Assembly (NCBI GenBank): GCA_910587225.1
Contig: CAJULT010000002.1
Location: 26,963 to 90,962 of the forward strand
Origin: an uncultured Christensenellaceae bacterium
Lineage (GTDB): Bacteria; Bacillota; Clostridia; Christensenellales; UBA1242
Reading direction: 5' to 3'
Length of the DNA stretch: 64,000 bases
Position numbers and translations under genes: made by a program. The notes under the pieces were generated by a model that saw nothing but the letters and a program-made list of their open reading frames with translations, searched no databases and had not been told where the DNA came from. How positions within the stretch are numbered: position 1 is the first letter of the stretch; each line of letters opens with the position of its first letter. Below are positions 1 to 64,000 of the stretch, piece after piece.

Positions 1-61
1 GTTTCAAATAATTACACCGTTCAACGCTTTACCCTGCTTAAAGATTTATTAATGGCTACTG

Positions 62-817
62 ATGACAAAATTAACGAGTTATACAATTAAAATGAAAGAA
101 AAAATGTTAAAAATCTTAAATTATATGAAAAACATGCTTTATCCTGAGAAAATAAAGTGTATCTTTTGTGGTCGCGATATTCAAGATTTTGATACCCGCC
201 CATATTGCGATGATTGTGCTAAGTTAGATATTTTCAATAATGGCAACCGCTGCCTTAGATGCGATATGCACCTGCCGCTTGATAATCGCTTCTGTCATTT
301 CTGTCAAACAAGTAAACGCTATTACGAAAAAGCTTTCTGCCCTATGCTATATAAAGACGAAGTAAGAAAAGCCATCTTAAAATTAAAAAGCGATAATGCA
401 AAATATCTTGCCGAGCCATTTGCCAGTCTGATTGCAAACCGCATAAATGAGTTTGGCGTTAAAGTGGATTTAATTCTTCCAGTGCCTATGCATGAAAAGT
501 CAAGAAAGAGGCGTGGCTATAATCAAGCCGAACGCTTAGCAATTGAACTAGGTAAAATTTTAGCTTGCGAAGTAAGGAGCGACCTTTTCATAAAAACTAA
601 AAACACAACGCCGCAAAAAGATTTGAAACTCAAAGAAAGAATAGATAACGTTGTCGACAGCTTTGCACTCACCGATAAGAAGCCTATAAAAGATAAAGTC
701 GTCTTGATTGTAGATGATATTATGACTACTGGCGCGACACTGAACGAACTTGCCCGCCTATGTAGTCCCGCCACCAAAGTATATGTCGCAGCCATTGCCA
801 GAGATTTGCCAAAATAA
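62..817 (+). CDS. comFC: ComF-family phosphoribosyltransferase-like competence protein
   Basis: Four CxxC pairs near the N-terminus (CIFCGRD, CDDC, CLRC, CHFC). C-terminal PRTase motif VVLIVDDIMTTGATLNE. The true start among several in-frame Met is unresolved. Confidence 0.8.
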   Translation: MTKLTSYTIKMKEKMLKILNYMKNMLYPEKIKCIFCGRDIQDFDTRPYCDDCAKLDIFNNGNRCLRCDMHLPLDNRFCHFCQTSKRYYEKAFCPMLYKDEVRKAILKLKSDNAKYLAEPFASLIANRINEFGVKVDLILPVPMHEKSRKRRGYNQAERLAIELGKILACEVRSDLFIKTKNTTPQKDLKLKERIDNVVDSFALTDKKPIKDKVVLIVDDIMTTGATLNELARLCSPATKVYVAAIARDLPK

Positions 818-905
818 AAACCGCCTATTAGTCACTTATTTTTGAGACTAGCAAAAAGTTGCATTTTAAAATAACTTATGATATACTAAATGAGTGGGAG
901 TTTTT

Positions 906-1448
906 ATGAAAGAGAAGATATTAGTTTTGGCATATCCCGGCATTGGGAAAACTTATATGGCGGAAAATTTTACAAATGTAAGCGACTTTGAATTTCAGCA
1001 TTATAGATATGACTACGGCAAATACAAAGATTTACCTTTAGAACAAATTAAAGGTAGAACTGAAATAAGAACGGATAGACCAGAATGGCCTCAAAACTTT
1101 TTTAAGGCATTGGAAGAAGAATTGGAGAAAGGTCGTATTGTTCTTGTCCCATTTGCGTCAAGTTTATTTGTGGTGTTAGATTACCTTGCTAAGAGCAAAG
1201 GTGTTAAAGTTATACTCGCTATTCAAGATAAAAATAGTTTTGAAGATATAGCAAATAAATTTAGAAAACGTGGTAATAGTGAAGAATTTATAGAGAGAAG
1301 AAGAAATGATTTTAAAAGATGTCATGATATGATTGAAAAATCTAATTTTGATTCTATTATTTTGATGCCTAATGAATATCTTTCGGATGGGTTAAAACGA
1401 TTAGGGCTTAATTTGATCTCTGGAAAGGGCATTAAAAATTATCATTAA
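906..1448 (+). CDS. Hypothetical P-loop NTPase/kinase-like protein
   Basis: GGGAG RBS precedes ATG 906; the track start 894 is a GTG inside that RBS. Walker A-like AYPGIGKT near the N-terminus. No family recognised. Confidence 0.5.
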   Translation: MKEKILVLAYPGIGKTYMAENFTNVSDFEFQHYRYDYGKYKDLPLEQIKGRTEIRTDRPEWPQNFFKALEEELEKGRIVLVPFASSLFVVLDYLAKSKGVKVILAIQDKNSFEDIANKFRKRGNSEEFIERRRNDFKRCHDMIEKSNFDSIILMPNEYLSDGLKRLGLNLISGKGIKNYH

Positions 1449-1456
1449 AAAGCAAA

Positions 1457-1484
1457 AAGGATTGTTAGAAGACAATCCTTTTTT
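1457..1484 (+). terminator. Rho-independent terminator
   Basis: AAGGATTGT / ACAATCCTT 9-bp stem followed by a T-run, just after the stop at 1448. Confidence 0.8.
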
Positions 1485-1523
1485 GCTGGTTTCAAAAGTT
1501 TTTAACCTTAATGCGTTTTTTTA

Positions 1524-1556
1524 AATAAAAAAACACACCCTGCCATAAGGTGTGTT
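1524..1556 (-). terminator. Rho-independent terminator downstream of tRNA-Glu
   Basis: 8-bp stem AACACACC / GGTGTGTT with a T-run on the minus strand (plus-strand A-run 1523-1531). Confidence 0.75.
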
Positions 1557-1571
1557 CGTCCAAATGTTCAC

Positions 1572-1646
1572 TGGTAGCCTCTAGGGGAGTCGAACCCCTC
1601 ACTCCGCCGTGAAAGGGCGATGTCTTAACCGATTGACCAAGAGGCC
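1572..1646 (-). tRNA. tRNA-Glu (anticodon UUC)
   Basis: Reverse complement is GGCCTCTTGGTCAATCGGTTAAGACATCGCCCTTTCACGGCGGAGTGAGGGGTTCGACTCCCCTAGAGGCTACCA. It has a 7-bp acceptor stem, anticodon loop CTTTCAC, T-loop GGTTCGA and an encoded CCA. Confidence 0.95.
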
Positions 1647-1667
1647 ACAAAACTAGTGAACGCAATT

Positions 1668-1696
1668 AGTATACGAAAAAGACCGCTTCTTGTCAA
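1668..1696 (-). promoter_or_regulatory. Sigma-A type promoter for tRNA-Glu
   Basis: On the minus strand, TTGACA (1696-1691), a 17-nt spacer, then TATACT (1673-1668), about 20 nt upstream of the tRNA 5' end. Confidence 0.7.
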
Positions 1697-1720
1697 GTGA
1701 TTTTTCGAAATAAATTTATT

Positions 1721-2197
1721 TTATCTTGTATTTTCTAATATAGTTCCTTCGCGGAGGATTATTTTGTATACTTGCTCTTGCGAGCCGTCTTGCCATGTTA
1801 GTTTTAAAGTGGCAGTTCTATCTTTTTCACTAAAACGCGGATAGATTACAAATTTTGCCTGCCTTTGACCACCCACCTCGCTAAAAAACTCGCCGCCTTC
1901 CTGACGTTTTCCATTAAACTCCATTATTCCGGTTTCTAAATTGTCAAGTTTGTCAGCAGCAGCAAATTCAATGCCGACATAGTAGCCACCTTCTGTTAAA
2001 CCCTTAGTTATGTCTGCCTCTCGAAATTGCAAGGACTCCCCCTGCCCTCCAAGAAAAATGTTTCGTAGATCCTTATCGTACTCTATTGAAATATCTCCGT
2101 CTACAAGCGTAGCATTAGCACTTGGCATTACAGCATCGCCACACCCATATAAACACAAAGAAAATAAACATATCGCAACTAAAATTAACTTTTTCAT
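1721..2197 (-). CDS. Putative lipoprotein
   Basis: N-terminus MKKLILVAICLFSLCLYGCGD is a signal peptide with a lipobox Cys. No family recognised. Confidence 0.65.
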   Translation of the reverse strand: MKKLILVAICLFSLCLYGCGDAVMPSANATLVDGDISIEYDKDLRNIFLGGQGESLQFREADITKGLTEGGYYVGIEFAAADKLDNLETGIMEFNGKRQEGGEFFSEVGGQRQAKFVIYPRFSEKDRTATLKLTWQDGSQEQVYKIILREGTILENTR

Positions 2198-2200
2198 GCT

Positions 2201-3643
2201 TTAATTATGTGCATTTGCCTCATTTTTATCATTTTTTTGCATGAGTTGAACTTTTAGCACATCGCTACGCCTAATTTGATACTGAGAGAAAAGCAGAATT
2301 GAAGCGGCAAGTGCTATGGCGCAGCCGCAAAATACAATTGTTCCAAGCCCGTTTTGTACTGACATTGCTTGCACAGGCTGAGTAGAATCGAATTTGATAA
2401 TATCAAGCAGGAAACCGATGATAAGGAGCGCTATTGAATTTGCAAGGTTATAGGTAAAGGTAAAAAAGCCGGAATATTGACCTGCGTTATTTTCACCAGT
2501 CTTAAACATTTCAAGCGTAACCACATCAGCGTACATTGACATAGGCAGCGAGTACATCGCCCCCGCCCCAACACCACAGAAAAGTATACAAGGCAATACA
2601 TAAAGAAACATAACGCTTGGGTCAAAGTAAGTTCTAAATAAAAATGTCAAAAGAGTTAGCGCAATGCCAAACACGATAAGGGAAAGCGATATGATAAGCG
2701 CATGTTTTTTATCAATTCGCTTAGCCACCGCTATCCAAAGCGGCTGGGAGGCTATTGCCCCGCCAAACAAGGCGATAAGAAGCATTGAAATTTGAGTACT
2801 TGAAAAGTGATAACAATAGGTAAAAAGGTGCATGCCAACCGCAGTTAAAAAGGCGGACGCAATAAGGGACGCCGAATAGCCAAGTATCACCGACCTAAAA
2901 TTCCGCTTTTTAAGCACTTCAATATATCCGCTTAAGAGTTTACTCAAACTAAACTTTTCTTTTTTAAGCGAAAGCATGGTCACTCGGTTCACCCGCTGAA
3001 CATGTCTTAAACTGCCAAACACCGCAATCGAGCTGCAAAGAAGAACTAACGCTGAGTTGATATACGCAATATTAATATACCCCTGCTGCGAAAACTGAGT
3101 TTGAATTGAAATGGAAATAGACGGCATAAAAAAGTACATAAGAATGCTAGGCGCAATCATGCCCATAATTGAAAACATGGTTTTAAAGCCCTGCACCTTA
3201 TTTTGCTCGTTATAATCAGGCGCTATATCAATTCCAAGCGCGGCATAAGGCGTACCAAAAAAGGTGTTGGCAGTTTCAATCGCAAGCATTGAAATGAGTA
3301 GCCATGCGAACTTGCCCCCATCTGGCAGCGAGGCTGGCATAGTCCAAATGAAAAGATTGATAAGCGCAATCGCAATGCTGCCAAAAAGCATATAACCAAG
3401 CCGCCGCCCAAAAAACTTGTTGCGAGTATTATCGCTTAAATATCCAACCAGCGGGTCACTCACCCCATCCCATAAAGACGCTATCGCAACGGCAATTCCG
3501 ACAAGCGAGCCAGATATGCCCATAATGCTTGTCCCAAAGAACATGATAAAATTGCTAAGGGTATTTCCCATACACCCATAGCCAAGGCAGCCCATGCCAT
3601 AACATAGTTTAGTCCCAAACGATAACTTGTCCTGCTTTTTCAC
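2201..3643 (-). CDS. GPH-family (glycoside-pentoside-hexuronide):cation symporter, MFS superfamily
   Basis: About 12 hydrophobic segments. N-terminal signature DGVSDPLVGYLSDNTRNKFFGRR is typical of MelB/YicJ/UidB-type carriers. GTG start without a clear RBS, so the 5' end is uncertain. Confidence 0.8.
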   Translation of the reverse strand: MKKQDKLSFGTKLCYGMGCLGYGCMGNTLSNFIMFFGTSIMGISGSLVGIAVAIASLWDGVSDPLVGYLSDNTRNKFFGRRLGYMLFGSIAIALINLFIWTMPASLPDGGKFAWLLISMLAIETANTFFGTPYAALGIDIAPDYNEQNKVQGFKTMFSIMGMIAPSILMYFFMPSISISIQTQFSQQGYINIAYINSALVLLCSSIAVFGSLRHVQRVNRVTMLSLKKEKFSLSKLLSGYIEVLKKRNFRSVILGYSASLIASAFLTAVGMHLFTYCYHFSSTQISMLLIALFGGAIASQPLWIAVAKRIDKKHALIISLSLIVFGIALTLLTFLFRTYFDPSVMFLYVLPCILFCGVGAGAMYSLPMSMYADVVTLEMFKTGENNAGQYSGFFTFTYNLANSIALLIIGFLLDIIKFDSTQPVQAMSVQNGLGTIVFCGCAIALAASILLFSQYQIRRSDVLKVQLMQKNDKNEANAHN

Positions 3644-3690
3644 TAAAATATGTTATGCGCCAAGGCTTTCAGTTATGAAAACAGTCTAAT

Positions 3691-3712
3691 AAAAAAACGG
3701 GCATAGCCCGTT
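3691..3712 (-). terminator. Rho-independent terminator overlapping the stop codon of the 3711-4454 gene
   Basis: AACGGGC / GCCCGTT stem with a 3-nt loop, then T7 on the minus strand. Confidence 0.8.
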
Positions 3713-4454
3713 AGTTTGATGAAGTTTCATCTACCTCATTCTCTTCTTGTTTAAATTCTATCGGTTTTGGATAAAGCACACGCTGCGCAATTTCAAATCG
3801 GCTTTCGCTGTAAGGAACAAGTTCCTTGCATGTATGATCGATAGCTGCAACTATCTTTTTATTTTCTTCTTCATCTTGTTCATGTCCCGACAAAATTAAA
3901 GTAAAGCCATCGCGTTTTACTTTTTTGTTAGTCTTGACATCTCTATATACCGCCTTTTCATATATAAGAGTACATTCAAAGCCTGTACCGCCTAAAATGT
4001 GGTAACGCTTTCCCTTAACTTTTATATCAATCTTCGGTTCTGTTTGGCGCACTACTGAAACAAGGTCAATCGAAAAAGCATTTGAAAATAGGTTGCTTAT
4101 CGCGTTAGCAATTTGAGTAGGAAACTCCTTAGGCTGCTCAGAGCCTTCACACTGTCCTAAATCAAAACGCTGACTAGGTCGTTTAAATCCGCCGGGCAGA
4201 TTTGAAATCTTTCTTACTTTAAAATAATACTTGCCATTTTCAAGCTGTTTACTAAGGACAAGCCCCGCATTTGCGAGCATATTGCTTGGCACATCATAAA
4301 TAGTTTCCAATCCAACAAAATCGTCATCAAAAGCAATGCGATAATATTTTAAACTACCATCAAGTTTCTTAATAGTTTTCTTATAATTTTTACCTAGATA
4401 ATAATAGTGAACTTTTTGCACAGTTGCTGCTTTAATTGCCTCATTTTGTATCAT
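3711..4454 (-). CDS. Hypothetical protein, weak CYTH-like (triphosphate tunnel) pattern
   Basis: AGGAGA RBS 6 nt before ATG 4454. Alternating beta-strand pattern (ETIYDVPSNMLANAGLVLSKQLENGKYYFKVRK; KGKRYHILGG) recalls CYTH, but the N-terminal ExExK motif is absent. Confidence 0.3.
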   Translation of the reverse strand: MIQNEAIKAATVQKVHYYYLGKNYKKTIKKLDGSLKYYRIAFDDDFVGLETIYDVPSNMLANAGLVLSKQLENGKYYFKVRKISNLPGGFKRPSQRFDLGQCEGSEQPKEFPTQIANAISNLFSNAFSIDLVSVVRQTEPKIDIKVKGKRYHILGGTGFECTLIYEKAVYRDVKTNKKVKRDGFTLILSGHEQDEEENKKIVAAIDHTCKELVPYSESRFEIAQRVLYPKPIEFKQEENEVDETSSN

Positions 4455-4549
4455 AACCATTCTCCTATAATAGAGTTTACATAATTACAAGAAAAAAAGC
4501 AAATGTTTAACAATTTTTTTGTTGACAATAATTTTTTCAAGGAGGAAAT

Positions 4550-5143
4550 ATGGAATTTAACAAATCTAAAACAAAAGAAAACCTTGCCCGAGCCTTTGCT
4601 GCCGAGTGTCAGGACGGGGCAAGATATCAATTTATGGCAAAAGCAGCTGTCAGTGAGGGCTTTTCTTTTATAAGCGACCAATTAAAAATGCTCGCAAAAA
4701 ATGAAATGGCTCACGCCTCCACACTTTATAACTTAATGCTTGAAGGCTGCAAGGGAGTTGAAGATAACGTCCCAATTGAAGCTGGCTATCCTTTCGAGCC
4801 GCCCCAGCTTTCAACAAGCTTAAAAAGCGCGGCTGAAATTGAGGAATATGAGGCAAAAAATATCTACCCTGCTTTTGCAAAAGTCGCAAAAGATGAAGGC
4901 TTTGCCCACATCGCAAAAGCTTTGCTACTAATCGCTGAAGTAGAAAACACACACTTTCAAAAACTTGCTGCGCTTGCAAAGCTGTATAAAGCAAACAAAC
5001 TTTATCACTCAAATTCAAAACAATTATGGGAATGTTCCAACTGCGGACATCGCGAGCAAGGAACAAGCGCTTGGCAAAATTGCCCGCTTTGCTCCTACCC
5101 ACAAGGTTATGTAATGGTGCCGCCCACCCTTTTAAACGGATAA
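4550..5143 (+). CDS. rbr: Rubrerythrin
   Basis: AGGAGG RBS. Ferritin-like diiron domain (AAECQDGARY, NEMAHA, EEYEA, AEVENTH) plus a C-terminal rubredoxin-like CSNCGH...CPLC. Confidence 0.9.
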   Translation: MEFNKSKTKENLARAFAAECQDGARYQFMAKAAVSEGFSFISDQLKMLAKNEMAHASTLYNLMLEGCKGVEDNVPIEAGYPFEPPQLSTSLKSAAEIEEYEAKNIYPAFAKVAKDEGFAHIAKALLLIAEVENTHFQKLAALAKLYKANKLYHSNSKQLWECSNCGHREQGTSAWQNCPLCSYPQGYVMVPPTLLNG

Positions 5144-5211
5144 CAGGCGTTGCCTGCCAAATCTTTTCACTCTTCGCTCTTCATTTATTGTTCAAACATT
5201 GGCAGCGCCAC

Positions 5212-5245
5212 AAAAAAACAACCCGCAAGGGTTGCTTTTTATTTT
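5212..5245. terminator. Bidirectional terminator between rbr and hup
   Basis: CAACCC-GCAA-GGGTTG hairpin flanked by an A7 run upstream and T-runs downstream. Confidence 0.75.
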
Positions 5246-5248
5246 TCC

Positions 5249-5521
5249 TTAGTTTAAAAGTCCTTTAAAGCTGTTACCGAACTTGAAAGATGGAACTTTG
5301 CAAGCTGCAATTTTAACTTTTTGCTTTGTAAGAGGGTTGATACCTTCTCTTGCTGCTCTTTTCTTCACTTCAAATGTTCCGAATCCAGCGATTTGAATTT
5401 TTTCTCCTTTTTTAAGTACATCAGCGATAGTAGCTGCCATTGCGTCAAAAGCGATTCCTGCATCTTTTTGAGTGAAATTTGCTTTATCAGCGAATGCTTT
5501 GATAAATTCTTGTTTGTTCAT
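5249..5521 (-). CDS. hup: DNA-binding protein HU
   Basis: 90 aa. MNKQEFI...GFGTFEVKKRAAREGINPLTKQKVKIAA matches the HU/IHF fold and DNA-binding arm. Confidence 0.95.
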   Translation of the reverse strand: MNKQEFIKAFADKANFTQKDAGIAFDAMAATIADVLKKGEKIQIAGFGTFEVKKRAAREGINPLTKQKVKIAACKVPSFKFGNSFKGLLN

Positions 5522-5600
5522 TTATCATATCTCCTTTTTTTAATTGGCTTTCACCTTGATTTATCTTAACATATTTTTGCCCAAAAACCAAGCAAAATTA

Positions 5601-6410
5601 CTAGCTCCAAGCGAAAAAGTTGCCGATTTCATTCCAAAAATACCCAAAAACTGCCTTTATCTTCTCCCACCAGAGAGTATTATTGGATTTAGCCGTTGAA
5701 ACATCTCTAATAATTACCTTTACAACGCCTACTACTTGCTCTTCGGTGCAAGTGCCATTTATTCTCGCATCAAGGCTTGCCCCGCGGTTGTCCCCCATGT
5801 AGAAAATCTCACCTTCTGGCACTTCCACAAAGTAGGTGTCACCCTCGTAACTTACATCATATCGGTTGACAAAATGCGACTCAGGCTCTAAAGTTGCTTT
5901 CAAAAAGGTTTCATAAAAGCGGCTTTCATAAACTTCACTGCCAAAAGTTATGCCCTCATCATACGACCAGCCGGGGTAGGAAAGAATGTAATCTTCCTGC
6001 AAAATCTCAATATTCTCACTTCCGTCACGGATAACTGAAACGCGGTACTGATTGTCATATTCGTCATACTTGCGAATGGAAATCTTATCTCCGCCCTTTG
6101 CTATTACGCGTTTGATTATGGTATTTACACGATCTTCAAGTTTGATAATAATGATATCGTTTACATTTATCTGTTCATTATATTTTATATACACCCCGTC
6201 TTTAACCGATTGCTCTGATAGCCCCGCATTTATTGTAGGCTGCATCGACGTTCCGCTGACAGGATAGTAACGATAATTAGCTAAAAAGATATACCTTCCC
6301 ACCATAAAAGCAATAAAAAGTGCAATAAAGACGGCAGAAATGCCGCTGACAACATTTAAAAATTTGTCACCTTTCCCTTTCTTTACTTGTACCTTTTGCG
6401 GTGTTTCCAT
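5601..6410 (-). CDS. lepB: Signal peptidase I (S26 family)
   Basis: N-terminal membrane anchor. Catalytic Ser box SGTSMQPTI, KRVIAKGGD Lys box and GDNRGASLDAR box. Confidence 0.85.
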   Translation of the reverse strand: METPQKVQVKKGKGDKFLNVVSGISAVFIALFIAFMVGRYIFLANYRYYPVSGTSMQPTINAGLSEQSVKDGVYIKYNEQINVNDIIIIKLEDRVNTIIKRVIAKGGDKISIRKYDEYDNQYRVSVIRDGSENIEILQEDYILSYPGWSYDEGITFGSEVYESRFYETFLKATLEPESHFVNRYDVSYEGDTYFVEVPEGEIFYMGDNRGASLDARINGTCTEEQVVGVVKVIIRDVSTAKSNNTLWWEKIKAVFGYFWNEIGNFFAWS

Positions 6411-6413
6411 TAA

Positions 6414-6947
6414 TTACCTTCTTTTTGAATACTCGCAGCCGCAGTAGTCCTGTCTGTATAGGTCATACTCGCGGGAGAGCATTATGCTCTTCTTGTACCC
6501 GTCCTGTTTTTTAAAGTTGCCGTCAACAAACTCAATTCGCTCCGCCTCTTCTATTCCTTTGCCAACAGCATTTATTACAAGGCTGTTTTTATGCGGGCTA
6601 ACTGTTAGCGTTGTTGCAAAGCAGTCAAAGCCGAGTTCTTTTGCCATCTGGGCGGTCTTTTGAAGTCGCATACGAAAACACTTCTCGCAGCGCGCTCCGC
6701 CCTCTTTTTCATTTTCCAAACCGCAGATATAGTCACTCCAAACCTGAGGCTCATACTCGCCCTCAATCACCTTCACACCTACCGCATCGCAGTACCTCTT
6801 CTGCTCGGCAAGACGATGATTATATTCGTCTGAGGTGTCTATATTGGGATTATAATATAATATAGTTAAATCATAGTCATTTTTAAGCACATTTATAACA
6901 TGCGTGCTGCAAGGTCCACAGCAGCTGTGCAGAAGTAGTTTTTTCAT
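6414..6947 (-). CDS. queH: Epoxyqueuosine reductase QueH (DUF208)
   Basis: Motifs HSCCGPCS, YNPNI, EGGARCEKCFRMRL and YRQDYCGCEYS. Confidence 0.9.
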   Translation of the reverse strand: MKKLLLHSCCGPCSTHVINVLKNDYDLTILYYNPNIDTSDEYNHRLAEQKRYCDAVGVKVIEGEYEPQVWSDYICGLENEKEGGARCEKCFRMRLQKTAQMAKELGFDCFATTLTVSPHKNSLVINAVGKGIEEAERIEFVDGNFKKQDGYKKSIMLSREYDLYRQDYCGCEYSKRR

Positions 6948-7405
6948 TGCAGTGTCCTCAATAGCTTAACAAGCGCGCTAAGAGTAGCATTTTCGTCTAT
7001 CGTCTTTTTTATTGACTCGTCAAAGCTGTCTATATATACGATAAAGCAAGCTAACTTATCAGAACAGTTTACAAAAACCTCGCATGCAAGCTTGTCCTGC
7101 CCTTCCATTGCTATGAAATAGGTAGGAAATAGAAACTCATCAAGTTTAAGTGTGCATTTTGCTCGCAGGGTGTATTTATCGCTCACCGAAGCCAAATTTT
7201 TCACAAAGTTGTCATAATACTCAAAAAAGTCAGTAGGATCCCGATAAACCCCGAACAGCGAAATCACCTGCCCTTCGCCGCTCGCATAATTTGCGAGATT
7301 GATAAAACCCTGCCCGTTTGGCAGTGGATATTTGTCATTTGTCTCCTTAAAGCCGACCGGGAGCTGAAAGGACATTTCGTTAAGCGAGTCTACAACTGTT
7401 CTCAT
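6944..7405 (-). CDS. Hypothetical protein
   Basis: 153-aa ORF whose stop overlaps the queH start (ATGA), implying translational coupling. No family recognised. Confidence 0.5.
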   Translation of the reverse strand: MRTVVDSLNEMSFQLPVGFKETNDKYPLPNGQGFINLANYASGEGQVISLFGVYRDPTDFFEYYDNFVKNLASVSDKYTLRAKCTLKLDEFLFPTYFIAMEGQDKLACEVFVNCSDKLACFIVYIDSFDESIKKTIDENATLSALVKLLRTLQ

Positions 7406-7443
7406 GGCATAAGTATGCCACGCTCAAATGTATTTGTCAAATG

Positions 7444-7779
7444 TTAAACCGCATTTATTGCGCAAAGCATTATTTCATTTACATTTTTGCTCGCAAGACC
7501 ATATATAAGTATCTTTCCCTCTCTTTTATAAGTTACAAGATTTTGATCTTTAAGCTGTCTAAGTGAATGGCTTATAGTTGTCTGGTTTATCCCTAGCACC
7601 TTTGCTAGATCGTTTACACAAAGATTACTCATAGAAAGCGCTGACAAAATTTTGATACGGGTAGAGTCCGCATAATTTTGAAAATAGCCTGCAAGCTTCA
7701 ATATATCACTCTCTGCCGGAAGAGAACTTGCTATGTCAAGCCTCCCCCGCTCAGTTAATAACAAAAATTTATCGTTCAT
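7444..7779 (-). CDS. ArsR/SmtB-family transcriptional regulator
   Basis: Winged HTH RIKILSALS...LCVNDLAKVLGINQTTISHSLRQLKDQNLV. A GGAG RBS favours the Met at 7779 over the track start 7800. Confidence 0.8.
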   Translation of the reverse strand: MNDKFLLLTERGRLDIASSLPAESDILKLAGYFQNYADSTRIKILSALSMSNLCVNDLAKVLGINQTTISHSLRQLKDQNLVTYKREGKILIYGLASKNVNEIMLCAINAV

Positions 7780-7940
7780 TTTTCTCATCTCCATTTTCAC
7801 ACATATTAACCTTTAAACATATATAACAATGTAAAGTCAAAACAATTTTGCCAAAGAAAAAGAAGAAGTCAAAATAAAAAAATGTTTTTAAATTTTGTAT
7901 TTTGCTTTTATTGGAAGATTTTTGTAGAAAGGAGATTTAT

Positions 7941-8123
7941 ATGAATATTTCACAAGACATTTTACTCGTGCTGTTAATTTCAGTTATCGCATCAGCAACC
8001 GACACCAACCTTGCCACCAACTCAAATATGCTGCTATTACTTTTGCTCGCACTTGCAGGCTTTAATAATAATGATAACGATAACTGGTCATGCCAAAACA
8101 CATGTCCAAATAGACTCTTCTAA
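7941..8123 (+). CDS. Small hydrophobic protein (60 aa), unknown
   Basis: AAGGAGA RBS 6 nt before ATG 7941. Two hydrophobic stretches, an Asn/Asp-rich spacer and a C-terminal WSCQNTCPNRLF. Divergent from the ArsR gene. Confidence 0.45.
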   Translation: MNISQDILLVLLISVIASATDTNLATNSNMLLLLLLALAGFNNNDNDNWSCQNTCPNRLF

Positions 8124-8330
8124 TCGCGGGCGGCAACTAGGGTTTCTTTACGCGGACACGCCTGCTAACGCAGCCTAACCGCTAAAACCCGTTTCCCACC
8201 GCGTGCCCCTTTTAGCAACCTTGAAAATTTCGTACCGACAATTTTCGGCGGTCAGAAGTGTCCTTACATTTTTCTCGCCGCGGAGACCGCTTCCCCTCGA
8301 AAAATTCCAGTCCATTATTGATAAAAAACA
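8124..8330 (+). ncRNA. Candidate structured RNA or 3'UTR of unknown class (GC-rich, ORF-free)
   Basis: About 200 nt much more GC-rich than the flanking intergenic DNA, with no ORF of 60 aa or more. Nested helices are visible: GGGTTT 8140-45 / AAACCC 8185-90, GCGG 8152-55 / CCGC 8179-82, CTGC-TAAC-GCAG, CCGA/TCGG 8235-48 and GCGG-AGA-CCGC 8280-90. A plus-strand terminator follows at 8358-8377. Confidence 0.35.
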
Positions 8331-8357
8331 GAAAATAAAAAAAAGAATAAATTAAGG

Positions 8358-8377
8358 ACGGGCGCTGCCCGTTTTTT
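8358..8377 (+). terminator. Rho-independent terminator
   Basis: ACGGGC-GCT-GCCCGT hairpin followed by T6. Confidence 0.8.
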
Positions 8378-8551
8378 AATTTTATAAATAATTAAAGAAA
8401 AATTAGACAAAATAATTATTAACCAAAAAAACAGGCTAAAAAAATAATTTAAAAAAATAAAAAATTTTTCAAAAAATAGCGAAAAATATTTGGAGTATAA
8501 TTTTTTTTGTGTTATTATAGCCTTGTAAATAAAAAAGATTGGAGGTTAATT

Positions 8552-8884
8552 ATGAATTTTGTTTCTAATTTACTAAGAGCTACTGGTTGGACAGGCTTTA
8601 GCGGAGATTATGAATGGATGAATAAGGTTTTTGATGCTCTTGGTATCGCTTTATATATTATTTTAGCACTTGTTGGTGCTGCTGGTGTTATTTATTCAAT
8701 CTATCTTGGTATTCAACTTGCTCGTGCTGAAGATCAATCAAAACGTGACGATGCTAAAAAACACTTAATTACTGTAATTATTGCAGTTGCTGTTTCGTTA
8801 CTGCTTGTATTATTCTTTAATGAATTGTTACCGTTGATTGTAAAAAATATTGCACCAGAAAGTGTCGTCAACCCAGCCAAATAA
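8552..8884 (+). CDS. Small two-TM membrane protein, paralog A
   Basis: GGAGG RBS 6 nt before ATG 8552; the track start 8507 lies in the promoter. 110 aa with two long hydrophobic helices joined by the charged loop RAEDQSKRDDAKKH. About half its residues match 9050-9361. Confidence 0.7.
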   Translation: MNFVSNLLRATGWTGFSGDYEWMNKVFDALGIALYIILALVGAAGVIYSIYLGIQLARAEDQSKRDDAKKHLITVIIAVAVSLLLVLFFNELLPLIVKNIAPESVVNPAK

Positions 8885-8893
8885 AGTAATTAA

Positions 8894-8917
8894 AACCGCA
8901 TTAAGTGCGGTTTTTTT
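8894..8917 (+). terminator. Rho-independent terminator
   Basis: ACCGCA-TTAAG-TGCGGT hairpin followed by T7. Confidence 0.85.
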
Positions 8918-9049
8918 GTTGCCATTTCTTTACTACTTCCGCTTACCCACCAAAGCGAGCGGGCTTATTTTTAAAAAAAGTTCCCCTCCCCTAAATTTTT
9001 GTTGCAAAATTAAATTAAATTGTGTTATAGTAATATTAGGAGAAAAAAT

Positions 9050-9361
9050 ATGTCTTTTTTATTGGCACTTGATTTTAAATTTTTGGGCGGATATGCATGG
9101 CTTAACGATGTCTATGAATATTTACCAATCATACTTTATATAATCCTTGCCCTTGTAGGCGGCGCAGGAACAGTTTATGCGATTATACTAGGCATTAACC
9201 TTGCAAAAGCGGACAGCGAGGACAAGCGTAAACAAGCTGCAAACAGACTTAAAAATACAATTGTGGGCGTTGCAGTGCTATTAGTGCTAGTTTTATTTAT
9301 AAACCTACTTCTTCCACTCATTCTTAAAGCAGCCCTTCCCCCAGAGTACATAGGTAAATAA
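9050..9361 (+). CDS. Small two-TM membrane protein, paralog B
   Basis: AGGAGA RBS 6 nt before ATG 9050. 103 aa. Shares the core LYIILALVG-AG--Y-I-LGI-LA-A...R..A..L...I..VAV-L-LVLF-N-LLPLI-K with 8552-8884. Confidence 0.7.
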   Translation: MSFLLALDFKFLGGYAWLNDVYEYLPIILYIILALVGGAGTVYAIILGINLAKADSEDKRKQAANRLKNTIVGVAVLLVLVLFINLLLPLILKAALPPEYIGK

Positions 9362-9368
9362 AATAATA

Positions 9369-9395
9369 AAACCTACCCTAATGGTAGGTTTTTTT
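9369..9395. terminator. Bidirectional terminator
   Basis: CCTACC-CTAAT-GGTAGG hairpin with A-rich 5' and T7 3' flanks. Placed to serve paralog B (+) and tRNA-Ser (-). Confidence 0.8.
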
Positions 9396-9398
9396 GTT

Positions 9399-9486
9399 TG
9401 GCGGAGAGTGGCGGATTCGAACCGCCGAAGGCTTGCACCTTACCAGTTTTCGAGACTGGCACATTCGACCACTCTGACAACTCTCC
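9399..9486 (-). tRNA. tRNA-Ser (anticodon CGA)
   Basis: Reverse complement is GGAGAGTTGTCAGAGTGGTCGAATGTGCCAGTCTCGAAAACTGGTAAGGTGCAAGCCTTCGGCGGTTCGAATCCGCCACTCTCCGCCA. It has a long variable arm, anticodon loop CTCGAAA and an encoded CCA. Confidence 0.95.
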
Positions 9487-9512
9487 AAATTTAAACAGAC
9501 AAACGCCTGTTT

Positions 9513-10451
9513 TTATTTCAACTGCAATTTATCAAGCTTTTTGACAGCCTCAAAGAAAAGTGCATGCATTTTGCGTCTATTTACTTTTACTGCCAGTTCG
9601 ACATGACCGTTCTTATCTTTTTTCATGTCTGTTCGCCCCGGCAGATCAGTTGTATTTACATTCACACTCACTTTAACAGTCTTAAAAAGCTCAGGATAAC
9701 GCAAACACAGCATAGCGCAAGTATCATTTGTCGCAATACGCTTATCCGTATATCCATGCTCCCAATAACCGTTATACATGTCATACAAAAACTTACCTAC
9801 TGCGTTAATTTTGCCGATATACTCAACTTCCTGTTCGGTAAAGTTTGCAAGGTCGCGTCCCATTCTTGAAGGTACGATAGTCACAGGAATGCCTGACTGC
9901 ATAACAATTTGAAGTGCTTCTGGGTCACTCGACGCGTTAAAAGAGCGATAGTGTTTCCATCTGCCCTGTCCATGCCAACCATAAGGCGCGCATCCTTCGG
10001 TATAGATATGGTCAATCATAGGTATTACATCAGGATGCTTGGTTAGTAAATTCCCTAAGTTAGTATGAGGGCCAAGTTCCACTATTGAAATGTTGTTTTT
10101 ATACTTTTTAATAGTCTGATACATTGCCTCAACAGCGTCAGTTTCAATAGGTTTGGTTTTAACCGTTCTTGGTGGCTTATATCCCCCCATACCATCCGAC
10201 TGATGAATAAAGCTTGCATCAGGGCTTGTCCTTTCCATAGCTTTCTTAGCACCTTTGGCAACAGGAATATCAGTCCTACCAAACTTTTCAAGAAGGTGCA
10301 AAGCATTTCGCGTAACCATGTTAAGCGAAACATTTCCGTTAACGGTGGTGATAAGTTTTATATCCAAAAACTCATCATAAAGAGAAAGTGCGATTGCCGC
10401 GCAATCGTCAACTCCGGGATCTGTATCAATAATAACAATTTCTTTTGCCAT
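9513..10451 (-). CDS. Nucleoside hydrolase (inosine/uridine-preferring family)
   Basis: N-terminal IIDTDPGVDDCAAIAL is the DxDxxxDD motif. 312 aa, typical of the IUNH family. Confidence 0.85.
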   Translation of the reverse strand: MAKEIVIIDTDPGVDDCAAIALSLYDEFLDIKLITTVNGNVSLNMVTRNALHLLEKFGRTDIPVAKGAKKAMERTSPDASFIHQSDGMGGYKPPRTVKTKPIETDAVEAMYQTIKKYKNNISIVELGPHTNLGNLLTKHPDVIPMIDHIYTEGCAPYGWHGQGRWKHYRSFNASSDPEALQIVMQSGIPVTIVPSRMGRDLANFTEQEVEYIGKINAVGKFLYDMYNGYWEHGYTDKRIATNDTCAMLCLRYPELFKTVKVSVNVNTTDLPGRTDMKKDKNGHVELAVKVNRRKMHALFFEAVKKLDKLQLK

Positions 10452-10530
10452 AATTTACCTCTATATTACTATATTATAAATCGCCCACAAAAACAAACAA
10501 ATTTGGCTCTTTATGGCAAAATTACATTTA

Positions 10531-11592
10531 TTAACTAAAAAACTTTTCGTTATACACTACGCACTTATCAGTTGGTTTAAGCTTTTTTGCAATGTTATGA
10601 TAGTGTTTTGCACGCTTTTTTTGACCTTTGCGGTAATAACAAACGCAGAGCTGCAAAGCTGGCGTAAAGTCATAGCAATCAGTTATCACAAATCCACCCT
10701 TCTTAATATTAGGATGAAGCACTCTTGCCAGTTTAAACCAATATATAGCTTCATCATACCTTTCAAGCGTGATATATATCGCTCCTATCTCACAAAGGAC
10801 TTCCCCTCTTGGAAGTGCCATTTGGAAGGTTCGGAAAAGGCTACCAAGTGCCTTGTCATAATCTTTTTCCATTTGATAACAACGAGCAAGGTTAAGACAT
10901 GCTTCAATGTTATTTTCAATCCAACCATTTTTAGAGGCTAAGAATGCTTCGAACTCATTAATTGCCGCATTTATTTGTCCGTTAAAGTAAAGCTCCCTTG
11001 CATAGTAAAATTGCTGACGCGGCGAAAGCTTGTTTCCTTTTTCAATAAACTTTTGATAAATTCGCAGGTTTCGCCCCTTTGCTGACGGTTTTTCTTTACA
11101 GTGATAAATTTGCACATTCATATATTCAATTTTCCCACGCGGCACAATCACTTCATGCACTGGATCTTGCCACTGAAAATTCTTATCTCGCCTTACAAGA
11201 CGCTCACGATAAAAAGAGAACTCGGGCTTTAAATCTTTTGAAAATGCTGTCACATATTTTAGCATGTATACATCAGTGTCACTTGGCCGCGAAAGTTTAA
11301 AATCCCAAATCTTTAATATGTCATCATCAAAGATTACGTCATCTGCATCTAACCACATGATATAGTCACGCGTTGCTTTAGAAAATGAAAAATTGCGAGC
11401 GGCAGCAAAGTCGTCTATCCACTTGAAATCATAAACCTTATCAGTATATCTTTTGGCAATTTCACGGGTATCATCAGTAGAGCCAGTATCTACAACTATA
11501 AGCTCATCAGCAAACTTTTTTACGCAATCTAGACATCTGGGCAAAACTTCTTGTTCATCCTTAACGATTAGACACACACTAATTTGGTTCAT
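10531..11592 (-). CDS. Family-2 glycosyltransferase with C-terminal TPR repeats
   Basis: GT-A motifs SVCLIVKDEQEVL, VVDTGSTDDT and WLDADD, followed by TPR-like helices (YYARELYFNGQINAAINEFEAFL...YDEAIYWFKLA). Confidence 0.8.
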   Translation of the reverse strand: MNQISVCLIVKDEQEVLPRCLDCVKKFADELIVVDTGSTDDTREIAKRYTDKVYDFKWIDDFAAARNFSFSKATRDYIMWLDADDVIFDDDILKIWDFKLSRPSDTDVYMLKYVTAFSKDLKPEFSFYRERLVRRDKNFQWQDPVHEVIVPRGKIEYMNVQIYHCKEKPSAKGRNLRIYQKFIEKGNKLSPRQQFYYARELYFNGQINAAINEFEAFLASKNGWIENNIEACLNLARCYQMEKDYDKALGSLFRTFQMALPRGEVLCEIGAIYITLERYDEAIYWFKLARVLHPNIKKGGFVITDCYDFTPALQLCVCYYRKGQKKRAKHYHNIAKKLKPTDKCVVYNEKFFS

Positions 11593-11918
11593 AAATTACT
11601 CCTAAACTATCTTTATGAAAGCAGAAAAATATGTGTGAAAAATAAATAAAAATTAAAAAAATAACCATTTTTTAATAATTTTTTTCGCATTTTTATTAAT
11701 TTTTTATTTAATTTTTAATTAATTATTAAATTTAAAAAATTAATTTAATTAAAAAAATATTTATTCCCCTTATTTTTCGGGCAAAAATAATGCTAAAAAT
11801 TAGGTATAATATTTATATATTATATAAAAATAATAATATTAAATAATGCAAAATATTTGGTTTTTCGCGGTCAATGTGTTAAAATCTTTTTATCTAAAGA
11901 AAGGAAAGAGGTGGGGTT
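11593..11918. promoter_or_regulatory. Extremely AT-rich divergent intergenic region (promoters of the GT2-TPR gene and the giant surface protein gene)
   Basis: 326 bp of almost pure A/T with phased A/T tracts and TTAATTAA-type palindromes. Candidate -10 elements are TATAAT near 11806 and an extended TGTTAAAAT near 11876. GAGGTGG RBS before ATG 11919. Confidence 0.5.
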
Positions 11919-14900
11919 ATGTTTAAATATAAAAAACTATTTTCTCTCATATCAATTGTGACGCTCGGCACTCTAGGTCTGGGCGCTGGTCTTTTGACCA
12001 AAGATTCACAAAGCGCAAGTGCAGAATTTGCCGCGAGCGTTCCGTCTATCAACAAGACTGAATATGAATTTTTGGATGTGAATACATCATCGCTTTCTCG
12101 TTACGAAAAATCTCATGACAACTCCTACCTCTTTGTAAACCCTTCCGAACAAGTTTCTTTAAATATTGCAAACAATGAAGTAAAAATTAAAGCTGAAGAA
12201 AACAGCGGGAAAGACTACTACACAAATTATGCATATATGCCTGATGAAACAAACCCTAATGATTACACCTATTTCAACTTTGACGCCTCTACCATTGCCC
12301 TCTACTACGATACTGACGCTGATGGTGCAGCTAGTAAAGTTTCCAGCGGCAGCGACAACCTTTTCGCTTTACTTGATAAATCAAAATTCTTTGAGTCGCA
12401 CAACGACTCTAAATACATACCAACCTATGACCTTATGCCTCAAAGGTTTGAAATGAATTTCAGCTTAAATGTGGCAAACACGGAAATTACACAAACAGGC
12501 AACGAAGTCGTTTTAGACAGAGAAGGACTATATACATTAGTTCTTCCTTACACTAAATATCACACTTCTAACGGCGAACAAACTTTTGACGCGCCAGAAG
12601 GCGGAACGCTGTACTACACCTTTACCGCTTTCAACTACCTCACCTACTTCACAAACTCAAACCCTAACTTGACCGTAAATACTGAGCAGGCAGGTATTGA
12701 AAAACGAACACTTACTACAAGCCTTACCCATTCAGCAAGTTATTTCTACAACTACTCAGGCACAGATAACGAGCTTCCAAACTTTAGTTACAATCCAAAC
12801 CGTTACCAAGTGATCATCACCTATTACAAGACGGAAGGCAAAAATACCATTACATACAAATCTAAAATCGAATATGACAAGGCAAGCAAAACCATATCTC
12901 ATAAAGAAGCCGACCCGCTCAAAGCTGGCTATGGGGAAGAGCTTGCCGAAAAAGACAGACTTGTAGACGCTTACATCCCAAGCGAAGGGAATGAGCAAAA
13001 CCTACACCTTGTATTTAACAATCTTGGTGAATACGACCTTCAATTTGATTATATCTATGTTGCGGGAGATAACACAATTTACACCCTCCCACTTACAACT
13101 AAAAGACAAAAGGTTTTCTGCTATGGCTATCAAGTTTCTTACACCGACTATGAAACCGAAGACTCTAGCAGCGGCGTTATGGCTGAATCTAAGGAACTTA
13201 AAACAGTAGTAAATGGCAAAATCGAAGAAAGCGCAGATATTACCTACCTTGTAAACACCACAGGACTTCATCAACATAGTTCCGATGCATACTCTATTGA
13301 TGCAATTAAAGAAAAAGCACAAAATTTTATACAAGCAAGAAATCTTAGTACCACTGGTGACTATCATATTAATCCTATTTCAACAAACCAAGTACCTATT
13401 AAGTTTAGTTCTAACGTGAAAAGAAGCACGTACGACACCAAAACCGAACTTGGCGGAGCAAAGATTTACAAAGTTGATAAAGATAGAAATCTCGTCGACG
13501 AAGACGATTTTGATGGTACAAATATCAACGAGCCTGGTACATATCTAGTTATCATTGACTACACCTTTGATAGTTACGCTGGCGACAACGGTGCGCCAAG
13601 AAACACCTATCACCACTATCAAGTGCTATATTTTACAGTCAGAAATAATATTCCGACAATCAGCGTTTACGACCAAGCTGGAAAACCAATTCATACACTC
13701 AATCCTGAGCAAGGTCAAGGTTATACAAATCAAAATGTCTACATCATTGATGAAAATGCTGAGCTCGACTATGACGCAAAATCAATTATTACTATCTCTG
13801 CCGAAGATTTTAGCGGAAATGTTATCATCCCTGAAACCAATATCAAAAACTTTGTAGGAAGTTATTACAGCGGCATACACTATGAAGAACAGTTTGACGA
13901 CACTCCTGCCCACCCAGCAAGCGGCAAAACTGTGCTATGGATTGAAAGTGGTTTAGCTCCTAACGCAAAATACACAGTAAGAGTTACCTCTACTGCAATC
14001 ACCGATTATTCAAGCAGACAATTTATTATTGATACCTCTTCAATTAGCGGGCTTTCAGCAAACTATGTTGAATATGTGGCAAATTCAAGTTACAAAGCGC
14101 GCGACACAATTGTCACCTATAATCAAAACAATATTGCGCAAAATATTGGACTATCTAACCAACCTATTATTTTCAGTTGGCAACCAAAATTGAGCGGAGC
14201 TAACACTTATGGCTACTATCAATTCTACCCTATTGAAAGTTTAAACTATTATTCACACTCAAATGACTCCTCTCTTCTTGATACATTACTTTATAGCTTA
14301 GAAAAACCTATGCTCCCTACCGAAAACAAACTTGAACTCACCGAGTTAAAAGATTGGGATGAATACAAAAATGCTAAGGATGTGCTTCAAAAATATGTTC
14401 CTGAATCTTATGTTCGTTCACAAGCCGGCTTATATATCTTTGAAGTTTACGACGACGCAGGCAACAGCAGCGTAATTATCACCTTACTTGATAACACAAA
14501 TCCTATATTTGTTAAAAAGGCAACCCCAAAAGACGGCAGTTTTGATGAATGGACTGTTCTTTCTTCAAGCGACACCATTGCTGCAACTGACGCTTACGCA
14601 CAAACTCAAATCCTTTGGGGCAAATACAAAGGGCTATACATCAACTACAATCAAAATACTAATCCTCTTTTCTCAACTGAATTAAAACATGCAAATAATG
14701 CGGAAATACCTGAAAGTGATAACAATGACAACTTACAACAAACTATAAAAGCATTCTTTGATAGTTTCGTTGAAACGCTTTCTATAGACTCACTTGCAGG
14801 CAGCCCTCCAGATGGCACTATTAACAGTTATGACGGAGATTATATCCACATTGCAATAGCAAACAACTTCTTCGCTAAGCATGCCGAAGACAGCGAATAC

Positions 14901-17900
14901 AAACCATTGTCTGGTAATTCCTATTCAATCACCCTGCTTCGCAATGATGAAGCAATTGAAGGTACTTATAGCATTCTTCTTCGTGACAGCTCAAACAGCC
15001 AAGGGGCTAACAACGAGCATGGATTCCTCAACTACCCAAGTGGAAACGCAACTATTACCGTCACAAGTGACGCGTCAAGACTTGAAGTGGTTATACCAAA
15101 TGGTGACGGAGAACTCACCCCACTTATGAAAGAAGGTTACACCCTTTCGGGCAACTTCTATTCTCATACTAAAAAACTCAATAACGATACTGGGGAAACA
15201 GAAACTAAAATCAATAAAAATCCTGAACAGGAAACGGACGACATAAGTTGGGAAAGCACTAGTGACAGATTCAAATATAGCTATTATCAACCAACTAAGA
15301 CAACAAAATCATTATCTCTTTCATACATTCCTCGCCCTGTAAATGGCAGCGAAGTTGAAAGTATAGAGGTAGAGTATTATGCTCCATCTACATCCACGAC
15401 TGCTTTTGAAACAAAGCCAAGTGGGTCAAAAGATGAGGTGGCAGAAAAAATCACCTATATTACCTACGAAAATGAACCGACCACTAGAATTCCTGTTTAT
15501 CCTATTTCAACAGAAACCAATATTACGGAAGGAAAAGCATATACTTTTGATTTAGCCCTTCAAAGTGGAAAAGAGGTATCTGACGGAAAATATGTAATTA
15601 CCCGTAAATACAAAGCAGGCTCAGAACAAATTATCAAGGAGTCTTACGACTTCTTTGAAAGAACATTAACTCTTATCATTGATAGAGAAAATGTTATCTC
15701 CTACCCTCAAGATGTAAGTACAAAGGACAAGAATGGCAAAGATCAGTTTTCTTCTCAATCCTATATCGGTGCTGACATTCTTCTTAGTATGTACTCAGAA
15801 GCGGAGCAAGGTGGCATCAATGTTTCCTTCCCTACCTTAAATGAATATGGGCTTAACTCTGGCTTATTATTCTCAAGCCAAACATCAGAGGATGCTGATA
15901 TTACTCCAAGACTTTACACAAACAAGCTTCCTCTCACCCTTAATGTCCCTGCCTATAAATATACAATGGGACATAAATACATTGAAGGAAATTCCTACTC
16001 AACCGAATTTAACAATCTTCTTAATACTATGGGTGATTCCCGAATTGAACCATTCAAAGAAAATGGAGTAACTTCTTACAAAGTTTATGTTGAAGGTATT
16101 CTTGCACAAACCTTTGATAACGAATCCGAAGCGCTAGCATATCTTGCTAAAACTCAAATGGTTTCTATGAAACTTACAGTTGAAGTGGCTTATAATGGAG
16201 AGGAAGAATTTTATAAGTCTAACGGGACACAATCAAACGGATACCTTAACTTATATAAAGTAAATTCATTATTTGAAACCCCTACTTCGTCAACTCCTGC
16301 AAAATTCACCAAACCGGGAATATATGATGTAACAATTCATCAAGCTTATGGCACAGGATCAATAGGTGAAGACTTTAAATCAAGTTATCGTTTCCGCTTT
16401 GAAGTAACCTCAACTAAACCTGAGTTTACTCTAAAAAATGCGGATGGAAAAGTTTTACAAAGTGCACCTGGAAAAGCAGGCACTGAAACATACTATACAA
16501 ATACAGATGAATTAACTGTTGAATGGGAAGACCCTACAAGTCCATACCTTGCAAAAATAAATAAAGGGAATATTCGCGTATTTGCTAATAACGTTTGGAC
16601 GACTATATCTGCCGAAAATATTATTACTTCTGGAAATCATCACCACTTTAAACTTAATTGCAAAGACTTAACAAAAGGCAACGCAATACAGATAGTCATG
16701 GAATTCGAGGGACATGACAGCTATTATCAAAAGACAACGAAAGAAATTGTTTTTGATAAAACTGCTCCATTACAAAATCTCAATAGTCTTATTTCAAAAG
16801 TAACAAGTGCATACCCTACTTTCGACGCTATATACATTCAAACACATGCAAGAAAGCTATTTACAGCAGACGGCACAACCGAAATTAGACTTGACGACTT
16901 GTTGGATGAAAGATATCTTGAAACCAGATTGGAAGAAGTTGGCTATTCTTACACAATTGAGGAAAATGAGCTTACTAATTACGCATATCTTGTAAACGAA
17001 AAATATTTCAATTTATTAAAAGAAAGTTTAAAATCAAACAGTAATTACGATTGGAAAAGCGCAGATTCAATCTACTTCCGTGAAATTAAAAACTATAAAG
17101 AATATACTCAAACTAAAGGTACTTTTAATGAAGAGAATTACTTTAAAGTAAAAGATATTGATGAAAACTTTACAATTAACAACGCAGGTTACTACGAAGT
17201 TATAGAAACCGACTACGCAGGCAATATGACCGTTTATGTAGTGTATGTCGCTGGACAAGGTGAAAAAGATTATAAAGATAATAAAAAAGGTATTACTTAC
17301 GAAAACAAACTCACAATAAACTCCGGCGAAAATGCTTGTTTCTCTGACGAGTTTATTGAAAGTCAAAAAACAATTTATAGCGATACTCAATTTAAAGCAA
17401 CTAGCCTTAACTACCGTGGTGACGAATGGGGCATATATGAAATTGAATTGTATGGCATAAAAAGAGTGTACATGAGAAGCCCGCATCTTAGCGATGGTGA
17501 AATTTACCAGGTAATGGGCAGGAAATTCAAAACAGTTAGCATAAATTCTATATTTAATAATATTACTCACAACACTCGCCTACAGAACCTTAAAGTTTCA
17601 AATCGCGCAACGGGAATTAATTATAATGTTAAGCTTGCCTTTATGGATAATACTGAACTATATTATAAAGTAACGGACGCTGAAAAGAGTGTTGTTCTCA
17701 CAATCAACATGCCTAACGCAAACACAATTGCCTCAATGGGCTGTGTATACCCTGTATCTATTAAAGTTGAAAATTATCTCGATGAATGGAACGAACTTGA
17801 TACATTATCATATCCTAACTGGACAAGCTCAAATAAAAACATTATTGTAACTACTCTTGGCAATAACTTAGTAATTACTGCATCTATTGGCAGCTCAAAT

Positions 17901-20327
17901 TCAGCAAAGCTGCGTTATACAATCGTTGATAACTTTGGAAAAACCACTACCTTCTCACACCTTGCGAATGCTCCGAAGTTTCCAACTGTTGAAAGCACGG
18001 GCGAGATTATTGAAATTTCAGAAGGCAGCAATGAGGTAACTTATATTTCAAATGGTCAACTAAACTATCAATATAACGAAAAAATATATAGCTGTAAAGT
18101 TTACCTCAACGATAAAGAAGTTGATTGGAATTCTTACCCATATAAAGGATTTGACGGCATTGTGTCACTTAGATTTGGCTCTACTGAATCAAACTATGAT
18201 AAACTTTACACATTAAAGTTGTTTGATAGCGAAACAGGTGTACATGAAAGCACTGTTTATATTAGACTATACAATCGCTTACCAGTATTCACCACTTCGG
18301 AAGATGATCTTAAAGATGAATCTGTTCAAAAACTATGGGTACGCGACAATTACAACAAATTGATAAACAACGCAACATCTCGCACTGAAACTGTCAAATT
18401 TAATGGCAAAGTTTACACTGGCTCTGCACACGTAATTAATACTTATTCAACCAACCTTACAGTCCAGTTTGACAATGGACAAAAGCTCAATGCTGCGCAC
18501 CCAAATGCGCATTCTAAAGGCTATTCATACAGCGTATATGCAAGCTATGACGGCGCAAACTGGATTAACATAAATAATATGTATAATGGTTTCACCCTCA
18601 AAACAGATGGTAGTGAAAAGTTGAACTGCAAGCTACTTATTGTCTATGACGACCTATTTAACTATGCATGTGAAATTTATGATATAAACATTCTTGACAG
18701 TGAATCAGCTCACTATTACGTTATGGTTGACGATCAAATCGTTGAAAAAGCAAATATAATCTTGACTGCTCCTGATGACCCAACCCAACAATATGGCACT
18801 AACTATATTGTAGCTGTAGATTATTACCATGACAGTGATAGAGTTAAAATCATCTCAGCTCCTGGATTTGAAGTAATTTATCAAGGCTTTATTCCTACAA
18901 CTGACCCAAGCATTAGGATAAACCACTATAAATTCCAAGGCAAAGAAGCTACAAATAAGAATCTTACCGGAGAATTCACAGTAATATATTTGAAACCTGA
19001 AAGCAAATTTTTAAACACCTTAAATTGGCAAGACCCATCTGGTGACCTACCTAGCCTACTTGATGAAACTTCTAAGACTATTACAGCTTATGAAAAAGAT
19101 GGGCAGGCAGGAAAGGCTCACCCTCTTGAAAAGCTTAAACTCACATGGTCTGGTTACTATGGTATTAGAGAAAACGCTGTAGAAATTGAAATTGAAAAAT
19201 GGTTTGACGGAAGATATATCCCTGTAAATATCGAAACCCACACAAATGGTGACGAAAGATATGGATATATCACCCGCGCAGGGAAATATCGCATAAAATT
19301 CCATGACCAGTCATCCCCTCGCAATTATCAAACATTCGGATCGGGAAATGTTACAGAACTTGAACTAACCTTTATAAACAATGTACCATTCCTTGTGACT
19401 TACAATGACGAAAACGGACAGAGCATAACAACTGAACCATTTGAACACGCTGTTTTCAATGGCGAAGTAAAGATTACACTTGCTGACCTTTCAACATATT
19501 TCCGTGATGGATACCCAACAGTTGAAGTAAAACGCAATGGCAAATCGATTTCGGTTACTCCATCCAACTATGTTTACAGTTTCAATCAACCTGGATATTA
19601 TGTTGTAAGTTTCGTTATTCCAGAGAATGGAACAAAGATTAGAACGGCTGACTACGCCTTTACAATTCTAGGCAAAAATGAAAGTCGCTATGCATATGAA
19701 TTCTCCCCTTACAAAAATTACCATATCACAAAGGTAGTTCGTGACGGAGATGACATAACCGCAGACCTTGTAGCACTTTCAAATAATAACCTAATTATTA
19801 ACGGAAAACCATATCTATCAAGACTTAGTGTAAGTTGCTTTGATGATAAAACTGGCACTGGTAGATATACTGTTACCATAAACACAGGCGATCCTTACTA
19901 TTCAAATATAACCTCTAGTTCATTTACCTTTGACTTCTGGATTAATGATGCTACCCCACTCATTAACGTTTCAGTAGGAAGAGGTGAAAGTACAACAAAC
20001 CGAATCTACGCAACCTTTGATGCTTATTCACTTTATGAAACAGTTGGTGATTGCGTAATTAAAATTGGCTCACAGGAAACGCCTATCAATGCTGATACAC
20101 TTGAAGCAGTTGGCGGAGCTAATGCAACAGTATATGTTCCTGAAGCTGAAGGCACATACTATATTCAAATCTTCACAACTGGCGGAAACCTTTTGTTCAG
20201 CTATAAGGTTGTTAAAACAAAACCTTTAGACACTTGGACAATTATAGCTATTGTAATTGCAGTCATTGCAGTTGTAGCAATTGCACTTATTACAATCTTA
20301 CTTAGAAAACGCTTAAAGGTTAAATAA
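11919..20327 (+). CDS. Giant (2802 aa) secreted surface protein, C-terminal TM-anchored, with diverged Ig-like repeats (putative adhesin)
   Basis: Signal peptide MFKYKKLFSLISIVTLGTLGLGAGLL...SASA. C-terminal helix WTIIAIVIAVIAVVAIALITILL plus basic tail RKRLKVK. At least 12 G-x-Y-x-h-x-h strand motifs, including GLYIFEVYDDAGNSS and GYYEVIETDYAGNMTVYVVYV. Confidence 0.75.
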   Translation: MFKYKKLFSLISIVTLGTLGLGAGLLTKDSQSASAEFAASVPSINKTEYEFLDVNTSSLSRYEKSHDNSYLFVNPSEQVSLNIANNEVKIKAEENSGKDYYTNYAYMPDETNPNDYTYFNFDASTIALYYDTDADGAASKVSSGSDNLFALLDKSKFFESHNDSKYIPTYDLMPQRFEMNFSLNVANTEITQTGNEVVLDREGLYTLVLPYTKYHTSNGEQTFDAPEGGTLYYTFTAFNYLTYFTNSNPNLTVNTEQAGIEKRTLTTSLTHSASYFYNYSGTDNELPNFSYNPNRYQVIITYYKTEGKNTITYKSKIEYDKASKTISHKEADPLKAGYGEELAEKDRLVDAYIPSEGNEQNLHLVFNNLGEYDLQFDYIYVAGDNTIYTLPLTTKRQKVFCYGYQVSYTDYETEDSSSGVMAESKELKTVVNGKIEESADITYLVNTTGLHQHSSDAYSIDAIKEKAQNFIQARNLSTTGDYHINPISTNQVPIKFSSNVKRSTYDTKTELGGAKIYKVDKDRNLVDEDDFDGTNINEPGTYLVIIDYTFDSYAGDNGAPRNTYHHYQVLYFTVRNNIPTISVYDQAGKPIHTLNPEQGQGYTNQNVYIIDENAELDYDAKSIITISAEDFSGNVIIPETNIKNFVGSYYSGIHYEEQFDDTPAHPASGKTVLWIESGLAPNAKYTVRVTSTAITDYSSRQFIIDTSSISGLSANYVEYVANSSYKARDTIVTYNQNNIAQNIGLSNQPIIFSWQPKLSGANTYGYYQFYPIESLNYYSHSNDSSLLDTLLYSLEKPMLPTENKLELTELKDWDEYKNAKDVLQKYVPESYVRSQAGLYIFEVYDDAGNSSVIITLLDNTNPIFVKKATPKDGSFDEWTVLSSSDTIAATDAYAQTQILWGKYKGLYINYNQNTNPLFSTELKHANNAEIPESDNNDNLQQTIKAFFDSFVETLSIDSLAGSPPDGTINSYDGDYIHIAIANNFFAKHAEDSEYKPLSGNSYSITLLRNDEAIEGTYSILLRDSSNSQGANNEHGFLNYPSGNATITVTSDASRLEVVIPNGDGELTPLMKEGYTLSGNFYSHTKKLNNDTGETETKINKNPEQETDDISWESTSDRFKYSYYQPTKTTKSLSLSYIPRPVNGSEVESIEVEYYAPSTSTTAFETKPSGSKDEVAEKITYITYENEPTTRIPVYPISTETNITEGKAYTFDLALQSGKEVSDGKYVITRKYKAGSEQIIKESYDFFERTLTLIIDRENVISYPQDVSTKDKNGKDQFSSQSYIGADILLSMYSEAEQGGINVSFPTLNEYGLNSGLLFSSQTSEDADITPRLYTNKLPLTLNVPAYKYTMGHKYIEGNSYSTEFNNLLNTMGDSRIEPFKENGVTSYKVYVEGILAQTFDNESEALAYLAKTQMVSMKLTVEVAYNGEEEFYKSNGTQSNGYLNLYKVNSLFETPTSSTPAKFTKPGIYDVTIHQAYGTGSIGEDFKSSYRFRFEVTSTKPEFTLKNADGKVLQSAPGKAGTETYYTNTDELTVEWEDPTSPYLAKINKGNIRVFANNVWTTISAENIITSGNHHHFKLNCKDLTKGNAIQIVMEFEGHDSYYQKTTKEIVFDKTAPLQNLNSLISKVTSAYPTFDAIYIQTHARKLFTADGTTEIRLDDLLDERYLETRLEEVGYSYTIEENELTNYAYLVNEKYFNLLKESLKSNSNYDWKSADSIYFREIKNYKEYTQTKGTFNEENYFKVKDIDENFTINNAGYYEVIETDYAGNMTVYVVYVAGQGEKDYKDNKKGITYENKLTINSGENACFSDEFIESQKTIYSDTQFKATSLNYRGDEWGIYEIELYGIKRVYMRSPHLSDGEIYQVMGRKFKTVSINSIFNNITHNTRLQNLKVSNRATGINYNVKLAFMDNTELYYKVTDAEKSVVLTINMPNANTIASMGCVYPVSIKVENYLDEWNELDTLSYPNWTSSNKNIIVTTLGNNLVITASIGSSNSAKLRYTIVDNFGKTTTFSHLANAPKFPTVESTGEIIEISEGSNEVTYISNGQLNYQYNEKIYSCKVYLNDKEVDWNSYPYKGFDGIVSLRFGSTESNYDKLYTLKLFDSETGVHESTVYIRLYNRLPVFTTSEDDLKDESVQKLWVRDNYNKLINNATSRTETVKFNGKVYTGSAHVINTYSTNLTVQFDNGQKLNAAHPNAHSKGYSYSVYASYDGANWININNMYNGFTLKTDGSEKLNCKLLIVYDDLFNYACEIYDINILDSESAHYYVMVDDQIVEKANIILTAPDDPTQQYGTNYIVAVDYYHDSDRVKIISAPGFEVIYQGFIPTTDPSIRINHYKFQGKEATNKNLTGEFTVIYLKPESKFLNTLNWQDPSGDLPSLLDETSKTITAYEKDGQAGKAHPLEKLKLTWSGYYGIRENAVEIEIEKWFDGRYIPVNIETHTNGDERYGYITRAGKYRIKFHDQSSPRNYQTFGSGNVTELELTFINNVPFLVTYNDENGQSITTEPFEHAVFNGEVKITLADLSTYFRDGYPTVEVKRNGKSISVTPSNYVYSFNQPGYYVVSFVIPENGTKIRTADYAFTILGKNESRYAYEFSPYKNYHITKVVRDGDDITADLVALSNNNLIINGKPYLSRLSVSCFDDKTGTGRYTVTINTGDPYYSNITSSSFTFDFWINDATPLINVSVGRGESTTNRIYATFDAYSLYETVGDCVIKIGSQETPINADTLEAVGGANATVYVPEAEGTYYIQIFTTGGNLLFSYKVVKTKPLDTWTIIAIVIAVIAVVAIALITILLRKRLKVK

Positions 20328-20355
20328 AAAAGAAGGCAAACGCCTTCTTTTTTTA
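20328..20355 (+). terminator. Rho-independent terminator
   Basis: AGAAGGC-AAAC-GCCTTCT hairpin followed by T7, directly after the stop at 20327. Confidence 0.9.
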
Positions 20356-20374
20356 CTTAATATAAAATTTTATC

Positions 20375-20402
20375 TTGACAAAATCTGAAAGTATGATATT
20401 AT
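20375..20402 (+). promoter_or_regulatory. Sigma-A promoter with extended -10
   Basis: TTGACA (20375-80), 16-nt spacer, TGaTATTAT (20394-20402). The ORF-track start 20375 is the -35 box itself. Confidence 0.7.
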
Positions 20403-20428
20403 TTAACTATACAAAGGAGGGAACTTGT

Positions 20429-20941
20429 ATGACAATGGAAAACAAAAACTTTTTAAGACCTGCACTTACTCAAATTTTAGCTGAACATCTTAAAAAGAAT
20501 GATATTTCTATATCAGACCCAAAAAATCTTGCTTTTTCTAGTTTTGAATGTGATAAGAGTGAAAAGCAAATATTAAACTCAACCCTATATACCATGCTAC
20601 AAAAGAAGAAACTTGCAAACTTTGATAGTCTTGCGGAAAATTATCTTCAACTCGCTGTTGCAAAAAACCAGTTTGAACTAGGGGTTGGGAAATCGAGTTT
20701 AGAAAAAGCTCAAATAGCAGGTATAGAGGATTTATCTTTTTACCAAAGAATTAAAGAAGTATTGCTTGAAGGCGCTATAAAAGTTGGAGCTAACAGCAAG
20801 TTGGAACTTGAAGCATACCTTGACTTTCTTTCAGCTAATGCCAAAACACTGTGGAACAAGACTGCTTGCACAGGCAGATGGCTAATATTTGGGGAAATTG
20901 AAAGCGAAATCACACACGAACTTTCATTTCAAGATGAATAA
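20429..20941 (+). CDS. Hypothetical helical protein (170 aa)
   Basis: AAGGAGGG RBS before ATG 20429. No signal peptide or TM segment. No family recognised. Confidence 0.55.
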   Translation: MTMENKNFLRPALTQILAEHLKKNDISISDPKNLAFSSFECDKSEKQILNSTLYTMLQKKKLANFDSLAENYLQLAVAKNQFELGVGKSSLEKAQIAGIEDLSFYQRIKEVLLEGAIKVGANSKLELEAYLDFLSANAKTLWNKTACTGRWLIFGEIESEITHELSFQDE

Positions 20942-20952
20942 GGAGAGAACTT

Positions 20953-21372
20953 ATGGAAGAAAATAGCATGTTTCAAAATGAAATTCAAACTCTTGAAAAA
21001 ATTACTATAGATACCGTTACAAGAATTGAGCAACTTAAGCAAATCAAAAGCAGCCTCCTTGACAAACAACTTTTAGCCGGCGGCGCATTTGCAGAGCCTG
21101 CAAGCAAAGTTATCAGCCTTGACAGCAAAGCGAATGATTTGCTCAAAAAATATAACAAATTACTAAAAGAACTCGGCCCTGCCATTGAATGGTTTAACGT
21201 TGCAATTTACGCAGATGCAAAAACGCAAAGATATGCCTACAAATACTGCATAGATATCCTTCCTAATAGGTTTGCACACCTTGAGAAGATGGCGAAAAGT
21301 TATGCCAGCAGCACACATACGAGGCTTAAAAAAGAAGGCTCACGCCTTCTTTTTTGTGGCATAAACGCCTGA
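20953..21372 (+). CDS. Hypothetical coiled-coil-like protein (139 aa)
   Basis: AAGGAGAG RBS 11 nt after the previous stop. Heptad-like N-terminus. The last ~15 codons run through a terminator hairpin. Confidence 0.5.
   Translation: MEENSMFQNEIQTLEKITIDTVTRIEQLKQIKSSLLDKQLLAGGAFAEPASKVISLDSKANDLLKKYNKLLKELGPAIEWFNVAIYADAKTQRYAYKYCIDILPNRFAHLEKMAKSYASSTHTRLKKEGSRLLFCGINA
21328..21356 (+). terminator. Rho-independent terminator (near-copy of 20328-20355)
   Basis: AGAAGGC-TCAC-GCCTTCT hairpin followed by T6. 25 of 28 nt identical to the terminator after the giant gene. Confidence 0.8.
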
Positions 21373-21420
21373 TGAGTCAGCCAACTTCCATATCTGCCCT
21401 CCTCACCTTCTATTTTACTC

Positions 21421-21428
21421 GGGGGGGG
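21421..21428. repeat. G8 homopolymer abutting a -35-like TTGTCA
   Basis: GGGGGGGG at 21421-21428 sits 2 nt upstream of TTGTCA (21431-36), in otherwise AT-rich intergenic DNA. Confidence 0.9.
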
Positions 21429-21471
21429 ATTTGTCAAGTAAATTCCGCGGTTTATAAATTTTCTTTTATTA

Positions 21472-21499
21472 TTGACAAAACCGCGAAATTTGATATAAT
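21472..21499 (+). promoter_or_regulatory. Sigma-A promoter with extended -10
   Basis: TTGACA (21472-77), 16-nt spacer, TGaTATAAT (21491-99), about 20 nt upstream of ATG 21520 with an AGGAGAG RBS. Confidence 0.7.
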
Positions 21500-21519
21500 A
21501 TTTCTAGGAGAGTTTATAT

Positions 21520-21810
21520 ATGAAATTTAGAACATTTACTTTAGAAGAAGTAGCTGAAGAGCTGGATAAGGCTATTTCAAAAGCCAACAGCTACAAAGAG
21601 TCTATAGAAGGTGTGCAAAATATCGAAGCACAAAAAATTAGACTTCATTGCAGGCATATCATTTTAAAAGCTAAGTCCTTTAAAGAAGGCTTGGTTAGCG
21701 CTAACTTAAATTTCCCTCATAAACAGTTGGAACTGTTTACAACTATTCAAAATATAGCAAATGAGTTTAATACTATTGAAAACAAGCTTAACCATTTAGA
21801 AGAGCAATAA
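21520..21810 (+). CDS. Hypothetical small helical protein (96 aa)
   Basis: Consensus promoter, RBS and downstream terminator. The sequence looks all-helical. No family recognised. Confidence 0.55.
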   Translation: MKFRTFTLEEVAEELDKAISKANSYKESIEGVQNIEAQKIRLHCRHIILKAKSFKEGLVSANLNFPHKQLELFTTIQNIANEFNTIENKLNHLEEQ

Positions 21811-21839
21811 AAAAACTTGCAAATAATGCAAGTTTTTTA
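21811..21839. terminator. Bidirectional terminator (96-aa gene / rplA)
   Basis: AACTTGCA-AATAA-TGCAAGTT hairpin flanked by A- and T-runs. Confidence 0.85.
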
Positions 21840-21842
21840 TTA

Positions 21843-22523
21843 TTACATAGTTGTAACAAGTTTAATTCCAGGTCCCATTGAAGAAGCAATAGTGATGCTC
21901 TTAAGGTATTGTCCTTTAGCTGCGGCTGGTTTTGCCTTTACAATAGCTTCAATAACCGTATTGTAGTTTTCAACAAGCTTTTCTTTACCAAAGCTTACTT
22001 TACCGATAACTACGTGAACAATATTGCTCTTGTCAAGTCTATATTCAACCTTACCAGCTTTCGCATCAGTGATAGCTTTTACAACATCCATAGTAACTGT
22101 TCCGCTCTTTGGGTTAGGCATAAGGCCTTTAGGGCCAAGTACTCTAGCTACGCGTCCTACAACGCCCATCATATCAGGAGTTGTGATACATACGTCAAAG
22201 TCAAGCCATCCACCTTGGATTTTAGCTACAATGTCTTCAGCGCCAACATAGTCAGCTCCTGCTTTAAGTGCATCGTCTGCCTTGTCGCCCTTAGCGATAA
22301 CTAAGATTCTTACGCTTTTACCAGTACCATTTGGAAGTACGCACACGCCACGAACTTGTTGATCAGCGTTACGTCCGTCAACGCCAAGTCTTACGTGAAG
22401 TTCAACTGTTTCATCAAACTTAGCCTTTGGAAGAGCTAAAAGTGCGTCAAATCCGCTATTTACATCATAAGCGCCTGTTTTAAGCTGCTCGCAAGCTGCT
22501 TTATATCTTTTACCTACTTTCAT
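21843..22523 (-). CDS. rplA: 50S ribosomal protein L1
   Basis: 226 aa. [23 protein letters not shown] and MPNPKSGTV are typical L1 sequence. Located immediately downstream of rplK. Confidence 0.95.
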
Positions 22524-22533
22524 TTTGCCCTCC

Positions 22534-22962
22534 TTAGTCTACAACCTTAACGCCCATACTACGTGCGGCGCCGGCAATCATAGACTCAGCAGATTCAATG
22601 TCAGTGCAGTTAAGATCTGGCATCTTGGTTTCAGCGATTTGTCTAATTTGCGCTCTTGTAATTTGTCCGACTTTTGTTTTGTTTGGTGCTGCGCTCCCCT
22701 TTTCAAGTCCAATAGCCTTCTTGATAAGTACGGCTGCTGGTGGAGTTTTAAGCACGAAGGTGAAGCTTCTATCTTCATAGATAGTGATCACCACTGGAAT
22801 GATAAGCCCTGCCGAAGCGGCGGTCTTGTCATTGAACTCTTTGGTAAAACCAGCGATGTTGATACCATGAGGTCCAAGTGAAGAACCTACTGGTGGTCCC
22901 GGTGTGGCTTTACCTGCTGGCAATTGTAATTTAACAACTGCTGCAACTTTCTTTGCTGCCAT
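22534..22962 (-). CDS. rplK: 50S ribosomal protein L11
   Basis: 142 aa. [26 protein letters not shown]...LGPHGINI is the L11 signature. Confidence 0.95.
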
Positions 22963-22976
22963 TTTTTCCTCCTTAT

Positions 22977-23014
22977 GTGGTTAGTTTTGAACGGTTGCAG
23001 TTCCGTTCTCCCAC
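22977..23014 (-). promoter_or_regulatory. Leader hairpin just upstream of the rplK RBS (possible L1 autoregulatory site)
   Basis: Minus strand GUGG-GA-GAACGG-AACUGCAA-CCGUUC-AAAACUAA-CCAC, followed by AUAAGGAGG and the start codon. The assignment as an L1-binding site is inference only. Confidence 0.3.
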
Positions 23015-23081
23015 GCTTAGTTTTTTATACTAGGTCTTTCCTAGTGTATATGTAAGCGGCGTTAGCCGCGATATACCATAA

Positions 23082-23681
23082 TTAGTTAATTTTTCGTACC
23101 TGAGCAAATTCAAGGTCAACGGCGGTTTCCCTACCAAACATTTCAACATTGACAGTAAGTTGGTTCATGTCGCCATTAACAGAAGTGATTTGTCCAATCA
23201 TACCATTAAGTGGTCCATCAACTATTTCAACTCTGTCACCTGCTGCAAGGTCAACCTCAACCTTAATTTTCTCAAGACGAAGTTTCATAACTTCCTCTTC
23301 GGTAAGAGCAAGTGGACGTCCCTTAGGCCCTACAAAACCAGTTACTCCGCGAGTATAGATGATATTGTGCCAAAGGTCATCAGCGTATTTGATTTTTGCT
23401 AAGATATAGCATGGCATTGCCTTGCGTTGAACAAGTTTCTTTTTACCATTCTTCTCTTCAACAACATCTTCCATTGGAATAACTACTTCAAGTATCCTAT
23501 CTTGAAGACCAAATTTTTCAATCATATTTTCAAGATTTTCTTTGGCTACATTTTCATATCCCGAAAAGGTGTGAAGCACATACCATTTTGCTTCCAATTT
23601 CTGAGCTAAATCACTTGAAGATTCAGTTGGAACTGTGATAATGTCGTCACTTGTTTTGGTTTCAATTTCCTTATTTTCCAT
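23082..23681 (-). CDS. nusG: Transcription termination/antitermination factor NusG
   Basis: NGN domain WYVLHTFSGYENVAKENL and a C-terminal KOW (GDRVEIVDGPLNGMIGQI). About 30-aa N-terminal extension. Confidence 0.9.
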   Translation of the reverse strand: MENKEIETKTSDDIITVPTESSSDLAQKLEAKWYVLHTFSGYENVAKENLENMIEKFGLQDRILEVVIPMEDVVEEKNGKKKLVQRKAMPCYILAKIKYADDLWHNIIYTRGVTGFVGPKGRPLALTEEEVMKLRLEKIKVEVDLAAGDRVEIVDGPLNGMIGQITSVNGDMNQLTVNVEMFGRETAVDLEFAQVRKIN

Positions 23682-23692
23682 AGTTTACTCCT

Positions 23693-24037
23693 TTACGCTG
23701 CTGGTGCAAGAAGACCAAATAATAGGCCAAGCAGATAGTCTATTCCGAAAAGAACTACTGCAAAAATAAGCACAACCACAAGTACGACACCAGTCTTTTT
23801 AACAACCTCTTTAAAGGTTGGCCAAGTCACCTTTTTAAGTTCAGACACAGTTTCCTTAGTCTTCTTGGCTACTGTATGCTTGCGCTCTTTTTTCTTTTTC
23901 TTGTCCTTAGCTTTTTTATCAGCGTTTTTGTCAGCTGGCTTAGCCTTGGCAGATTTTGGATTTGGATCGTTTACTGCCATAGTTTCTTCAGCCGCTACCT
24001 CTGTCGTAAGATCAGTTTTCTTCGACTTTTTAGACAT
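23693..24037 (-). CDS. secE: Preprotein translocase subunit SecE (Lys-rich N-terminal extension)
   Basis: C-terminal ELKKVTWPTFKEVVKKTGVVLVVVLIFAVVLFGIDYLL is the SecE TM core. Positioned between rpmG and nusG. Confidence 0.85.
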   Translation of the reverse strand: MSKKSKKTDLTTEVAAEETMAVNDPNPKSAKAKPADKNADKKAKDKKKKKERKHTVAKKTKETVSELKKVTWPTFKEVVKKTGVVLVVVLIFAVVLFGIDYLLGLLFGLLAPAA

Positions 24038-24049
24038 AGTTCCCCCAGT

Positions 24050-24211
24050 TTACTTAGTTTCTTTGTGAACAGTTCTCTTTCCACAACGAGAGCAGAATTT
24101 TTTGATTTCAATTCTCTCAGGATTAGCTGTCGCATTCTTAGATGTTGCGTAATTTCTCTCTTGACATTCAGTGCAAGCAAGAGTAATCAATTTGCGTTTT
24201 GGTGCTGCCAT
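24050..24211 (-). CDS. rpmG: 50S ribosomal protein L33 (Zn-ribbon form)
   Basis: Not in the ORF track (53 aa). Translation is [60 protein letters not shown]. Confidence 0.9.
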
Positions 24212-24226
24212 AATTTATCTCCTAAC

Positions 24227-24258
24227 AAAAAACTAACACCCCGCGATGAAGTGTTAGT
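24227..24258 (-). terminator. Terminator-type hairpin between the rpmG promoter and the rpmG RBS
   Basis: Minus strand ACTAACAC-(11 nt)-GTGTTAGT followed by T6. The 5' arm begins only 3 nt after the -10 hexamer. Confidence 0.6.
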
Positions 24259-24261
24259 CAT

Positions 24262-24290
24262 ATAATACCATAATTATTCAAAGTTGTCAA
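24262..24290 (-). promoter_or_regulatory. Sigma-A promoter of rpmG-secE-nusG
   Basis: Minus strand TTGACA (24290-85), 17-nt spacer, TGgTATTAT (-10 hexamer at 24267-62). Confidence 0.7.
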
Positions 24291-24335
24291 CAGTTTTATA
24301 CTTATTTTATATCAAAATTTGATGAAAGAAACACT

Positions 24336-25010
24336 TTAAGTATTTTCATCAACCTTAAAAAATTTTGCTATGCTTTCTCCTGCTTTTTTCGTTTTAAAAT
24401 CATATAAAGAATTAGCATAATCTACCATGCTAGTTTTATCCATTCCTTCCATCTGAGCTTTTACATGGTCGATTACTTCTGTAAAATCCGGTCTTGCCTC
24501 TTTTAGCTGATCAAAAATATATGTTCTTTCTGGATTCATAGCATAAATTTGCGCCATAGACCAAATTAAATCACAATCATTTTCTGGTAAAAAATCGGGC
24601 TTTTCTGGATATAAAAATAATTCAACTTTACCCTGCTGTTCAAATTCTTGTAACATGTGCAAATGACTATCATATTTAGTTACTTCTAAAGGTTCGGTTT
24701 CCTTAGGTGACCGAACTTCATTACGTCCCCAATTATCTTCGTCAAAATAATCGAAATCTTTTGCATCTAGTTTGTAAATATAAATTGGCTTGTCATGGTT
24801 TTTAAAATAATCCTTTGACCTTTCTACAACGACATATTTACCATATTTACATCTCAAATCTGCATTTATTGTTCCTGCCCTAAATCCAAAAATGCCTGCA
24901 AGTTCAAAGTATGGAGTTGCATAGACAAATTCACCTTTTTGTGTCGCTTGTCTAGGTCTAAAAACCTTTATATCTCCCCTATCGCTTCCGTGATAAACAA
25001 ATCCTTCCAT
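24336..25010 (-). CDS. Hypothetical protein (224 aa)
   Basis: Own promoter (TTGACA-N17-TAAAAT) and GGAGGAG RBS. N-terminus FVYHGSDRGDIKVFRP...GEFVYATP. No family confidently recognised. Confidence 0.5.
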   Translation of the reverse strand: MEGFVYHGSDRGDIKVFRPRQATQKGEFVYATPYFELAGIFGFRAGTINADLRCKYGKYVVVERSKDYFKNHDKPIYIYKLDAKDFDYFDEDNWGRNEVRSPKETEPLEVTKYDSHLHMLQEFEQQGKVELFLYPEKPDFLPENDCDLIWSMAQIYAMNPERTYIFDQLKEARPDFTEVIDHVKAQMEGMDKTSMVDYANSLYDFKTKKAGESIAKFFKVDENT

Positions 25011-25057
25011 ATCTCCTCCACTTTTATTTTACTGTCTTAAATAAAATATGTCAAGAT

Positions 25058-25084
25058 AAAAAAACGGACATGTTGTCCGTTTTT
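25058..25084. terminator. Bidirectional terminator
   Basis: ACGGACA-TGT-TGTCCGT hairpin flanked by A7 and T5 runs. It overlaps the stop of the HicB-like gene. Confidence 0.8.
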
Positions 25085-25355
25085 ATTTCAAATCTTTATC
25101 TGTGACTGCGCAGTCAATTAGCATTAAGACATCGTCCTTCTTGCACTGATCTTTTACCTCTTGGAAGTCAGTTGGCATATTATAATCGAAATCATATTTA
25201 ATTGCTTGAACAAAATATTGTTTCAAAAACTCCTTAGCATACAAAAATGCCTCTTCCATAAATGCGCCATCGGTTGCAAGTTCAATATCTGGAAAAAGAA
25301 CGCGATAGCAATCGTCATCTTTATAAAAAATAGCTGGGTAAACAAAACGCTGCAT
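25083..25355 (-). CDS. HicB-like (UPF0150) antitoxin-fold protein, stand-alone
   Basis: MQRFVYPAIFYKDDDCYRVLFPDIELATDGAFMEEAFLYAKEFL matches the HicB N-terminal domain pattern. No HicA-like partner and no C-terminal DNA-binding domain seen. Confidence 0.6.
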   Translation of the reverse strand: MQRFVYPAIFYKDDDCYRVLFPDIELATDGAFMEEAFLYAKEFLKQYFVQAIKYDFDYNMPTDFQEVKDQCKKDDVLMLIDCAVTDKDLK

Positions 25356-25421
25356 AGCCTCTCCTTATTTCAATAATAACACAACTTTTGCTATTATCAA
25401 AATATTTTCGCACTTTTTAAC

Positions 25422-25444
25422 AAAAAAATGCCCCAAAAGGGGCA
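25422..25444 (-). terminator. Rho-independent terminator
   Basis: Minus strand TGCCCC-TTTT-GGGGCA hairpin followed by T7. Confidence 0.8.
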
Positions 25445-25456
25445 ATTTATTTGTGA

Positions 25457-25600
25457 TTATTGTTCAACTTCAACTTTTACCTGTTTTTCTTCAGCGTAAA
25501 CAGTTTGCGCAGTTTTACTTTTTAAACTAACTCTTTCTTTGTTAGCCATTGCGGTCATATCATTCAAAATGTATGCAATATTTGCTTTAACAATTCCCAT
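25457..25600 (-). CDS. Small hypothetical protein (47 aa)
   Basis: Not in the ORF track. GGAGGACGAC RBS before ATG 25600. Translation is MGIVKANIAYILNDMTAMANKERVSLKSKTAQTVYAEEKQVKVEVEQ. It has its own terminator. Confidence 0.45.
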   Translation of the reverse strand: MGIVKANIAYILNDMTAMANKERVSLKSKTAQTVYAEEKQVKVEVEQ

Positions 25601-25690
25601 AGTCGTCCTCCATTTATGGCTATATAATAGCACACTTTTTCTAAAATGTAAATACCTTTTTAAAAGATTTTTTTAAAAACTTTATCAACT

Positions 25691-27397
25691 CTACATACGC
25701 TCTGGAACTTCTATTGCAAGCACGTCTAAACCTTGAATCAACTTCTTTTTAACAAGTTGCAAAAGTGCCACATACCCTGCTTTAACTTTTGGATCTTGTT
25801 CATTAACAACATTGTGATTGTTATAGAAGGTTGAAAACGCACTCGCAAGGTCGTAAAGCGCTGAACAAAGATTGTTAAGGCTCTTTTCCCGATAGCATAC
25901 TTCATAGGAAGAGTTAAGCCTCAAAATTGCCCTCATAATATTGCGCTCTTCTTCGTTTCTAATACGTATACCGCCAGCAGGCGTATCCTGCGTCTTTTTA
26001 AGTATTGAGTTTATGCGAACTACTGTATACTGCAAATACGGGCCAGTCTTTCCCTCAAAGGACATAAATTTATCAAGGTCAAATACATAATCCTTTGAAA
26101 CATTATTGATAAGGTCGCCAAACTTCATAGCCGCAACCCCTATTTTAAGTGCGTCATCTTCGCTCGCACCATTTGCTCTTAGCTTTTCTCGTGCGCTTGC
26201 TGAAAGCATTTCAATAATGTCTTCAAGCTTAATCGTATCACCGCTGCGAGTTTTAAATGGTTTGCCGTCACTACCATTCATTGTTCCATTTACAATATGT
26301 ACAAGTTGTTGTCCCTCTGGTGATATGCCCGACAATTTACAAACTCTGAACACCTGAGTAAAGTGCATTTTTTGTCTACCGTCGGTAACATACTCAATTC
26401 GGTCAACATTTGGATAAGCAATATTTCTCATTAAGATAGTAGCAATATCTGTTGTCGCATACAATACCGCTCCGTTAGATTTTTGAACTAGACAAGGCGG
26501 CATTGGTGAATTTTCATCCTCTTTTGCGACATCGACAACCATTGCCCCCTCACTACGACGAAGAAGTCCCTCATTATTCAAAATATTGATTACATCCTGA
26601 CAATACGGATCGGCTGTACTCTCGCCATACCATAAATCAAACTCAGCACCAAGTTTGGAATAGTTTTGCTTAATTTCATTAACCGAAAGTTCACGAATGA
26701 CCTTATATATTTCATAATATGGGCTTTCGCGTCTTTGAATTTTGAGTGTCCAGCTTTCAGCTCTTTCTCTGAAATCCTCATCTTGCTGTTTTCTGGCACT
26801 TGCCTTAGGGTATGCTTCATTGAGGTCATCAATAGTTAGTGGTGCATTTTGCCCTTTCCCAAAGTAGCCATCAAGCTTTCCATCTTCATAAAGTTGAAGC
26901 TCGGTAAGCCCCATTTGAAGTCCCCAGTCACCAAGGTGAACATCGCTTATAACTTTGTCCCCCATGAGCTTATACAGTCTTTTCAAACTTTCTCCAATGA
27001 TTGCTGGACGCAAATGTCCAACGTGGAGTGCTTTGGCAACATTAGCCCCGCCATAATCCAAAATTACAAGTTCGCTTTTCACATGCTCCTTAACGCCTCC
27101 GCGTTCATTTTCCAAAAAGACTTGTCCAAGAAGTTCAAAAGCAAAGTCAGTAATTTTAATATTTATAAATGCAGGTTTTGCTACCGAAAACTCAAATGAA
27201 GGTTTATAACCTATATGATTTACGATTTCTTCTGCTAGTTCAAACGGATTTTTTCCAAATTTCTTTGCGAGCGCGAAGCAGTCATTGCATTGATAGTCGC
27301 TTCCCTCTCGCGCAGAAAAAGAACAACTAAGTTTTTCATCATAGCCCGCCGCCTTTGCACCATCAGTTAAAATTTGTTCAATTCTGTCCTTAATCAT
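25691..27397 (-). CDS. argS: Arginine--tRNA ligase
   Basis: 568 aa. HIGH-type motif HVGHLRPAIIGE, DALR-type C-terminal domain ending ...EVPERM. Overall ArgRS layout. Confidence 0.9.
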   Translation of the reverse strand: MIKDRIEQILTDGAKAAGYDEKLSCSFSAREGSDYQCNDCFALAKKFGKNPFELAEEIVNHIGYKPSFEFSVAKPAFINIKITDFAFELLGQVFLENERGGVKEHVKSELVILDYGGANVAKALHVGHLRPAIIGESLKRLYKLMGDKVISDVHLGDWGLQMGLTELQLYEDGKLDGYFGKGQNAPLTIDDLNEAYPKASARKQQDEDFRERAESWTLKIQRRESPYYEIYKVIRELSVNEIKQNYSKLGAEFDLWYGESTADPYCQDVINILNNEGLLRRSEGAMVVDVAKEDENSPMPPCLVQKSNGAVLYATTDIATILMRNIAYPNVDRIEYVTDGRQKMHFTQVFRVCKLSGISPEGQQLVHIVNGTMNGSDGKPFKTRSGDTIKLEDIIEMLSASAREKLRANGASEDDALKIGVAAMKFGDLINNVSKDYVFDLDKFMSFEGKTGPYLQYTVVRINSILKKTQDTPAGGIRIRNEEERNIMRAILRLNSSYEVCYREKSLNNLCSALYDLASAFSTFYNNHNVVNEQDPKVKAGYVALLQLVKKKLIQGLDVLAIEVPERM

Positions 27398-27984
27398 TTT
27401 ATCTCTCTCCTCTCTTCCATTGCCCTTGAAAGAGTAACTTCATCAGCATATTCAAGGTCGCTACCCATAGAAACGCCCTGAGCAAGTCTTGTAACTTTCA
27501 CGCCAAGAGGTTTTAAAAGTTTAGAAATATACATGGCTGTCGCGTCACCTTCAACGTCTGGGTTTGTAGCCATAATCACTTCTTCAACGCCCTCGCTGCC
27601 AACTCTATCTAAAAGTTCACGGATGCGAATATCATCAGGTCCTCTATTTTCAAGTGGGCTGAGCGTACCAAACAGCACATGATAAACGCCTTCATAGTCT
27701 TTCACTTTTTCCATTGAAATAACATCTTTCGGTTCTTTAACTACACACACAATTTTGTGGTTTCGACGTTTACATATAGGGCAAATCTCCTCGTCAGTGA
27801 AATTTCCACAGGTCTTGCAAAAGCCTATCTTGCTCTTTGCCTCTAAAATAGCGTGTGAAAAATTTTCCGCCCTCTGCTTTGAGCCTTCAATGATTGAATA
27901 GGCATAGCGTTGAGCGGATTTGTAGCCAACACCCGGAAGAGTGCGGAACTGTTCAATTAAACGTTCTATAATTTCGTTTTGCAT
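27394..27984 (-). CDS. recR: Recombination protein RecR
   Basis: HhH N-terminus (LPGVGYKSAQR), C4 zinc finger CKTCGNFTDEEICPIC and a Toprim domain. Confidence 0.95.
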   Translation of the reverse strand: MQNEIIERLIEQFRTLPGVGYKSAQRYAYSIIEGSKQRAENFSHAILEAKSKIGFCKTCGNFTDEEICPICKRRNHKIVCVVKEPKDVISMEKVKDYEGVYHVLFGTLSPLENRGPDDIRIRELLDRVGSEGVEEVIMATNPDVEGDATAMYISKLLKPLGVKVTRLAQGVSMGSDLEYADEVTLSRAMEERREIK

Positions 27985-27986
27985 CT

Positions 27987-28307
27987 TTACATCCCCGGAA
28001 TTTGTGGAATTTTCTCCTTTTCAGTTCTTTCAATTTGGCTAAGAGCGTCGTTAAAAGCAGAAATGATTAAATCTTCAAGCATTTCAACATCATCAGGATC
28101 AACCACTTCTTCTTTAATCTTTACACTTTTGAGCTTTTTATTGCCCATCATGACAACTTCAACCATTCCGCCGCCTGAACGCGCTGTAAATTCAGTTGCA
28201 TCAAGTTCGGCTCTTGCTCTTGCCATATCCTCCTGCATCTTTTGTGCTTGACGAAGAAGCCCTTGCATATTTCCGCCGCCAAAGCCTCCAAATCCACCGT
28301 AAGCCAT
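27987..28307 (-). CDS. ybaB: Nucleoid-associated protein YbaB/EbfC
   Basis: 106 aa. GNMQGLLRQAQKMQEDM...GGGMVEVVMMG pattern. Sits in the conserved dnaX-ybaB-recR order. Confidence 0.9.
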   Translation of the reverse strand: MAYGGFGGFGGGNMQGLLRQAQKMQEDMARARAELDATEFTARSGGGMVEVVMMGNKKLKSVKIKEEVVDPDDVEMLEDLIISAFNDALSQIERTEKEKIPQIPGM

Positions 28308-28316
28308 ATTAACCTC

Positions 28317-28646
28317 CTATTTTATGATGAGATACTGTCCCACCTTTCCTTTTAAATTTTCTATATCCTTTTCTTCATTACTTTTTTCGCGTACTCGATA
28401 GTCAAGCTTAAAACCTATATCTAGCCCCTGCCAACGCAGAGCATTTTCAATCTCCCGTCTTCCATCGCCCAAAAGTTGATTAAGCATACTATCTTTTATA
28501 TGCACAACAAGGTTGTTTTCTTCAATCGAAACATCAGTTATGTCCCCGCACGCTACATGCAGTGCAACAAATCGGTGTTCTTTCAAAAAGAGTACTACCT
28601 TGCCCCATATTGTTTTTGCACTAACCGACCCTTTTTTAGGCATCAA
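28317..28646 (-). CDS. DnaX C-terminal-domain-like ORF, in the -1 frame relative to dnaX
   Basis: 109 aa beginning TTG-ATG, 3 nt after the dnaX stop. IWGKVVLFLKEHRFVALHVACGDITDVSIEENNLVVHIKD resembles the C-terminal domain of full-length Firmicute DnaX, as I recall it. Confidence 0.5.
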   Translation of the reverse strand: MMPKKGSVSAKTIWGKVVLFLKEHRFVALHVACGDITDVSIEENNLVVHIKDSMLNQLLGDGRREIENALRWQGLDIGFKLDYRVREKSNEEKDIENLKGKVGQYLIIK

Positions 28647-28648
28647 GT

Positions 28649-29755
28649 TTAGTTTTTTTTTACATCCTCAGCCGGCATATCCAACATAGCAGAAAGTGCT
28701 AACGTTTCGAGCAGCAATCTCGGTGACAATGTATAACGAAGTTCATTTTCAGCCCCACCGAAAATTTGCATATACGAAATGAGTTTCTTTTCCTCAAACT
28801 TAGACGCTTGATAAGCATACTTTTCCATAACCTCAGTTGGAAGATTTAAAATATCATTAGGTTGTCTGCATGTCAATGCAATGAGTAGGTTTCTCGCATG
28901 CTTAGATAAATCTTTTACAAAAACGGACATGTTTTTACCGCTATGATCAAGTTCGTCAATAAATGAAAGCATTTCTCCCGCTTCCCTTGCAAGGAGAAGA
29001 TCATAAAAACGGATGAGGTTATCATAGTCAGTTCTGCCTAGCACCTTCAAAACAGCCTCTTTGGTAACTCCGCCTTCGCTATATGCGCAAACGCTATCAG
29101 CGATAGAAAGTGTATCTCTCACACTTCCCTCACCGCTTGCCGCGATGAGTTTAAGCGCCTCATCTTCATAGGAAATATTTTCGCTATCAAGGACTTCTCG
29201 TAAAAGTTTGGTCAAATTGTCTACTGACACAAGTCTAAAATCAAAACGAACGCATCTTGAAAGAATAGTCGCTGGAAGTTTGTGAACCTCAGTTGTCGCC
29301 AAAATAAATATAACATGAGCAGGCGGCTCTTCAAGTGTTTTGAGTAGCGCATTAAAAGCACTGTCGGTCAGCATGTGCACTTCGTCGATAATATATACCT
29401 TATACTTAGCATTTACAGGTAGAAACTTTACTTTTTCACGAATTTCACGAATATCATCCACGCGATTGTTTGAAGCCGCGTCAATTTCAATTACATTGAT
29501 GTCGCCTTCAAACCTCTTGCAACTTTCACATTGCCCGCAAGGTGAGCCATTTTGATTGTTTTCACAATTAACCGCCTTGGCAAGTATCCTAGCCACACTT
29601 GTCTTACCAATACCACGAGAGCCTGTAAAAAGATAGGCATGCCCAATCTTGCCACTTGCAATCTGATTTTCAAGTGCCTTAGTTATATGCTCCTGTCCTA
29701 TTACTCCTTCAAAGGTGGTTGGACGATATTTTCTGTAAAGTGCAAGGTGTTCCAT
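28649..29755 (-). CDS. dnaX: DNA polymerase III subunit gamma/tau (ATPase + domain III only, 368 aa)
   Basis: Walker A GSRGIGKTS, Zn module CENNQNGSPCGQCESC, Walker B IIDEVHML and sensor LSRC. Confidence 0.9.
   Translation of the reverse strand: MEHLALYRKYRPTTFEGVIGQEHITKALENQIASGKIGHAYLFTGSRGIGKTSVARILAKAVNCENNQNGSPCGQCESCKRFEGDINVIEIDAASNNRVDDIREIREKVKFLPVNAKYKVYIIDEVHMLTDSAFNALLKTLEEPPAHVIFILATTEVHKLPATILSRCVRFDFRLVSVDNLTKLLREVLDSENISYEDEALKLIAASGEGSVRDTLSIADSVCAYSEGGVTKEAVLKVLGRTDYDNLIRFYDLLLAREAGEMLSFIDELDHSGKNMSVFVKDLSKHARNLLIALTCRQPNDILNLPTEVMEKYAYQASKFEEKKLISYMQIFGGAENELRYTLSPRLLLETLALSAMLDMPAEDVKKN
28653..28661 (-). other. A9 homopolymer / A_AAA_AAA slippery heptamer at the 3' end of dnaX
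   Basis: Minus strand GAT GTA AAA AAA AAC TAA. The -1 frame reads AAA AAA AAA CTA AAC TTG ATG CCT with no stop and continues into ORF 28317-28646. Confidence 0.9.
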
Positions 29756-29807
29756 AATTTCTCCTAAGATGATTATACAATTCTTATTTCAAAAAGGCAA
29801 ACGATTT

Positions 29808-29828
29808 AAAGCGGCTGACAGCCGCTTT
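29808..29828 (-). terminator. Terminator hairpin after tpiA
   Basis: AGCGGCT-GAC-AGCCGCT 7-bp stem. The T-rich tract on the minus strand is interrupted (TTTAAATCGTTTG). Confidence 0.55.
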
Positions 29829-30569
29829 TTATATTATATTAATAATCTTCACAAGTTCGAGAGGGTCGCAACTAGCAGCGCCAATAAGCGCTCCGTTAAT
29901 ACCCTTAGCGTTCATTACTGCCTTGCAGTTTTTCTGAGTTATACTTCCGCCATACAGCACGCAAATGTTTTCAGCGGCAGCGGCAGAAAAGTCTTCCGAA
30001 ATAACTTTACGGATAATTTTAACCGCCTCTTCAACTTCCTTTTGAGTTGCATGCTTGCCAGTTCCTGTCGCCCAAATAGGCTCGTAGGCAATTACAATAC
30101 GGTCAAGTTCATTTTGATATAACCCTTTAAGCGCTTCTTCAAGCTGTTCTTTAAGCACTTCAAAAGTTTTAAGCGTATTTCGCTGTGCGAGGCTTTCACC
30201 AACGCAAAGAATAACTTTAAGTCTGTTTTTAAGGGCAATTTTAATTTTTTTGTTAATAATCTTGCTATTTTCTTTAAATTTTGCTCGTCGTTCGTTATGT
30301 CCGACTATTACCTCACTTACGCCAGCATCTTTAAGCATAGCGCCAGAAATCTCACCTGTAAAGCTTCCTTTTTCCTCATCACTAAGGTTCTGCGCGCCAA
30401 TCTTAACATTTCCGCCCCGGGTTAAATACACCCCTTCCGCAATGCTAGTAAATGGAAGACATAGCGTTACATCAGCGTCCTCGCTCACTCTGGAAAGAAA
30501 GGTCATAAGATATTTTTTAGTATCGGTCGGAGTTTGGTTCATTTTAAAGTTTGCTACAATTTTTTTCAT
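29829..30569 (-). CDS. tpiA: Triosephosphate isomerase
   Basis: ANFKMN, GHNERR and AYEPIWATGTG motifs. ATG 30569 overlaps the pgk stop (ATGA) and has a GGAGAAG RBS. Confidence 0.95.
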   Translation of the reverse strand: MKKIVANFKMNQTPTDTKKYLMTFLSRVSEDADVTLCLPFTSIAEGVYLTRGGNVKIGAQNLSDEEKGSFTGEISGAMLKDAGVSEVIVGHNERRAKFKENSKIINKKIKIALKNRLKVILCVGESLAQRNTLKTFEVLKEQLEEALKGLYQNELDRIVIAYEPIWATGTGKHATQKEVEEAVKIIRKVISEDFSAAAAENICVLYGGSITQKNCKAVMNAKGINGALIGAASCDPLELVKIINII

Positions 30570-31747
30570 CTTATCTTCTCCTGAATGACTTCTAGGCAAG
30601 GTAATTTCCCATCTTCAATAAGTTTCAAGGTTGCACCGCCGCCAGTTGAAAGGAAACTGATTTTATCAGCAACTTTACATTCTTTAACAGCACTCACACT
30701 ATCCCCGCCGCCAACGATTGAATATGCTCCGCTCGCAGCAACCGCTTTTGCCACCTTAAATGTTCCGTCCTTAAAGCGTGGGTCTTCATATTTGCCAAGT
30801 GGGCCATTCCAAATAATTTGTTTGGCGCTCTTAATCGCGGTAGCGAATAACTTTGCGCTCTTTGGCCCAATATCCATGCCCACCATGTCTTCACCTAGAA
30901 TATCGGTAACGAACTTCTTCCCCTTTTTATCATCCTTGCGAAGTGCCACATGGTCAATTGGAAGAATGATTTTCTTCCCGCAAGAAGAAGCATAATCCAA
31001 AATTTCTCTTGCATCTTGAAGGCTATCAAGATAGGTAATGCTTTGCCCAACTGGCACGCCTTTTGCAAGAAGGAAGGTGTATGCCATTGCTCCACCTATT
31101 ATGATTGTATCGGCCACATCTACAAACCTTTTCAAAATCTTAATCTTGTCAGGCACTTTTGTTCCGCCAATAATTGCCACAAATGGATGCTTTGGCGATT
31201 CCATTGCAGCAGAAATAGAATTATATTCTTTTTCCATTAAAAGACCAATTGCATTAGGCATAAGTCTTGCAATGCCGTAGGTTGATGCATGCTTTCTATG
31301 TGCTGTGCCAAATGCGTCGTTGACGAAAATATCTCCAAGTTCGCTAATCTTTCTAGCAAATTTCATATCGCAAGCTTTTTCCTCTGGATAGAAACGCACA
31401 TTTTCAAGAAGAAGAACATCGCCCGGTTCCATAGTCTTAATGCGTACTTTTACTTCATCACCATAAACTTTATTGCTAAAATATACTTTTGAGCCTAATT
31501 TTTTCATAAGTATTAGTGAAATTTGCCATAAGGACGAACGCACTTCATACCCAATCGGTCTACCTAAACTTGAAATAATAACAACCTTAGCTTTCTGCTC
31601 GGTAAGGTATTTAATGGTAGGTATGGCCTTGTTGATTCTGTTAAGATCCAAAATACGCCCCACTGTATCAAGCGGAACATTAAAATCAACTCTTAGAAGT
31701 ACAACTTTGCCTTTAAGACCTACAAGGTCTTGAACTGTTCTTTTCAT
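30566..31747 (-). CDS. pgk: Phosphoglycerate kinase
   Basis: LLRVDFNVPLD N-terminal motif. 393 aa counted from the Met preceded by an AGGAGGAAG RBS. Confidence 0.95.
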   Translation of the reverse strand: MKRTVQDLVGLKGKVVLLRVDFNVPLDTVGRILDLNRINKAIPTIKYLTEQKAKVVIISSLGRPIGYEVRSSLWQISLILMKKLGSKVYFSNKVYGDEVKVRIKTMEPGDVLLLENVRFYPEEKACDMKFARKISELGDIFVNDAFGTAHRKHASTYGIARLMPNAIGLLMEKEYNSISAAMESPKHPFVAIIGGTKVPDKIKILKRFVDVADTIIIGGAMAYTFLLAKGVPVGQSITYLDSLQDAREILDYASSCGKKIILPIDHVALRKDDKKGKKFVTDILGEDMVGMDIGPKSAKLFATAIKSAKQIIWNGPLGKYEDPRFKDGTFKVAKAVAASGAYSIVGGGDSVSAVKECKVADKISFLSTGGGATLKLIEDGKLPCLEVIQEKIR

Positions 31748-31796
31748 TCTTCCTCCTATCACTTTAATAATACTATGTTTGACCAAAAATTCAAAA

Positions 31797-32717
31797 TCAT
31801 TTTAGTATCTCTTTAAGGATTTTTAAACTTTCATCAATGCTAGGACTTGTCGCAAGTGAACGTCTAACCTCACTCCCCCCTATTAGCCCCGAAGTATACC
31901 ACAAAAAGTGTTTGCGCATATATAGCGTCAGCCACTCTTCATTATAATGATCTCTCAAAATTTGAACATGTTTTTCAATATATTTATAAATATCTTTGGG
32001 CTGCTCGCCGCCTTTTAATAAAGAGAAAATCCATGGTCTTCCTTGAGCGCCTCGCCCTATCATAACGCCATCAGCACCTGTTGCGAGCATTTTTTGATAG
32101 CTTTCCATGTCTACAACATCTCCGTTTCCAACAACTGGAATGTTTACACTTGCCTTTAAGGTTGCAATCGCATCCAAATTAGCTTTTCCACTATAACCTT
32201 GCGCCGTTGTCCTTGCATGAAGAGTGATAAAGCTCGCCCCAGCCTCTTCGCACATACGTCCAAACTGCCTGCTTATGTCTTTGTCAAAGCCAAGTCTAAA
32301 TTTTACGCTTATCGGGCGGGTTGACGCTTTAACCATAGAGGAAATTATCTCACGGGCAAGCGGAATATTTTTCATAAGAGCGCTGCCTTCCCCGTTTTTG
32401 ATTATCTTTGGCGCAGGACAGCCCATGTTAATATCAATAATGTCATATTTGCTTAAAATGGGATTGGATAAAGACGCGACCATTATGTCCGCCTCATGCC
32501 CAAACACCTGGCCTATTTTGATTTTTTCAGCCTCATGCGACTGAGTCATAAATTCGGTTTTTCTAGGGTTATGCGCCATGGCTCGCGCTGAAAGCATTTC
32601 ACTTACCGTCGCGTCAGCACCAAACTCGGAGCATATTGCCCTAAACCCCACATCACTCACGCCCGCCATAGGCGCTAAAATCAAACTATCTCCAAAATCA
32701 AACTTGTCAATTTTCAT
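31797..32717 (-). CDS. dus: tRNA-dihydrouridine synthase
   Basis: LAPMAGVSDVGFR, NMGCPAPK and TLHARTTAQGYSG motifs of the Dus TIM barrel. Confidence 0.9.
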   Translation of the reverse strand: MKIDKFDFGDSLILAPMAGVSDVGFRAICSEFGADATVSEMLSARAMAHNPRKTEFMTQSHEAEKIKIGQVFGHEADIMVASLSNPILSKYDIIDINMGCPAPKIIKNGEGSALMKNIPLAREIISSMVKASTRPISVKFRLGFDKDISRQFGRMCEEAGASFITLHARTTAQGYSGKANLDAIATLKASVNIPVVGNGDVVDMESYQKMLATGADGVMIGRGAQGRPWIFSLLKGGEQPKDIYKYIEKHVQILRDHYNEEWLTLYMRKHFLWYTSGLIGGSEVRRSLATSPSIDESLKILKEILK

Positions 32718-32753
32718 GTTTTAATTGTATCAAACTTAACTAAAAAACAAAAA

Positions 32754-34283
32754 CTATTTAGCCTCATTTTCACATTCAACGGTTTTTCTTTTAAAAATTT
32801 TACTTATATACTCTTTTACAAGTGGTAAAAGTAGACAGATATAAATAAGTCCGCCAATCGCCACCGCAAAGATTAAGTTGAGTAGCGGTGAAAGCGGCGA
32901 ATATTTTATAAACGCCCACACTCCCATAAACATAATCAGCGCAGCAAGTAATGGTAAAATAACTTCAAAAATATCAATTTTAACTAAATTTCCAAGCTTT
33001 ATAAGTCCAAATACGCAAACTATCGCGGCGAGCGCAATATTAGAAAGTGGCAAAGCATATATTCCAACATGCTTTAATCGTGCGAATAGTACAACAATTA
33101 AAATTTTAATAATTCCGCCGCTAAGGGTCGCGATAAAGGAAAAATTATATAATCCCCTTGCCTGCAAAACAGCAAGCAAAAATTGCATAATGGCGGTTAA
33201 AATAATGCTAACTCCGCCTAACATAGTTAAAGTAATCGCCTCGCTTAAAAATCCATTTATCACCCTAGGGTAAATAATAGGATAAAGTACAGGACTTATC
33301 GCCATCAAACCAAAAGCAAGAGGCAACAAAAATACCCACATAAGCGAAAAAGAGTTTGATATTAATTTTTGTTGCTGCTCTTTTTGCTTGGCAGTAGTTA
33401 AAAATGAGATTTTGGGAAGTATTGCCATAGCAACTGAAAGCGAAATAATCAAAGGAAAATTTAAAATTGCTCCAACAACCCCTGTTTGAAGTCCAAAAAG
33501 TGCGGTCGCACGACCGCTTTCAATGCCTGCACTCACAAGAAGAGGAACAACAATCAGCGCATCAATTGCATGGGTTGCTGGCACGACTGCACCGCTAAGC
33601 GTGAGTGGCAGCGCCGCCTCAAAAAATGGTTTGTACTGCGGCTTTGCAAAGCCGAGAACATCCTTTCTTTTTATAAAAAACAACAGGTACGCAAGCGCTA
33701 AAACTTCACTTAAAGCTATACCTAAAAATGCACCAAACACGCCCCACGCCACCCCACGCGCACTTAAAAAGTATGCAAGGATCAGTCCAAAAGCAAACTT
33801 TATAATCTGCTCAATAATCTGACTAATTGCGGTTGGCGTCATATTCTCATAACCTTGAACAATCCCCCGCAAAATTCCAATAAGCGCCACAATAGGAAGA
33901 AGGATAATAAAAAGCTTATACGCCAGTCCTGCACTAGTCGCACCCTGCATAGAGGCAATCGGTCTGCCAAATAGAAAAATTATAACTCCCAAAACAAAGC
34001 TTAGCGACAGCGTAAAAATGATTGCAGCCCAAACCACCGACTGCACTTTTTTAACTTCCCCTCTCGCCCGCGCCGCTGAAACCAACCTAGAAAGTGCGGT
34101 AGTCACTCCGCCAGTAGTAAACACAAGCAAAAGCGAATAAAGGCTCATAACAAGTTGAAAAACACCAATTCCTTCAACCCCTAAAATATTGGTAAGTGGA
34201 AGACGAAAAAAAGCGCCAAAAAGCTTGCAGATGAAACCGCTTATAATCAAAATAATAGCACCCTTTCCTACACTATTTTTCAT
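32754..34283 (-). CDS. MOP-superfamily flippase (MurJ/SpoVB-type polysaccharide biosynthesis protein)
   Basis: About 14 TM segments. N-terminus GAIILIISGFICKLFGAFFRLPLTNILG is typical of SpoVB/MurJ-like proteins. Start taken at the Met at 34283. Confidence 0.75.
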   Translation of the reverse strand: MKNSVGKGAIILIISGFICKLFGAFFRLPLTNILGVEGIGVFQLVMSLYSLLLVFTTGGVTTALSRLVSAARARGEVKKVQSVVWAAIIFTLSLSFVLGVIIFLFGRPIASMQGATSAGLAYKLFIILLPIVALIGILRGIVQGYENMTPTAISQIIEQIIKFAFGLILAYFLSARGVAWGVFGAFLGIALSEVLALAYLLFFIKRKDVLGFAKPQYKPFFEAALPLTLSGAVVPATHAIDALIVVPLLVSAGIESGRATALFGLQTGVVGAILNFPLIISLSVAMAILPKISFLTTAKQKEQQQKLISNSFSLMWVFLLPLAFGLMAISPVLYPIIYPRVINGFLSEAITLTMLGGVSIILTAIMQFLLAVLQARGLYNFSFIATLSGGIIKILIVVLFARLKHVGIYALPLSNIALAAIVCVFGLIKLGNLVKIDIFEVILPLLAALIMFMGVWAFIKYSPLSPLLNLIFAVAIGGLIYICLLLPLVKEYISKIFKRKTVECENEAK

Positions 34284-34413
34284 ACACTTATGGTGCTTAG
34301 ATGAATAAAATATATACAAAAAGAATAACAATAAAACACAAAAAATTTTTCAAAAAAGTATTTACATTTGACTTCAAATGTGTTACTATATGGGCAAGAG
34401 GAGAAGATTAGAT

Positions 34414-34974
34414 ATGATAGATACCAAAGACTATAAGTATATGAGAACTAAATTTAACACTCCAAACGATGGTGAACTTAACTACCAATTGTTCGCTGAA
34501 ATCAATTGCATTGCAATACTCGGTGAACTTCAAGCCGTTACCGATGGCAGAATAGAAAAACTTACAAATTTTGATACAAACATATTAAATGGCGCGCCAG
34601 GTTATAATTTTCCAGGATCTACGCAATATGTCAAGGAATCAAATCGATTACTTAAAAAATTTAAGGAAAACTGGGATAAAATACAAGGTTTAGACATTTT
34701 TAGGGAAATGTATGACCTCACTTTTGCTCGCTTTAATGGCGACATTTTCGATTTTTCTCACCTCTATTCAGATCAAGGAACTAAATACACAAAAGAAAAC
34801 GTAATCTCATTTAATATTCTCAAATTTATGGAATTATTTTTCAAGGATGATGGCACTTTAAAAAATATTCATACCAAAGAATTTAAACAAGAAATGGTAG
34901 AAGTTTCAAAAAGTTTAAACTTGTGCTTAAACACTATAAATAAAAGAAGCAAAAAACCTGCTGAAGACGATTAA
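34414..34974 (+). CDS. Hypothetical protein (186 aa)
   Basis: AGGAGA RBS 9 nt before ATG 34414. No family recognised. Confidence 0.45.
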   Translation: MIDTKDYKYMRTKFNTPNDGELNYQLFAEINCIAILGELQAVTDGRIEKLTNFDTNILNGAPGYNFPGSTQYVKESNRLLKKFKENWDKIQGLDIFREMYDLTFARFNGDIFDFSHLYSDQGTKYTKENVISFNILKFMELFFKDDGTLKNIHTKEFKQEMVEVSKSLNLCLNTINKRSKKPAEDD

Positions 34975-35001
34975 AAAAAGGAACTTACCGTTCCTTTTTT
35001 A

Positions 35002-36474
35002 TTATCCTTCAAATTCGTCTTCTACGTGAATCGAGTTACTTTTATTAACATCTTCTAATAAGCGAGCTGCATCTAATAATGTTGTTCCTGTCACATCTTC
35101 AAACGATGGTGACAGTTTGTAAGTTTCAGCATCATTCTTCTCAAGAATCTTTTCTTGTTTACGTATTAACTGAGGGCTTTCCTCTGCAATAACTGCGCGC
35201 CGACGCAAAAATTGAGTCATAACGTCTACAGAAGCATCCTTTTCCTTCTCGCCTTTCCCCTCATCCTTTGATGGCGGGGTTGGCGTTTTTGTTTCTTTTT
35301 GCTCGGCTGGTTTACTGTCAGTTTTCTTGTCAGTCCCCAATGATTTAGAAGTACTTACAACTTCGCTAGCATAGTTGTTTAAAGGCTTCTTTTCGTCCTT
35401 TTTATCATCTTTCTTTTTGTCAGCTTTTGGGGCGTCCTTTTTTGCTGGCTTTGAAGCAGCTTTGGTTGCTTTTTTCGCGGGTGCTTTTGCGGGCGCTTTT
35501 TTAGCATTTGCTTTAGCTGTTGGTTTACTAGCGTTAGGCTTAGAGTCAACTCTTACCGCCCCTTCCTGCTTCTTTGCCTGCGCCTGCGCTACCTGCCCCA
35601 TTGCCTCGGTATATTCTTTTCTAGGACTCATTGCCTGCTCTTTGTCAGCAGAAAGGATTTCCAACCCGCCTTCTTGCTTTAACACTTTATCAAGAAGCTT
35701 ATGTTGAGCTGCAAAGTTTCCCTTCTTCTTTGCTTGCGTCTTAGGTTGTTTATCATCGGTTTTCTGCTCAGCGCCATTTTCTTCACCAAGCAGTATCTTT
35801 TCATCTTCCTCGTCAAGAAGCCCCTGCTCTTTTGCCTCGCGCAAAAACTCGGCAAGCGCTTTTTGTCCTTTCGCGCCCGCATTTTTGAGAAGCGCTATTG
35901 TACGCATTATGTAAATTTGAGAACCTATTTCCCCAATCTCACCATACATCTCGTCAAGTTCGGCTTGGTCATTAAGGAAATCAGCAAGTTCAGTAAAATC
36001 ATCTTCAGTCAAACTAGGGTTATCAGTAAGACGGAAAGTTTTGTATATGCGCTCGCTCATCGCAACATTGTCACCAAGAACAAGCCTTGCAATAAAAGTT
36101 TTAAGAATAGTTAAGGTTGGATGTCCCTCAACGCGTTCGGTTAGATATAGCGTAGCAACCAACCCGTCATCATTAGTTACCTCAATTGAAAAGTTAAAGG
36201 TGCGTCCAAAATAATAGCTTTCAGCATAATATCGCGTTTCGCTCGCCTCCAAAACTTCCTTTTCCATTTTGGCAAGCTGCCTTCTAAGCTTTTCAGGAAT
36301 ATAATAGTTTCCTTCATCGTCCACCTGCCCAAGTAGGCGGTTCGATAAAATCAGCTGCTTTGTACGCACTTTATAATAGGCTATTTCATCTTTGTCAGTC
36401 AAAACTGTATCTTCACCCCAAACATGACATTCGGGAGCAAGCGTAACAATTTCTTCTTCATTTATAGCTGTCAT
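35002..36474 (-). CDS. Hypothetical protein with histone-H1-like Lys/Ala/Pro-rich region
   Basis: About 230-aa globular N-domain, then KPTAKANAKKAPAKAPAKKATKAASKPAKKDAPKADKKKDDKKDEKK. AGAGGAA RBS. Confidence 0.55.
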   Translation of the reverse strand: MTAINEEEIVTLAPECHVWGEDTVLTDKDEIAYYKVRTKQLILSNRLLGQVDDEGNYYIPEKLRRQLAKMEKEVLEASETRYYAESYYFGRTFNFSIEVTNDDGLVATLYLTERVEGHPTLTILKTFIARLVLGDNVAMSERIYKTFRLTDNPSLTEDDFTELADFLNDQAELDEMYGEIGEIGSQIYIMRTIALLKNAGAKGQKALAEFLREAKEQGLLDEEDEKILLGEENGAEQKTDDKQPKTQAKKKGNFAAQHKLLDKVLKQEGGLEILSADKEQAMSPRKEYTEAMGQVAQAQAKKQEGAVRVDSKPNASKPTAKANAKKAPAKAPAKKATKAASKPAKKDAPKADKKKDDKKDEKKPLNNYASEVVSTSKSLGTDKKTDSKPAEQKETKTPTPPSKDEGKGEKEKDASVDVMTQFLRRRAVIAEESPQLIRKQEKILEKNDAETYKLSPSFEDVTGTTLLDAARLLEDVNKSNSIHVEDEFEG

Positions 36475-36523
36475 AAATGTTTCCTCTTACGTTCATTATA
36501 CAATATCTGAAGCAAAATATCAA

Positions 36524-36835
36524 TCACTTTTTTAAATAACTTACACAATATGGCTTTTCGGTAATAGAATTGATGGTTATACCATTTGAAACGCACTTTC
36601 CGTCATGATTAAAAAGGCAGTCAGTTCGGCAGTGAATTGAAAGAGCTTTGCTATCGCGCTGTGGCGCATACTCAGGTGGCTTTTCAAAAAGATGTTTGGT
36701 GCTGTCAAGTTCAGGCTTGGCATCATCTTTTTCAAAGGTTGAACAAATTACATGCGGGCTTACAAGTATTCCTTTTGCACGACAAGTATAGCAATCATTA
36801 TATTTGCATTTGGTTTTTCTGCATCTTATATCCAT
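36524..36835 (-). CDS. DUF1540-type Cys-rich protein (two repeats)
   Basis: Two copies of the C-x2-C-x-(Y/F)-N-x3-6-C...I-x-(V/I) pattern (IRCRKTKCKYNDCYTCRAKGILV and IHCRTDCLFNHDGKCVSNGITI). AAGGGG RBS. Confidence 0.6.
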   Translation of the reverse strand: MDIRCRKTKCKYNDCYTCRAKGILVSPHVICSTFEKDDAKPELDSTKHLFEKPPEYAPQRDSKALSIHCRTDCLFNHDGKCVSNGITINSITEKPYCVSYLKK

Positions 36836-36919
36836 ATTTTATCCCCTTTTGAGCAAAATGATTGCCAAATAATTGACTTTTTAACCTTTCATAAAGTAAA
36901 ATTGTAAAAAGGAGATAAA

Positions 36920-37363
36920 ATGAAAGTAGTTTTACTTAAAGATGTTAGAGGCACTGGCAAAAAAGGTGAAATTAAAGAGGTTAGCGACGGCTATGCAAAA
37001 AATTTCCTCTTAAAACAGGGCTTTGCAAAAGCAGCAGATAAGACAGCACTTAACGAAAATCAAAATAAAATGGAAGCAAATTCATATCATAGGGCAATGG
37101 AACTTAAAGCCGCCAAAGAGCTTGCCGCTAAACTTGAAGGGGCAACCATCAACCTAAAAATACGTTGTGGGGAAAATGGTAAGACTTTCGGCTCGATAAC
37201 CGCAAAAGAAATTGCAGATGGTCTAAATGCCAAAGGTTATGAAATCGATAAGAGGAAGATTGAACTTAAAGAACCTCTTAAAGCAATCGGCAGCTACCGC
37301 GTGACTGCAAAACTTTATCCAGAAGTTTCCGCAAAATTCAATGTGCAAATAGTAGCAGACTAA
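36920..37363 (+). CDS. rplI: 50S ribosomal protein L9
   Basis: [30 protein letters not shown] is the L9 N-domain. 147 aa. Confidence 0.95.
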
Positions 37364-37382
37364 CAGCCATCGGCTGTTTTTT
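37362..37382 (+). terminator. Rho-independent terminator after rplI
   Basis: ACAGCC-ATC-GGCTGT hairpin followed by T6. Confidence 0.8.
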
Positions 37383-37383
37383 A

Positions 37384-38469
37384 TTAGCAGTTTGCCAGCT
37401 TCTCAGTTCTATCTTTCACAATCAGTGCCTCGATGAACTGGTCAATATCACCATTAAGCACTCCGTCCAAGTTATAGGAAGTTACATTCACTCTATGGTC
37501 AGTTACGCGACCTTGAGGATAGTTGTAGGTGCGCACACGTTCACTGCGATCCCCGCTTCCAACCTGACTTTTACGAGTTTGTTTATACTCATCATCCTGT
37601 TGCTGTTTATAATAATCATAAAGCTTTGAGCGGAGAATAGAAAATGCTCGCTCCTTATTTTTAAGCTGAGAACGTTCATCTTGACAAGTTACCACAATTC
37701 CTGTTGGGAAGTGAGTTATACGAATGGCAGATTCGGTCTTATTAACATGCTGACCGCCCGCACCTGAAGCGCGGTATGTATCAACGCTTATATCTGCGTC
37801 GTTAATTTCTATATCCACATCTTCTACCTCAGGTAAAACTGCCACAGTTGAAGTTGAAGTATGTATTCGTCCTTGCGATTCGGTTTCAGGGACTCTTTGT
37901 ACGCGATGCACCCCACTTTCATATTTTAATCGTGAATATGCACCCTTACCCTTAACCATAAAAGTAACTTCTTTAATGCCCCCAAGTTCGGTTTCGTTAA
38001 GGTCAATTACTTCTGTTTTCCAATGCTTGCTTTCAGCGTAGTAATTATACATTCTCATAAGCACACTGCAAAATAGAGAGGACTCTTCCCCGCCAGCCGC
38101 AGAGCGAATTTCAATAATAACGTTGCTGTCATCATTTTCATCCTTAGGCAAAAGTAAAATTTTAATATCTTCTACCTGCTGTTCAATCTGCGTTTTAAGG
38201 TTTCCGATTTCATCATAAAACATATCTCGCATTTCAAGGTCAGTTTCTTGTGCGTAATCGTTTTGGCTTGCCTGATAGTCTGCCAGCGTCTTTTCAAGTT
38301 TATCATGAGCCTCCGCCAAGTCTTCAAGCGAGGCACGCTCTTTAACAAGTTTTCTAAACTCTTTATTGTCAGCTATTATTTCCGGCAAAACAATAAGACC
38401 AGTCAATTCTTCAAATCGGTCTTTTGCTTTTTGTGTCTTTGTTAATATTTCCTTAGCTAATTCTTCCAT
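37384..38469 (-). CDS. prfA: Peptide chain release factor 1
   Basis: GGQ motif (SGAGGQHVNKTESAIRITH) and a PET tripeptide in the RF1 PxT position. Confidence 0.95.
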   Translation of the reverse strand: MEELAKEILTKTQKAKDRFEELTGLIVLPEIIADNKEFRKLVKERASLEDLAEAHDKLEKTLADYQASQNDYAQETDLEMRDMFYDEIGNLKTQIEQQVEDIKILLLPKDENDDSNVIIEIRSAAGGEESSLFCSVLMRMYNYYAESKHWKTEVIDLNETELGGIKEVTFMVKGKGAYSRLKYESGVHRVQRVPETESQGRIHTSTSTVAVLPEVEDVDIEINDADISVDTYRASGAGGQHVNKTESAIRITHFPTGIVVTCQDERSQLKNKERAFSILRSKLYDYYKQQQDDEYKQTRKSQVGSGDRSERVRTYNYPQGRVTDHRVNVTSYNLDGVLNGDIDQFIEALIVKDRTEKLANC

Positions 38470-40159
38470 AAATCACCCTTTCTATTGTATTATAGTCTTT
38501 AATGACTTTAATGTCAATAAAACCTTTCTCTTTCATCATTGTCTTCACTGCCGCCGCCTGACCTTTGCCAAGCTCAAAAGCAAGGTAGCCACCTTTGTTT
38601 AAATGAAGTGGTGCATCAGTTACAATTTCTTTGTAAAAATCTAAGCCGTCCTCGCCACCGTCAAGAGCGATAAGCGGGTCATATTTTTTCACTTCTACCG
38701 AAAGCTGTTCAATCGTTTTTCTCTTTATATATGGCGGATTTGAAACAATAATATCAAACTTTTTCCCTTTCTTCAAGCCCTTTAAAAGATCTCCCTCATG
38801 GAAATCGACCTTCGCATCTAGTTTTTTAGCGTTACTTTCTGCAACTTGTAAGGCGGGTTTAGAAATGTCTATTCCGCACACTTTGCACTTTTCAAGGTTT
38901 TTAACTATGCTAATTGCAATAGCGCCGCTTCCAGTGCAAAGGTCACAAATATGCGGATTTTCAAAATTTTTAGCAAGTTTAAGTGTCTCTTCCACAAGTA
39001 TTTCTGTTTCCATACGCGGCGAAAGAACCTTTTTATTTACATCAAACCTAAGTCCATAAAATTCAACAAAACCAAAAATAGACGAAAGCGGCTCACCCTT
39101 AGCCCGTCTTGCCCCAGCACGCAAAATGTCGCGAGCCTCTTTTTTGCTCACGCTGCGCACAAGTTTTATTTCCGCCCTGTTCTTTCCTAGCACTGTTGCG
39201 ATTATCCAGTCCACATCACTTTGGGCATATCTATCCGCCTGCATAAGTTTGGTCTGCATTTCGCCAACAATAGCCGACATAGGCACTCTGTCTTCCTGCA
39301 ATCTTGTAAAGTCCTTTTCAAAGCTATCTTCAATAAGCAGCACTCTAATAGTTTCATCTTGCGTCGTTCCCGGTTTCATACTCACAAGAAAAGAGGTCAA
39401 GATAACAAAATCGCGTATCCACCTTTGCGGCGCACGGCTGATTAGCCACAAAATTTCATAGCTAATCCCTGCAACCCCAAGCAAGATAAGCATATTGTAA
39501 ATAAAATAGAATTTACCACTTATTGCTACTAATGATACCACAAAAGAGCCTAGCATTAAAGCAAAAACAAGATAATTTAGATAATTTAATGCAAAATGAT
39601 GACTTTCTTTCGAAATTTTAGCTGCATTTTCTTTGCTATTGACGACTTGATTGGTTGCCCCATTAAAACGATAAAGTCCCTGCATAATAGGCAAAAATCT
39701 AAGCAGTAAAAAGAGCAAAAAAATTGTAACCATTCGTATAAGCCCTATAAAAGCACCCTGCCCATACCTGCTCGCCGCCGGCAAAATGGATAGTGTCAAG
39801 TGAAAAGGAAGAAGCGCAAATAATAGATAACCTAAAATAAGCCCGACTATTATTCCCGTCAAAAGCTGAACATAACGAGTTGCAATATTTAACCGCTCAG
39901 CCATTTTATCAAGTTTGGTTTTTTCTTTTCCTACAAATTCTTGAAGTTCATCCGCTAAAAAGAAGGCTTGAAGCTGCGCAAAAAGTCCAAAAATAAAATA
40001 CTGCAATCCTCGCAGAAAAAAGAAATTCCAAAAAATAACCTTGTTGAAAGTAGAGTTTGTATCAACTCTTTTTAGTCCGTGGTCATCTAAAATTGCAGTA
40101 GTCACCGTTCCGCCCTGATAAACGCTAACCCCGCTTGAAGAAGAAAAATAAAATTTCAT
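38453..40159 (-). CDS. prmC: Fusion protein: degenerate DUF1385-like membrane domain + release-factor glutamine N5-methyltransferase PrmC/HemK
   Basis: The C-terminal ~280 aa carry DLCTGSGAIAISI (SAM binding) and VSNPPYI. The N-terminal ~290 aa are multi-pass membrane with FLRG and ISYEIL motifs. The track start 40201 (TTG) lies inside a terminator, so ATG 40159 is preferred. Confidence 0.75.
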   Translation of the reverse strand: MKFYFSSSSGVSVYQGGTVTTAILDDHGLKRVDTNSTFNKVIFWNFFFLRGLQYFIFGLFAQLQAFFLADELQEFVGKEKTKLDKMAERLNIATRYVQLLTGIIVGLILGYLLFALLPFHLTLSILPAASRYGQGAFIGLIRMVTIFLLFLLLRFLPIMQGLYRFNGATNQVVNSKENAAKISKESHHFALNYLNYLVFALMLGSFVVSLVAISGKFYFIYNMLILLGVAGISYEILWLISRAPQRWIRDFVILTSFLVSMKPGTTQDETIRVLLIEDSFEKDFTRLQEDRVPMSAIVGEMQTKLMQADRYAQSDVDWIIATVLGKNRAEIKLVRSVSKKEARDILRAGARRAKGEPLSSIFGFVEFYGLRFDVNKKVLSPRMETEILVEETLKLAKNFENPHICDLCTGSGAIAISIVKNLEKCKVCGIDISKPALQVAESNAKKLDAKVDFHEGDLLKGLKKGKKFDIIVSNPPYIKRKTIEQLSVEVKKYDPLIALDGGEDGLDFYKEIVTDAPLHLNKGGYLAFELGKGQAAAVKTMMKEKGFIDIKVIKDYNTIERVIYGRIS

Positions 40160-40182
40160 GCTTAATTTATTGCCAAAAGAAT

Positions 40183-40214
40183 AAAAAAATAAAAGTGGCA
40201 AAAGCCACTTTTTA
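40183..40214. terminator. Strong terminator 24 nt upstream of the prmC-fusion start
   Basis: AAGTGGC-AAAA-GCCACTT 7-bp stem. On the minus strand it is followed by TTTTATTTTTTTAT. Confidence 0.85.
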
Positions 40215-40348
40215 TTGTTTGTGTAATTTTTAATTTGGGCTACAAAAGCAAGCTAGGCAAGGCTCGGCGGGTGAGGCAAACAGGAGCTTAGTAAAACCTA
40301 AGTGACTGCTTGACGAACCCGACAGTAAACGTAGCATAGCGCCGCTTT
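40215..40348 (-). ncRNA. Candidate structured RNA element (rpmE 3' region / prmC leader), class unknown
   Basis: GC-rich, about 135 nt, with no RBS-preceded ORF. A long imperfect hairpin is visible on the minus strand: CGGGU...ACCCG, CAAGCAG/CUGUUUG (7 bp), a 3x3 internal loop, and CUUAG-GUUUUA-CUAAG. Confidence 0.35.
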
Positions 40349-40555
40349 TTAGTCCAAATTGTATTTTTTCTTAAATTTCTCAACATTACCACTTGCATCA
40401 ACCACTTTTTTCTTTCCTGTAAAGAATGGGTGGCATTTGTTGCAAATATCAATGCTCATTGTGTCGCCTTTAGCATTTGTTCTTGTCTTAAAGGTGTTTC
40501 CACATGCGCATGTAACGGTAACTTCATGATATTCTGGATGAATTTCCTTTTGCAT
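40349..40555 (-). CDS. rpmE: 50S ribosomal protein L31 (Zn-binding type A)
   Basis: [22 protein letters not shown]...[11 protein letters not shown]. 68 aa. Confidence 0.95.
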
Positions 40556-40567
40556 TTTATACCCCTT

Positions 40568-40825
40568 TTAATCTCCTACATAAGGAAGAAGCGCAACATT
40601 TCTAGCTCTCTTAATTGCAGTAGTAAGTTGTCTTTGATGATTTGCACAAACGCCTGTTTGACGTCTTGGCAAAATCTTTCCTTTTTCAGTGATATATTTT
40701 TTGATTTTTGCGATATCTTTATAGTCAATATCTTTTTCGCCAGCTACGCAGAAAGCACATACCTTTTTCTTTGCAGGTTTGCGATATTTCTTAACTGGGC
40801 GTTCTTCTTTAACTTGTTCGCTCAT
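40568..40825 (-). CDS. rpsR: 30S ribosomal protein S18
   Basis: [15 protein letters not shown]...[31 protein letters not shown]. Confidence 0.95.
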
Positions 40826-40841
40826 ATCTTTCTCCTTTTAA

Positions 40842-41261
40842 TTAGAATGGTAAGCTATCGTCATCGATAGGTTCAAGATCGCCAGTTCCCGGTTTAGGAT
40901 CAGCGGCTGGTCTTGGTGCGCTCTCTCCTGCCCCGCCATCAGATGAGCGTGATGAAAGGAACTCAACATTGTCAGCAACAATGTCGGTTACATAACGCTT
41001 AGTTCCATCCTGAGCCTCATAAGATGAGTTTTGAAGACGTCCGATAACAGCACATTTAGAGCCTTTCTTTAAAAATTTGTGGCAGTTTTCCCCCTGTGCG
41101 CGCCAAACAACAATGTTAAAAAAGTCTGTTCCTCTTTCCCCTTCGTTGTTTTGGAAATTTCTTTGCACTGCGATTGAAAATCTGCAAACTGATACGCCAC
41201 TATTAGTTGTGGCAAGTTCTGGATCTCTTGTGAGATTTCCGATTAAAATAACTTTGTTCAT
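40842..41261 (-). CDS. ssb: Single-stranded DNA-binding protein
   Basis: OB-fold N-terminus MNKVILIGNLTRDPEL and acidic tail DDDSLPF. Located between rpsF and rpsR. Confidence 0.95.
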   Translation of the reverse strand: MNKVILIGNLTRDPELATTNSGVSVCRFSIAVQRNFQNNEGERGTDFFNIVVWRAQGENCHKFLKKGSKCAVIGRLQNSSYEAQDGTKRYVTDIVADNVEFLSSRSSDGGAGESAPRPAADPKPGTGDLEPIDDDSLPF

Positions 41262-41271
41262 GTTTTTCTCC

Positions 41272-41553
41272 TTATTTTCTTACAAACATTTGACGAATGA
41301 TGCCTTCGGTAATGTTCATAAGCTTTGCCATTGCGTCAACTTCAGCGGCTGAGAACTGTAAGTTCATAAGAACATAATATCCTTCAGTCTTGAAATTGAT
41401 TGGATAAGCAAGCTTTTTCATTCCCCACTTATCAATTCCTTCAACTACGCCGCCGTGATTTTCAACGTAAGAAGAAAACTTTTTGATAAGCTCTTCGCGT
41501 TGCTCTTCACTTACGTCGCTGGAAATGATGTAAAGAAGTTCATACTTATTCAT
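41272..41553 (-). CDS. rpsF: 30S ribosomal protein S6
   Basis: MNKYELLYIISSDVSEEQREELIKKF...GIDKWGMKKLAYPI. Confidence 0.95.
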   Translation of the reverse strand: MNKYELLYIISSDVSEEQREELIKKFSSYVENHGGVVEGIDKWGMKKLAYPINFKTEGYYVLMNLQFSAAEVDAMAKLMNITEGIIRQMFVRK

Positions 41554-41744
41554 ACTTTCTACCTCCTTTTGGACTAATTGGCTCTACCCTGACAGTAAAG
41601 CAAGGACAGTAAAATACTGCTAGTGTGATTATATATTATAAAAAATATAAAGTCAAGCATAAATAATCAAAATAAACGCAAATTTTTTTAATGCTTTACT
41701 TTTCCATAGTTTTATGGTACAATTTCAATGATTAAGGAGAAACT

Positions 41745-42803
41745 ATGGCACTAAAGAAACTAACCCCTCAAAAACAAGAGTTTTGGGATTATGCACTAAA
41801 CGACTTTACGTTTAACGATGAAGAACAAACTGTGAATTTTTTCTATACTTTTGCCAAAGCATATCTTGAACCTAAATTTGAGGAACTTGCACTTGAAGAA
41901 TTATGTTTCAACTTTACAAAACTTCCCCTGCAAAATGGTAGCCAAGTCGCGGGACGATATAAACGTATAGATGGATTGCCAGTAGTTGAAATAGACAACG
42001 AACACAAATTTGATATGTTTGAAATGATTGGAGTTTTTGCGCACGAGTATCGCCATTTTATTCAAGATATGGTTTACTCTCACTTAAATGATAATTTAGG
42101 CAAGATTGATTTTTCTGAAAATATAGATCCTCGTTGGAGGGCTTTGGTAGGTTACGATTATACTAAGCATGTTTTTCATGACTGGGCTAAAAGAGGAAAC
42201 ATTAATGAGCAATTTGTAAATGTAGGTTTACATATATGCCCCAACACACAAGATACTCAACGACTCGAATATATTAGTGCTGCGTATGAAGTTGATGCAA
42301 GAGCGTTTTCCTATTCAATATTGCAAGAGTTGCGTGAGGACTGTCACCTACTTGGAAGCGAGAACTGCATAAAACTAATCGATAATGAAATTAAAAAGGT
42401 TGACGCACTGCACAAAGAATATTACGAGCAAATGGGCAAAATCGGAGAGTCGTTCACTTCCGGTCAATATTTTGCTCAAGAGGCGACGACTTTTCAACAT
42501 GAAATAGATAAGGCGGCAGCGTCCGACAATATTGACATGGCAAAACTAGAAAAATGTCAAAAACTGATTTACGATATTTTGCGTCAAGGCTTAGGTTTTT
42601 GGCAGGACTACTACTTGCAACATAACGAGTCAAAACAATTTGAAGCTTATCTTACAGAAGCTCTAAAAAGCTGTCACGAAAACAACTGCGAAATGGGGAC
42701 AGCTATGATTGAAGAAGAATTTTATTCTGGAAAATATTCTGTTGCAGAAACTATTAATTTAGATGAAATTATTAAAAAAATCACAAGTGATGAATGGGAA
42801 TAA
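41745..42803 (+). CDS. Hypothetical protein with HExxH motif
   Basis: AAGGAGA RBS. The single motif VFAHEYRHFIQD suggests a metallopeptidase-like site. No signal peptide or TM segment. Confidence 0.45.
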   Translation: MALKKLTPQKQEFWDYALNDFTFNDEEQTVNFFYTFAKAYLEPKFEELALEELCFNFTKLPLQNGSQVAGRYKRIDGLPVVEIDNEHKFDMFEMIGVFAHEYRHFIQDMVYSHLNDNLGKIDFSENIDPRWRALVGYDYTKHVFHDWAKRGNINEQFVNVGLHICPNTQDTQRLEYISAAYEVDARAFSYSILQELREDCHLLGSENCIKLIDNEIKKVDALHKEYYEQMGKIGESFTSGQYFAQEATTFQHEIDKAAASDNIDMAKLEKCQKLIYDILRQGLGFWQDYYLQHNESKQFEAYLTEALKSCHENNCEMGTAMIEEEFYSGKYSVAETINLDEIIKKITSDEWE

Positions 42804-42840
42804 ACCACCTTATATTTACATTTGCAATGTAAAATTTAAC

Positions 42841-42868
42841 AAAAAAAGCGGAATTTTTCCGCTTTTTT
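42841..42868. terminator. Bidirectional terminator (HExxH gene / secA)
   Basis: AGCGGAA-TTT-TTCCGCT hairpin flanked by A7 and T6 runs. Confidence 0.85.
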
Positions 42869-42903
42869 ATTGATTTTTTGTTAATTTTATATATCAAGAG
42901 TTG

Positions 42904-45624
42904 CTACTGACCGCAGCAGTTCTTGTACTTTTTCCCACTTCCGCAAGGGCATAGATCATTGCGTCCAACCTTTGGAGTTTCATTTTTTACTGTCTTTTGC
43001 ACCTGCGCGTTCAGCTTCTTTTTTTGCTGTTTCGCACGCTCTTCGGGCGTTAATTCTTTCACAGTTTGAATAACTGTAAATTGTGGTTGTTGTGGCTGCT
43101 CGGGTGCTCTTTCAAAATGACTATTTAAAAGTATAAGGCAGGTCTGCTCCTGAATTTTATCAATCATATGGTCGAACATTTCGAAACCGTCTTGTTTGTA
43201 TGCAAGCACTGGATCTTGGTTACCAAAGCCGCGTGCAAAAATCTCATTTTTCATGATGTGCATATCTTCGATATGTCCCATCCAGTTGGCATCAACTCGA
43301 GTAAGAAGAACTCTTCTTTCAATAAACTCAAAATCAATTCCGATTTCTTTTGCTTCGTTAATTCTTTCTTGATATCGCTTATCAACAAGTTTAAGTACCT
43401 TTTCTTCCACTTCCTCTACGTCGCAGCCTTCAATAAACTTTTCTGTTATAAGTCCACTGCCCTTTTCAAGTAGTCCGCGTTCAAGTTCGGTTTCAAGTTT
43501 TTCTCTATCCCACTCGTAATATGGTTTATCATCACTGATGCATTTACGAACAGTTCTGCTAATTACTTCTGGCAGCATTCTCATAATCTGATCATGAACT
43601 GGAGCGCCGTCAAGGACGGTGTTACGCTCGCCATAGATAATTTCGCGTTGCTTATTAAGCACATCGTCAAAGCGCAGTACAGTTTTACGCTGAGCAAAGT
43701 TTTGAAGTTCAATTTTTCTTTGCGCACCCTCTATTTGTTTGGTGAGCATTTTTAGCTGAATAGGTGTAGAGTCATCGAGGCGGAACATTGCCGCAATTCT
43801 TTGCATCTTTTCACCGCCGAAACGCCTAATGAGGTCATCTTCTAGTGACAGGAAGAACACACTTGATCCCGGATCGCCCTGACGACCAGCACGACCGCGA
43901 AGCTGATTGTCAATACGCCTGCTTTCATGGCGTTCAGTACCTACAATGTGAAGCCCGCCTGCTGCTACAACTTCCTCTTTTTCGGCATCGGTAACTTTTT
44001 TGTAGTCATTGTAAAGCTCGCTGTAACGCGCTCTTGCCTTATTCATCTTTTCATCATCAATGGTATGGAAAGCGGTTGCATAAGAAATTTCGTCTTCACT
44101 GAAATTCTCCTCTCGCATCCTCTTTTTAGCCATAAATTCAGCATTTCCGCCCAGCAGAATATCAGTACCACGACCAGCCATATTGGTCGCAATGGTAACA
44201 GCGCCTTTTCTTCCAGCCTGCGCCACAATCTCACTTTCCATTTCGTGATTTTTAGCGTTCAATACATTATGTTTAATTTTAGCATGTTTTAAAGCGGTTG
44301 ACAAAAGCTCACTCTTGTCAATGTTGATTGTACCAACAAGCACAGGTTGACCTTTCTCGTTACAATCCTTTATTTCTTCAATAATGGCATCTATTTTACC
44401 CTTTTCTGTAATGTATACAATGTCAGCTTCATCGCGTCTACGATTTGGTCTGTTTGGCGGAATGGTAACAACGTCTAGATTGTAAATAGTTCTAAATTCA
44501 CCCTCTTCAGTTTTAGCTGTACCAGTCATACCTGACAGCTTTTTGTAAAGGCGGAAATAGTTTTGGAAGGTAATAGTTGCAAGCGTTTGGTTCTCATCCT
44601 TAATTGCAACCCCCTCTTTTGCCTCAATAGCTTGGTGAAGACCTGCATTAAAGCGACGTCCCGGCATAAGACGACCAGTAAATTCGTCTACAATCAAAAT
44701 TTGTCCGTCTTTAACAATGTAATTTTTATCGGCAAACATTGTAAAGTTGGCTCTAAGAGCGTTATTGATATAGTGGTTAAGCTCAATATTCTCAATATCA
44801 GAAAGACTTTCCACCTTGTAATACTTTTCAGCCTTAGTAATTCCGCTTTCGGTAAGGTTTAACTGTTTAGTCTTTTCGTCAATCTCAACATCTTCTTCAC
44901 GATTTAAGGTTTTTACAAACTTTTGCGCCTTAACATAATCTTCACTAGACTTGTTTCCTCTACCAGAAATAATAAGAGGAGTTCTCGCCTCGTCGATAAG
45001 GATACTATCCACCTCGTCCACAATCGCAAAAGCCTGTCCGCGCTGAACGCGTTGCGCCGGTTCAATCGCCATGTTATCACGAAGATAGTCAAAGCCAAGT
45101 TCGTTATTTGTGCAGTAAGTGATGTCCGCTGCGTACGCTTTTCTCTTTTGATCTGGGTTCTGTGCGTTTAACGACACGCCTACGCTAAGGCCGAGAAACT
45201 TAAATACCTTTCCCATCCACTCAGAGTCACGCTTTGCAAGATATTCGTTCACTGTTACGATATGCACGCCTTGCCCTGCAAGAGCATTTAAATATGCTGG
45301 CAAAACTTCGGTCAAGGTTTTACCTTCACCAGTTGCCATTTCAGCAATACGCCCTTGGTGGAGCGCAATACCGCCCATGATTTGAACATAAAAGTGTCGC
45401 ATATTAAGCACTCTCGAAGAGGCTTCTCTCGCAACAGCAAAGGCCTCTGGCAGAAGGTCATTAAGCGTCTGCCCAACTTTAAGTCTGTCCTTAAATTCCT
45501 GCGTGCAAAGAGTAAGCTGCTCGTTTGTAAAAGCTTTATATTTATCTTCAAGAGCAACAACTTGATCTGCAATCTTAGCTAATTTTTTAACTTGTGATTT
45601 GTTCTCATTTCCAAAAAGTCCCAT
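42904..45624 (-). CDS. secA: Preprotein translocase ATPase SecA
   Basis: 906 aa. MATGEGKTL Walker A and DEVDSILIDEARTPLIISG. C-terminal Zn-binding CPCGSGKKYKNCCG. Confidence 0.97.
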   Translation of the reverse strand: MGLFGNENKSQVKKLAKIADQVVALEDKYKAFTNEQLTLCTQEFKDRLKVGQTLNDLLPEAFAVAREASSRVLNMRHFYVQIMGGIALHQGRIAEMATGEGKTLTEVLPAYLNALAGQGVHIVTVNEYLAKRDSEWMGKVFKFLGLSVGVSLNAQNPDQKRKAYAADITYCTNNELGFDYLRDNMAIEPAQRVQRGQAFAIVDEVDSILIDEARTPLIISGRGNKSSEDYVKAQKFVKTLNREEDVEIDEKTKQLNLTESGITKAEKYYKVESLSDIENIELNHYINNALRANFTMFADKNYIVKDGQILIVDEFTGRLMPGRRFNAGLHQAIEAKEGVAIKDENQTLATITFQNYFRLYKKLSGMTGTAKTEEGEFRTIYNLDVVTIPPNRPNRRRDEADIVYITEKGKIDAIIEEIKDCNEKGQPVLVGTINIDKSELLSTALKHAKIKHNVLNAKNHEMESEIVAQAGRKGAVTIATNMAGRGTDILLGGNAEFMAKKRMREENFSEDEISYATAFHTIDDEKMNKARARYSELYNDYKKVTDAEKEEVVAAGGLHIVGTERHESRRIDNQLRGRAGRQGDPGSSVFFLSLEDDLIRRFGGEKMQRIAAMFRLDDSTPIQLKMLTKQIEGAQRKIELQNFAQRKTVLRFDDVLNKQREIIYGERNTVLDGAPVHDQIMRMLPEVISRTVRKCISDDKPYYEWDREKLETELERGLLEKGSGLITEKFIEGCDVEEVEEKVLKLVDKRYQERINEAKEIGIDFEFIERRVLLTRVDANWMGHIEDMHIMKNEIFARGFGNQDPVLAYKQDGFEMFDHMIDKIQEQTCLILLNSHFERAPEQPQQPQFTVIQTVKELTPEERAKQQKKKLNAQVQKTVKNETPKVGRNDLCPCGSGKKYKNCCGQ

Positions 45625-45802
45625 TTTAACTCCTAACTTTAGCCTATTTTAGCAAAAATTTAAAGAAAAAACAACCTTTTTATTCCCCTCCAAAAGAAAA
45701 TTGATAATTCTACCATATTTTTCAACATATTTTGCAATCTTTAAACCGCGAAAAGAGAGAATAATTTTATTTAAAAGAGGTCGGTTTTATAATCGACTAT
45801 TC

Positions 45803-45831
45803 TTGACAATCCTCCTCAAAGATGATATTAT
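45803..45831 (+). promoter_or_regulatory. Sigma-A promoter with extended -10
   Basis: TTGACA (45803-08), 17-nt spacer, TGaTATTAT (45823-31), about 30 nt upstream of ATG 45864. Confidence 0.7.
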
Positions 45832-45863
45832 ATATTTATATACTAAGTAATTAGGAGAAAAAT

Positions 45864-48800
45864 ATGGCAGAAGTAAAAAATAACGTAACTCTTAAATTAA
45901 AGGATACGCAAATCAAAGCTGCGCAGACTTTCGCAATGGCAGCAGGCGAAAAAGCTCCACTTATGAACTTTTCGTTATCAGGAAAACCGCTTGCTCAAAT
46001 TCGCATGACTGACGGAGGCAGCTATCGCCTTGTTTTAAACATGAAAGCTTTTAAAAACTGCCCTTTCACTGATAAGCTTAAAATAAATGAAAAAGGATTA
46101 ACAAACTTTGCTATCGAGCCTGTTGGAGACGCCGCTCCTATTGATTTGTCACACAAAAATGGTGGCATCGTTGTAAGGATCAAATCAAAAGACGGCTCAG
46201 CCGATTACACCTGCCGTATCAATGCTTTTGGGATCAGTCTCGAATATGACGGACAGCGTGCAACTTATAGCGCTCCTGTTAAAGAAGGCGCTGCAACTCC
46301 TATTGATGTTACCATGTCAACCACCGCTTTTGAGAAACTTTGCTCTGGCGATAAAAATTGGTCACTTGATGAAAATCATGAAGGCGTTAAACTTAACTAT
46401 CAAAGCTCAGCGCTTTTAAAACAAATGGTTGGCTTATATGCACAAACTAAAACCAGTGAAACGGAAGCCAACTTTGCTGAATTTGGATTTGAGGGCTATC
46501 AGTTCTTAGCGCTTGCTGGTGAAAACAATGAATATCACTATCTAATAAAAACTAGCGACAACCAAGTCTTGCAGTACAACAAGGGAACTCTTTCCCCTAT
46601 CTCTAAACCTGTAATTGTTACCAGAGATGAAGTTGTAGATGGAAAGACAATTCACAGAGCATATATTTCAGTTGAAGCAAATGGTCGCCATACAGACTAT
46701 GCCGTACCTACAAACAAAGACGGTTCGCCAAGTGTAAAAACTGTACAAGCTTTTGACAAGTTTACAAATTTCGAGTATGGACAAAAAGGCAATGAAGACA
46801 AACAGAAAAAAGTAAATGGACACTTCATTAAAGAATTTGATGATCGTACCCTTCAACAGGCGCAGCATATTATTAGACCTGTAAATATGGTTATTGAAGA
46901 TGAGGCTGAAAATGAAGATGAAGAAACTGACCAGCAAAACCAAACTGATGACCAGCCTCAAGTCGCTACGCAGGCAAATATTGATCAACCTGTCAAGACT
47001 CAACCTAAACGCGAAAGACATGCCGAAGGAGCGTTAAACCCTCACACCAGCACCCCTATGGGAGTTGTGAGCGAAGCTGCTGACAAAGACAACTTTAAAA
47101 AGAACAAAATTAAACTCGATGTTAAACCTGAATATGGCTATGCAACCGCTGTAATGGGTGGGGCATTGATGTTCCTTTCAGCGATTTTTCCATTTCTTTC
47201 AATTATACTAATTCCACTCGGATTTGCTGCAACCGCAGCAGGTTTCTGGGTTGCAGTAAATGCTGAGCGTCTATCAAATCCTTATCTAAAACTAGAAGAA
47301 TACGTATTTGATCCACTCACCAAAAAGCAACGCGCTTTTGAAAAAGAACAGGAACATTTCTGGGAACAAGAAACCACCGCTCAAAAAATGAATTCTCAGG
47401 CTAAGGAAGCAGGCTTTGCTTTTGAGGAAGATCAGGCTAATTTCCTCGAACATATCACAGAAGGTTTTAGCGAAGAAAACGCCGAAGCACTTCGTCAATT
47501 TATGATTGACCCTGACAATATGAAAAACAAAGAGGCGTTCTTAGAAAAATATAACCAGCTTTTGAAAAGTGAAATGAATTCAGGAACTGATGATGCTAAA
47601 GCTCTAGTTGACGCTCACTTCCCTACCCTTAGCGACGACGAAAAAGCCGCACTTTCAAAATCGCTTTTTGATGAAGGTGCTAAAGAGTTTGCTGCAGATT
47701 TAGCCAAACTTAATGATTCGCAAAAAGAAAATAACGATAAGGCAAAAGAAATTCGCGACCTTACAGGCAAGAAAATACGTGAAGGCAGTCCTAAATATGT
47801 GGAAACTTTGCTCGGCAAATATACAGACCATGCAAAGAGATCTGAATTTATTGAAAATTACTCCGACGACTTTGCTCAATACTTTGTAATGCATGACCAT
47901 AAAAACATCGGCAACCTTGTAGAATACGCCGGCACATTAACTGACGCAGGTAAGCAGTCGCTCACCCAAGCGATTGACAACTTGACAGAAAACTGCGAGC
48001 GTATCAAGGACGAAGCTTCATCAGCTGTTTCGGATTATAAAGATCGCTCTCAAGAAATCAAAAAATACAAGCTATACAAAGAAACACTTGAACAAATTAG
48101 TAAGCTGGATAAATCTTTGCAGGGAGATAATAAGGATCTTTTGCAACATTTTAATCAAGTTAAGCAAATCACTCTTAATTTACAAGCCCTTGAAATAAAT
48201 GTTAAAGATATCCGCGAAGTAGACATTCAAACCTTACAAAATGATATAGCTGAGGTGGGCTTAAATAATAGAGTTAATGGCAAAACCCTCCAACAAGCAT
48301 TGAAGGAAAATATAACGGAAGAAAATCTCACCAAACTAAGAGATGAAACCTTTGACAAGGAAGTTAAAAGCTTAAAGAGTAGCACACAATTACCTGAAGT
48401 TGTCGATGCTACAATTGATGCGGGCTTTGGCAAAAAAGTTAAGGGCGCGAAAGCAGACGACAAACAAAGTCGCATGGATAAAAAACGCGAAATTCAAGAC
48501 GAAAAACTTGAAATTGATGAAATCGAACTTAAAAATGCCACTGCCGAAATTAACGAACTTCTTTCCGACCCTCGCGCATCTTCTCGCGACAAAAAAGATG
48601 TCGATGAAATTCTTATCGGACTAAGTGCAGTAAGAAGTAGGTATAAAGGAATTTTCCAAAAGCTTGAACTTGACAATAAGAGAATCACTCGCAAAAACCT
48701 TCTCGACTTCAAAAATCAATTTAGAGGGGCAAGCATAATGTTCGAAAAAGAGATGGGCAAGAGGAAAATAGACAATTCATATTCTCTTAACCTTGAGGAC

Positions 48801-48977
48801 GACTCTAAACAAAAGAGCGTTCAAAAGACTGCAGAAAATGTTCTTGCAAATGCGGCTAAGGTTAAAAAGTACTTAGGGCTTGAAAAAGCTGAAGAGGTAC
48901 AAGAGCAAGCGGCTGCTCATGAAGAAAAAGCTCAAACTGCTCAAAAAGATGAAGCTAATGAACAATCCGCATCTTAA
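45864..48977 (+). CDS. Large (1037 aa) membrane-hairpin protein with a long coiled-coil-like C-terminal region, unknown function
   Basis: AGGAGA RBS, no signal peptide. About 340-aa N-domain, an acidic/Gln-rich linker, two adjacent TM helices (YGYATAVMGGALMFLSAIFPFLSIILIPLGFAATAAGFWVAVNA), then about 570 aa of charged, heptad-like sequence. Confidence 0.65.
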   Translation: MAEVKNNVTLKLKDTQIKAAQTFAMAAGEKAPLMNFSLSGKPLAQIRMTDGGSYRLVLNMKAFKNCPFTDKLKINEKGLTNFAIEPVGDAAPIDLSHKNGGIVVRIKSKDGSADYTCRINAFGISLEYDGQRATYSAPVKEGAATPIDVTMSTTAFEKLCSGDKNWSLDENHEGVKLNYQSSALLKQMVGLYAQTKTSETEANFAEFGFEGYQFLALAGENNEYHYLIKTSDNQVLQYNKGTLSPISKPVIVTRDEVVDGKTIHRAYISVEANGRHTDYAVPTNKDGSPSVKTVQAFDKFTNFEYGQKGNEDKQKKVNGHFIKEFDDRTLQQAQHIIRPVNMVIEDEAENEDEETDQQNQTDDQPQVATQANIDQPVKTQPKRERHAEGALNPHTSTPMGVVSEAADKDNFKKNKIKLDVKPEYGYATAVMGGALMFLSAIFPFLSIILIPLGFAATAAGFWVAVNAERLSNPYLKLEEYVFDPLTKKQRAFEKEQEHFWEQETTAQKMNSQAKEAGFAFEEDQANFLEHITEGFSEENAEALRQFMIDPDNMKNKEAFLEKYNQLLKSEMNSGTDDAKALVDAHFPTLSDDEKAALSKSLFDEGAKEFAADLAKLNDSQKENNDKAKEIRDLTGKKIREGSPKYVETLLGKYTDHAKRSEFIENYSDDFAQYFVMHDHKNIGNLVEYAGTLTDAGKQSLTQAIDNLTENCERIKDEASSAVSDYKDRSQEIKKYKLYKETLEQISKLDKSLQGDNKDLLQHFNQVKQITLNLQALEINVKDIREVDIQTLQNDIAEVGLNNRVNGKTLQQALKENITEENLTKLRDETFDKEVKSLKSSTQLPEVVDATIDAGFGKKVKGAKADDKQSRMDKKREIQDEKLEIDEIELKNATAEINELLSDPRASSRDKKDVDEILIGLSAVRSRYKGIFQKLELDNKRITRKNLLDFKNQFRGASIMFEKEMGKRKIDNSYSLNLEDDSKQKSVQKTAENVLANAAKVKKYLGLEKAEEVQEQAAAHEEKAQTAQKDEANEQSAS

Positions 48978-49002
48978 TAGTAAATAAAAAGGAAAACAAA
49001 AA

Positions 49003-50091
49003 ATGAAAATCGGAGTTGTAGGACTTCCCAATGTAGGGAAAAGCACTCTCTTTAACGCCATAACCGAAGCTGGCGCAGAGAGTGCAAACTACCCTTTCTG
49101 TACAATTGAACCAAATGTCGGCATAGTTGATGTGCCAGACGCTCGCCTTGAAAAGCTTGGCGAGCTTTATCATACCCAAAAGATTATTCCCGCCGCCATT
49201 GAGTTTGTGGACATTGCCGGTCTTGTTGCTGGCGCAAGTCATGGCGAAGGGCTTGGCAACAAGTTTTTAAGTCATATTCGCGAAGTGGACGCAATTGTTC
49301 ATGTTGTTCGCTGCTTTGAAAATGACAAGATTATTCACGTAAGTGGCAGTGTTGACCCTATCCGCGATATTGAAATTATAAATCTTGAACTAATCCTTGC
49401 CGACCTTGAAGTAGTCAACAAAAAGTTTGAGAGGGACGCAAAACTTGTTAAAACTGGTGACAAATCACTTATTGCAGGCGTGAACCTGCTTTCTAGAATA
49501 AAAGAACAACTGGAAGACGAAGACCTTGTGAGAACTATGAGCTTAAACGATGAAGAAAAAGCTATTTTAAAAGGACTTCAACTGATAACTGCAAAACCCG
49601 TCATCTATGTCGCAAACATAGGCGAAAACGATCTTGAACATGAAAACATTTATGTTCAAAAAGTGAAAGAGTATGCACAAAATGAAGGCTCTAAATGTAT
49701 CTCTCTTTGCGCAAGGCTTGAAGAAGAAATTGTTTCTCTTCCAAAAGAGGAACGCGACTTTTACAAAGAAGAACTTGGAATAAAAGAAAGCGGACTTGAA
49801 AAGCTGGTTACTGCAAGTTATGACCTTTTGGGGCTTATGAGCTTCCTCACCGCTGGGGAAAAAGAGGTGCGCGCATGGACTATTAAGAAAGGTACAAAAG
49901 CACCACAAGCAGCCGGCAAAATTCACACCGACTTTGAAAAAGGTTTTATCAAGGCTGAAATAGTTTCATATAACGACCTTATGGAAGCTGGAAGTTATCT
50001 TAAAGCAAGGGAAAATGGGAAGGTTCGTATAGAGGGCAAAGAATACATATTCCAAGACGGCGACATCGCGCTGTTCAGATTTAACAACTAG
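49003..50091 (+). CDS. ychF: Ribosome-binding ATPase YchF
   Basis: G1 motif GVVGLPNVGKSTLFNA. 362 aa with a C-terminal TGS-like end ...DGDIALFRFN. Confidence 0.95.
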   Translation: MKIGVVGLPNVGKSTLFNAITEAGAESANYPFCTIEPNVGIVDVPDARLEKLGELYHTQKIIPAAIEFVDIAGLVAGASHGEGLGNKFLSHIREVDAIVHVVRCFENDKIIHVSGSVDPIRDIEIINLELILADLEVVNKKFERDAKLVKTGDKSLIAGVNLLSRIKEQLEDEDLVRTMSLNDEEKAILKGLQLITAKPVIYVANIGENDLEHENIYVQKVKEYAQNEGSKCISLCARLEEEIVSLPKEERDFYKEELGIKESGLEKLVTASYDLLGLMSFLTAGEKEVRAWTIKKGTKAPQAAGKIHTDFEKGFIKAEIVSYNDLMEAGSYLKARENGKVRIEGKEYIFQDGDIALFRFNN

Positions 50092-50099
50092 GTAACGCC

Positions 50100-50489
50100 A
50101 TGGAAAACAAAGAACTTCTTAAAAAACTAAATGAAACCAACCTTTTATCACTCGCCTTTATCGGCGACGCAGTTCACACTCTTTTTGTGCGAAGACAAAT
50201 TTTAGAGGCGGAAGGTAAAATGAATAATTATCACACCCAAGCCTCCAAATATTGCAAAGCAGCCGCTCAGGCTAAGGCTATGAAAAAACTTACTCCCCTT
50301 CTTTCTGAAAAGGAGCAAACAATAGTTCGCCGCGCTCGCAATGCAAAGCCTCATCATCAGGCTAAAAACGCAACCTCTGCCGACTACAATGAGGCGACAA
50401 TGTTTGAAGCACTTATCGGTTATCTCTATCTTAGTGACAACCACGAAAGACTTGAACAGTTTTTAAAATTATCAATCTCGGAGGAATAA
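50100..50489 (+). CDS. mrnC: Mini-ribonuclease 3
   Basis: LAFIGDAVHTLFVR RNase III-like signature. 129 aa. Located upstream of rlmB as in other Firmicutes. Confidence 0.9.
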   Translation: MENKELLKKLNETNLLSLAFIGDAVHTLFVRRQILEAEGKMNNYHTQASKYCKAAAQAKAMKKLTPLLSEKEQTIVRRARNAKPHHQAKNATSADYNEATMFEALIGYLYLSDNHERLEQFLKLSISEE

Positions 50490-51218
50490 ATGTTAATCGA
50501 AGGACGCAATGCGGTTAGAGAAGCGCTTTCAAATGACGTAACTATAAACAAACTTATGGTGGATAAAGCGCTTGAACATCGCCATGACGAAATAGTTACT
50601 TTGGCATATAAAAAGCATGTCAAGGTGGAATTTGTTATGAAAAATGTCCTTGACAAAAAATCACTCACCTCCCGACACCAAAGTTTTATTGCGGAGGCAG
50701 TTGATTTTAAGTATTGCGAAGTTACTGACATTCTAGCAAAATCAAAACAACAAAGCTCAGTGCCTTTCATAGTTCTATTAGACGGAATTGAAGACCCGCA
50801 CAATTTTGGTGCTATCATCCGCTCCTGCGAATGCGCCGGCGTGGACGGAATTATCATTCCTAAAAACCGCGCCTGCCAAGTCAATGAAACGGTAATTCGC
50901 ACAAGTACTGGTGCTATCACAAATATGCTAATAGCCAAAGTAACAAACCTTAAGGACGCAATCGACACGCTTAAAGGGGCTGGCGTTTGGGTTTTCGCCT
51001 GCGAAACTGGCGGCGAAGACATTTATTCCAAAAACCTCAACCTGCCAATCGCGCTTATTATCGGAAGCGAAGGCAAAGGAATAAAACAATCTCTTCGCGC
51101 CTACGCTGACGGCATACTTACGCTGCCACTTATGGGTAAAGTTAACTCACTCAACGCAAGCGTTGCCTGCGGCGTAGCAGTGTTTGAAGTACTTAGGCAA
51201 AAAATTAAGGGGGTATAA
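50490..51218 (+). CDS. rlmB: 23S rRNA (guanosine-2'-O)-methyltransferase RlmB (SpoU/TrmH family)
   Basis: LLDGIEDPHNFGAIIRS, IGSEGKGI and NSLNASVACGV motifs. Confidence 0.9.
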   Translation: MLIEGRNAVREALSNDVTINKLMVDKALEHRHDEIVTLAYKKHVKVEFVMKNVLDKKSLTSRHQSFIAEAVDFKYCEVTDILAKSKQQSSVPFIVLLDGIEDPHNFGAIIRSCECAGVDGIIIPKNRACQVNETVIRTSTGAITNMLIAKVTNLKDAIDTLKGAGVWVFACETGGEDIYSKNLNLPIALIIGSEGKGIKQSLRAYADGILTLPLMGKVNSLNASVACGVAVFEVLRQKIKGV

Positions 51219-51219
51219 C

Positions 51220-52269
51220 ATGGGATCTATCGAAACACAAGTTAATAATTATTTAAATAATAAATTGCTTTCGATAAAAGACCTACCCACTTGCTCAAAT
51301 GGCAGTTTTATTGATAGGCTATGCTCTAAAAAATTCACGAAATATTCCATTGCTCCGGAAATTAAGCAATCGGTAGGCACCAAACTTGATAATATTATAA
51401 AAAATAAATTGCCACTTACTTTTGTACCAAGTTTTGGTGGCTATAAACATTGGTGGTCACCAACCTATCCTAACATAGATTGGGCTGAGATATTCAATAT
51501 CAAATTTTTACTAGAATATTTGTCTCCAATATTTACAAATTACTCCGCCAACAAAACAACCATTGAATATGAAAGTGAAGAAATCATATTAAGTGAACTT
51601 AATAATGTACCACAAAGTGGACTGGATAGTTATACAAAAACCTTTCGACAAGCACTCGAATTTTTTAATAAACAATTAAATGGAAAACCTGAACTAAAAT
51701 TAAGCCTTGCACGAGAACAATATAAGGGGTACAACTTTGACAAGCAAAAGTTATTAGCAAGAATTGATGAGATGATGCCAGAATATACCGAAAAGTTTAA
51801 TAATTATAACAAAGAAGATCAAGAACGAAGAATAAATAAAGCTCGTACAAATTTCAAACTTGATGGAGTAGTAGACTACACACAACTAAGCAAAACGGAA
51901 AAAGAAGCGCTATATAAGCATTCTCGAATTTTCAACGAAGCTTTTCTTGATGCCGACTTTGAAGTGAGAGGAAACGACTTCTTTGAAAAAAATACAAACA
52001 TTCCGCTTCTATTTTCTTTCGGACTTGGTCCTGGCGGTGAAACTTGGTTACATGTTGGATCTTGCCGGTCTTCAATGACTGATTTTTGGGCGGGAATTGG
52101 AATACTTGAAATTCGTGATGATAACACAATTATAGAGCGAATTTTAAGTCGAAAACAATATGAAAGCATACAAAATGATTTAATTAAAGTTAAAGTTGAT
52201 TGCCCGATTTCTTATATTTGCAACAATTTGAATAATATCATGGTGTATTTAGGAAAATTAAACTTTTAA
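51220..52269 (+). CDS. Hypothetical protein (349 aa) in the rlmB-sigH slot
   Basis: AAGGGGG RBS. ATG 51220 lies 1 nt after the rlmB stop. It is more AT-rich than its neighbours. It does not resemble YacP/Rae1, which usually occupies this position. Confidence 0.55.
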   Translation: MGSIETQVNNYLNNKLLSIKDLPTCSNGSFIDRLCSKKFTKYSIAPEIKQSVGTKLDNIIKNKLPLTFVPSFGGYKHWWSPTYPNIDWAEIFNIKFLLEYLSPIFTNYSANKTTIEYESEEIILSELNNVPQSGLDSYTKTFRQALEFFNKQLNGKPELKLSLAREQYKGYNFDKQKLLARIDEMMPEYTEKFNNYNKEDQERRINKARTNFKLDGVVDYTQLSKTEKEALYKHSRIFNEAFLDADFEVRGNDFFEKNTNIPLLFSFGLGPGGETWLHVGSCRSSMTDFWAGIGILEIRDDNTIIERILSRKQYESIQNDLIKVKVDCPISYICNNLNNIMVYLGKLNF

Positions 52270-52281
52270 AAGGAGGACAAA

Positions 52282-52881
52282 ATGGCAGCTACCGATGAAG
52301 AGCTTGTCGCGTTAGCCCAGTCTGGCGATTGCGAAGCTATGAACAGCTTGCTTACTAAGTACAAAAATTTAGTAAACAAAATTTCACGCAGTTATTATCT
52401 TTTGGGCGGCGATATTGAAGACATAGTCCAAGAAGGCATGATAGGCTTATATCAAGCAATTATCAGCTTTAAAACTGGCAAAAATGCCTCTTTCAAAACC
52501 TTTGCTTATATCTGTGTCAAACACCAAATACAAGCGGCAGTGAAAAAGGCAAGCAGTGAAAAGAATAAAATTTTATCCTCTGCCCTGCACCTATGGGAAC
52601 AAGATGACGACGATGAATCCTTTGATAGCAAAATTGAAGCTATTGTCCCCTCCTCACTGCCAACTCCCGATGACCGAGCTATAGAAAGCGAAAACCTTAG
52701 GGAACTTCAACAAAAAATTAAGCAAACATTATCCCCTTTGGAAGTTAAAGTTCTATCACTATATCTAAAAGGTTATAGTTATAAAGAAATCTCGCAAAAG
52801 GGCGATATGAATAGTAAAAGCATTGATAACGCTCTCACCCGCATTAAAAATAAATTGACTTTCTTAAAGAAAGCCGAATAA
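52282..52881 (+). CDS. sigH: RNA polymerase sigma factor SigH
   Basis: YYLLGGDIEDIVQEGMIGLYQAIISFK closely matches B. subtilis SigH region 2. C-terminal HTH YKEISQKGDMNSKSIDNALTRIKNK. Confidence 0.9.
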   Translation: MAATDEELVALAQSGDCEAMNSLLTKYKNLVNKISRSYYLLGGDIEDIVQEGMIGLYQAIISFKTGKNASFKTFAYICVKHQIQAAVKKASSEKNKILSSALHLWEQDDDDESFDSKIEAIVPSSLPTPDDRAIESENLRELQQKIKQTLSPLEVKVLSLYLKGYSYKEISQKGDMNSKSIDNALTRIKNKLTFLKKAE

Positions 52882-52891
52882 GGAGAAAAAT

Positions 52892-54880
52892 ATGAACGAG
52901 TTTAAACGCCCAAGACCAATCTTCCCAAAACATGCCGTTATAACCGGCGGTATGCCTTATGGCAATAAATCGCTTCACTTTGGTCATATCGCACTTATGC
53001 TGCGCGCGGACACCTTTGCCCGTTTTATGCGTGACCGCATAGGAAAAGATAATGTGATTTTTGTATCTGGAACTGACTGCTACGGCTCACCAGCGGTAGA
53101 ATCTTATCGCAAAATGAAAGCAAGTGGCGAAATAAATGACGCTTCACTAGAAGCATTTGTTGAGCGCAACCACATAAATCAAAAGGAAATTTTTGACAAA
53201 TACAACATTTCCTTTAATCTTTTTGGCGCTTCCGCACTTGGCAAAAGCAAAAATGTTCACGAGGAAGAGAGTGCGGCTTTTATTAACGCCCTTTATAATG
53301 CTGGAAAACTTGAAAAGCAAAGTTCACTCCAATTTTATGATGAAAAAGCAAAACAATTCTTAAACGGTCGCCAAGTTGTTGGTAAATGCCCAATTGACGG
53401 CTGCCAAAGTGAAAAAGGTTATGCAGACGAGTGCGACCTTGGGCATCAATATATGCCACAGGATCTTATTAACCCCGTCAGCACTCTAACAGGCGAAAAA
53501 CCTACTCTTAAAAAGATTGAGAACTGGTACTTCCGCCTTGACGAATGTTTGGATATTTTGAATGAATGGATTGAGGCTCTTTCAAAAAGAAGCGACAGCA
53601 GTCAATTCATGATTAAAGAGATCAAAGAGTTTTTTAAGAAACCTGAAATCTATGTAAAAAGAGAGTATGAAGCGCAGGTTAAAAGCTTGAATTTGCCTCA
53701 TTATGATATTCAAGGCAAAGAAACAGCACCATCATTTACTATGGTGTTTGACAAACTTGCCGACCGCGAAAAAGCCTGCGAGGTGCTTTCAAACAATGGA
53801 GTGCGTTACCGTACCGGAAAAACTCTTACACCTTTCCGCCTTACTGGCGATCTTGACTGGGGCGTACCTTGCCCTGTTCTTGACGGACTTGACGGGCGAA
53901 CCTTCTATGTTTGGCCAGAAAGTCTTTGGGCGCCTATCTCCTTTACAAAAACCTATTTGAATTCTATCGGTGCCAACGGCACTGAATGGCAAAAATACTG
54001 GACTAGCCATGACGGCGAAGTTTATCAATTTATAGGTGAAGATAACATGTACTTCTATGGCCCAGCGCAGCAGGCAATTTGGCTTTGCACGCAAGGCGCT
54101 AAGGCGCAGTTCCCAGCGCCAGAGGGAAAGCTTCAAACCACACAAATCGTGCCTATTAAGAGCTTATTATATATGAATAATAAGGCAAGCTCATCAGGGG
54201 CAATCAAACCGCCATCCGCTGCTCAGCTTTTGGACTATTACACTCCGCAGCAGTTTAGAATGCATGTACTTGGTATGAACCTTGGAAATAACAATATAAG
54301 TTTCAATCCGCAATGCTTCGATCCTGATGCTGACACTAGCATACCTGACCCAGTACTCAAAGAAGGCAACCTTCTTACCAATGTATATAACCGCATTTTG
54401 AGAACCCTTTTCTACTCTACTCAAAAGGAATTTGACGGAGTTTTACCTCATGCCGAGATTAGCCCTGAAATTATGGCTCAATGCGAAAAAGCACTTTTAG
54501 ACTATGAACGCTTTATGTATGATAAGAAGTTCCACCAAGTAATCAATGTTGTTGACGTGTTTGTGAGAAATATCAATAAGTATTGGGTAAAAGAAGTTGC
54601 AAATGCCACTACAAAAGAGGCTATGGCAGCTTTAACGGCCAATGCTGCACAGCTTATCAAAACAGCAAACCTTCTTTTGCACCCTATTGCGCCAGAAGGC
54701 ACTGAAAAGGTAAGAAATTACCTTGGGCTTGACGAACGCTCTTTTGATTGGAACTATGCTTTTGAAAATGTCTATTTCTTTATGCAAGATGCCGACAAGC
54801 ACAAGATTGCAACACTGGCTGAAAAAGAGGACTTTTTCAAAAAACATCAATCTCAACTTGACGCACTTGCAGCGCGTTAA
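52892..54880 (+). CDS. metG: Methionine--tRNA ligase (divergent: KASSS in place of KMSKS, extra ~70-aa insertion)
   Basis: MPYGNKSLHFGHI (PYxNGxxHxGH class), TDCYGSP and knuckle GKCPIDGCQSEKGYADECDLGH. It aligns by eye with E. coli MetRS through YQFIGEDNMYFYG. Confidence 0.75.
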   Translation: MNEFKRPRPIFPKHAVITGGMPYGNKSLHFGHIALMLRADTFARFMRDRIGKDNVIFVSGTDCYGSPAVESYRKMKASGEINDASLEAFVERNHINQKEIFDKYNISFNLFGASALGKSKNVHEEESAAFINALYNAGKLEKQSSLQFYDEKAKQFLNGRQVVGKCPIDGCQSEKGYADECDLGHQYMPQDLINPVSTLTGEKPTLKKIENWYFRLDECLDILNEWIEALSKRSDSSQFMIKEIKEFFKKPEIYVKREYEAQVKSLNLPHYDIQGKETAPSFTMVFDKLADREKACEVLSNNGVRYRTGKTLTPFRLTGDLDWGVPCPVLDGLDGRTFYVWPESLWAPISFTKTYLNSIGANGTEWQKYWTSHDGEVYQFIGEDNMYFYGPAQQAIWLCTQGAKAQFPAPEGKLQTTQIVPIKSLLYMNNKASSSGAIKPPSAAQLLDYYTPQQFRMHVLGMNLGNNNISFNPQCFDPDADTSIPDPVLKEGNLLTNVYNRILRTLFYSTQKEFDGVLPHAEISPEIMAQCEKALLDYERFMYDKKFHQVINVVDVFVRNINKYWVKEVANATTKEAMAALTANAAQLIKTANLLLHPIAPEGTEKVRNYLGLDERSFDWNYAFENVYFFMQDADKHKIATLAEKEDFFKKHQSQLDALAAR

Positions 54881-54911
54881 CAATAAAATTTAATAAAACA
54901 AATACAAAAAT

Positions 54912-54940
54912 AAAGAGTGCCGAAGGCACTTTTTGTTTTG
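54912..54940 (+). terminator. Rho-independent terminator after metG
   Basis: AGTGCC-GAA-GGCACT hairpin followed by TTTTTGTTTTGTTTTTT. Confidence 0.85.
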
Positions 54941-54971
54941 TTTTTTGCAAGTTTTGGGGTAAAATACAAGT

Positions 54972-55622
54972 ATGATACTTGCAGCATTTCTTTGCGCGCT
55001 AGGCGTCGCACTTATATTTGCAGGACTTTATGTTGCAGCAGGCAAACGCGAGCATCCTCTTTGGATCGCCGCGAGAGTGCTTGCGCCAGCAGCTATTCTT
55101 TTGCTTGCGCTAATTTCGGGAAACCTTTCCTCTTTCGGCGGCTATGCAATATTTGTCTGCATTGCACTCGCACTATTTATCACTTTGCCCGCTCTGAGCA
55201 ATATAAAAGACACCATTTCACAGATTATAACTAATTCAGTTGTAGTTTTATCGCTAGTAAGTTTAATCGGAGCAGGCTGCTGCCTAACCGCCTTCAACAT
55301 ATTTGGGCTTTTAATGGGCTTACTTCTAGGTTTAGGCATAAGCTTTATAATTATACTCATAAAACATACAAGCATTATTGAAAGCATTTTCACAAGCCTT
55401 ATTTTAGCGCTTAGCTTTGCAATCTTCGGTCAAGCAATCGTAATACTAATGAGCGGGCATCTGCTTACACTTGGCATAATGAACCTTGCCGCTGCCCTAC
55501 TATTTGCCACCTCTCAAATTTTAGAAAAATTTAAAGGCGATAAAATGCTGCTTCAAATCTTCACTGACCTGACATATATATTAGCACTAACTCTATTTGC
55601 CGCATCAATCTTCTTTATATAA
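54972..55622 (+). CDS. Hypothetical multi-pass membrane protein (216 aa)
   Basis: About 7 hydrophobic segments. No family recognised. Weak RBS. Confidence 0.55.
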   Translation: MILAAFLCALGVALIFAGLYVAAGKREHPLWIAARVLAPAAILLLALISGNLSSFGGYAIFVCIALALFITLPALSNIKDTISQIITNSVVVLSLVSLIGAGCCLTAFNIFGLLMGLLLGLGISFIIILIKHTSIIESIFTSLILALSFAIFGQAIVILMSGHLLTLGIMNLAAALLFATSQILEKFKGDKMLLQIFTDLTYILALTLFAASIFFI

Positions 55623-55696
55623 TGGCAGTCAATATTGCTTTTCTCTAAAAAGATGTTTATCATAGCTCCATCTTAAAAAAGGAGTTATGATAAACT

Positions 55697-56287
55697 ATGG
55701 GAACGTTCGATAATGAAAACATTGTAAATACAATTTTATTGCAAATGAAAACTGAGGGTTTGTATTATATGCAGTACCTTCATGCAGGGTTTTGCGCAAC
55801 AGGCCCTTGTGGGAACAGTAAAGATTATAACAACGACATGTGCTGCGCTCCGTTTGTATGGTGCGTACACGCGTCAAACAAATTGCATACTTTGCCAAAG
55901 CATTTTCGTTGCGATTGCTATTATAAAGAAGTTAAAAATAAGCCTTTAGGCTCTATTTCAAATAGGTCCCCCTCTCCAGATGTTTGGCTGAGACAATATG
56001 GTCATCTTCCTGACTATTATATTTCAAAAGAGGAAGCAGAAAGTTTGGGCTGGAGACCAGGTAAAAATTTGGCCCATTTCGCTCCCGGGAAAATGATTGG
56101 AGGAGAAATTTACAAAAATAAAAAACATGTTCTTCCTGAAGAAAATGGAAGGGTTTGGTATCACTGCGATATCAATTATGAGAGCGGAAAGAGGAATAAT
56201 TTAAGACTTTACTATTCAAATGATGGTTTAATGTTTTATTCGCCAAACCATCTAAACGGGCAAGTTGAAGTATATTGGATTAAATAA
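55697..56287 (+). CDS. Barnase-family ribonuclease with a Cys-rich N-terminal domain
   Basis: Residues ~100-196 (HLPDYYISKEEAESLGWRPGKNLAHFAPGKMIGGEIY...GRVWYHCDINYESGKRNNLRLYYSNDGLMFYSPNHL) align position by position with barnase. Equivalents of K27, R83, R87 and H102 are kept; E73 is His. Confidence 0.8.
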   Translation: MGTFDNENIVNTILLQMKTEGLYYMQYLHAGFCATGPCGNSKDYNNDMCCAPFVWCVHASNKLHTLPKHFRCDCYYKEVKNKPLGSISNRSPSPDVWLRQYGHLPDYYISKEEAESLGWRPGKNLAHFAPGKMIGGEIYKNKKHVLPEENGRVWYHCDINYESGKRNNLRLYYSNDGLMFYSPNHLNGQVEVYWIK

Positions 56288-56299
56288 AAGGAGAAAATT

Positions 56300-56629
56300 A
56301 TGAAAGAAATAATATTTAATAGAAATGATTACAAATCATACAAAGATTTTTATCTTGATGCATACAAAAAATTAGGGGGCGACAGGTTTGACGACTTTGA
56401 TTTTTGCAAACCTGATTTGGGTTCTAATGCGGATATTTTAGACGAATTCTTGTGGTATTGCCACTATGATAATTTGCACTGTATTTTTATCAATTTTGAT
56501 GTGGACAAAATTAAAGAACAAAAAAAATACGATGACTACGAATTTAATCTTGTGATTGAGGTCTTTGAAATGTTTGCAGAAGAGTTCCCAAACAACTCAA
56601 TTGAATTTAAAATGGATAACCAACAATGA
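56300..56629 (+). CDS. Barstar-like immunity protein, copy 1
   Basis: AAGGAGA RBS 12 nt after the RNase stop. LGSNADILDEFLWYC aligns with the barstar YGENLDALWDCLTGW helix, with acidic residues at the D35 and D39 positions. Confidence 0.7.
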   Translation: MKEIIFNRNDYKSYKDFYLDAYKKLGGDRFDDFDFCKPDLGSNADILDEFLWYCHYDNLHCIFINFDVDKIKEQKKYDDYEFNLVIEVFEMFAEEFPNNSIEFKMDNQQ

Positions 56630-56952
56630 AGGAAATCATATTTAATAGAAACGATTACAAATCATACAAGGATTTTTACCTTGATGCATACAAAAAACTA
56701 GAAGGCGAAAGATTTGACGACTTCGATTTTTGTAAACCGGACTTGGGTTGTAACGGAGATATTCTATGGGAATTTTTGGAATATTGTTGCGATGATGGCA
56801 ATCAATATATTTTCGTAAACTTTGACAAAAACAAAATCAAAGAACAGAAAAATTTTGATGATTATAAATACAACATTGTTATAGAAGTTTTTGAAATGTT
56901 TGCAGAAAAATTCCCTAATAACTCAGTTGAATTTAAAATGGATGAAAAATAA
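56626..56952 (+). CDS. Barstar-like immunity protein, copy 2
   Basis: The start overlaps the copy-1 stop (ATGA). LGCNGDILWEFLEYC keeps the D35, W38 and acidic-39 equivalents. The N- and C-terminal thirds are nearly identical to copy 1. Confidence 0.7.
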   Translation: MKEIIFNRNDYKSYKDFYLDAYKKLEGERFDDFDFCKPDLGCNGDILWEFLEYCCDDGNQYIFVNFDKNKIKEQKNFDDYKYNIVIEVFEMFAEKFPNNSVEFKMDEK

Positions 56953-56976
56953 AAAAGCCCTTTCGGGGACTTTTTT
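56951..56976. terminator. Convergent-gene terminator hairpin (bulged)
   Basis: AAAAAAGCCC-TTTC-GGGGACTTTTTT lies between the stops of barstar copy 2 (+) and the TfoX-like gene (-). Confidence 0.55.
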
Positions 56977-57263
56977 CATTTCTTTAAATCTTTGCAGGTG
57001 GCTAGTACGACTTCTTTTACATACTGCGGCTGGTCAATATCAAGATAATACATCATCTTTGCACCTTGATATGGCAGCGCCTCATCCAAACAAAAATGCT
57101 TATTGCCCTCTGTCTTTTTTATAAGGACGCGTCCATCATAAATCCCGCCAAATAAAACGTCGTCATTATATAATAGGTATTCCCCCATCATAGGACGGCA
57201 TTTAATATTAAATTCGCTCATCTGCTCCAAAGCATAATCTCTAAATTCTTTTGTCGTTGACAT
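56976..57263 (-). CDS. TfoX/Sxy N-terminal-domain family protein
   Basis: AAAGGAGA RBS before ATG 57263; the track ORF is extended upstream. RPMMGEYLLYNDDVLFGGIYDGRVLIKKT matches the TfoX_N pattern. Confidence 0.65.
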   Translation of the reverse strand: MSTTKEFRDYALEQMSEFNIKCRPMMGEYLLYNDDVLFGGIYDGRVLIKKTEGNKHFCLDEALPYQGAKMMYYLDIDQPQYVKEVVLATCKDLKK

Positions 57264-57411
57264 TGCTGTCTCCTTTTTATCAAATGAAATAATCCTCTTT
57301 TCAAAGTCGCCGCAAATAGCCAACACCACACATTTTCGTTTTGCGGGGCGAAGAGGCGTAGTCAGGTCTTTTTTAAAGAAAAAACTAGACCACATAGCCT
57401 AGTTTTTATTC

Positions 57412-57488
57412 TGGTTGCGGGAGTTGGATTTGAACCAACGACCTTCGGGTTATGAGCCCGACGAGCTTCCGAGCTGCTCCATCCCGCG
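57412..57488 (-). tRNA. Initiator tRNA-fMet (anticodon CAU)
   Basis: Reverse complement is CGCGGGATGGAGCAGCTCGGAAGCTCGTCGGGCTCATAACCCGAAGGTCGTTGGTTCAAATCCAACTCCCGCAACCA. It has the C1:A72 mismatch and three G-C pairs closing the anticodon stem. Confidence 0.95.
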
Positions 57489-57500
57489 TCAAGCATTATT

Positions 57501-57529
57501 AGTATACTCACAAAATTCCGTTTTGTCAA
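57501..57529 (-). promoter_or_regulatory. Sigma-A promoter for tRNA-fMet
   Basis: Minus strand TTGACA (57529-24), 17-nt spacer, TATACT (57506-01). Same architecture as the tRNA-Glu promoter. Confidence 0.7.
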
Positions 57530-57572
57530 CGCTTATTTGAAAATTTTTTGTTTTTTTACCAATAATATATCC

Positions 57573-58154
57573 ATGAAACTTGTCAAAAACATACTTTTAT
57601 ATCTCTCCGCCTTCATTCCTATGTATTTTTTGATTTTTGTTAAGGTTGTCATTGACATTATAAATGACAACATGTCTTTGAATGTCCTTAACACCCTCAA
57701 CCTTATCACCCTCGTGCTTTTTATTTTACTCGGCATTATCGGCATAATATGGAACATTCGCTTTAACCACGAAACGCCAAAGGAAATTGTCATACTCAAA
57801 AAAGAAAATATCACGGATTTGCACTTTCTCGGCTACTTCTCGCTATTTGTCTTTTTCGCAATCCCCTTAGATTTAAACTATATAAGCGGCTATGCGGTTT
57901 ATGTACTTATTATCATAATGATAGGAATTGTATATATAAACAACTCACTTTACTATATCAATCCGTTTTTAAACTTGCTTGGCTACAACTTTTACGAAAT
58001 AACCTATCAGGAAAAAGGCTCATCGCAGCAAAAAAACGCCAAATTTTTCTACAAAGGCAGTCTTGACATTTCAGGCAAAAGCTACTGGGTAAAACTCAAA
58101 AACACCAACTTTAGTTTTATTGACAGCAAGTATCACAAAAAAAGAAGCAATTAA
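57573..58154 (+). CDS. Hypothetical membrane protein (193 aa)
   Basis: Four or more hydrophobic segments. The first ATG is at 57573 (the track start is TTG). No obvious RBS, so the start is uncertain. Confidence 0.5.
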   Translation: MKLVKNILLYLSAFIPMYFLIFVKVVIDIINDNMSLNVLNTLNLITLVLFILLGIIGIIWNIRFNHETPKEIVILKKENITDLHFLGYFSLFVFFAIPLDLNYISGYAVYVLIIIMIGIVYINNSLYYINPFLNLLGYNFYEITYQEKGSSQQKNAKFFYKGSLDISGKSYWVKLKNTNFSFIDSKYHKKRSN

Positions 58155-58759
58155 TCTGCCTCTTTTTTATTTTTCTTTTTTTCTTTACCAACATTTGTAT
58201 CAATACTTTTTCTAAATACAACAAATGTCTGCCAAAGAAACTCTAAAATAAAGTTGATAATCATACAAGTAACGAGTCCGATAATGTATGCAAATGCCTC
58301 TCCAAGTGGAGCGATAAGCGCTGCCTCAACTGTTGCGATATACCAAATTTGGAATGGATAGAAAGGAATATAGAATAGGAAAGCAAGCAGCATTGCAATA
58401 GGCACATTATTGGCTGACTTGAAAGTAAATTTTCTATTAAAGGTAAAGTTCCAAATAACAGACAATGCCAACCCAATGGTATCAGCAATGAAAGTGGAAG
58501 TAGGCTGCTGGGTTATAAAGAATATGGTGGAGTCAGCAGGAATGACATAATCGAGTATTACAAGTTTAAGTAGCAGCGATGACACCATCTGAATTGCGCC
58601 CGCTGATATTGAAAAAAGTACGAATTTAAGTATTCTCCAAAGTTCCTCTTTTTTACCACTCTTTCCCTTTGTTTTAGGGCTTTGTAGCGATTGTGCACTT
58701 TCGATGTTATTCTCTTTTTCTTCTTGAGGCAAATTTACGTTGTTCTCCTTATTTTTCAT
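58151..58759 (-). CDS. GtrA-family membrane protein
   Basis: AAGGGGAAA RBS before ATG 58759. Four TM segments with FVLFSISAGAIQ...WNFTFNRKFTFKS, typical of GtrA-like proteins. Confidence 0.75.
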   Translation of the reverse strand: MKNKENNVNLPQEEKENNIESAQSLQSPKTKGKSGKKEELWRILKFVLFSISAGAIQMVSSLLLKLVILDYVIPADSTIFFITQQPTSTFIADTIGLALSVIWNFTFNRKFTFKSANNVPIAMLLAFLFYIPFYPFQIWYIATVEAALIAPLGEAFAYIIGLVTCMIINFILEFLWQTFVVFRKSIDTNVGKEKKKNKKEAD

Positions 58760-58920
58760 ATATTTCCCCTTTTTTACAACGATGATTGTAACATGCTGAA
58801 AAACATTTGTCAAATGATTAAAACAAATTACTTTTAAACCAAAAAATTAAGTTTAAAATACTTGTTTTTTGTCCTATTATATTATATAATATAGTATATA
58901 TAATATATAGGAGAATCAAT

Positions 58921-60873
58921 ATGGAAGATAAATCTTTGGAAGAACTTGAAATTGGCAAAAGCCAAAAGTATGACGCTGCCGATATTCAAGTCCTTGAAGG
59001 GCTTGAGCCTGTACGCAAGCGTCCGGGTATGTACATTGGCTCAACTGACGAACATGGACTTCACCACCTTGTTACAGAAGTTGTGGATAACTCAATCGAC
59101 GAAGCTTTGGCTGGCTACTGCACTCACATTGAAGTTGTTATTGAAGAGGACGGCTCATGCAGCGTAAGCGACAATGGTCGAGGCATCCCTACCGGCATTA
59201 TTCCAAAAGAAGGGAAGAGTGCGGTTGAAGTTGTACTCACTAAACTTCACGCAGGCGGAAAGTTTGGGGGCGAAGGTTACAAGATTTCGGGCGGTCTGCA
59301 CGGCGTGGGTGTATCCTGCGTTAACGCGCTTTCCACTCACCTGACAGCTGATGTATATCAAAATGGAACTCACTATCAAATTGAGTTCAGTCGCGGCAAA
59401 TCGCTTTACCCTCTTAAAGAGGTTGGCAAGACTACAAAACGTGGAACTACAATTACATTCAGCCCAGACCCTGAAATTTTTGAAACAACCAACTTTAATT
59501 TCGACACTATGAAAAATCGCTTCCGTGAAATTGCTTTCCTAAACAAAGGTCTTGTTATCTCACTTGAAGATAAAAGACTGGGGCAAGAACGCAAAGAGGT
59601 TTTTGAATTCAAAGGCGGAATTGTTGAGTTTGTAGACTACCTTAACAAAAACAGAGAAACCATACTTCCATATCCTGTTTACTTTAATAAATTTAATAGA
59701 AATGCAAATGGCGAGATTGAAAACGAAATCGAGGTTGCCTTCCAATATAATGAAGGTTATACCGAAATTATCAATGCTTATGCAAACAACATTAATACCG
59801 AAGAAGGCGGAACTCACCTTGAAGGTTTTAAAGCTGCTCTTACAAAAGTAATTAACGATTATGCTATTGCAAACAAGATAATCAAAGACAACGAAAAGTT
59901 ATCTGGCGAGGACTGCCGCGAAGGTATCACTGCCGTAATTAGCGTTAAACTTAAAAATCCTCAGTTTGAAGGTCAAACTAAAACCAAACTTGGCAACAGC
60001 GAAATGAGAAGCATTGTATACAAAGCAATGCAGGAAGAGTTTGGCGATTACCTCGACCAACATCCAAATGAGGCTCGCAACCTTATTATGAAGAGTATCA
60101 CCGCTCAGCGTGCGCGTGACGCTGCTAGAAACGCGAGAGAACTCACCCGCCGTAAAAGTGTACTTGAAAGCACCACCCTTCCCGGCAAGCTTGCAGATTG
60201 CAGCGAGAAAGACAGACGCTTCTGCGAAATCTACATTGTAGAGGGAGATAGTGCGGGCGGAACAGCTAAAACAGGTCGTGACCGTAGGTTCCAAGCAATC
60301 CTTCCTCTTCGTGGTAAAATTTTGAACGTTGAAAAGGCAAGACTTAACCGCATCCTGGAAAACGCAGAAATCAAGGCTATGGCAACCGCGTTTGGTGCAG
60401 GAATAGGAAGCGAGTTCAACATTGAAAAACTCCGCTACGACAAAATCATTTGTATGACCGATGCGGACGTTGACGGAGCGCACATACGAATACTTCTTCT
60501 CACCTTCTTCTTCCGTTTTATGAGACCACTAATTGAACTCGGTCATGTATACGCAGCAAAACCACCTCTTTACAAGGTTACTAAGAATAAACAAGAATAT
60601 TATTTCTACAGCGATGAAGAACTTGAAGACTGGTACGAAGTCAATGGTCGCAAGGGCTGTGACCAACAGCGTTACAAAGGTCTTGGTGAAATGAGCGCTC
60701 ATCAGCTTTGGGAAACAACTATGAACCCTGAGAACCGCATTCTCGTTCAAATCACCATGGAAGACGCTATTGAGGCTGAAAAGTTATTTAACGAACTTAT
60801 GGGCGAAGATCCAGAGCTAAGACGACAATTCATCGAAGCAAATGCGACACTTGTCACTGACCTTGATATATAG
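58921..60873 (+). CDS. gyrB: DNA gyrase subunit B
   Basis: GHKL ATPase motif [15 protein letters not shown], Toprim EGDSAGG and [12 protein letters not shown]. 650 aa. Confidence 0.97.
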
Positions 60874-60882
60874 GAGGAAGAA

Positions 60883-63426
60883 ATGGAAAAATACGAAAAT
60901 AAAAAATCCTTGGAAGAAATCTTTCAAAACACAAAAATTGAAAAAGTTGATACCTCTTGGGAACTTAAACATTCCTTCATCTCCTACGCAATGGCGGTTA
61001 ACGTATCTCGTGCAATCCCAGATGTAAGGGACGGATTGAAACCGGTTCATAGACGCATACTTTTCGCAATGGGCGAGCTTAACAATTTCTACGACCGCCC
61101 AACTAAAAAATCTGCACGTATCGTGGGTGATGTTATGGGTAAATACCACCCTCACGGAGATAGTTCGGTTTACGACGCTATGGTGCGTCTTGCACAAGAC
61201 TTCTCAATTCGTTATCCACTTGTGGACGGACAGGGTAACTTTGGTTCGGTAGACGGCGACCCTCCAGCAGCTCAGCGTTACACTGAGGCAAGGCTTTCTA
61301 AAATTGCTGGACTTATGCTAGAAGATATCGACAAAGACACTGTAAACTTCTACCCTAACTTTGATAACACTCTTATGCAGCCAGAAGTACTGCCTGCCAA
61401 AATCCCTAACCTGCTTATAAACGGCGCAGACGGCATTGCAGTGGGTATGGCGACAAATATACCACCTCACAACTTAAAAGAGGTTTTAAATGGCTTGCAG
61501 GCGCTTATAGACAATCCTGACATTGAAATAGATGACCTTATCAAATACATCCCTGCCCCAGACTACCCAACAGGTGGAATTATCATGGGACGTAGTGCAG
61601 TTAAACACGCATACAAAACTGGGCGGGGCGGAATTGTTGTACGCGGCAGAGCAGAAATTGAAGATATGCCAAACGGCAGAAGCCGAATTGTGATAACCGA
61701 ACTTCCTTATATGGTAAATAAGGCACAATTCATTGTTCAAATGGCAGAGCTTGTTAAAAACAAACGCATTGAAGGCATCAGCGATATTCGCGAAGAAAGC
61801 GACCGCGAAGGTATGCGTATTGTAGTTGATATTAAAAAGGATGCAAATCCACAGGTTGTGTTAAATGCTCTTTACAAGCATACTCAACTTCAAAAAGGAA
61901 GCGGAATTATCTTCCTTGCGCTTGTTAACAACCAGCCAAAAATCTTGAACTTAAAAGAAATGCTTTTCTACTATCTTGAACATCAAAAAGCAGTTCTTGT
62001 AAGAAAGACACAATTTGACCTTAACAAAGCTGAAGAGCGTGAACATATTGTTAAAGGCCTTGTAATCGCGCTTGCAAACATAGACGAAGTTATTAAAATA
62101 ATCAAATCTTCTAAGGATAAGCAGGACGCTTCTGAGCGCTTAATTTCAAGTTTTGAGCTTGACGAAATCCAAGTGAATGCTATTCTTGAAATGAGACTTT
62201 CAAAACTCACCTCTCTTGAAGTTGAGAAACTCAGACAAGAACTTAGCGAACTTGACGCTCAAATCGCAGACTATAAAGACATTCTCGCAAGACCAGAACG
62301 AGTACTTGCAATCCTGCGTGACAATTTCGAACAAATTAAAAATCAATACGGTGACGAGCGCAAAACTGAAATCAGTCTTGAAGCCGGCGGAATTGATATT
62401 GCAGACCTTATCGCAGAGGAAAATGTGGTTATTTCAATGACCCATGAGGGTTATATCAAGCGTATGTCGACCAGCGAGTATAAGAGCCAAAACCGTGGTG
62501 GTGTTGGCGTAACCGCTCACAAGACTAAGGAAGAAGACTTTGTTGAACGTATGTTTATCACCTCTACTCATGATGACTTATTGTTCTTTACAAACTTTGG
62601 TAAAGTTTACTGTATAAAGGCTTATGAAGTGCCAGAGGCTGCTAGAACAGCCAAAGGACGCGCCGTAATCAACCTATTGCAGCTGGGCCCTGAGGAAAAG
62701 GTAACAACCATCATTCCTCGCAAAGCTGACGCAGAGGGAAATCTGATAATGGCAACCAAATATGGACTTATCAAAAAGACTGTTCTTAGTGAGTTTGATT
62801 CAATTCGCAAAGGCGGCAAAATTGCAATAAGACTTGTAGAAGGCGATCAACTTATCGGCGTAGAAGTTTCAAGTGGCGAAGATGATATCTTAATCGCAAG
62901 CCATGATGGAAAGGCTATTCGCTTTGCCGAAAAAGATGTGCGAAATGTAGGCCGTGACAGCCAAGGCGTGCGCAGTCTGAAACTTACAGGCGATGACTAT
63001 ATCGTAGATATGTGTATCGTTAAAGAAGGCTCGCAAATCATCACTATTAGTGAAAATGGTTATGGTAAACGCAGCAATGTAAGCGACTACCGCGTACAAG
63101 GTCGAGGCGGCATGGGCGTTAAGGCTGGCGTGTTCAATGAAAAGACCGGAAAGCTAACCGCTCTTCGTCAAGCCGAAAACGATTGCGATATTCTTCTTAT
63201 CGCAGATAGCGGCGTAATCATCCGCACCCCTCTTGATGGCATAAGCGTGCTTAACCGCGCAAGCCAAGGCGTGCGAATTATGAAACTTAAGGATGATGCC
63301 AAGATTGTAGCAGTTGCGCTCACCGAAAAAGAACCCGAAGAGCCAGAGCAATCTGACCAGCCAACCGAAACTGAACAAAATCAAGAAGTTTCAGAAGAAA
63401 CCACATCGCAAGCTAATGAAGAATAA
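60883..63426 (+). CDS. gyrA: DNA gyrase subunit A
   Basis: [11 protein letters not shown], active-site Tyr context [11 protein letters not shown]-terminal beta-pinwheel repeats and an acidic tail. Confidence 0.97.
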
Positions 63427-63434
63427 ATAAAATT

Positions 63435-63465
63435 AAAAAAAGCAACTGCAAAGTTGCTTTTTTTG
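63435..63465 (+). terminator. Rho-independent terminator after gyrA
   Basis: AGCAACT-GCAA-AGTTGCT hairpin followed by T7. Confidence 0.85.
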
Positions 63466-63505
63466 TTCATTTATGATATAATATGCCCGAAAAATTGGAG
63501 GGAAG

Positions 63506-64000
63506 ATGGAAAAACAAGAGATAAACTATTTTGAAGGCGTAATTAAAAACATAAAAGGCAAAATAAAAAAACAGCAACTTAAACTTGAAAAGGTGGAAGA
63601 AGATTTCCAGCTTACAAAAAAAGACCTTGCCGACAACCGCCACGAAATAGAGCATGGCGGCGACCTTGCAAATAAATTTTCAGAACTTTCACTTTTGGAA
63701 GGGCAAACCATAGACATTGAAAACAACATTAAACGGCTAAATCGACAAAAGACAAGCCCATACTTCTCTCGCATTGATTTCACTCCCTCAGGCAAAGAAA
63801 CAGAAAAAATTTACATAGGATTATCCACTCTAAATGACGGAGAAAGCATTTACGTATACGACTGGCGCGCGCCAATCTCTTCTATGTACTATGATTTCAC
63901 GCTGGGAAGCGCCGCTTATAAAGTTGGTAAAAAATTATACTCAGGCGACATATCCTTAAAACGTCAATACAAAATTGAAAATAGCGAGCTTCTTGCATAC
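63506..64000 (+). CDS. helD: HelD/UvrD-like DNA helicase IV, N-terminal part (runs off the window)
   Basis: GGAGGGA RBS before ATG 63506. Open to the window end (165 codons). PYFSRIDF...IYIGLSTL...VYDWRAPISSMYYDF matches the HelD N-terminal region. Confidence 0.75.
   Translation, partial: MEKQEINYFEGVIKNIKGKIKKQQLKLEKVEEDFQLTKKDLADNRHEIEHGGDLANKFSELSLLEGQTIDIENNIKRLNRQKTSPYFSRIDFTPSGKETEKIYIGLSTLNDGESIYVYDWRAPISSMYYDFTLGSAAYKVGKKLYSGDISLKRQYKIENSELLAY

Follow-up and report, generated by a model that had tools for sequence, protein, structure and literature searches.

Why does a bacterium with a genome of 979 kb maintain a single gene of 8.4 kb, and what does the encoded protein do? The question is raised by a locus of the family UBA1242 (order Christensenellales), whose uncultured members occur widely in the guts of animals and humans. 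[quoted passage not shown] The window, which is the whole stretch of 64 kb that was analysed, contains the gene as its largest open reading frame, the second largest encoding 1,037 aa, and the mass of the encoded protein is 316 kDa. In the host genome the gene is present as a single copy, as a search with the protein returns only the protein itself, but it is one of six open reading frames of at least 2,800 aa, which together occupy 7.7% of the genome and have lipobox-like N-termini or C-terminal transmembrane (TM) anchors. No sequence relation could be detected between the protein studied here and the 6,333-aa giant of the same genome. That a genome of less than 1 Mb keeps an 8.4-kb gene and spends so much of its DNA on six giants suggests that these proteins are central to the biology of this organism. 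The protein family, which is not annotated in any domain library, is new and undescribed, although proteins of its kind are known. The features of the locus are compiled in the following table.

Features of the giant gene, its product and its surroundings, in positions of the window
Feature	Position	Strand	Description
S26 signal peptidase gene	5601-6410		within the window
AT-rich tract	11609..11858		11.2% GC; in the divergent intergenic region of 326 bp that is shared with the GT2-TPR gene
Candidate promoter	11857..11885	+	TTGGTT, 17-nt spacer, TGtTAAAAT (extended -10); read from the sequence
Shine-Dalgarno sequence	11908..11913	+	GAGGTG, 5 nt ahead of the ATG
Giant protein gene	11919..20327	+	single open frame from ATG, 2,802 aa, 8.4 kb
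Signal peptide (predicted)	11919..12023	+	residues 1-35: MFKYKK, hydrophobic core, cleavage between SASA and EF
Distal ectodomain	12024..15488	+	residues 36-1190, about ten predicted beta-sandwich modules, long strands near the tip
Middle ectodomain	15489..19073	+	residues 1191-2385, predicted beta-sandwich modules
Membrane-proximal stalk	19074..20216	+	residues 2386-2766, four putative modules of ~97 aa
C-terminal TM helix (predicted)	20235..20303	+	residues 2773-2795; Kyte-Doolittle peak 3.4
Cytoplasmic basic tail (predicted) and stop codon	20304..20327	+	RKRLKVK
Rho-independent terminator	20326..20353	+	12-pair hairpin and U-run; shares two bases with the stop codon

The gene has its own signals for transcription and translation. 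The AT-rich tract ranks by its GC content among the lowest 0.015% of the 250-nt windows of the genome and includes the longest run of A and T only in the window (77 nt, 11689-11765). The upstream regions of orthologous loci are AT-rich as well, with a mean of 16.6% GC versus 33.9% for the whole loci. The element between this tract and the start codon may be a promoter, on which a consensus scanner remained silent because its -35 box agrees at only three of six positions. GAGGTG is found ahead of the start also in most orthologs, and most of them have a similar hairpin after the stop. Here the hairpin reaches a dG of -14.6 kcal/mol (z = -5.3), although a simple pattern scanner did not pick it up. 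A preliminary description of the locus had pointed out a single unbroken frame as the largest of the window, an unusually long AT-only upstream region and a strong terminator belonging to the gene, and all three are confirmed.

The fold of the ectodomain can be addressed by modelling. AlphaFold models cover residues 36-2385 and contain 43-44% strand and 8-11% helix, with 144 strands in 2,350 residues: 70 strands at a pLDDT of 83.5 in the distal part, and 74 strands and 13 helices at a pLDDT of 82.0 in the middle part, where one module carries helical insertions (about 1619-1815) and ends in an invariant YYEhhExDxAGN hairpin. In Foldseek searches against the PDB, the models matched tandem arrays of the Ig, FN3 or MG type only, with probabilities that reach 1.00 for contactin, Robo, LepR, MDGA1 and PrgB. 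The distal ectodomain matches the Ig arrays of MDGA1, RPTP-sigma, Sap, Bap and GhpA, and every one of the 185 matches of the middle ectodomain at E<=1e-3 is an Ig/FN3/MG array; Bap, PrgB and GhpA in these lists are adhesins. The models thus support an Ig-like beta-sandwich fold class, which is characterised by modules of about 90-110 aa with 7-9 strands in two sheets. With a pTM of 0.53-0.55, they may also reflect a degree of fixed packing between domains. The stalk modules rest on motif spacing and profile comparison, namely on G-x-Y strands at residues 2455, 2559, 2648 and 2745 (spacing 104, 89 and 97 residues) and on hhalign links of 2455-2545 to the modelled sandwich 2095-2167 and of 2555-2590 to 1462-1510. 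The strict form of the strand motif, G.Y.[VILFMY].[VILFMY], occurs 11 times, whereas 1.3 +/- 1.1 occurrences are expected (maximum 6 in 2,000 shuffles). Each strict motif within the modelled part begins a predicted beta-strand, and its G and Y fall mostly into columns that are invariant across the family.

Sequence searches do not place these modules in a known family. The protein has no Pfam match at E<=1, which includes HYR (PF02494), DUF5011 (PF16403), Big and PKD. Nothing recurs among 17 diverse members of the family, in which HYR, DUF5011 and Big are absent and PKD_4 matches two members at E = 0.02; NCBIfam has no match to the query, and no useful match was obtained from the PDB by sequence with the query and three tile profiles. 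The preliminary description had assigned the modules to the Ig-like/HYR/DUF5011 type; in the light of these searches the fold class is supported, but membership in HYR or DUF5011 is not. The eleven motif strings that it quoted are all found where it had placed them, and the beta-sandwich modules that it had named beforehand as a test are predicted across residues 36-2385 with a pLDDT of 82-84. It was also right that the modules are too diverged for repeats to be visible in the DNA: neither DNA-level nor regular protein-level repeats were found, and an all-against-all comparison of 110-aa alignment windows with hhalign resulted in a few weak links without any repeat array (538-615 with 1465-1532 at 86%, 2095-2167 with 2455-2545 at 83%). 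The roughly 120 invariant columns contain no His and no Cys and consist mostly of G, Y, W, P, F, D and N. As these are residues that determine the fold, and as there is no match to catalytic Pfam or NCBIfam families, there is no sign of an enzyme. A ligand-binding domain or a lectin was likewise not recognised. A relationship to phages was considered and rejected, since the matches in BFVD are generic FN3 and Big arrays. For protein science, the family offers a long, non-repetitive Ig chain that has kept a fixed length and module order, even though the modules themselves have drifted too far apart to be recognised by sequence.

How is such a chain held at the cell? According to hydropathy analysis, the protein has two hydrophobic segments and no others, one at residues ~7-27 and one at 2767-2801. 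The first belongs to a signal peptide without lipobox, in which the pattern MxKxKKLFNS is conserved in orthologs and which ends in an AXA site (SASA followed by E) whose A35 is invariant in an alignment of 31 sequences. The second contains the TM segment WTIIAIVIAVIAVVAIALITILL, after which the protein terminates with RKRLKVK-COOH. No other segment of the protein is as conserved as helix and tail (0.72-0.95), RK[RK]xx[VAIT]K, mostly as LRKRxKVK, forms the C-terminus of nearly all of the ~64 full-length orthologs, and R2796 and K2802 are invariant in the alignment. A motif search found no LPXTG, NPQTN, LPXTA or LAXTG anywhere in the protein, and at E<=1 there is no SLH, CWB2, choline-binding or any other Pfam domain. 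The host and 11 of 12 congeners lack sortase (PF04203), whereas the same search was positive in control genomes and in six of eight sampled other families of the order. As the host genome encodes two penicillin-binding protein (PBP) transpeptidases, a cell wall can be assumed. The combination of signal peptide and C-terminal helix with basic tail, without sorting motif and without sortase, supports a display through a permanent membrane anchor. The preliminary description had already named a Sec signal peptide, a C-terminal helix followed by a basic tail, and the lack of LPXTG, SLH, CWB2 and choline-binding repeats, all of which these analyses bear out. Its membrane anchor at the C-tail also stands, with a single TM helix and no sortase, but not the term 'tail-anchored' in its cell-biological sense, as the protein is predicted to be strictly a type I single-pass membrane protein.

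The gene was found in 93 of 121 UBA1242 genomes, covering 44 of the 58 genera, and 193 genomes from other families gave just two marginal 18-bit matches. Among 1.84 billion representative proteins there are 314 relatives, the best 150 of which all have the same architecture of 2,400-3,200 aa or are fragments of it. The gene is flanked by GT2-TPR/IUNH and rplA-rplK-nusG, which is conserved in 39-59 loci and argues for vertical inheritance. An intact 8.4-kb gene thus sits at the same chromosomal place in dozens of genera. About 14 genera lack it, also in the syntenic slot (no giant ORF adjoins rplA in the slot of six such genomes), which is why it must be dispensable for the lifestyle of the family. 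A diverged copy hidden in the 'missing' genomes was looked for with a longer profile, which gave one marginal extra match (E 1.9e-5, 22 bits, a 2,570-aa frame in one genome), and this explanation was dropped. The divergently oriented GT2-TPR gene, which keeps its place beside the giant gene in 39 close loci, was considered as an obligate partner and rejected, as across the family 8 of 20 carriers of the giant gene lack it; it is present in 3 of 16 genomes without the giant gene, and in some genomes with both the two lie far apart. Its best resemblance in NCBIfam, to SunS-type peptide glycosyltransferases, is only a lead (52 bits versus a cut-off of 350). The ORFs that follow the gene (182, 139 and 96 aa) were discarded as partners, having homologs in none of 76 orthologous loci.

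Length and sequence of the protein evolve very differently. A comparison among relatives, as the preliminary description had suggested, shows that the length is constant within species and nearly constant between species and genera, and there is no repeat array. Orthologs are only 25-40% identical, versus 74-91% for the neighbouring ribosomal protein L1, and the mean column identity increases from 28% in the distal and 30% in the middle ectodomain to 42% in the stalk, the best-conserved part of the ectodomain. This low identity in comparison to L1 and the gradient from tip to stalk are what surface-like evolution would look like. Within species, the proteins are 97-99.5% identical, and neither a hypervariable tip nor phase variation was found at this level.

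Taken together, it is probable, though by no means certain, that the giant protein is a lineage-specific, wall-spanning adhesion or contact fibre of UBA1242. The protein would be exported by Sec, with its signal peptide cut after SASA (residue 35), and would be retained by its one C-terminal TM helix with the 7-residue basic tail in the cytoplasm. The ectodomain of 2,730 residues would consist of some two dozen Ig-like beta-sandwich modules in a row, without repeats and each conserved among orthologs; many of them would end in a hairpin of a G-x-Y F-strand, a D-x-A-G-N turn and a G-strand, followed by a D-x-T-x-P linker. Since the organism has peptidoglycan but no sortase, it is most likely that the four best-conserved, membrane-proximal modules thread through the wall, and the more variable distal modules may then project as a fibre that contacts something outside. 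As the family lacks most biosynthesis and transporters, the fibre would most likely bind either gut material or the surface of another cell, which may be a partner or a host. We infer the exposure, the wall spanning and the adhesive function from the architecture and its evolution. Not everything resembles a classic adhesin: repeat adhesins vary their repeat number between strains, but this protein is non-repetitive and of fixed length, and there are the genera without the gene, no hypervariable tip, and no known adhesin tip that was recognised.

A more specific and rather unlikely version of the contact fibre is that the protein family dates from the root of a large UBA1242 clade, along with genome reduction, and tethers these metabolically dependent Firmicutes of less than 1 Mb to a partner cell. 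If so, it would correspond, on the Gram-positive side, to the machinery with which Patescibacteria and other episymbionts attach, its constant length would define how far apart the two cells stand, and the conserved helix and tail would couple the protein to a membrane partner. Also the Omnitrophota, small-celled and partner-dependent, invest in very long, poorly annotated proteins that have been implicated in attachment, but these exceed 30,000 aa and have many TM regions as well as SecA-DEAD and carbohydrate-degrading domains (bioRxiv 10.1101/2023.11.21.568195), whereas the UBA1242 protein comes from a Firmicute and is 2,802 aa long, with a single TM helix and without enzymatic domains. The giant protein could in any case serve as a handle, for antibodies, for FISH and labelling, for binding screens with tip fragments, or as a marker gene, and such handles could help to find a partner and to enrich or cultivate UBA1242.

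The main rival to an adhesion or contact fibre is an envelope scaffold, spacer or S-layer-like coat, in which the fixed length and order would build or measure an architecture; we regard this as possible but unlikely. The length that is fixed within species and nearly so across genera, the non-repetitive and individually conserved domains and the lack of a hypervariable tip all suit a scaffold, as does the retention of the AT tract, the strong Shine-Dalgarno sequence and the strong terminator in orthologs, which is typical of a strongly expressed monocistronic gene. Helix and tail as the most conserved segment suggest a specific membrane partner. Sap, EA1 and HPI, all of them S-layer proteins, appear in the Foldseek lists, but they match no better than other Ig arrays (TM-scores <0.25), there is no SLH or CWB2 module, and a monomer of 316 kDa with a TM anchor is atypical of bacterial S-layers. 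It would also be odd for an essential envelope element to be missing from about a quarter of the family genomes, and the five other giant surface proteins of the genome are equally possible components of a coat.

Much less probable is a role in capture or defence, either as an alpha-2-macroglobulin-like protease trap or as a surface platform that binds nutrients or polymers. The middle ectodomain does match MG-domain arrays of bacterial and eukaryotic alpha-2-macroglobulin and C3 with E ~1e-8, but with TM-scores <0.1, and in an organism without standard transporters (PMC12306168) substrate capture at the surface is conceivable. However, none of the nine Cys lies in a C-x-E-Q thioester motif and none is invariant, the all-helical thioester domain is missing, the sole helix-rich stretch being ~200 aa of mixed alpha/beta, and carbohydrate-binding or enzyme families gave no match.

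It is very improbable that helix and tail are cleaved off as a sorting signal, be it in the course of covalent attachment to the wall or by some other dedicated enzyme: this C-terminal segment has a tripartite look, with a conserved P-L-N, a hydrophobic stretch and a basic tail, and is conserved unusually highly, but it has neither the LPXTG-type motif nor, in the host and 11 of 12 congeners, the sortase that most of the other sampled families of the order possess, and the host's other C-tail-anchored proteins share no common motif ahead of the helix. That the giant ORF is an assembly artefact or a decaying pseudogene that is open by chance, as the draft state of the source genome (36 contigs) might suggest, is effectively refuted by the full-length orthologs (2,718-2,991 aa), which are independent, stop-free and colinear from end to end, by open frames in 93 genomes, by equal lengths in species-level clusters of up to 42 sequences each, and, with regard to the assembly, by a 100%-identical fragment of 2,131 aa in the protein collection.

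The proposed contact fibre can be compared with several known systems. Ebh and Embp of Staphylococcus are giant Sec-exported proteins with a C-terminal TM helix and a basic tail and without LPXTG or sortase, but they are variable in length and made of helical FIVAR/GA modules that are highly repetitive. The likeness is thus confined to the mode of anchoring, with an ectodomain that has to cross the wall of a walled Firmicute, while the UBA1242 protein is modelled as a beta-sandwich chain with little helix, is non-repetitive and fixed in length, and has no Pfam match to FIVAR or GA in the query or the 17 members. Like Bap (7c7u), PrgB (8beg), SasG/Aap and the BIg-repeat adhesin SiiE, which are Ig-like chains that project a binding region, it may hold its tip away from the cell, and tandem Ig-like adhesins are found among its Foldseek matches. 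Those adhesins, however, have recognisable Pfam repeats in near-identical copies and strain-variable number and depend on LPXTG or type I secretion, whereas the modules of the UBA1242 protein are without Pfam match and barely alike. Sap and EA1 of Bacillus anthracis (6hhu, 8opr) are likewise built from distinct, non-repetitive beta-sandwich domains on a Firmicute surface. They have ~800 aa, are bound to the wall by SLH and form lattices, whereas the UBA1242 protein lacks SLH, has a TM anchor and is 3.5 times their size, the resemblance in fold being generic.

The giant gene is a single open frame from ATG to stop and by far the largest ORF of the window, as had been noted before (2,802 aa, against 1,037 aa for the runner-up), and since many independent orthologs are intact, an assembly artefact is excluded. 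Its product is an acidic protein (316 kDa, pI 4.9) in which T, S, N and Y make up 34% of the residues, with only nine Cys. A 19-residue hydropathy scan detects exactly two hydrophobic segments, in agreement with the proposed Sec signal peptide and C-terminal helix with basic tail: residues 7-27 represent the signal peptide, which ends at SASA before EF and whose A35 is invariant in an alignment of 31 relatives, and residues 2767-2801 contain the helix WTIIAIVIAVIAVVAIALITILL, then RKRLKVK. The protein has no lipobox, and a motif search of the protein for LPXTG-type signals was empty, as had been claimed. Also the strong terminator and the unusual AT-only upstream region were recovered, and every element of what the preliminary description had observed is confirmed. 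No other 250 nt of the window are as AT-rich as the upstream tract, which lies between two divergent genes and whose GC content falls in the lowest 0.015% of the 250-nt windows of the genome; it may serve as an UP-element or as a promoter region of curved DNA. An AT-rich upstream region, a GAGGTG ribosome-binding site and a terminator just past the stop are found again in the orthologs, and the giant gene is a conserved monocistronic unit.

Features of the giant gene, its surroundings and related loci (window positions unless a contig is named)
Feature	Position	Strand	Remarks
GT2-TPR gene	10531-11592	-	cytoplasmic GT2 (GT-A) glycosyltransferase fused to TPR repeats
AT-rich upstream tract	11609-11858		11.2% GC; 77-nt run of only A/T
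Giant gene, 2,802 aa	11919-20327	+	subject gene
TM helix and 7-residue tail	20235-20324		residues 2773-2802; LRKRxKVK
Terminator hairpin	20326-20353		-14.6 kcal/mol, z = -5.3
Three small ORFs, 182, 139 and 96 aa	20356-21842		between giant gene and rplA
Giant ORF, 6,333 aa	C4 16240-35241	-	own genome
Giant ORF, 5,973 aa	C3 64535-82456	-	own genome; ends in TM helix and poly-Arg tail
Giant ORF, 3,623 aa	C7 23896-34767	+	own genome
Giant ORF, 3,328 aa	C8 24152-34138	-	own genome
Giant ORF, 3,153 aa	C3 38319-47780	-	own genome
Sortase-domain matches in congener G272	C16:2404-2907, C8:1874-2371, C13:7537-7749		three matches
Tandem ORFs, about 717-794 aa	L080 (G222:C4) 702-7591		three ORFs downstream of rplA

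Searches of NCBIfam and of PDB sequences with the giant protein, and of the PDB with profiles of its three tiles (tip, 36-1190; middle, 1191-2385; stalk, the last 381 ectodomain residues), gave nothing meaningful, and when 17 diverse members of the family were scanned against Pfam with relaxed settings, no Pfam family recurred. Tile alignments were built from the DNA loci of 65 orthologs, and two tiles were then modelled, residues 36-1190 (pLDDT 83.5, pTM 0.55) and 1191-2385 (pLDDT 82.0, pTM 0.53). In both models strand accounts for 43-44% of the residues and helix for 8-11%; the strands number 144 in total. Every G-x-Y motif of the modelled part lies at a strand start, and behind several of them the chain makes a short turn into a second strand. 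The G-x-Y-x-h-x-h strings reported earlier are all in place, and the strict pattern occurs 11 times, versus 1.3 +/- 1.1 in shuffles. In the PDB, Foldseek matched the models only to tandem Ig/FN3/MG arrays; probabilities reach 1.00, but TM-scores are low, as expected for flexible chains. Among the matches are contactin-2, Robo2, the leptin and OSM receptors, MDGA1, RPTP-sigma, alpha-2-macroglobulin MG domains, PrgB Ig-like domains, Bap and GhpA, as well as the S-layer proteins Sap, EA1 and HPI. Viral structures yielded generic FN3 and Big proteins. Judged from the models, the fold class is clear although no sequence family matches: of the suggested Ig-like / HYR / DUF5011-type modules, the Ig-like fold is supported by models and Foldseek, but Pfam offered nothing meaningful at E<=1 to which they could be assigned. 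Helical insertions occur at about 1619-1815, and as this stretch still ends in an invariant YYEhhExDxAGN hairpin, our reading is that of an elaborated sandwich and not of an enzyme domain. The stalk has four G-x-Y strands at a spacing of 89-104 residues and is profile-related to the modelled sandwiches. A profile-profile self-comparison gave only a few weak links between modules, which fits the high divergence proposed before, and the modules are indeed too diverged for any repeat to show; the domain count can be estimated at roughly two dozen, and the overall shape is likewise an estimate. In the 31-sequence alignment, nearly every invariant residue is a G, Y, W, P, F, D or N, and neither His nor Cys is among them, a composition that speaks against a catalytic site.

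In a word-indexed search, 31 relatives of 2,733-2,957 aa came up, together with a 2,131-aa fragment that is identical to the query; the full-length ones share 24-38% identity with the query, and most align over about 100% of it. When each species is represented by one genome, relatives are encoded in 252 stretches, and the 64 full-length ORFs recovered from loci (2,718-2,991 aa) nearly all have a signal-like MxKxKKLFNS start and the ending ...RK[RK]xx[VAIT]K, mostly LRKRxKVK. A profile of the C-terminal 381 residues matched 93 of the 121 family genomes, which represent 44 of 58 genera, nearly always with a single match per genome and in open frames of about 2,300-3,460 aa, and also in its own genome the protein is single copy. 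The 193 genomes from other families of the order gave only two marginal matches (18 bits); among 1.84 billion representative proteins there were 314 matches, the best 150 of which all have the same architecture or are fragments thereof. Match-less genera stayed negative with a longer profile, save one marginal 22-bit match in a single genome (G155), and contain no giant ORF in the syntenic slot. The giant gene is thus widespread in UBA1242 but not universal. In one genus that lacks it, at least two of the three tandem ORFs of locus L080 begin with a hydrophobic signal-like segment, in one case with a lipobox-like LSACG; these ORFs may take the functional place of the giant gene.

The gene is fixed in length, restricted to this lineage, vertically inherited and fast-evolving. 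Orthologs are 25-40% identical, versus 74-91% for L1 and 47-66% for GT2-TPR, and mean column identity rises from tip over middle to stalk (28%, 30%, 42%) and peaks in the TM helix and tail, the conservation of which exceeds the need of a generic stop-transfer signal and suggests a specific membrane or cytoplasmic partner. Within species-level clusters the proteins are 97-99.5% identical and of fixed length (2806, 2768 and 2821 aa; mostly 2818 aa in a fourth), with substitutions spread along the chain and only a mild N-terminal bias.

The host genome (979,339 bp, 36 contigs, 96.8% complete) carries six giant ORFs, together 25,212 codons or 7.7% of the genome; the other five have no sequence similarity to the protein studied here, and three of the six start with lipobox-like signal peptides. 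The related loci come from gut metagenome genomes (uncultured Clostridia, Eubacteriales, Christensenella and Candidatus Caccovivens, the latter being GTDB genus UBA11517 of family UBA1242, order Christensenellales; PMC8035907). UBA1242 genomes are mostly <1 Mb, lack amino-acid, nucleotide and lipid biosynthesis, ATP synthase and standard transporters, have an incomplete glycolysis and keep sporulation genes, and the bacteria are predicted to live as obligate symbionts or parasites (PMC12306168).

Sortase (PF04203) is absent from the own genome and from 11 of 12 congeners, whereas it was found in six of eight other families of the order and in positive controls. The matches in the remaining congener, G272, may be a secondary acquisition or bin contamination. 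As several other proteins of the genome (5,973, 1,360, 1,141, 366, 279 and 202 aa) also end in a helix with basic tail, and others of the giants have lipobox-like N-termini, membrane anchoring seems to be the usual mode in this lineage, which has no sortase as a rule. Two PBP transpeptidases, together with the sporulation genes of the family, indicate a peptidoglycan wall, which a membrane-anchored protein must cross in order to reach the outside. The giant protein would thus be a wall-spanning fibre, the distal modules of which reach a target outside the cell. Since UBA1242 bacteria are predicted to depend on other cells, this target is most likely the surface of a partner or host. As main rival, a structural element of the envelope is favoured by the constant length, by a tip that is not hypervariable, by the expression-type signals and by the strong conservation of TM helix and tail. 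It is weakened in that about a quarter of the genomes of the family lack the gene, and in that no sign of wall binding or of a lattice was seen. An alpha-2-macroglobulin-like trap is unlikely, as both the thioester motif and the thioester domain are missing, and so is a cleaved sorting signal at the C-terminus, with neither motif nor sortase.

Giant Ig-like surface proteins are a well-known kind. The present one, of which no published description was found in the literature searched, resembles Ebh/Embp in its mode of retention (as predicted here from sequence), S-layer assembly regions in the non-repetitive succession of its domains, and the giant proteins of ultra-small, host-dependent bacteria in its biological setting, but by sequence it belongs to none of them. 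Its main interest is the setting, with six giants in a sub-1-Mb genome of an uncultured, probably partner-dependent gut lineage.

The surroundings are syntenic in 39-59 loci, with the divergent GT2-TPR and a nucleoside hydrolase upstream and convergent rplA-rplK-nusG downstream. GT2-TPR, which in NCBIfam most resembles SunS-family peptide S-glycosyltransferases (far sub-threshold), adjoins the giant gene in 39 close loci and does not co-occur with it across the family. The three small ORFs have no homologs in 76 orthologous loci, and as the spacer between giant gene and rplA ranges from about 0.75 to 7.3 kb, it is a variable insertion slot within an otherwise syntenic region.

Follow-up and report, generated by a model that had tools for sequence, protein, structure and literature searches.

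In the 64-kb stretch of DNA analysed here (from here on, the window), dnaX is located upstream of ybaB and recR on the minus strand, and its reading frame closes directly after a run of nine A's (Table 1). All coordinates and reading frames of the split locus were verified against the sequence. The 368-aa product of the 0-frame ORF matches NCBIfam TIGR02397 (dnaX_nterm) with E = 3e-133, and residues 20-358 are made up of the ATPase, the lid and domain III (Pfam PF13177, PF22608, and PF12169), in agreement with an earlier note on this DNA, according to which dnaX is limited here to domains I-III. No second dnaX copy was found within the window. ybaB is preceded by a clear GGAGG Shine-Dalgarno (SD) motif that is absent from the -1-frame ORF.

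Table 1. Features of the dnaX locus in the window
Feature	Position	Strand	Remarks
Entire dnaX, as a putative recoded gene	28317..29755	-	0-frame and -1-frame parts; an additional A in the mRNA would give a 479-aa tau-like protein
0-frame dnaX ORF	28649..29755	-	Encodes ATPase, lid, and domain III (gamma-like, 368 aa)
A9 slippery run, candidate recoding site	28653..28661	-	T9 on the plus strand; comprises three complete AAA codons in the -1 frame
Conserved C and 0-frame stop codon TAA	28649..28652	-	Stop at 28651-28649; motif A9-C-T-R-A-A
-1-frame tau-specific segment	28317..28652	-	Linker of ~15 residues (LNLMPKKGSVSAKT) and predicted KH-like C-terminal domain of ~95 residues, then stop
Frame-change window	28652..28667	-	Bounded by the -1-frame TGA (28670-28668) and the 0-frame TAA
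Promoter-like site upstream of dnaX	29772..29800	-	TTGCCT-17-TATAAT; consensus match only; context
ybaB	27987-28307	-	Downstream of dnaX; Pfam YbaB_DNA_bd
recR	27394-27984	-	Downstream of ybaB; Pfam RecR; usual dnaX-ybaB-recR neighbourhood (27394..28307)

The last codons of the 0 frame are GAT GTA AAA AAA AAC TAA, with the protein ending in ...EDVKKN. The 109-aa ORF that follows (28317..28646, minus strand) is in the -1 frame relative to dnaX. The two frames overlap by 19 nt at the window locus and by merely 16 nt, i.e., the run and 3 nt upstream, in 14 related loci. Because the -1 frame is closed by the TGA at 28670-28668 and open from 28667, a change of frame would have to take place within 28667-28652, in essence the A9 run itself. 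Insertion of one A results in a 479-aa fusion containing ...EDVKKKLNLMPKKGS..., as anticipated in the earlier note, which had the two ORFs joined by a -1 change at the run or by an A10 mRNA. The same junction is read straight through as ...VKKKLK... in the in-frame homologues L036, L078, L093, and L095. Judging from the frames of the split loci, a slip of one base, by either RNA polymerase or the ribosome, is necessary for full-length tau.

The 109-aa ORF had been proposed to encode the C-terminal domain of DnaX. A profile of this ORF matches the extreme C-terminus of the single-ORF DnaX proteins P0249, P0256, and P0262, and the matched region corresponds to the last ~105 residues of these proteins of 488, 507, and 552 aa. 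In scans against domain families, the ORF has no match in Pfam or NCBIfam, including the Pfam family for tau domain V (DNA_pol3_tau_5). A match to BapA in the same scans was below threshold and was taken as noise, and PDB sequences searched with a profile yielded no match under E = 0.2. The family alignment of the C-terminal domain (A1) contains 20 invariant columns. An AF2 model of the domain (pLDDT 87.7) predicts a KH-like alpha/beta fold, for which the best Foldseek matches were DnaA domain I (probability 1.0, TM 0.69), DciA, and the E. coli tau C-terminus (5fku_E and 2aya), all with weak E-values (E > 0.01). DnaX domain V has been placed in a KH-like set together with DnaA domain I, DciA, and the E. 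coli tau C-terminus (PMC9912922). Together, the profile matches and the predicted fold support the identification of the downstream ORF as the tau-type C-terminal domain of DnaX. By analogy with tau of E. coli and B. subtilis, this domain would be expected to act as a tether for the polymerase and/or the helicase.

An alignment of orthologous loci had been suggested as a check on the split and the A run, and both proved to be kept. We used 79 species-representative genomes, with 80 loci for the run and motif counts; as the genomes are related, these counts do not represent independent events. The layout is identical in 77 of the 79 species: A9 (rarely A10) is followed by C or T and the 0-frame stop, and the second ORF is in the -1 frame. 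Of the 80 loci, 73 have A9 and 7 have A10, with no run being shorter than 9; the following nucleotide is C in 75 loci and T in the other 5. Each of the nine A's is invariant at 2.0 bits, as compared to 0.0-0.3 bits at flanking third-codon positions, and the positions after the run carry 1.7 (C), 2.0 (T), and 1.9 bits (A). The pattern NNA-AAA-AAA is found at all 80 loci, as compared to only 18% of genomes expected from codon usage (Lys AAA, 0.72; A at 4-fold sites, 0.345). These comparisons support that the A run is selected at the nucleotide level, beyond coding needs. In three further, more distant lineages with linkers of 90-130 aa, A9 or A10 followed by CTAA and the -1 frame are kept, and in all lineages the -1 frame is open from the run to the domain and encodes KKKL. 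Altogether, the sequences support that a split dnaX with the A9 run is conserved in well over 100 related Clostridia species.

The dnaX junction has the sole run of at least 9 (A9/T9) in the 64 kb. Dinucleotide-preserving shuffles of the window gave 20.7 ± 6.6 expected A9 matches against 1 observed; therefore, long A/T runs are depleted in this genome, with a single survivor at the dnaX junction. Similarly, an additional run of 9 is present in only 2 of the 80 loci. The real significance of the A9 run rests on its conservation across species rather than on the chance estimate for the window.

Homopolymers are error-prone, and the earlier note had named a run-length error as the trivial alternative, in which the true genome has A10 and dnaX is an ordinary single ORF; we considered a pseudogene along with it. 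In line with this, A10 with an in-frame gene is present in 2 of the 79 species genomes and in two further protein clusters. However, the run breaks the frame in the other 77 species, which come from many studies and assemblers, and A9 was read in seven of seven independent assemblies of the window species. Moreover, the subgroup with A10 followed by T is likewise frame-broken, and the C-terminal domain is under purifying selection. These observations refute the trivial alternative, and we regard a sequencing or assembly error, or a pseudogene, as extremely unlikely. In a collection of 15 billion proteins, the split products are present and the fused product is absent, and 118 of the best 120 closest DnaX clusters have lengths of 327-393 aa. 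We also looked for near-identical stand-alone ORFs for the A10 species L036 and L078 and found none.

The A10 forms are also relevant to whether replication flips the run between A9 and A10, in which case tau would derive from an A10 subpopulation and not from slippage during expression. Such runs are hypermutable (PMC1088944), the A10 form occurs in two JGI samples, and the loci L063 (A9) and L095 (A10) are 98.9% identical over 1.3 kb; the last comparison must be weighed against a coverage of L095 of just 2.4x. Almost all species have A9 as the consensus, which argues against phase variation in the DNA, as does the expectation, by analogy with E. coli, that the polymerase tether provided by tau is necessary in every cell. 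Hence, we give this possibility hardly any credence as the source of tau. A9 and A10 versions exist among relatives and apparently also within one species, as expected if slippage gives both products from either template (PMC5009743). A metagenome scan with the low-complexity pattern GTA9N{0,2}CTGAAAAT, meant to count A9 versus A10, was uninformative for their ratio: among the matches listed (120 stretches), 2 were dnaX junctions, and both had A9.

Gene callers consistently annotate the small ORF as a protein of its own, as would be correct if the locus contained two genuine genes, i.e., a truncated gamma-only DnaX and a separate protein of ~108 aa that is translated by coupling or reinitiation and joins the clamp loader non-covalently. 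An ATG is present shortly past the stop in 24 of the 80 loci, and a GTG or TTG in 34 more. However, 22 loci have no ATG, GTG, or TTG between the run and the domain, and none of the candidate starts of the small ORF has an SD motif, although such a motif is usual in the neighbouring genes (62 of 79 loci for dnaX and 61 of 77 for ybaB). The frame and the spacing are also locked to the run, with the distance from the run to the WGK motif always being 42, 45, or 48 nt; the stretch between run and domain is open in every lineage, as described above, and the invariant A9 would be left without a reason. Based on these observations, we consider two separate genes very unlikely, and dnaX is here probably one recoded gene.

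In this recoded gene, plain decoding of the templated A9 mRNA would give the 368-aa gamma-like clamp loader subunit (domains I-III), with translation stopping directly after the run. The 479-aa tau-like subunit, which additionally has the short linker and the KH-like domain, would arise only where a message is read in the -1 frame past the run. We suggest that RNA polymerase slips on the nine A's as the nascent transcript shifts its pairing with the T9 template, that one extra A (or 3n+1) is thereby added to the mRNA, and that ordinary translation then reads through. The frequency of slippage, which, like its occurrence and the roles of the two products, we infer, would set the gamma:tau ratio. 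A run of about 9 or more A/T is long enough to fill the RNA-DNA hybrid, and the avoidance of such runs elsewhere would fit a polymerase that slips on them.

The main rival to transcriptional slippage is a change of frame by the ribosome, either by programmed -1 frameshifting or by sliding on poly(A) Lys codons, possibly helped by the adjacent 0-frame stop. In-phase A_AAA_AAA and A_AAA_AAC heptamers are present in every locus, including the A10+T group, while the A_AAA_AAG of E. coli is absent; therefore, a ribosomal -1 shift or poly(A) sliding would lead to an identical or almost identical product. The junction DVKKKLNLMPKKGSVSAK... is expected from an extra A or a tandem slip, and ...VKKNLNL... 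from a slip on A_AAA_AAC. In addition, the 3' end of the run is always in one codon phase (AA[C/T], then the stop). This fixed phase is not itself required by pure transcriptional slippage, and is explained by the overlapping stop and Leu codons. The dnaX of E. coli relies on -1 frameshifting, and slippage and frameshifting can replace each other in this gene (PMC3711429, PMC5009743); however, A_AAA_AAA and A_AAA_AAC are far less shift-prone in E. coli than A_AAA_AAG (PMC5009743). Moreover, the constraint spans all nine A's, and the run is never shorter, while a heptamer needs seven.

Neither a conserved downstream stem-loop or pseudoknot nor a conserved upstream SD-like element, as might be expected for a ribosomal shift, was found, and there was no Rfam match. 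RNAalifold gave 0 consensus pairs upstream or downstream of the run. Downstream, the folding energy is like the background (p = 0.07); the 60 nt upstream of the run form more stable folds than the background, yet without conserved pairs. Single-sequence folds of the upstream region have assorted hairpins, and we rejected a conserved hairpin of the type stimulating slippage at short runs because RNAalifold found no shared pair. An SD-like motif within 20 nt upstream is absent in 51 of the 80 loci and has no conserved position in the others, and an Rfam scan at E ≤ 10 returned only noise. As neither a conserved RNA structure nor a conserved SD-like stimulator upstream of the run was found, transcriptional slippage on A9 is most likely the source of tau, and a change of frame by the ribosome is unlikely. 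Thus, the preference in the data is for slippage, and the classical X_XXY_YYZ frameshifting that the earlier note also envisaged is retained as its main rival.

The earlier note had also described the polarity as inverted, which holds but is not new. Two-ORF dnaX genes whose tau depends on recoding were predicted by comparative genomics in Chlorobi, Bacteroidetes (Flavobacterium, Cytophaga, and Capnocytophaga), and Verrucomicrobia (Coraliomargarita), with transcriptional realignment as the proposed mechanism (Antonov et al. 2013, NAR 41:6514; PMC3711429), and are mentioned by Atkins et al. 2016 (PMC5009743). Those genes and the Clostridia dnaX have in common a 0-frame gamma-like product, a stop just past a poly-A run, and the tau C-terminal part in the -1 frame. 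They differ in the run (mostly A10 then G in the former, A9 then C in the latter) and in the tau extension, which here has a very short linker and a single, predicted KH-like domain. The hosts also differ, with the site described here being present in >100 species of uncultured gut Clostridia (Bacillota). In the literature, we found no case of a two-ORF recoded dnaX in Firmicutes, and we conclude that the Clostridia dnaX is a new, large lineage of an already known type.

Other systems share parts of this arrangement. The E. coli dnaX cassette for programmed -1 ribosomal frameshifting consists of A_AAA_AAG, an SD sequence ~10 nt upstream, and a downstream stem-loop, and is presumably the element in Rfam family RF00382. 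The dnaX described here resembles it in gene, in the A-rich slippery site, in the -1 direction, and in the two products (predicted here) that have domains I-III in common. However, it lacks the AAG, the stem-loop, and any conserved SD-like element, it gave no match in Rfam, its polarity is inverted, and its mechanism is probably transcriptional. As summarised for Thermus thermophilus (Larsen et al. 2000 via PMC1088944), the dnaX of that species has an A9 run on which slipped mRNAs enter other frames, with about 50% slipped product. The A9 run, nearby stops in alternative frames, and two products (predicted here) are shared, while the polarity is reversed: in T. thermophilus, the 0 frame encodes tau and slippage gives gamma, as would be the case in the rare A10 relatives L036, L078, L093, and L095. 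In Shigella flexneri, mxiEa and mxiEb are fused by transcriptional insertion at 9 T/U (PMC1088944). There, as proposed for the window, two overlapping ORFs are joined only in mRNAs with one non-templated base at a 9-nt homopolymer, and the longer protein needs slippage. However, MxiE is a regulator, while the dnaX described here would, by analogy, be an essential replisome subunit that depends on such an event.

B. subtilis makes only full-length DnaX (PMC13220808). The sequences analysed here suggest that the gamma/tau split, thought to be absent based on the Firmicutes models, occurs in a large clade of gut Clostridia. In their annotation, hundreds of metagenome-assembled genomes carry dnaX as a ~370-aa protein and the putative tau C-terminal domain as a hypothetical protein; frameshift-aware annotation would correct these split entries. 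Because the 40-nt cassette is without accessory structure, it would be a simple substrate for measuring slippage by a Clostridial RNA polymerase, and the A9/A10 relatives provide a natural experiment on the ease with which polarity reverses at a recoding site. More speculatively, and in our view rather improbably, the gamma:tau ratio might be set at transcription and be tunable, with slippage depending on a pause ahead of the conserved nucleotide after the run (C in 75 of 80 loci) and with nucleotide pools or growth state adjusting the amount of tau, while A9-to-A10 changes in the DNA would flip the default product and give heritably differing clamp loaders. In the reversed design of the Clostridia dnaX, the polymerase-tethering subunit tau, which is expected to be essential, would depend on non-standard decoding. 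The presence of two predicted DnaX products in another independent lineage argues that gamma may have a general function.

The −1 frame of the window's dnaX is closed by a TGA just 6 nt upstream of the A9 run at the junction of dnaX and the small ORF, and the frame change must therefore fall within 28667-28652. In the window sequence, one added A joins the two ORFs into an unbroken frame of 479 aa, which reads ...EDVKKKLNLMPKKGS... at the junction and matches the tau-like product of about 480 aa predicted in the earlier note. In the 368-aa product, residues 20-358 match the Pfam and NCBIfam models of the clamp-loader ATPase, lid, and domain III; the small ORF has no match in either database. 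Apart from the junction run, no A/T run in the 64-kb window reaches 9 nt, compared to 20.7 ± 6.6 runs of 9 nt or more expected from dinucleotide-preserving shuffles of the window. Thus, long A/T runs are avoided in this genome, with the junction run as the sole exception in the window, and this depletion suggests general selection against slippage-prone runs. Between tpiA and dnaX, a G+C-rich hairpin with T-runs on both flanks looks like the tpiA terminator.

Features at and around the dnaX junction in the window and in loci of related genomes (L-handles)
Feature	Position	Strand	Description
dnaX	29755 to 28649	minus	368 aa; 3' end ...GAG GAT GTA AAA AAA AAC TAA
A9 run	28661-28653	minus	plus-strand T9; followed by a single C, then the TAA stop
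Small ORF	28646-28317	minus	109 aa; −1 frame relative to dnaX
Hairpin	29808-29828		AAAGCGGCTGACAGCCGCTTT
Promoter-like site for dnaX	29772-29800	minus	after the hairpin
A10+T junctions	L059, L067, L068, L071, L079: about 2480-2493 in each		frame-broken
A10+C junctions	L036:2476-2491, L078:2476-2491, L093:2301-2310, L094:2154-2163, L095:2292-2301		tau as one ORF
Distant-lineage junctions	L088:725-734, L091:1878-1886, L092:559-567		A9/A10+CTAA, −1 frame; short contigs

Scanning one genome per species, we found the small-ORF domain in 153 species; the best 80 of these loci were examined, and the upstream region was present in 79. In 77 of the 79 loci, dnaX stops just 3' of the run and the small ORF follows in the −1 frame, confirming the split described in the earlier note; in the other two (L036 and L078), dnaX and the small ORF are in frame. 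Across the 79 loci and the window, the run was A9 in 73 and A10 in 7 and never shorter than nine, and both the split and the A-run are thus conserved among relatives. The seven A10 loci comprise the two in-frame loci, with C after the run, and five frame-broken loci, with T and then TGA or TAA (CAA AAA AAA AAT TGA). In the latter subgroup, the run begins one codon position earlier, yet the −1-frame split persists; the only fixed feature of the run is its 3' phase.

A search with the small ORF returned 330 relatives; the top 120, with identities of at least 50%, each stand alone as an ORF of 79-124 aa. One close homologue, P0003, has the NCBI label 'Acetobacter sp.', while every other relative is from a Clostridia metagenome-assembled genome; the P0003 genome is probably mis-binned or mislabelled. 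Among the closest 120 DnaX clusters, 118 have lengths of 327-393 aa and two of 480 aa. In a collection of 15 billion proteins, exact matches were found to the 368-aa and 108-aa products and none to the fused 479-aa product. All seven independent assemblies of the window's species read A9. Together with the split in related species, the proteins in the collection, and the lengths of the DnaX clusters, this agreement excludes an assembly artefact or a one-off pseudogene, and we reject the homopolymer error that the earlier note had considered. We also rejected that the small ORF is an independent gene, based on its start region and the frame across the junction. From the run to the domain, 22 of the 80 loci lack any ATG, GTG, or TTG, and in 34 GTG or TTG are the sole start options. 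No Shine-Dalgarno motif precedes the candidate starts in any of the 80 loci, compared to 62/79 for the dnaX start and 61/77 for that of the next gene, ybaB. Finally, the −1 frame is open across the junction and reads K-K-K-L in every lineage.

When the 80 loci are aligned at the run, the information content of each of the nine A's is 2.0 bits, followed 3' by C (1.7 bits), T (2.0), R, A (1.9), and A (1.5), while third-codon positions on both flanks have about 0.0-0.3 bits. Because Lys is encoded by AAA in 72% of cases and A occupies 34.5% of 4-fold sites in these genes, NNA-AAA-AAA is expected from codon usage in ~18% of genomes; it was seen in 80/80. The 80 genomes are related; nevertheless, the synonymous sites adjoining the run are essentially randomised. 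These comparisons support that selection acts on the run at the nucleotide level. In all loci, 42, 45, or 48 nt separate the run from the domain's conserved W-G-K motif, and in 14 loci a −1-frame stop lies only 3 nt 5' of the run (16-nt overlap), which confines the frame change to the run. We consider it very likely that the junction is a conserved, obligatory recoding site.

RNAalifold, applied to the ~66 nt 5' and the ~90 nt 3' of the run, identified 0 conserved pairs; folding energy downstream is like background (p = 0.07), and folding upstream is stabler than background without shared pairs. In 51/80 loci, the 20 nt upstream of the run contain no SD-like element, and an Rfam scan of the site gave no match. 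The junction thus lacks the elements that stimulate frameshifting in the E. coli dnaX cassette. Ribosomal −1 frameshifting or sliding at the run may contribute, as every locus has in-phase A_AAA_AAA and A_AAA_AAC heptamers. The conserved element is a stretch of nine or more A's; in T. thermophilus dnaX, this element gives ~50% slipped RNA polymerase transcripts, and in Shigella mxiE, a run of this kind fuses two ORFs through a non-templated base (PMC1088944). Transcriptional slippage is, therefore, probably the main route. RNA polymerase would slip on A9; tau would come from transcripts that gain 3n+1 A's, the 368-aa gamma-like protein from templated A9 transcripts, and another short product from third-frame transcripts, the third frame stopping within 0-15 codons in all loci. 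The conserved split layout supports the inverted polarity proposed in the earlier note, i.e., a short 0-frame product and a tau-like product from slippage.

A profile of 41 family members had 160 matches, mostly stand-alone ORFs, among 1.84 billion representative proteins. Three single-ORF full-length DnaX proteins (488, 507, and 552 aa; Pfam domains I-III) match it via their last ~105 residues. The confident AlphaFold model of the small ORF (pLDDT 87.7; order alpha-alpha-beta-beta-alpha-alpha-beta-alpha) best matches, with weak E-values, DnaA domain I (probability 1.0, TM 0.69), the DciA N-terminal domain, and the E. coli tau C-terminus (5fku_E, 2aya); DnaA domain I, DciA, and DnaX domain V have been grouped as sharing a KH-like fold (PMC9912922). 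Therefore, and as the earlier note had suggested, the small ORF encodes the tau-specific C-terminal domain, whose binding partners we infer. The 2228-aa protein P0167, with six matches to a ~24-residue profile stretch (positions 21-44, LHVACGDI region), is probably an unrelated repeat protein.

Distant stand-alone ORFs (P0227, P0216, and P0154) with 90-130-aa low-complexity linkers lie in the −1 frame behind dnaX at the same A9/A10+CTAA junction (0 frame ...KKN*, −1 frame KKKLI), and the recoding site was therefore in place before the window organism's clade arose. Other relatives (L036, L078, P0374, and P0354/L095) have A10+C and a single in-frame gene of 480-500 aa with the junction ...VKKKLK..., i.e., a Thermus-like polarity with tau from the in-frame ORF; P0374 was seen in two different JGI samples. 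Over 1.3 kb of dnaX, L095 (A10) and L063 (A9) share 98.9% identity, and their difference in run length reflects either a slippery run that is polymorphic within the species or an error in the L095 contig, which has a coverage of only 2.4x. These polarity differences fit the remark that, where efficiency is close to 50%, changing one base can switch the default product (Atkins et al. 2016, PMC5009743).

Antonov et al. (PMC3711429) described 17 two-ORF dnaX genes in which tau requires recoding, in 12 genera (Chlorobi, Bacteroidetes, Coraliomargarita), mostly with A10 then G, an account repeated in the 2016 review. In contrast, the clade described here has A9 then C, a very short linker, and a single-domain tau extension. 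Our literature search found no report of a split recoded dnaX in Firmicutes/Bacillota, and the model organism B. subtilis is reported to produce full-length DnaX only (PMC13220808). Therefore, these genes are of the known two-ORF dnaX kind, and the Clostridia clade is a new, large lineage of that kind.
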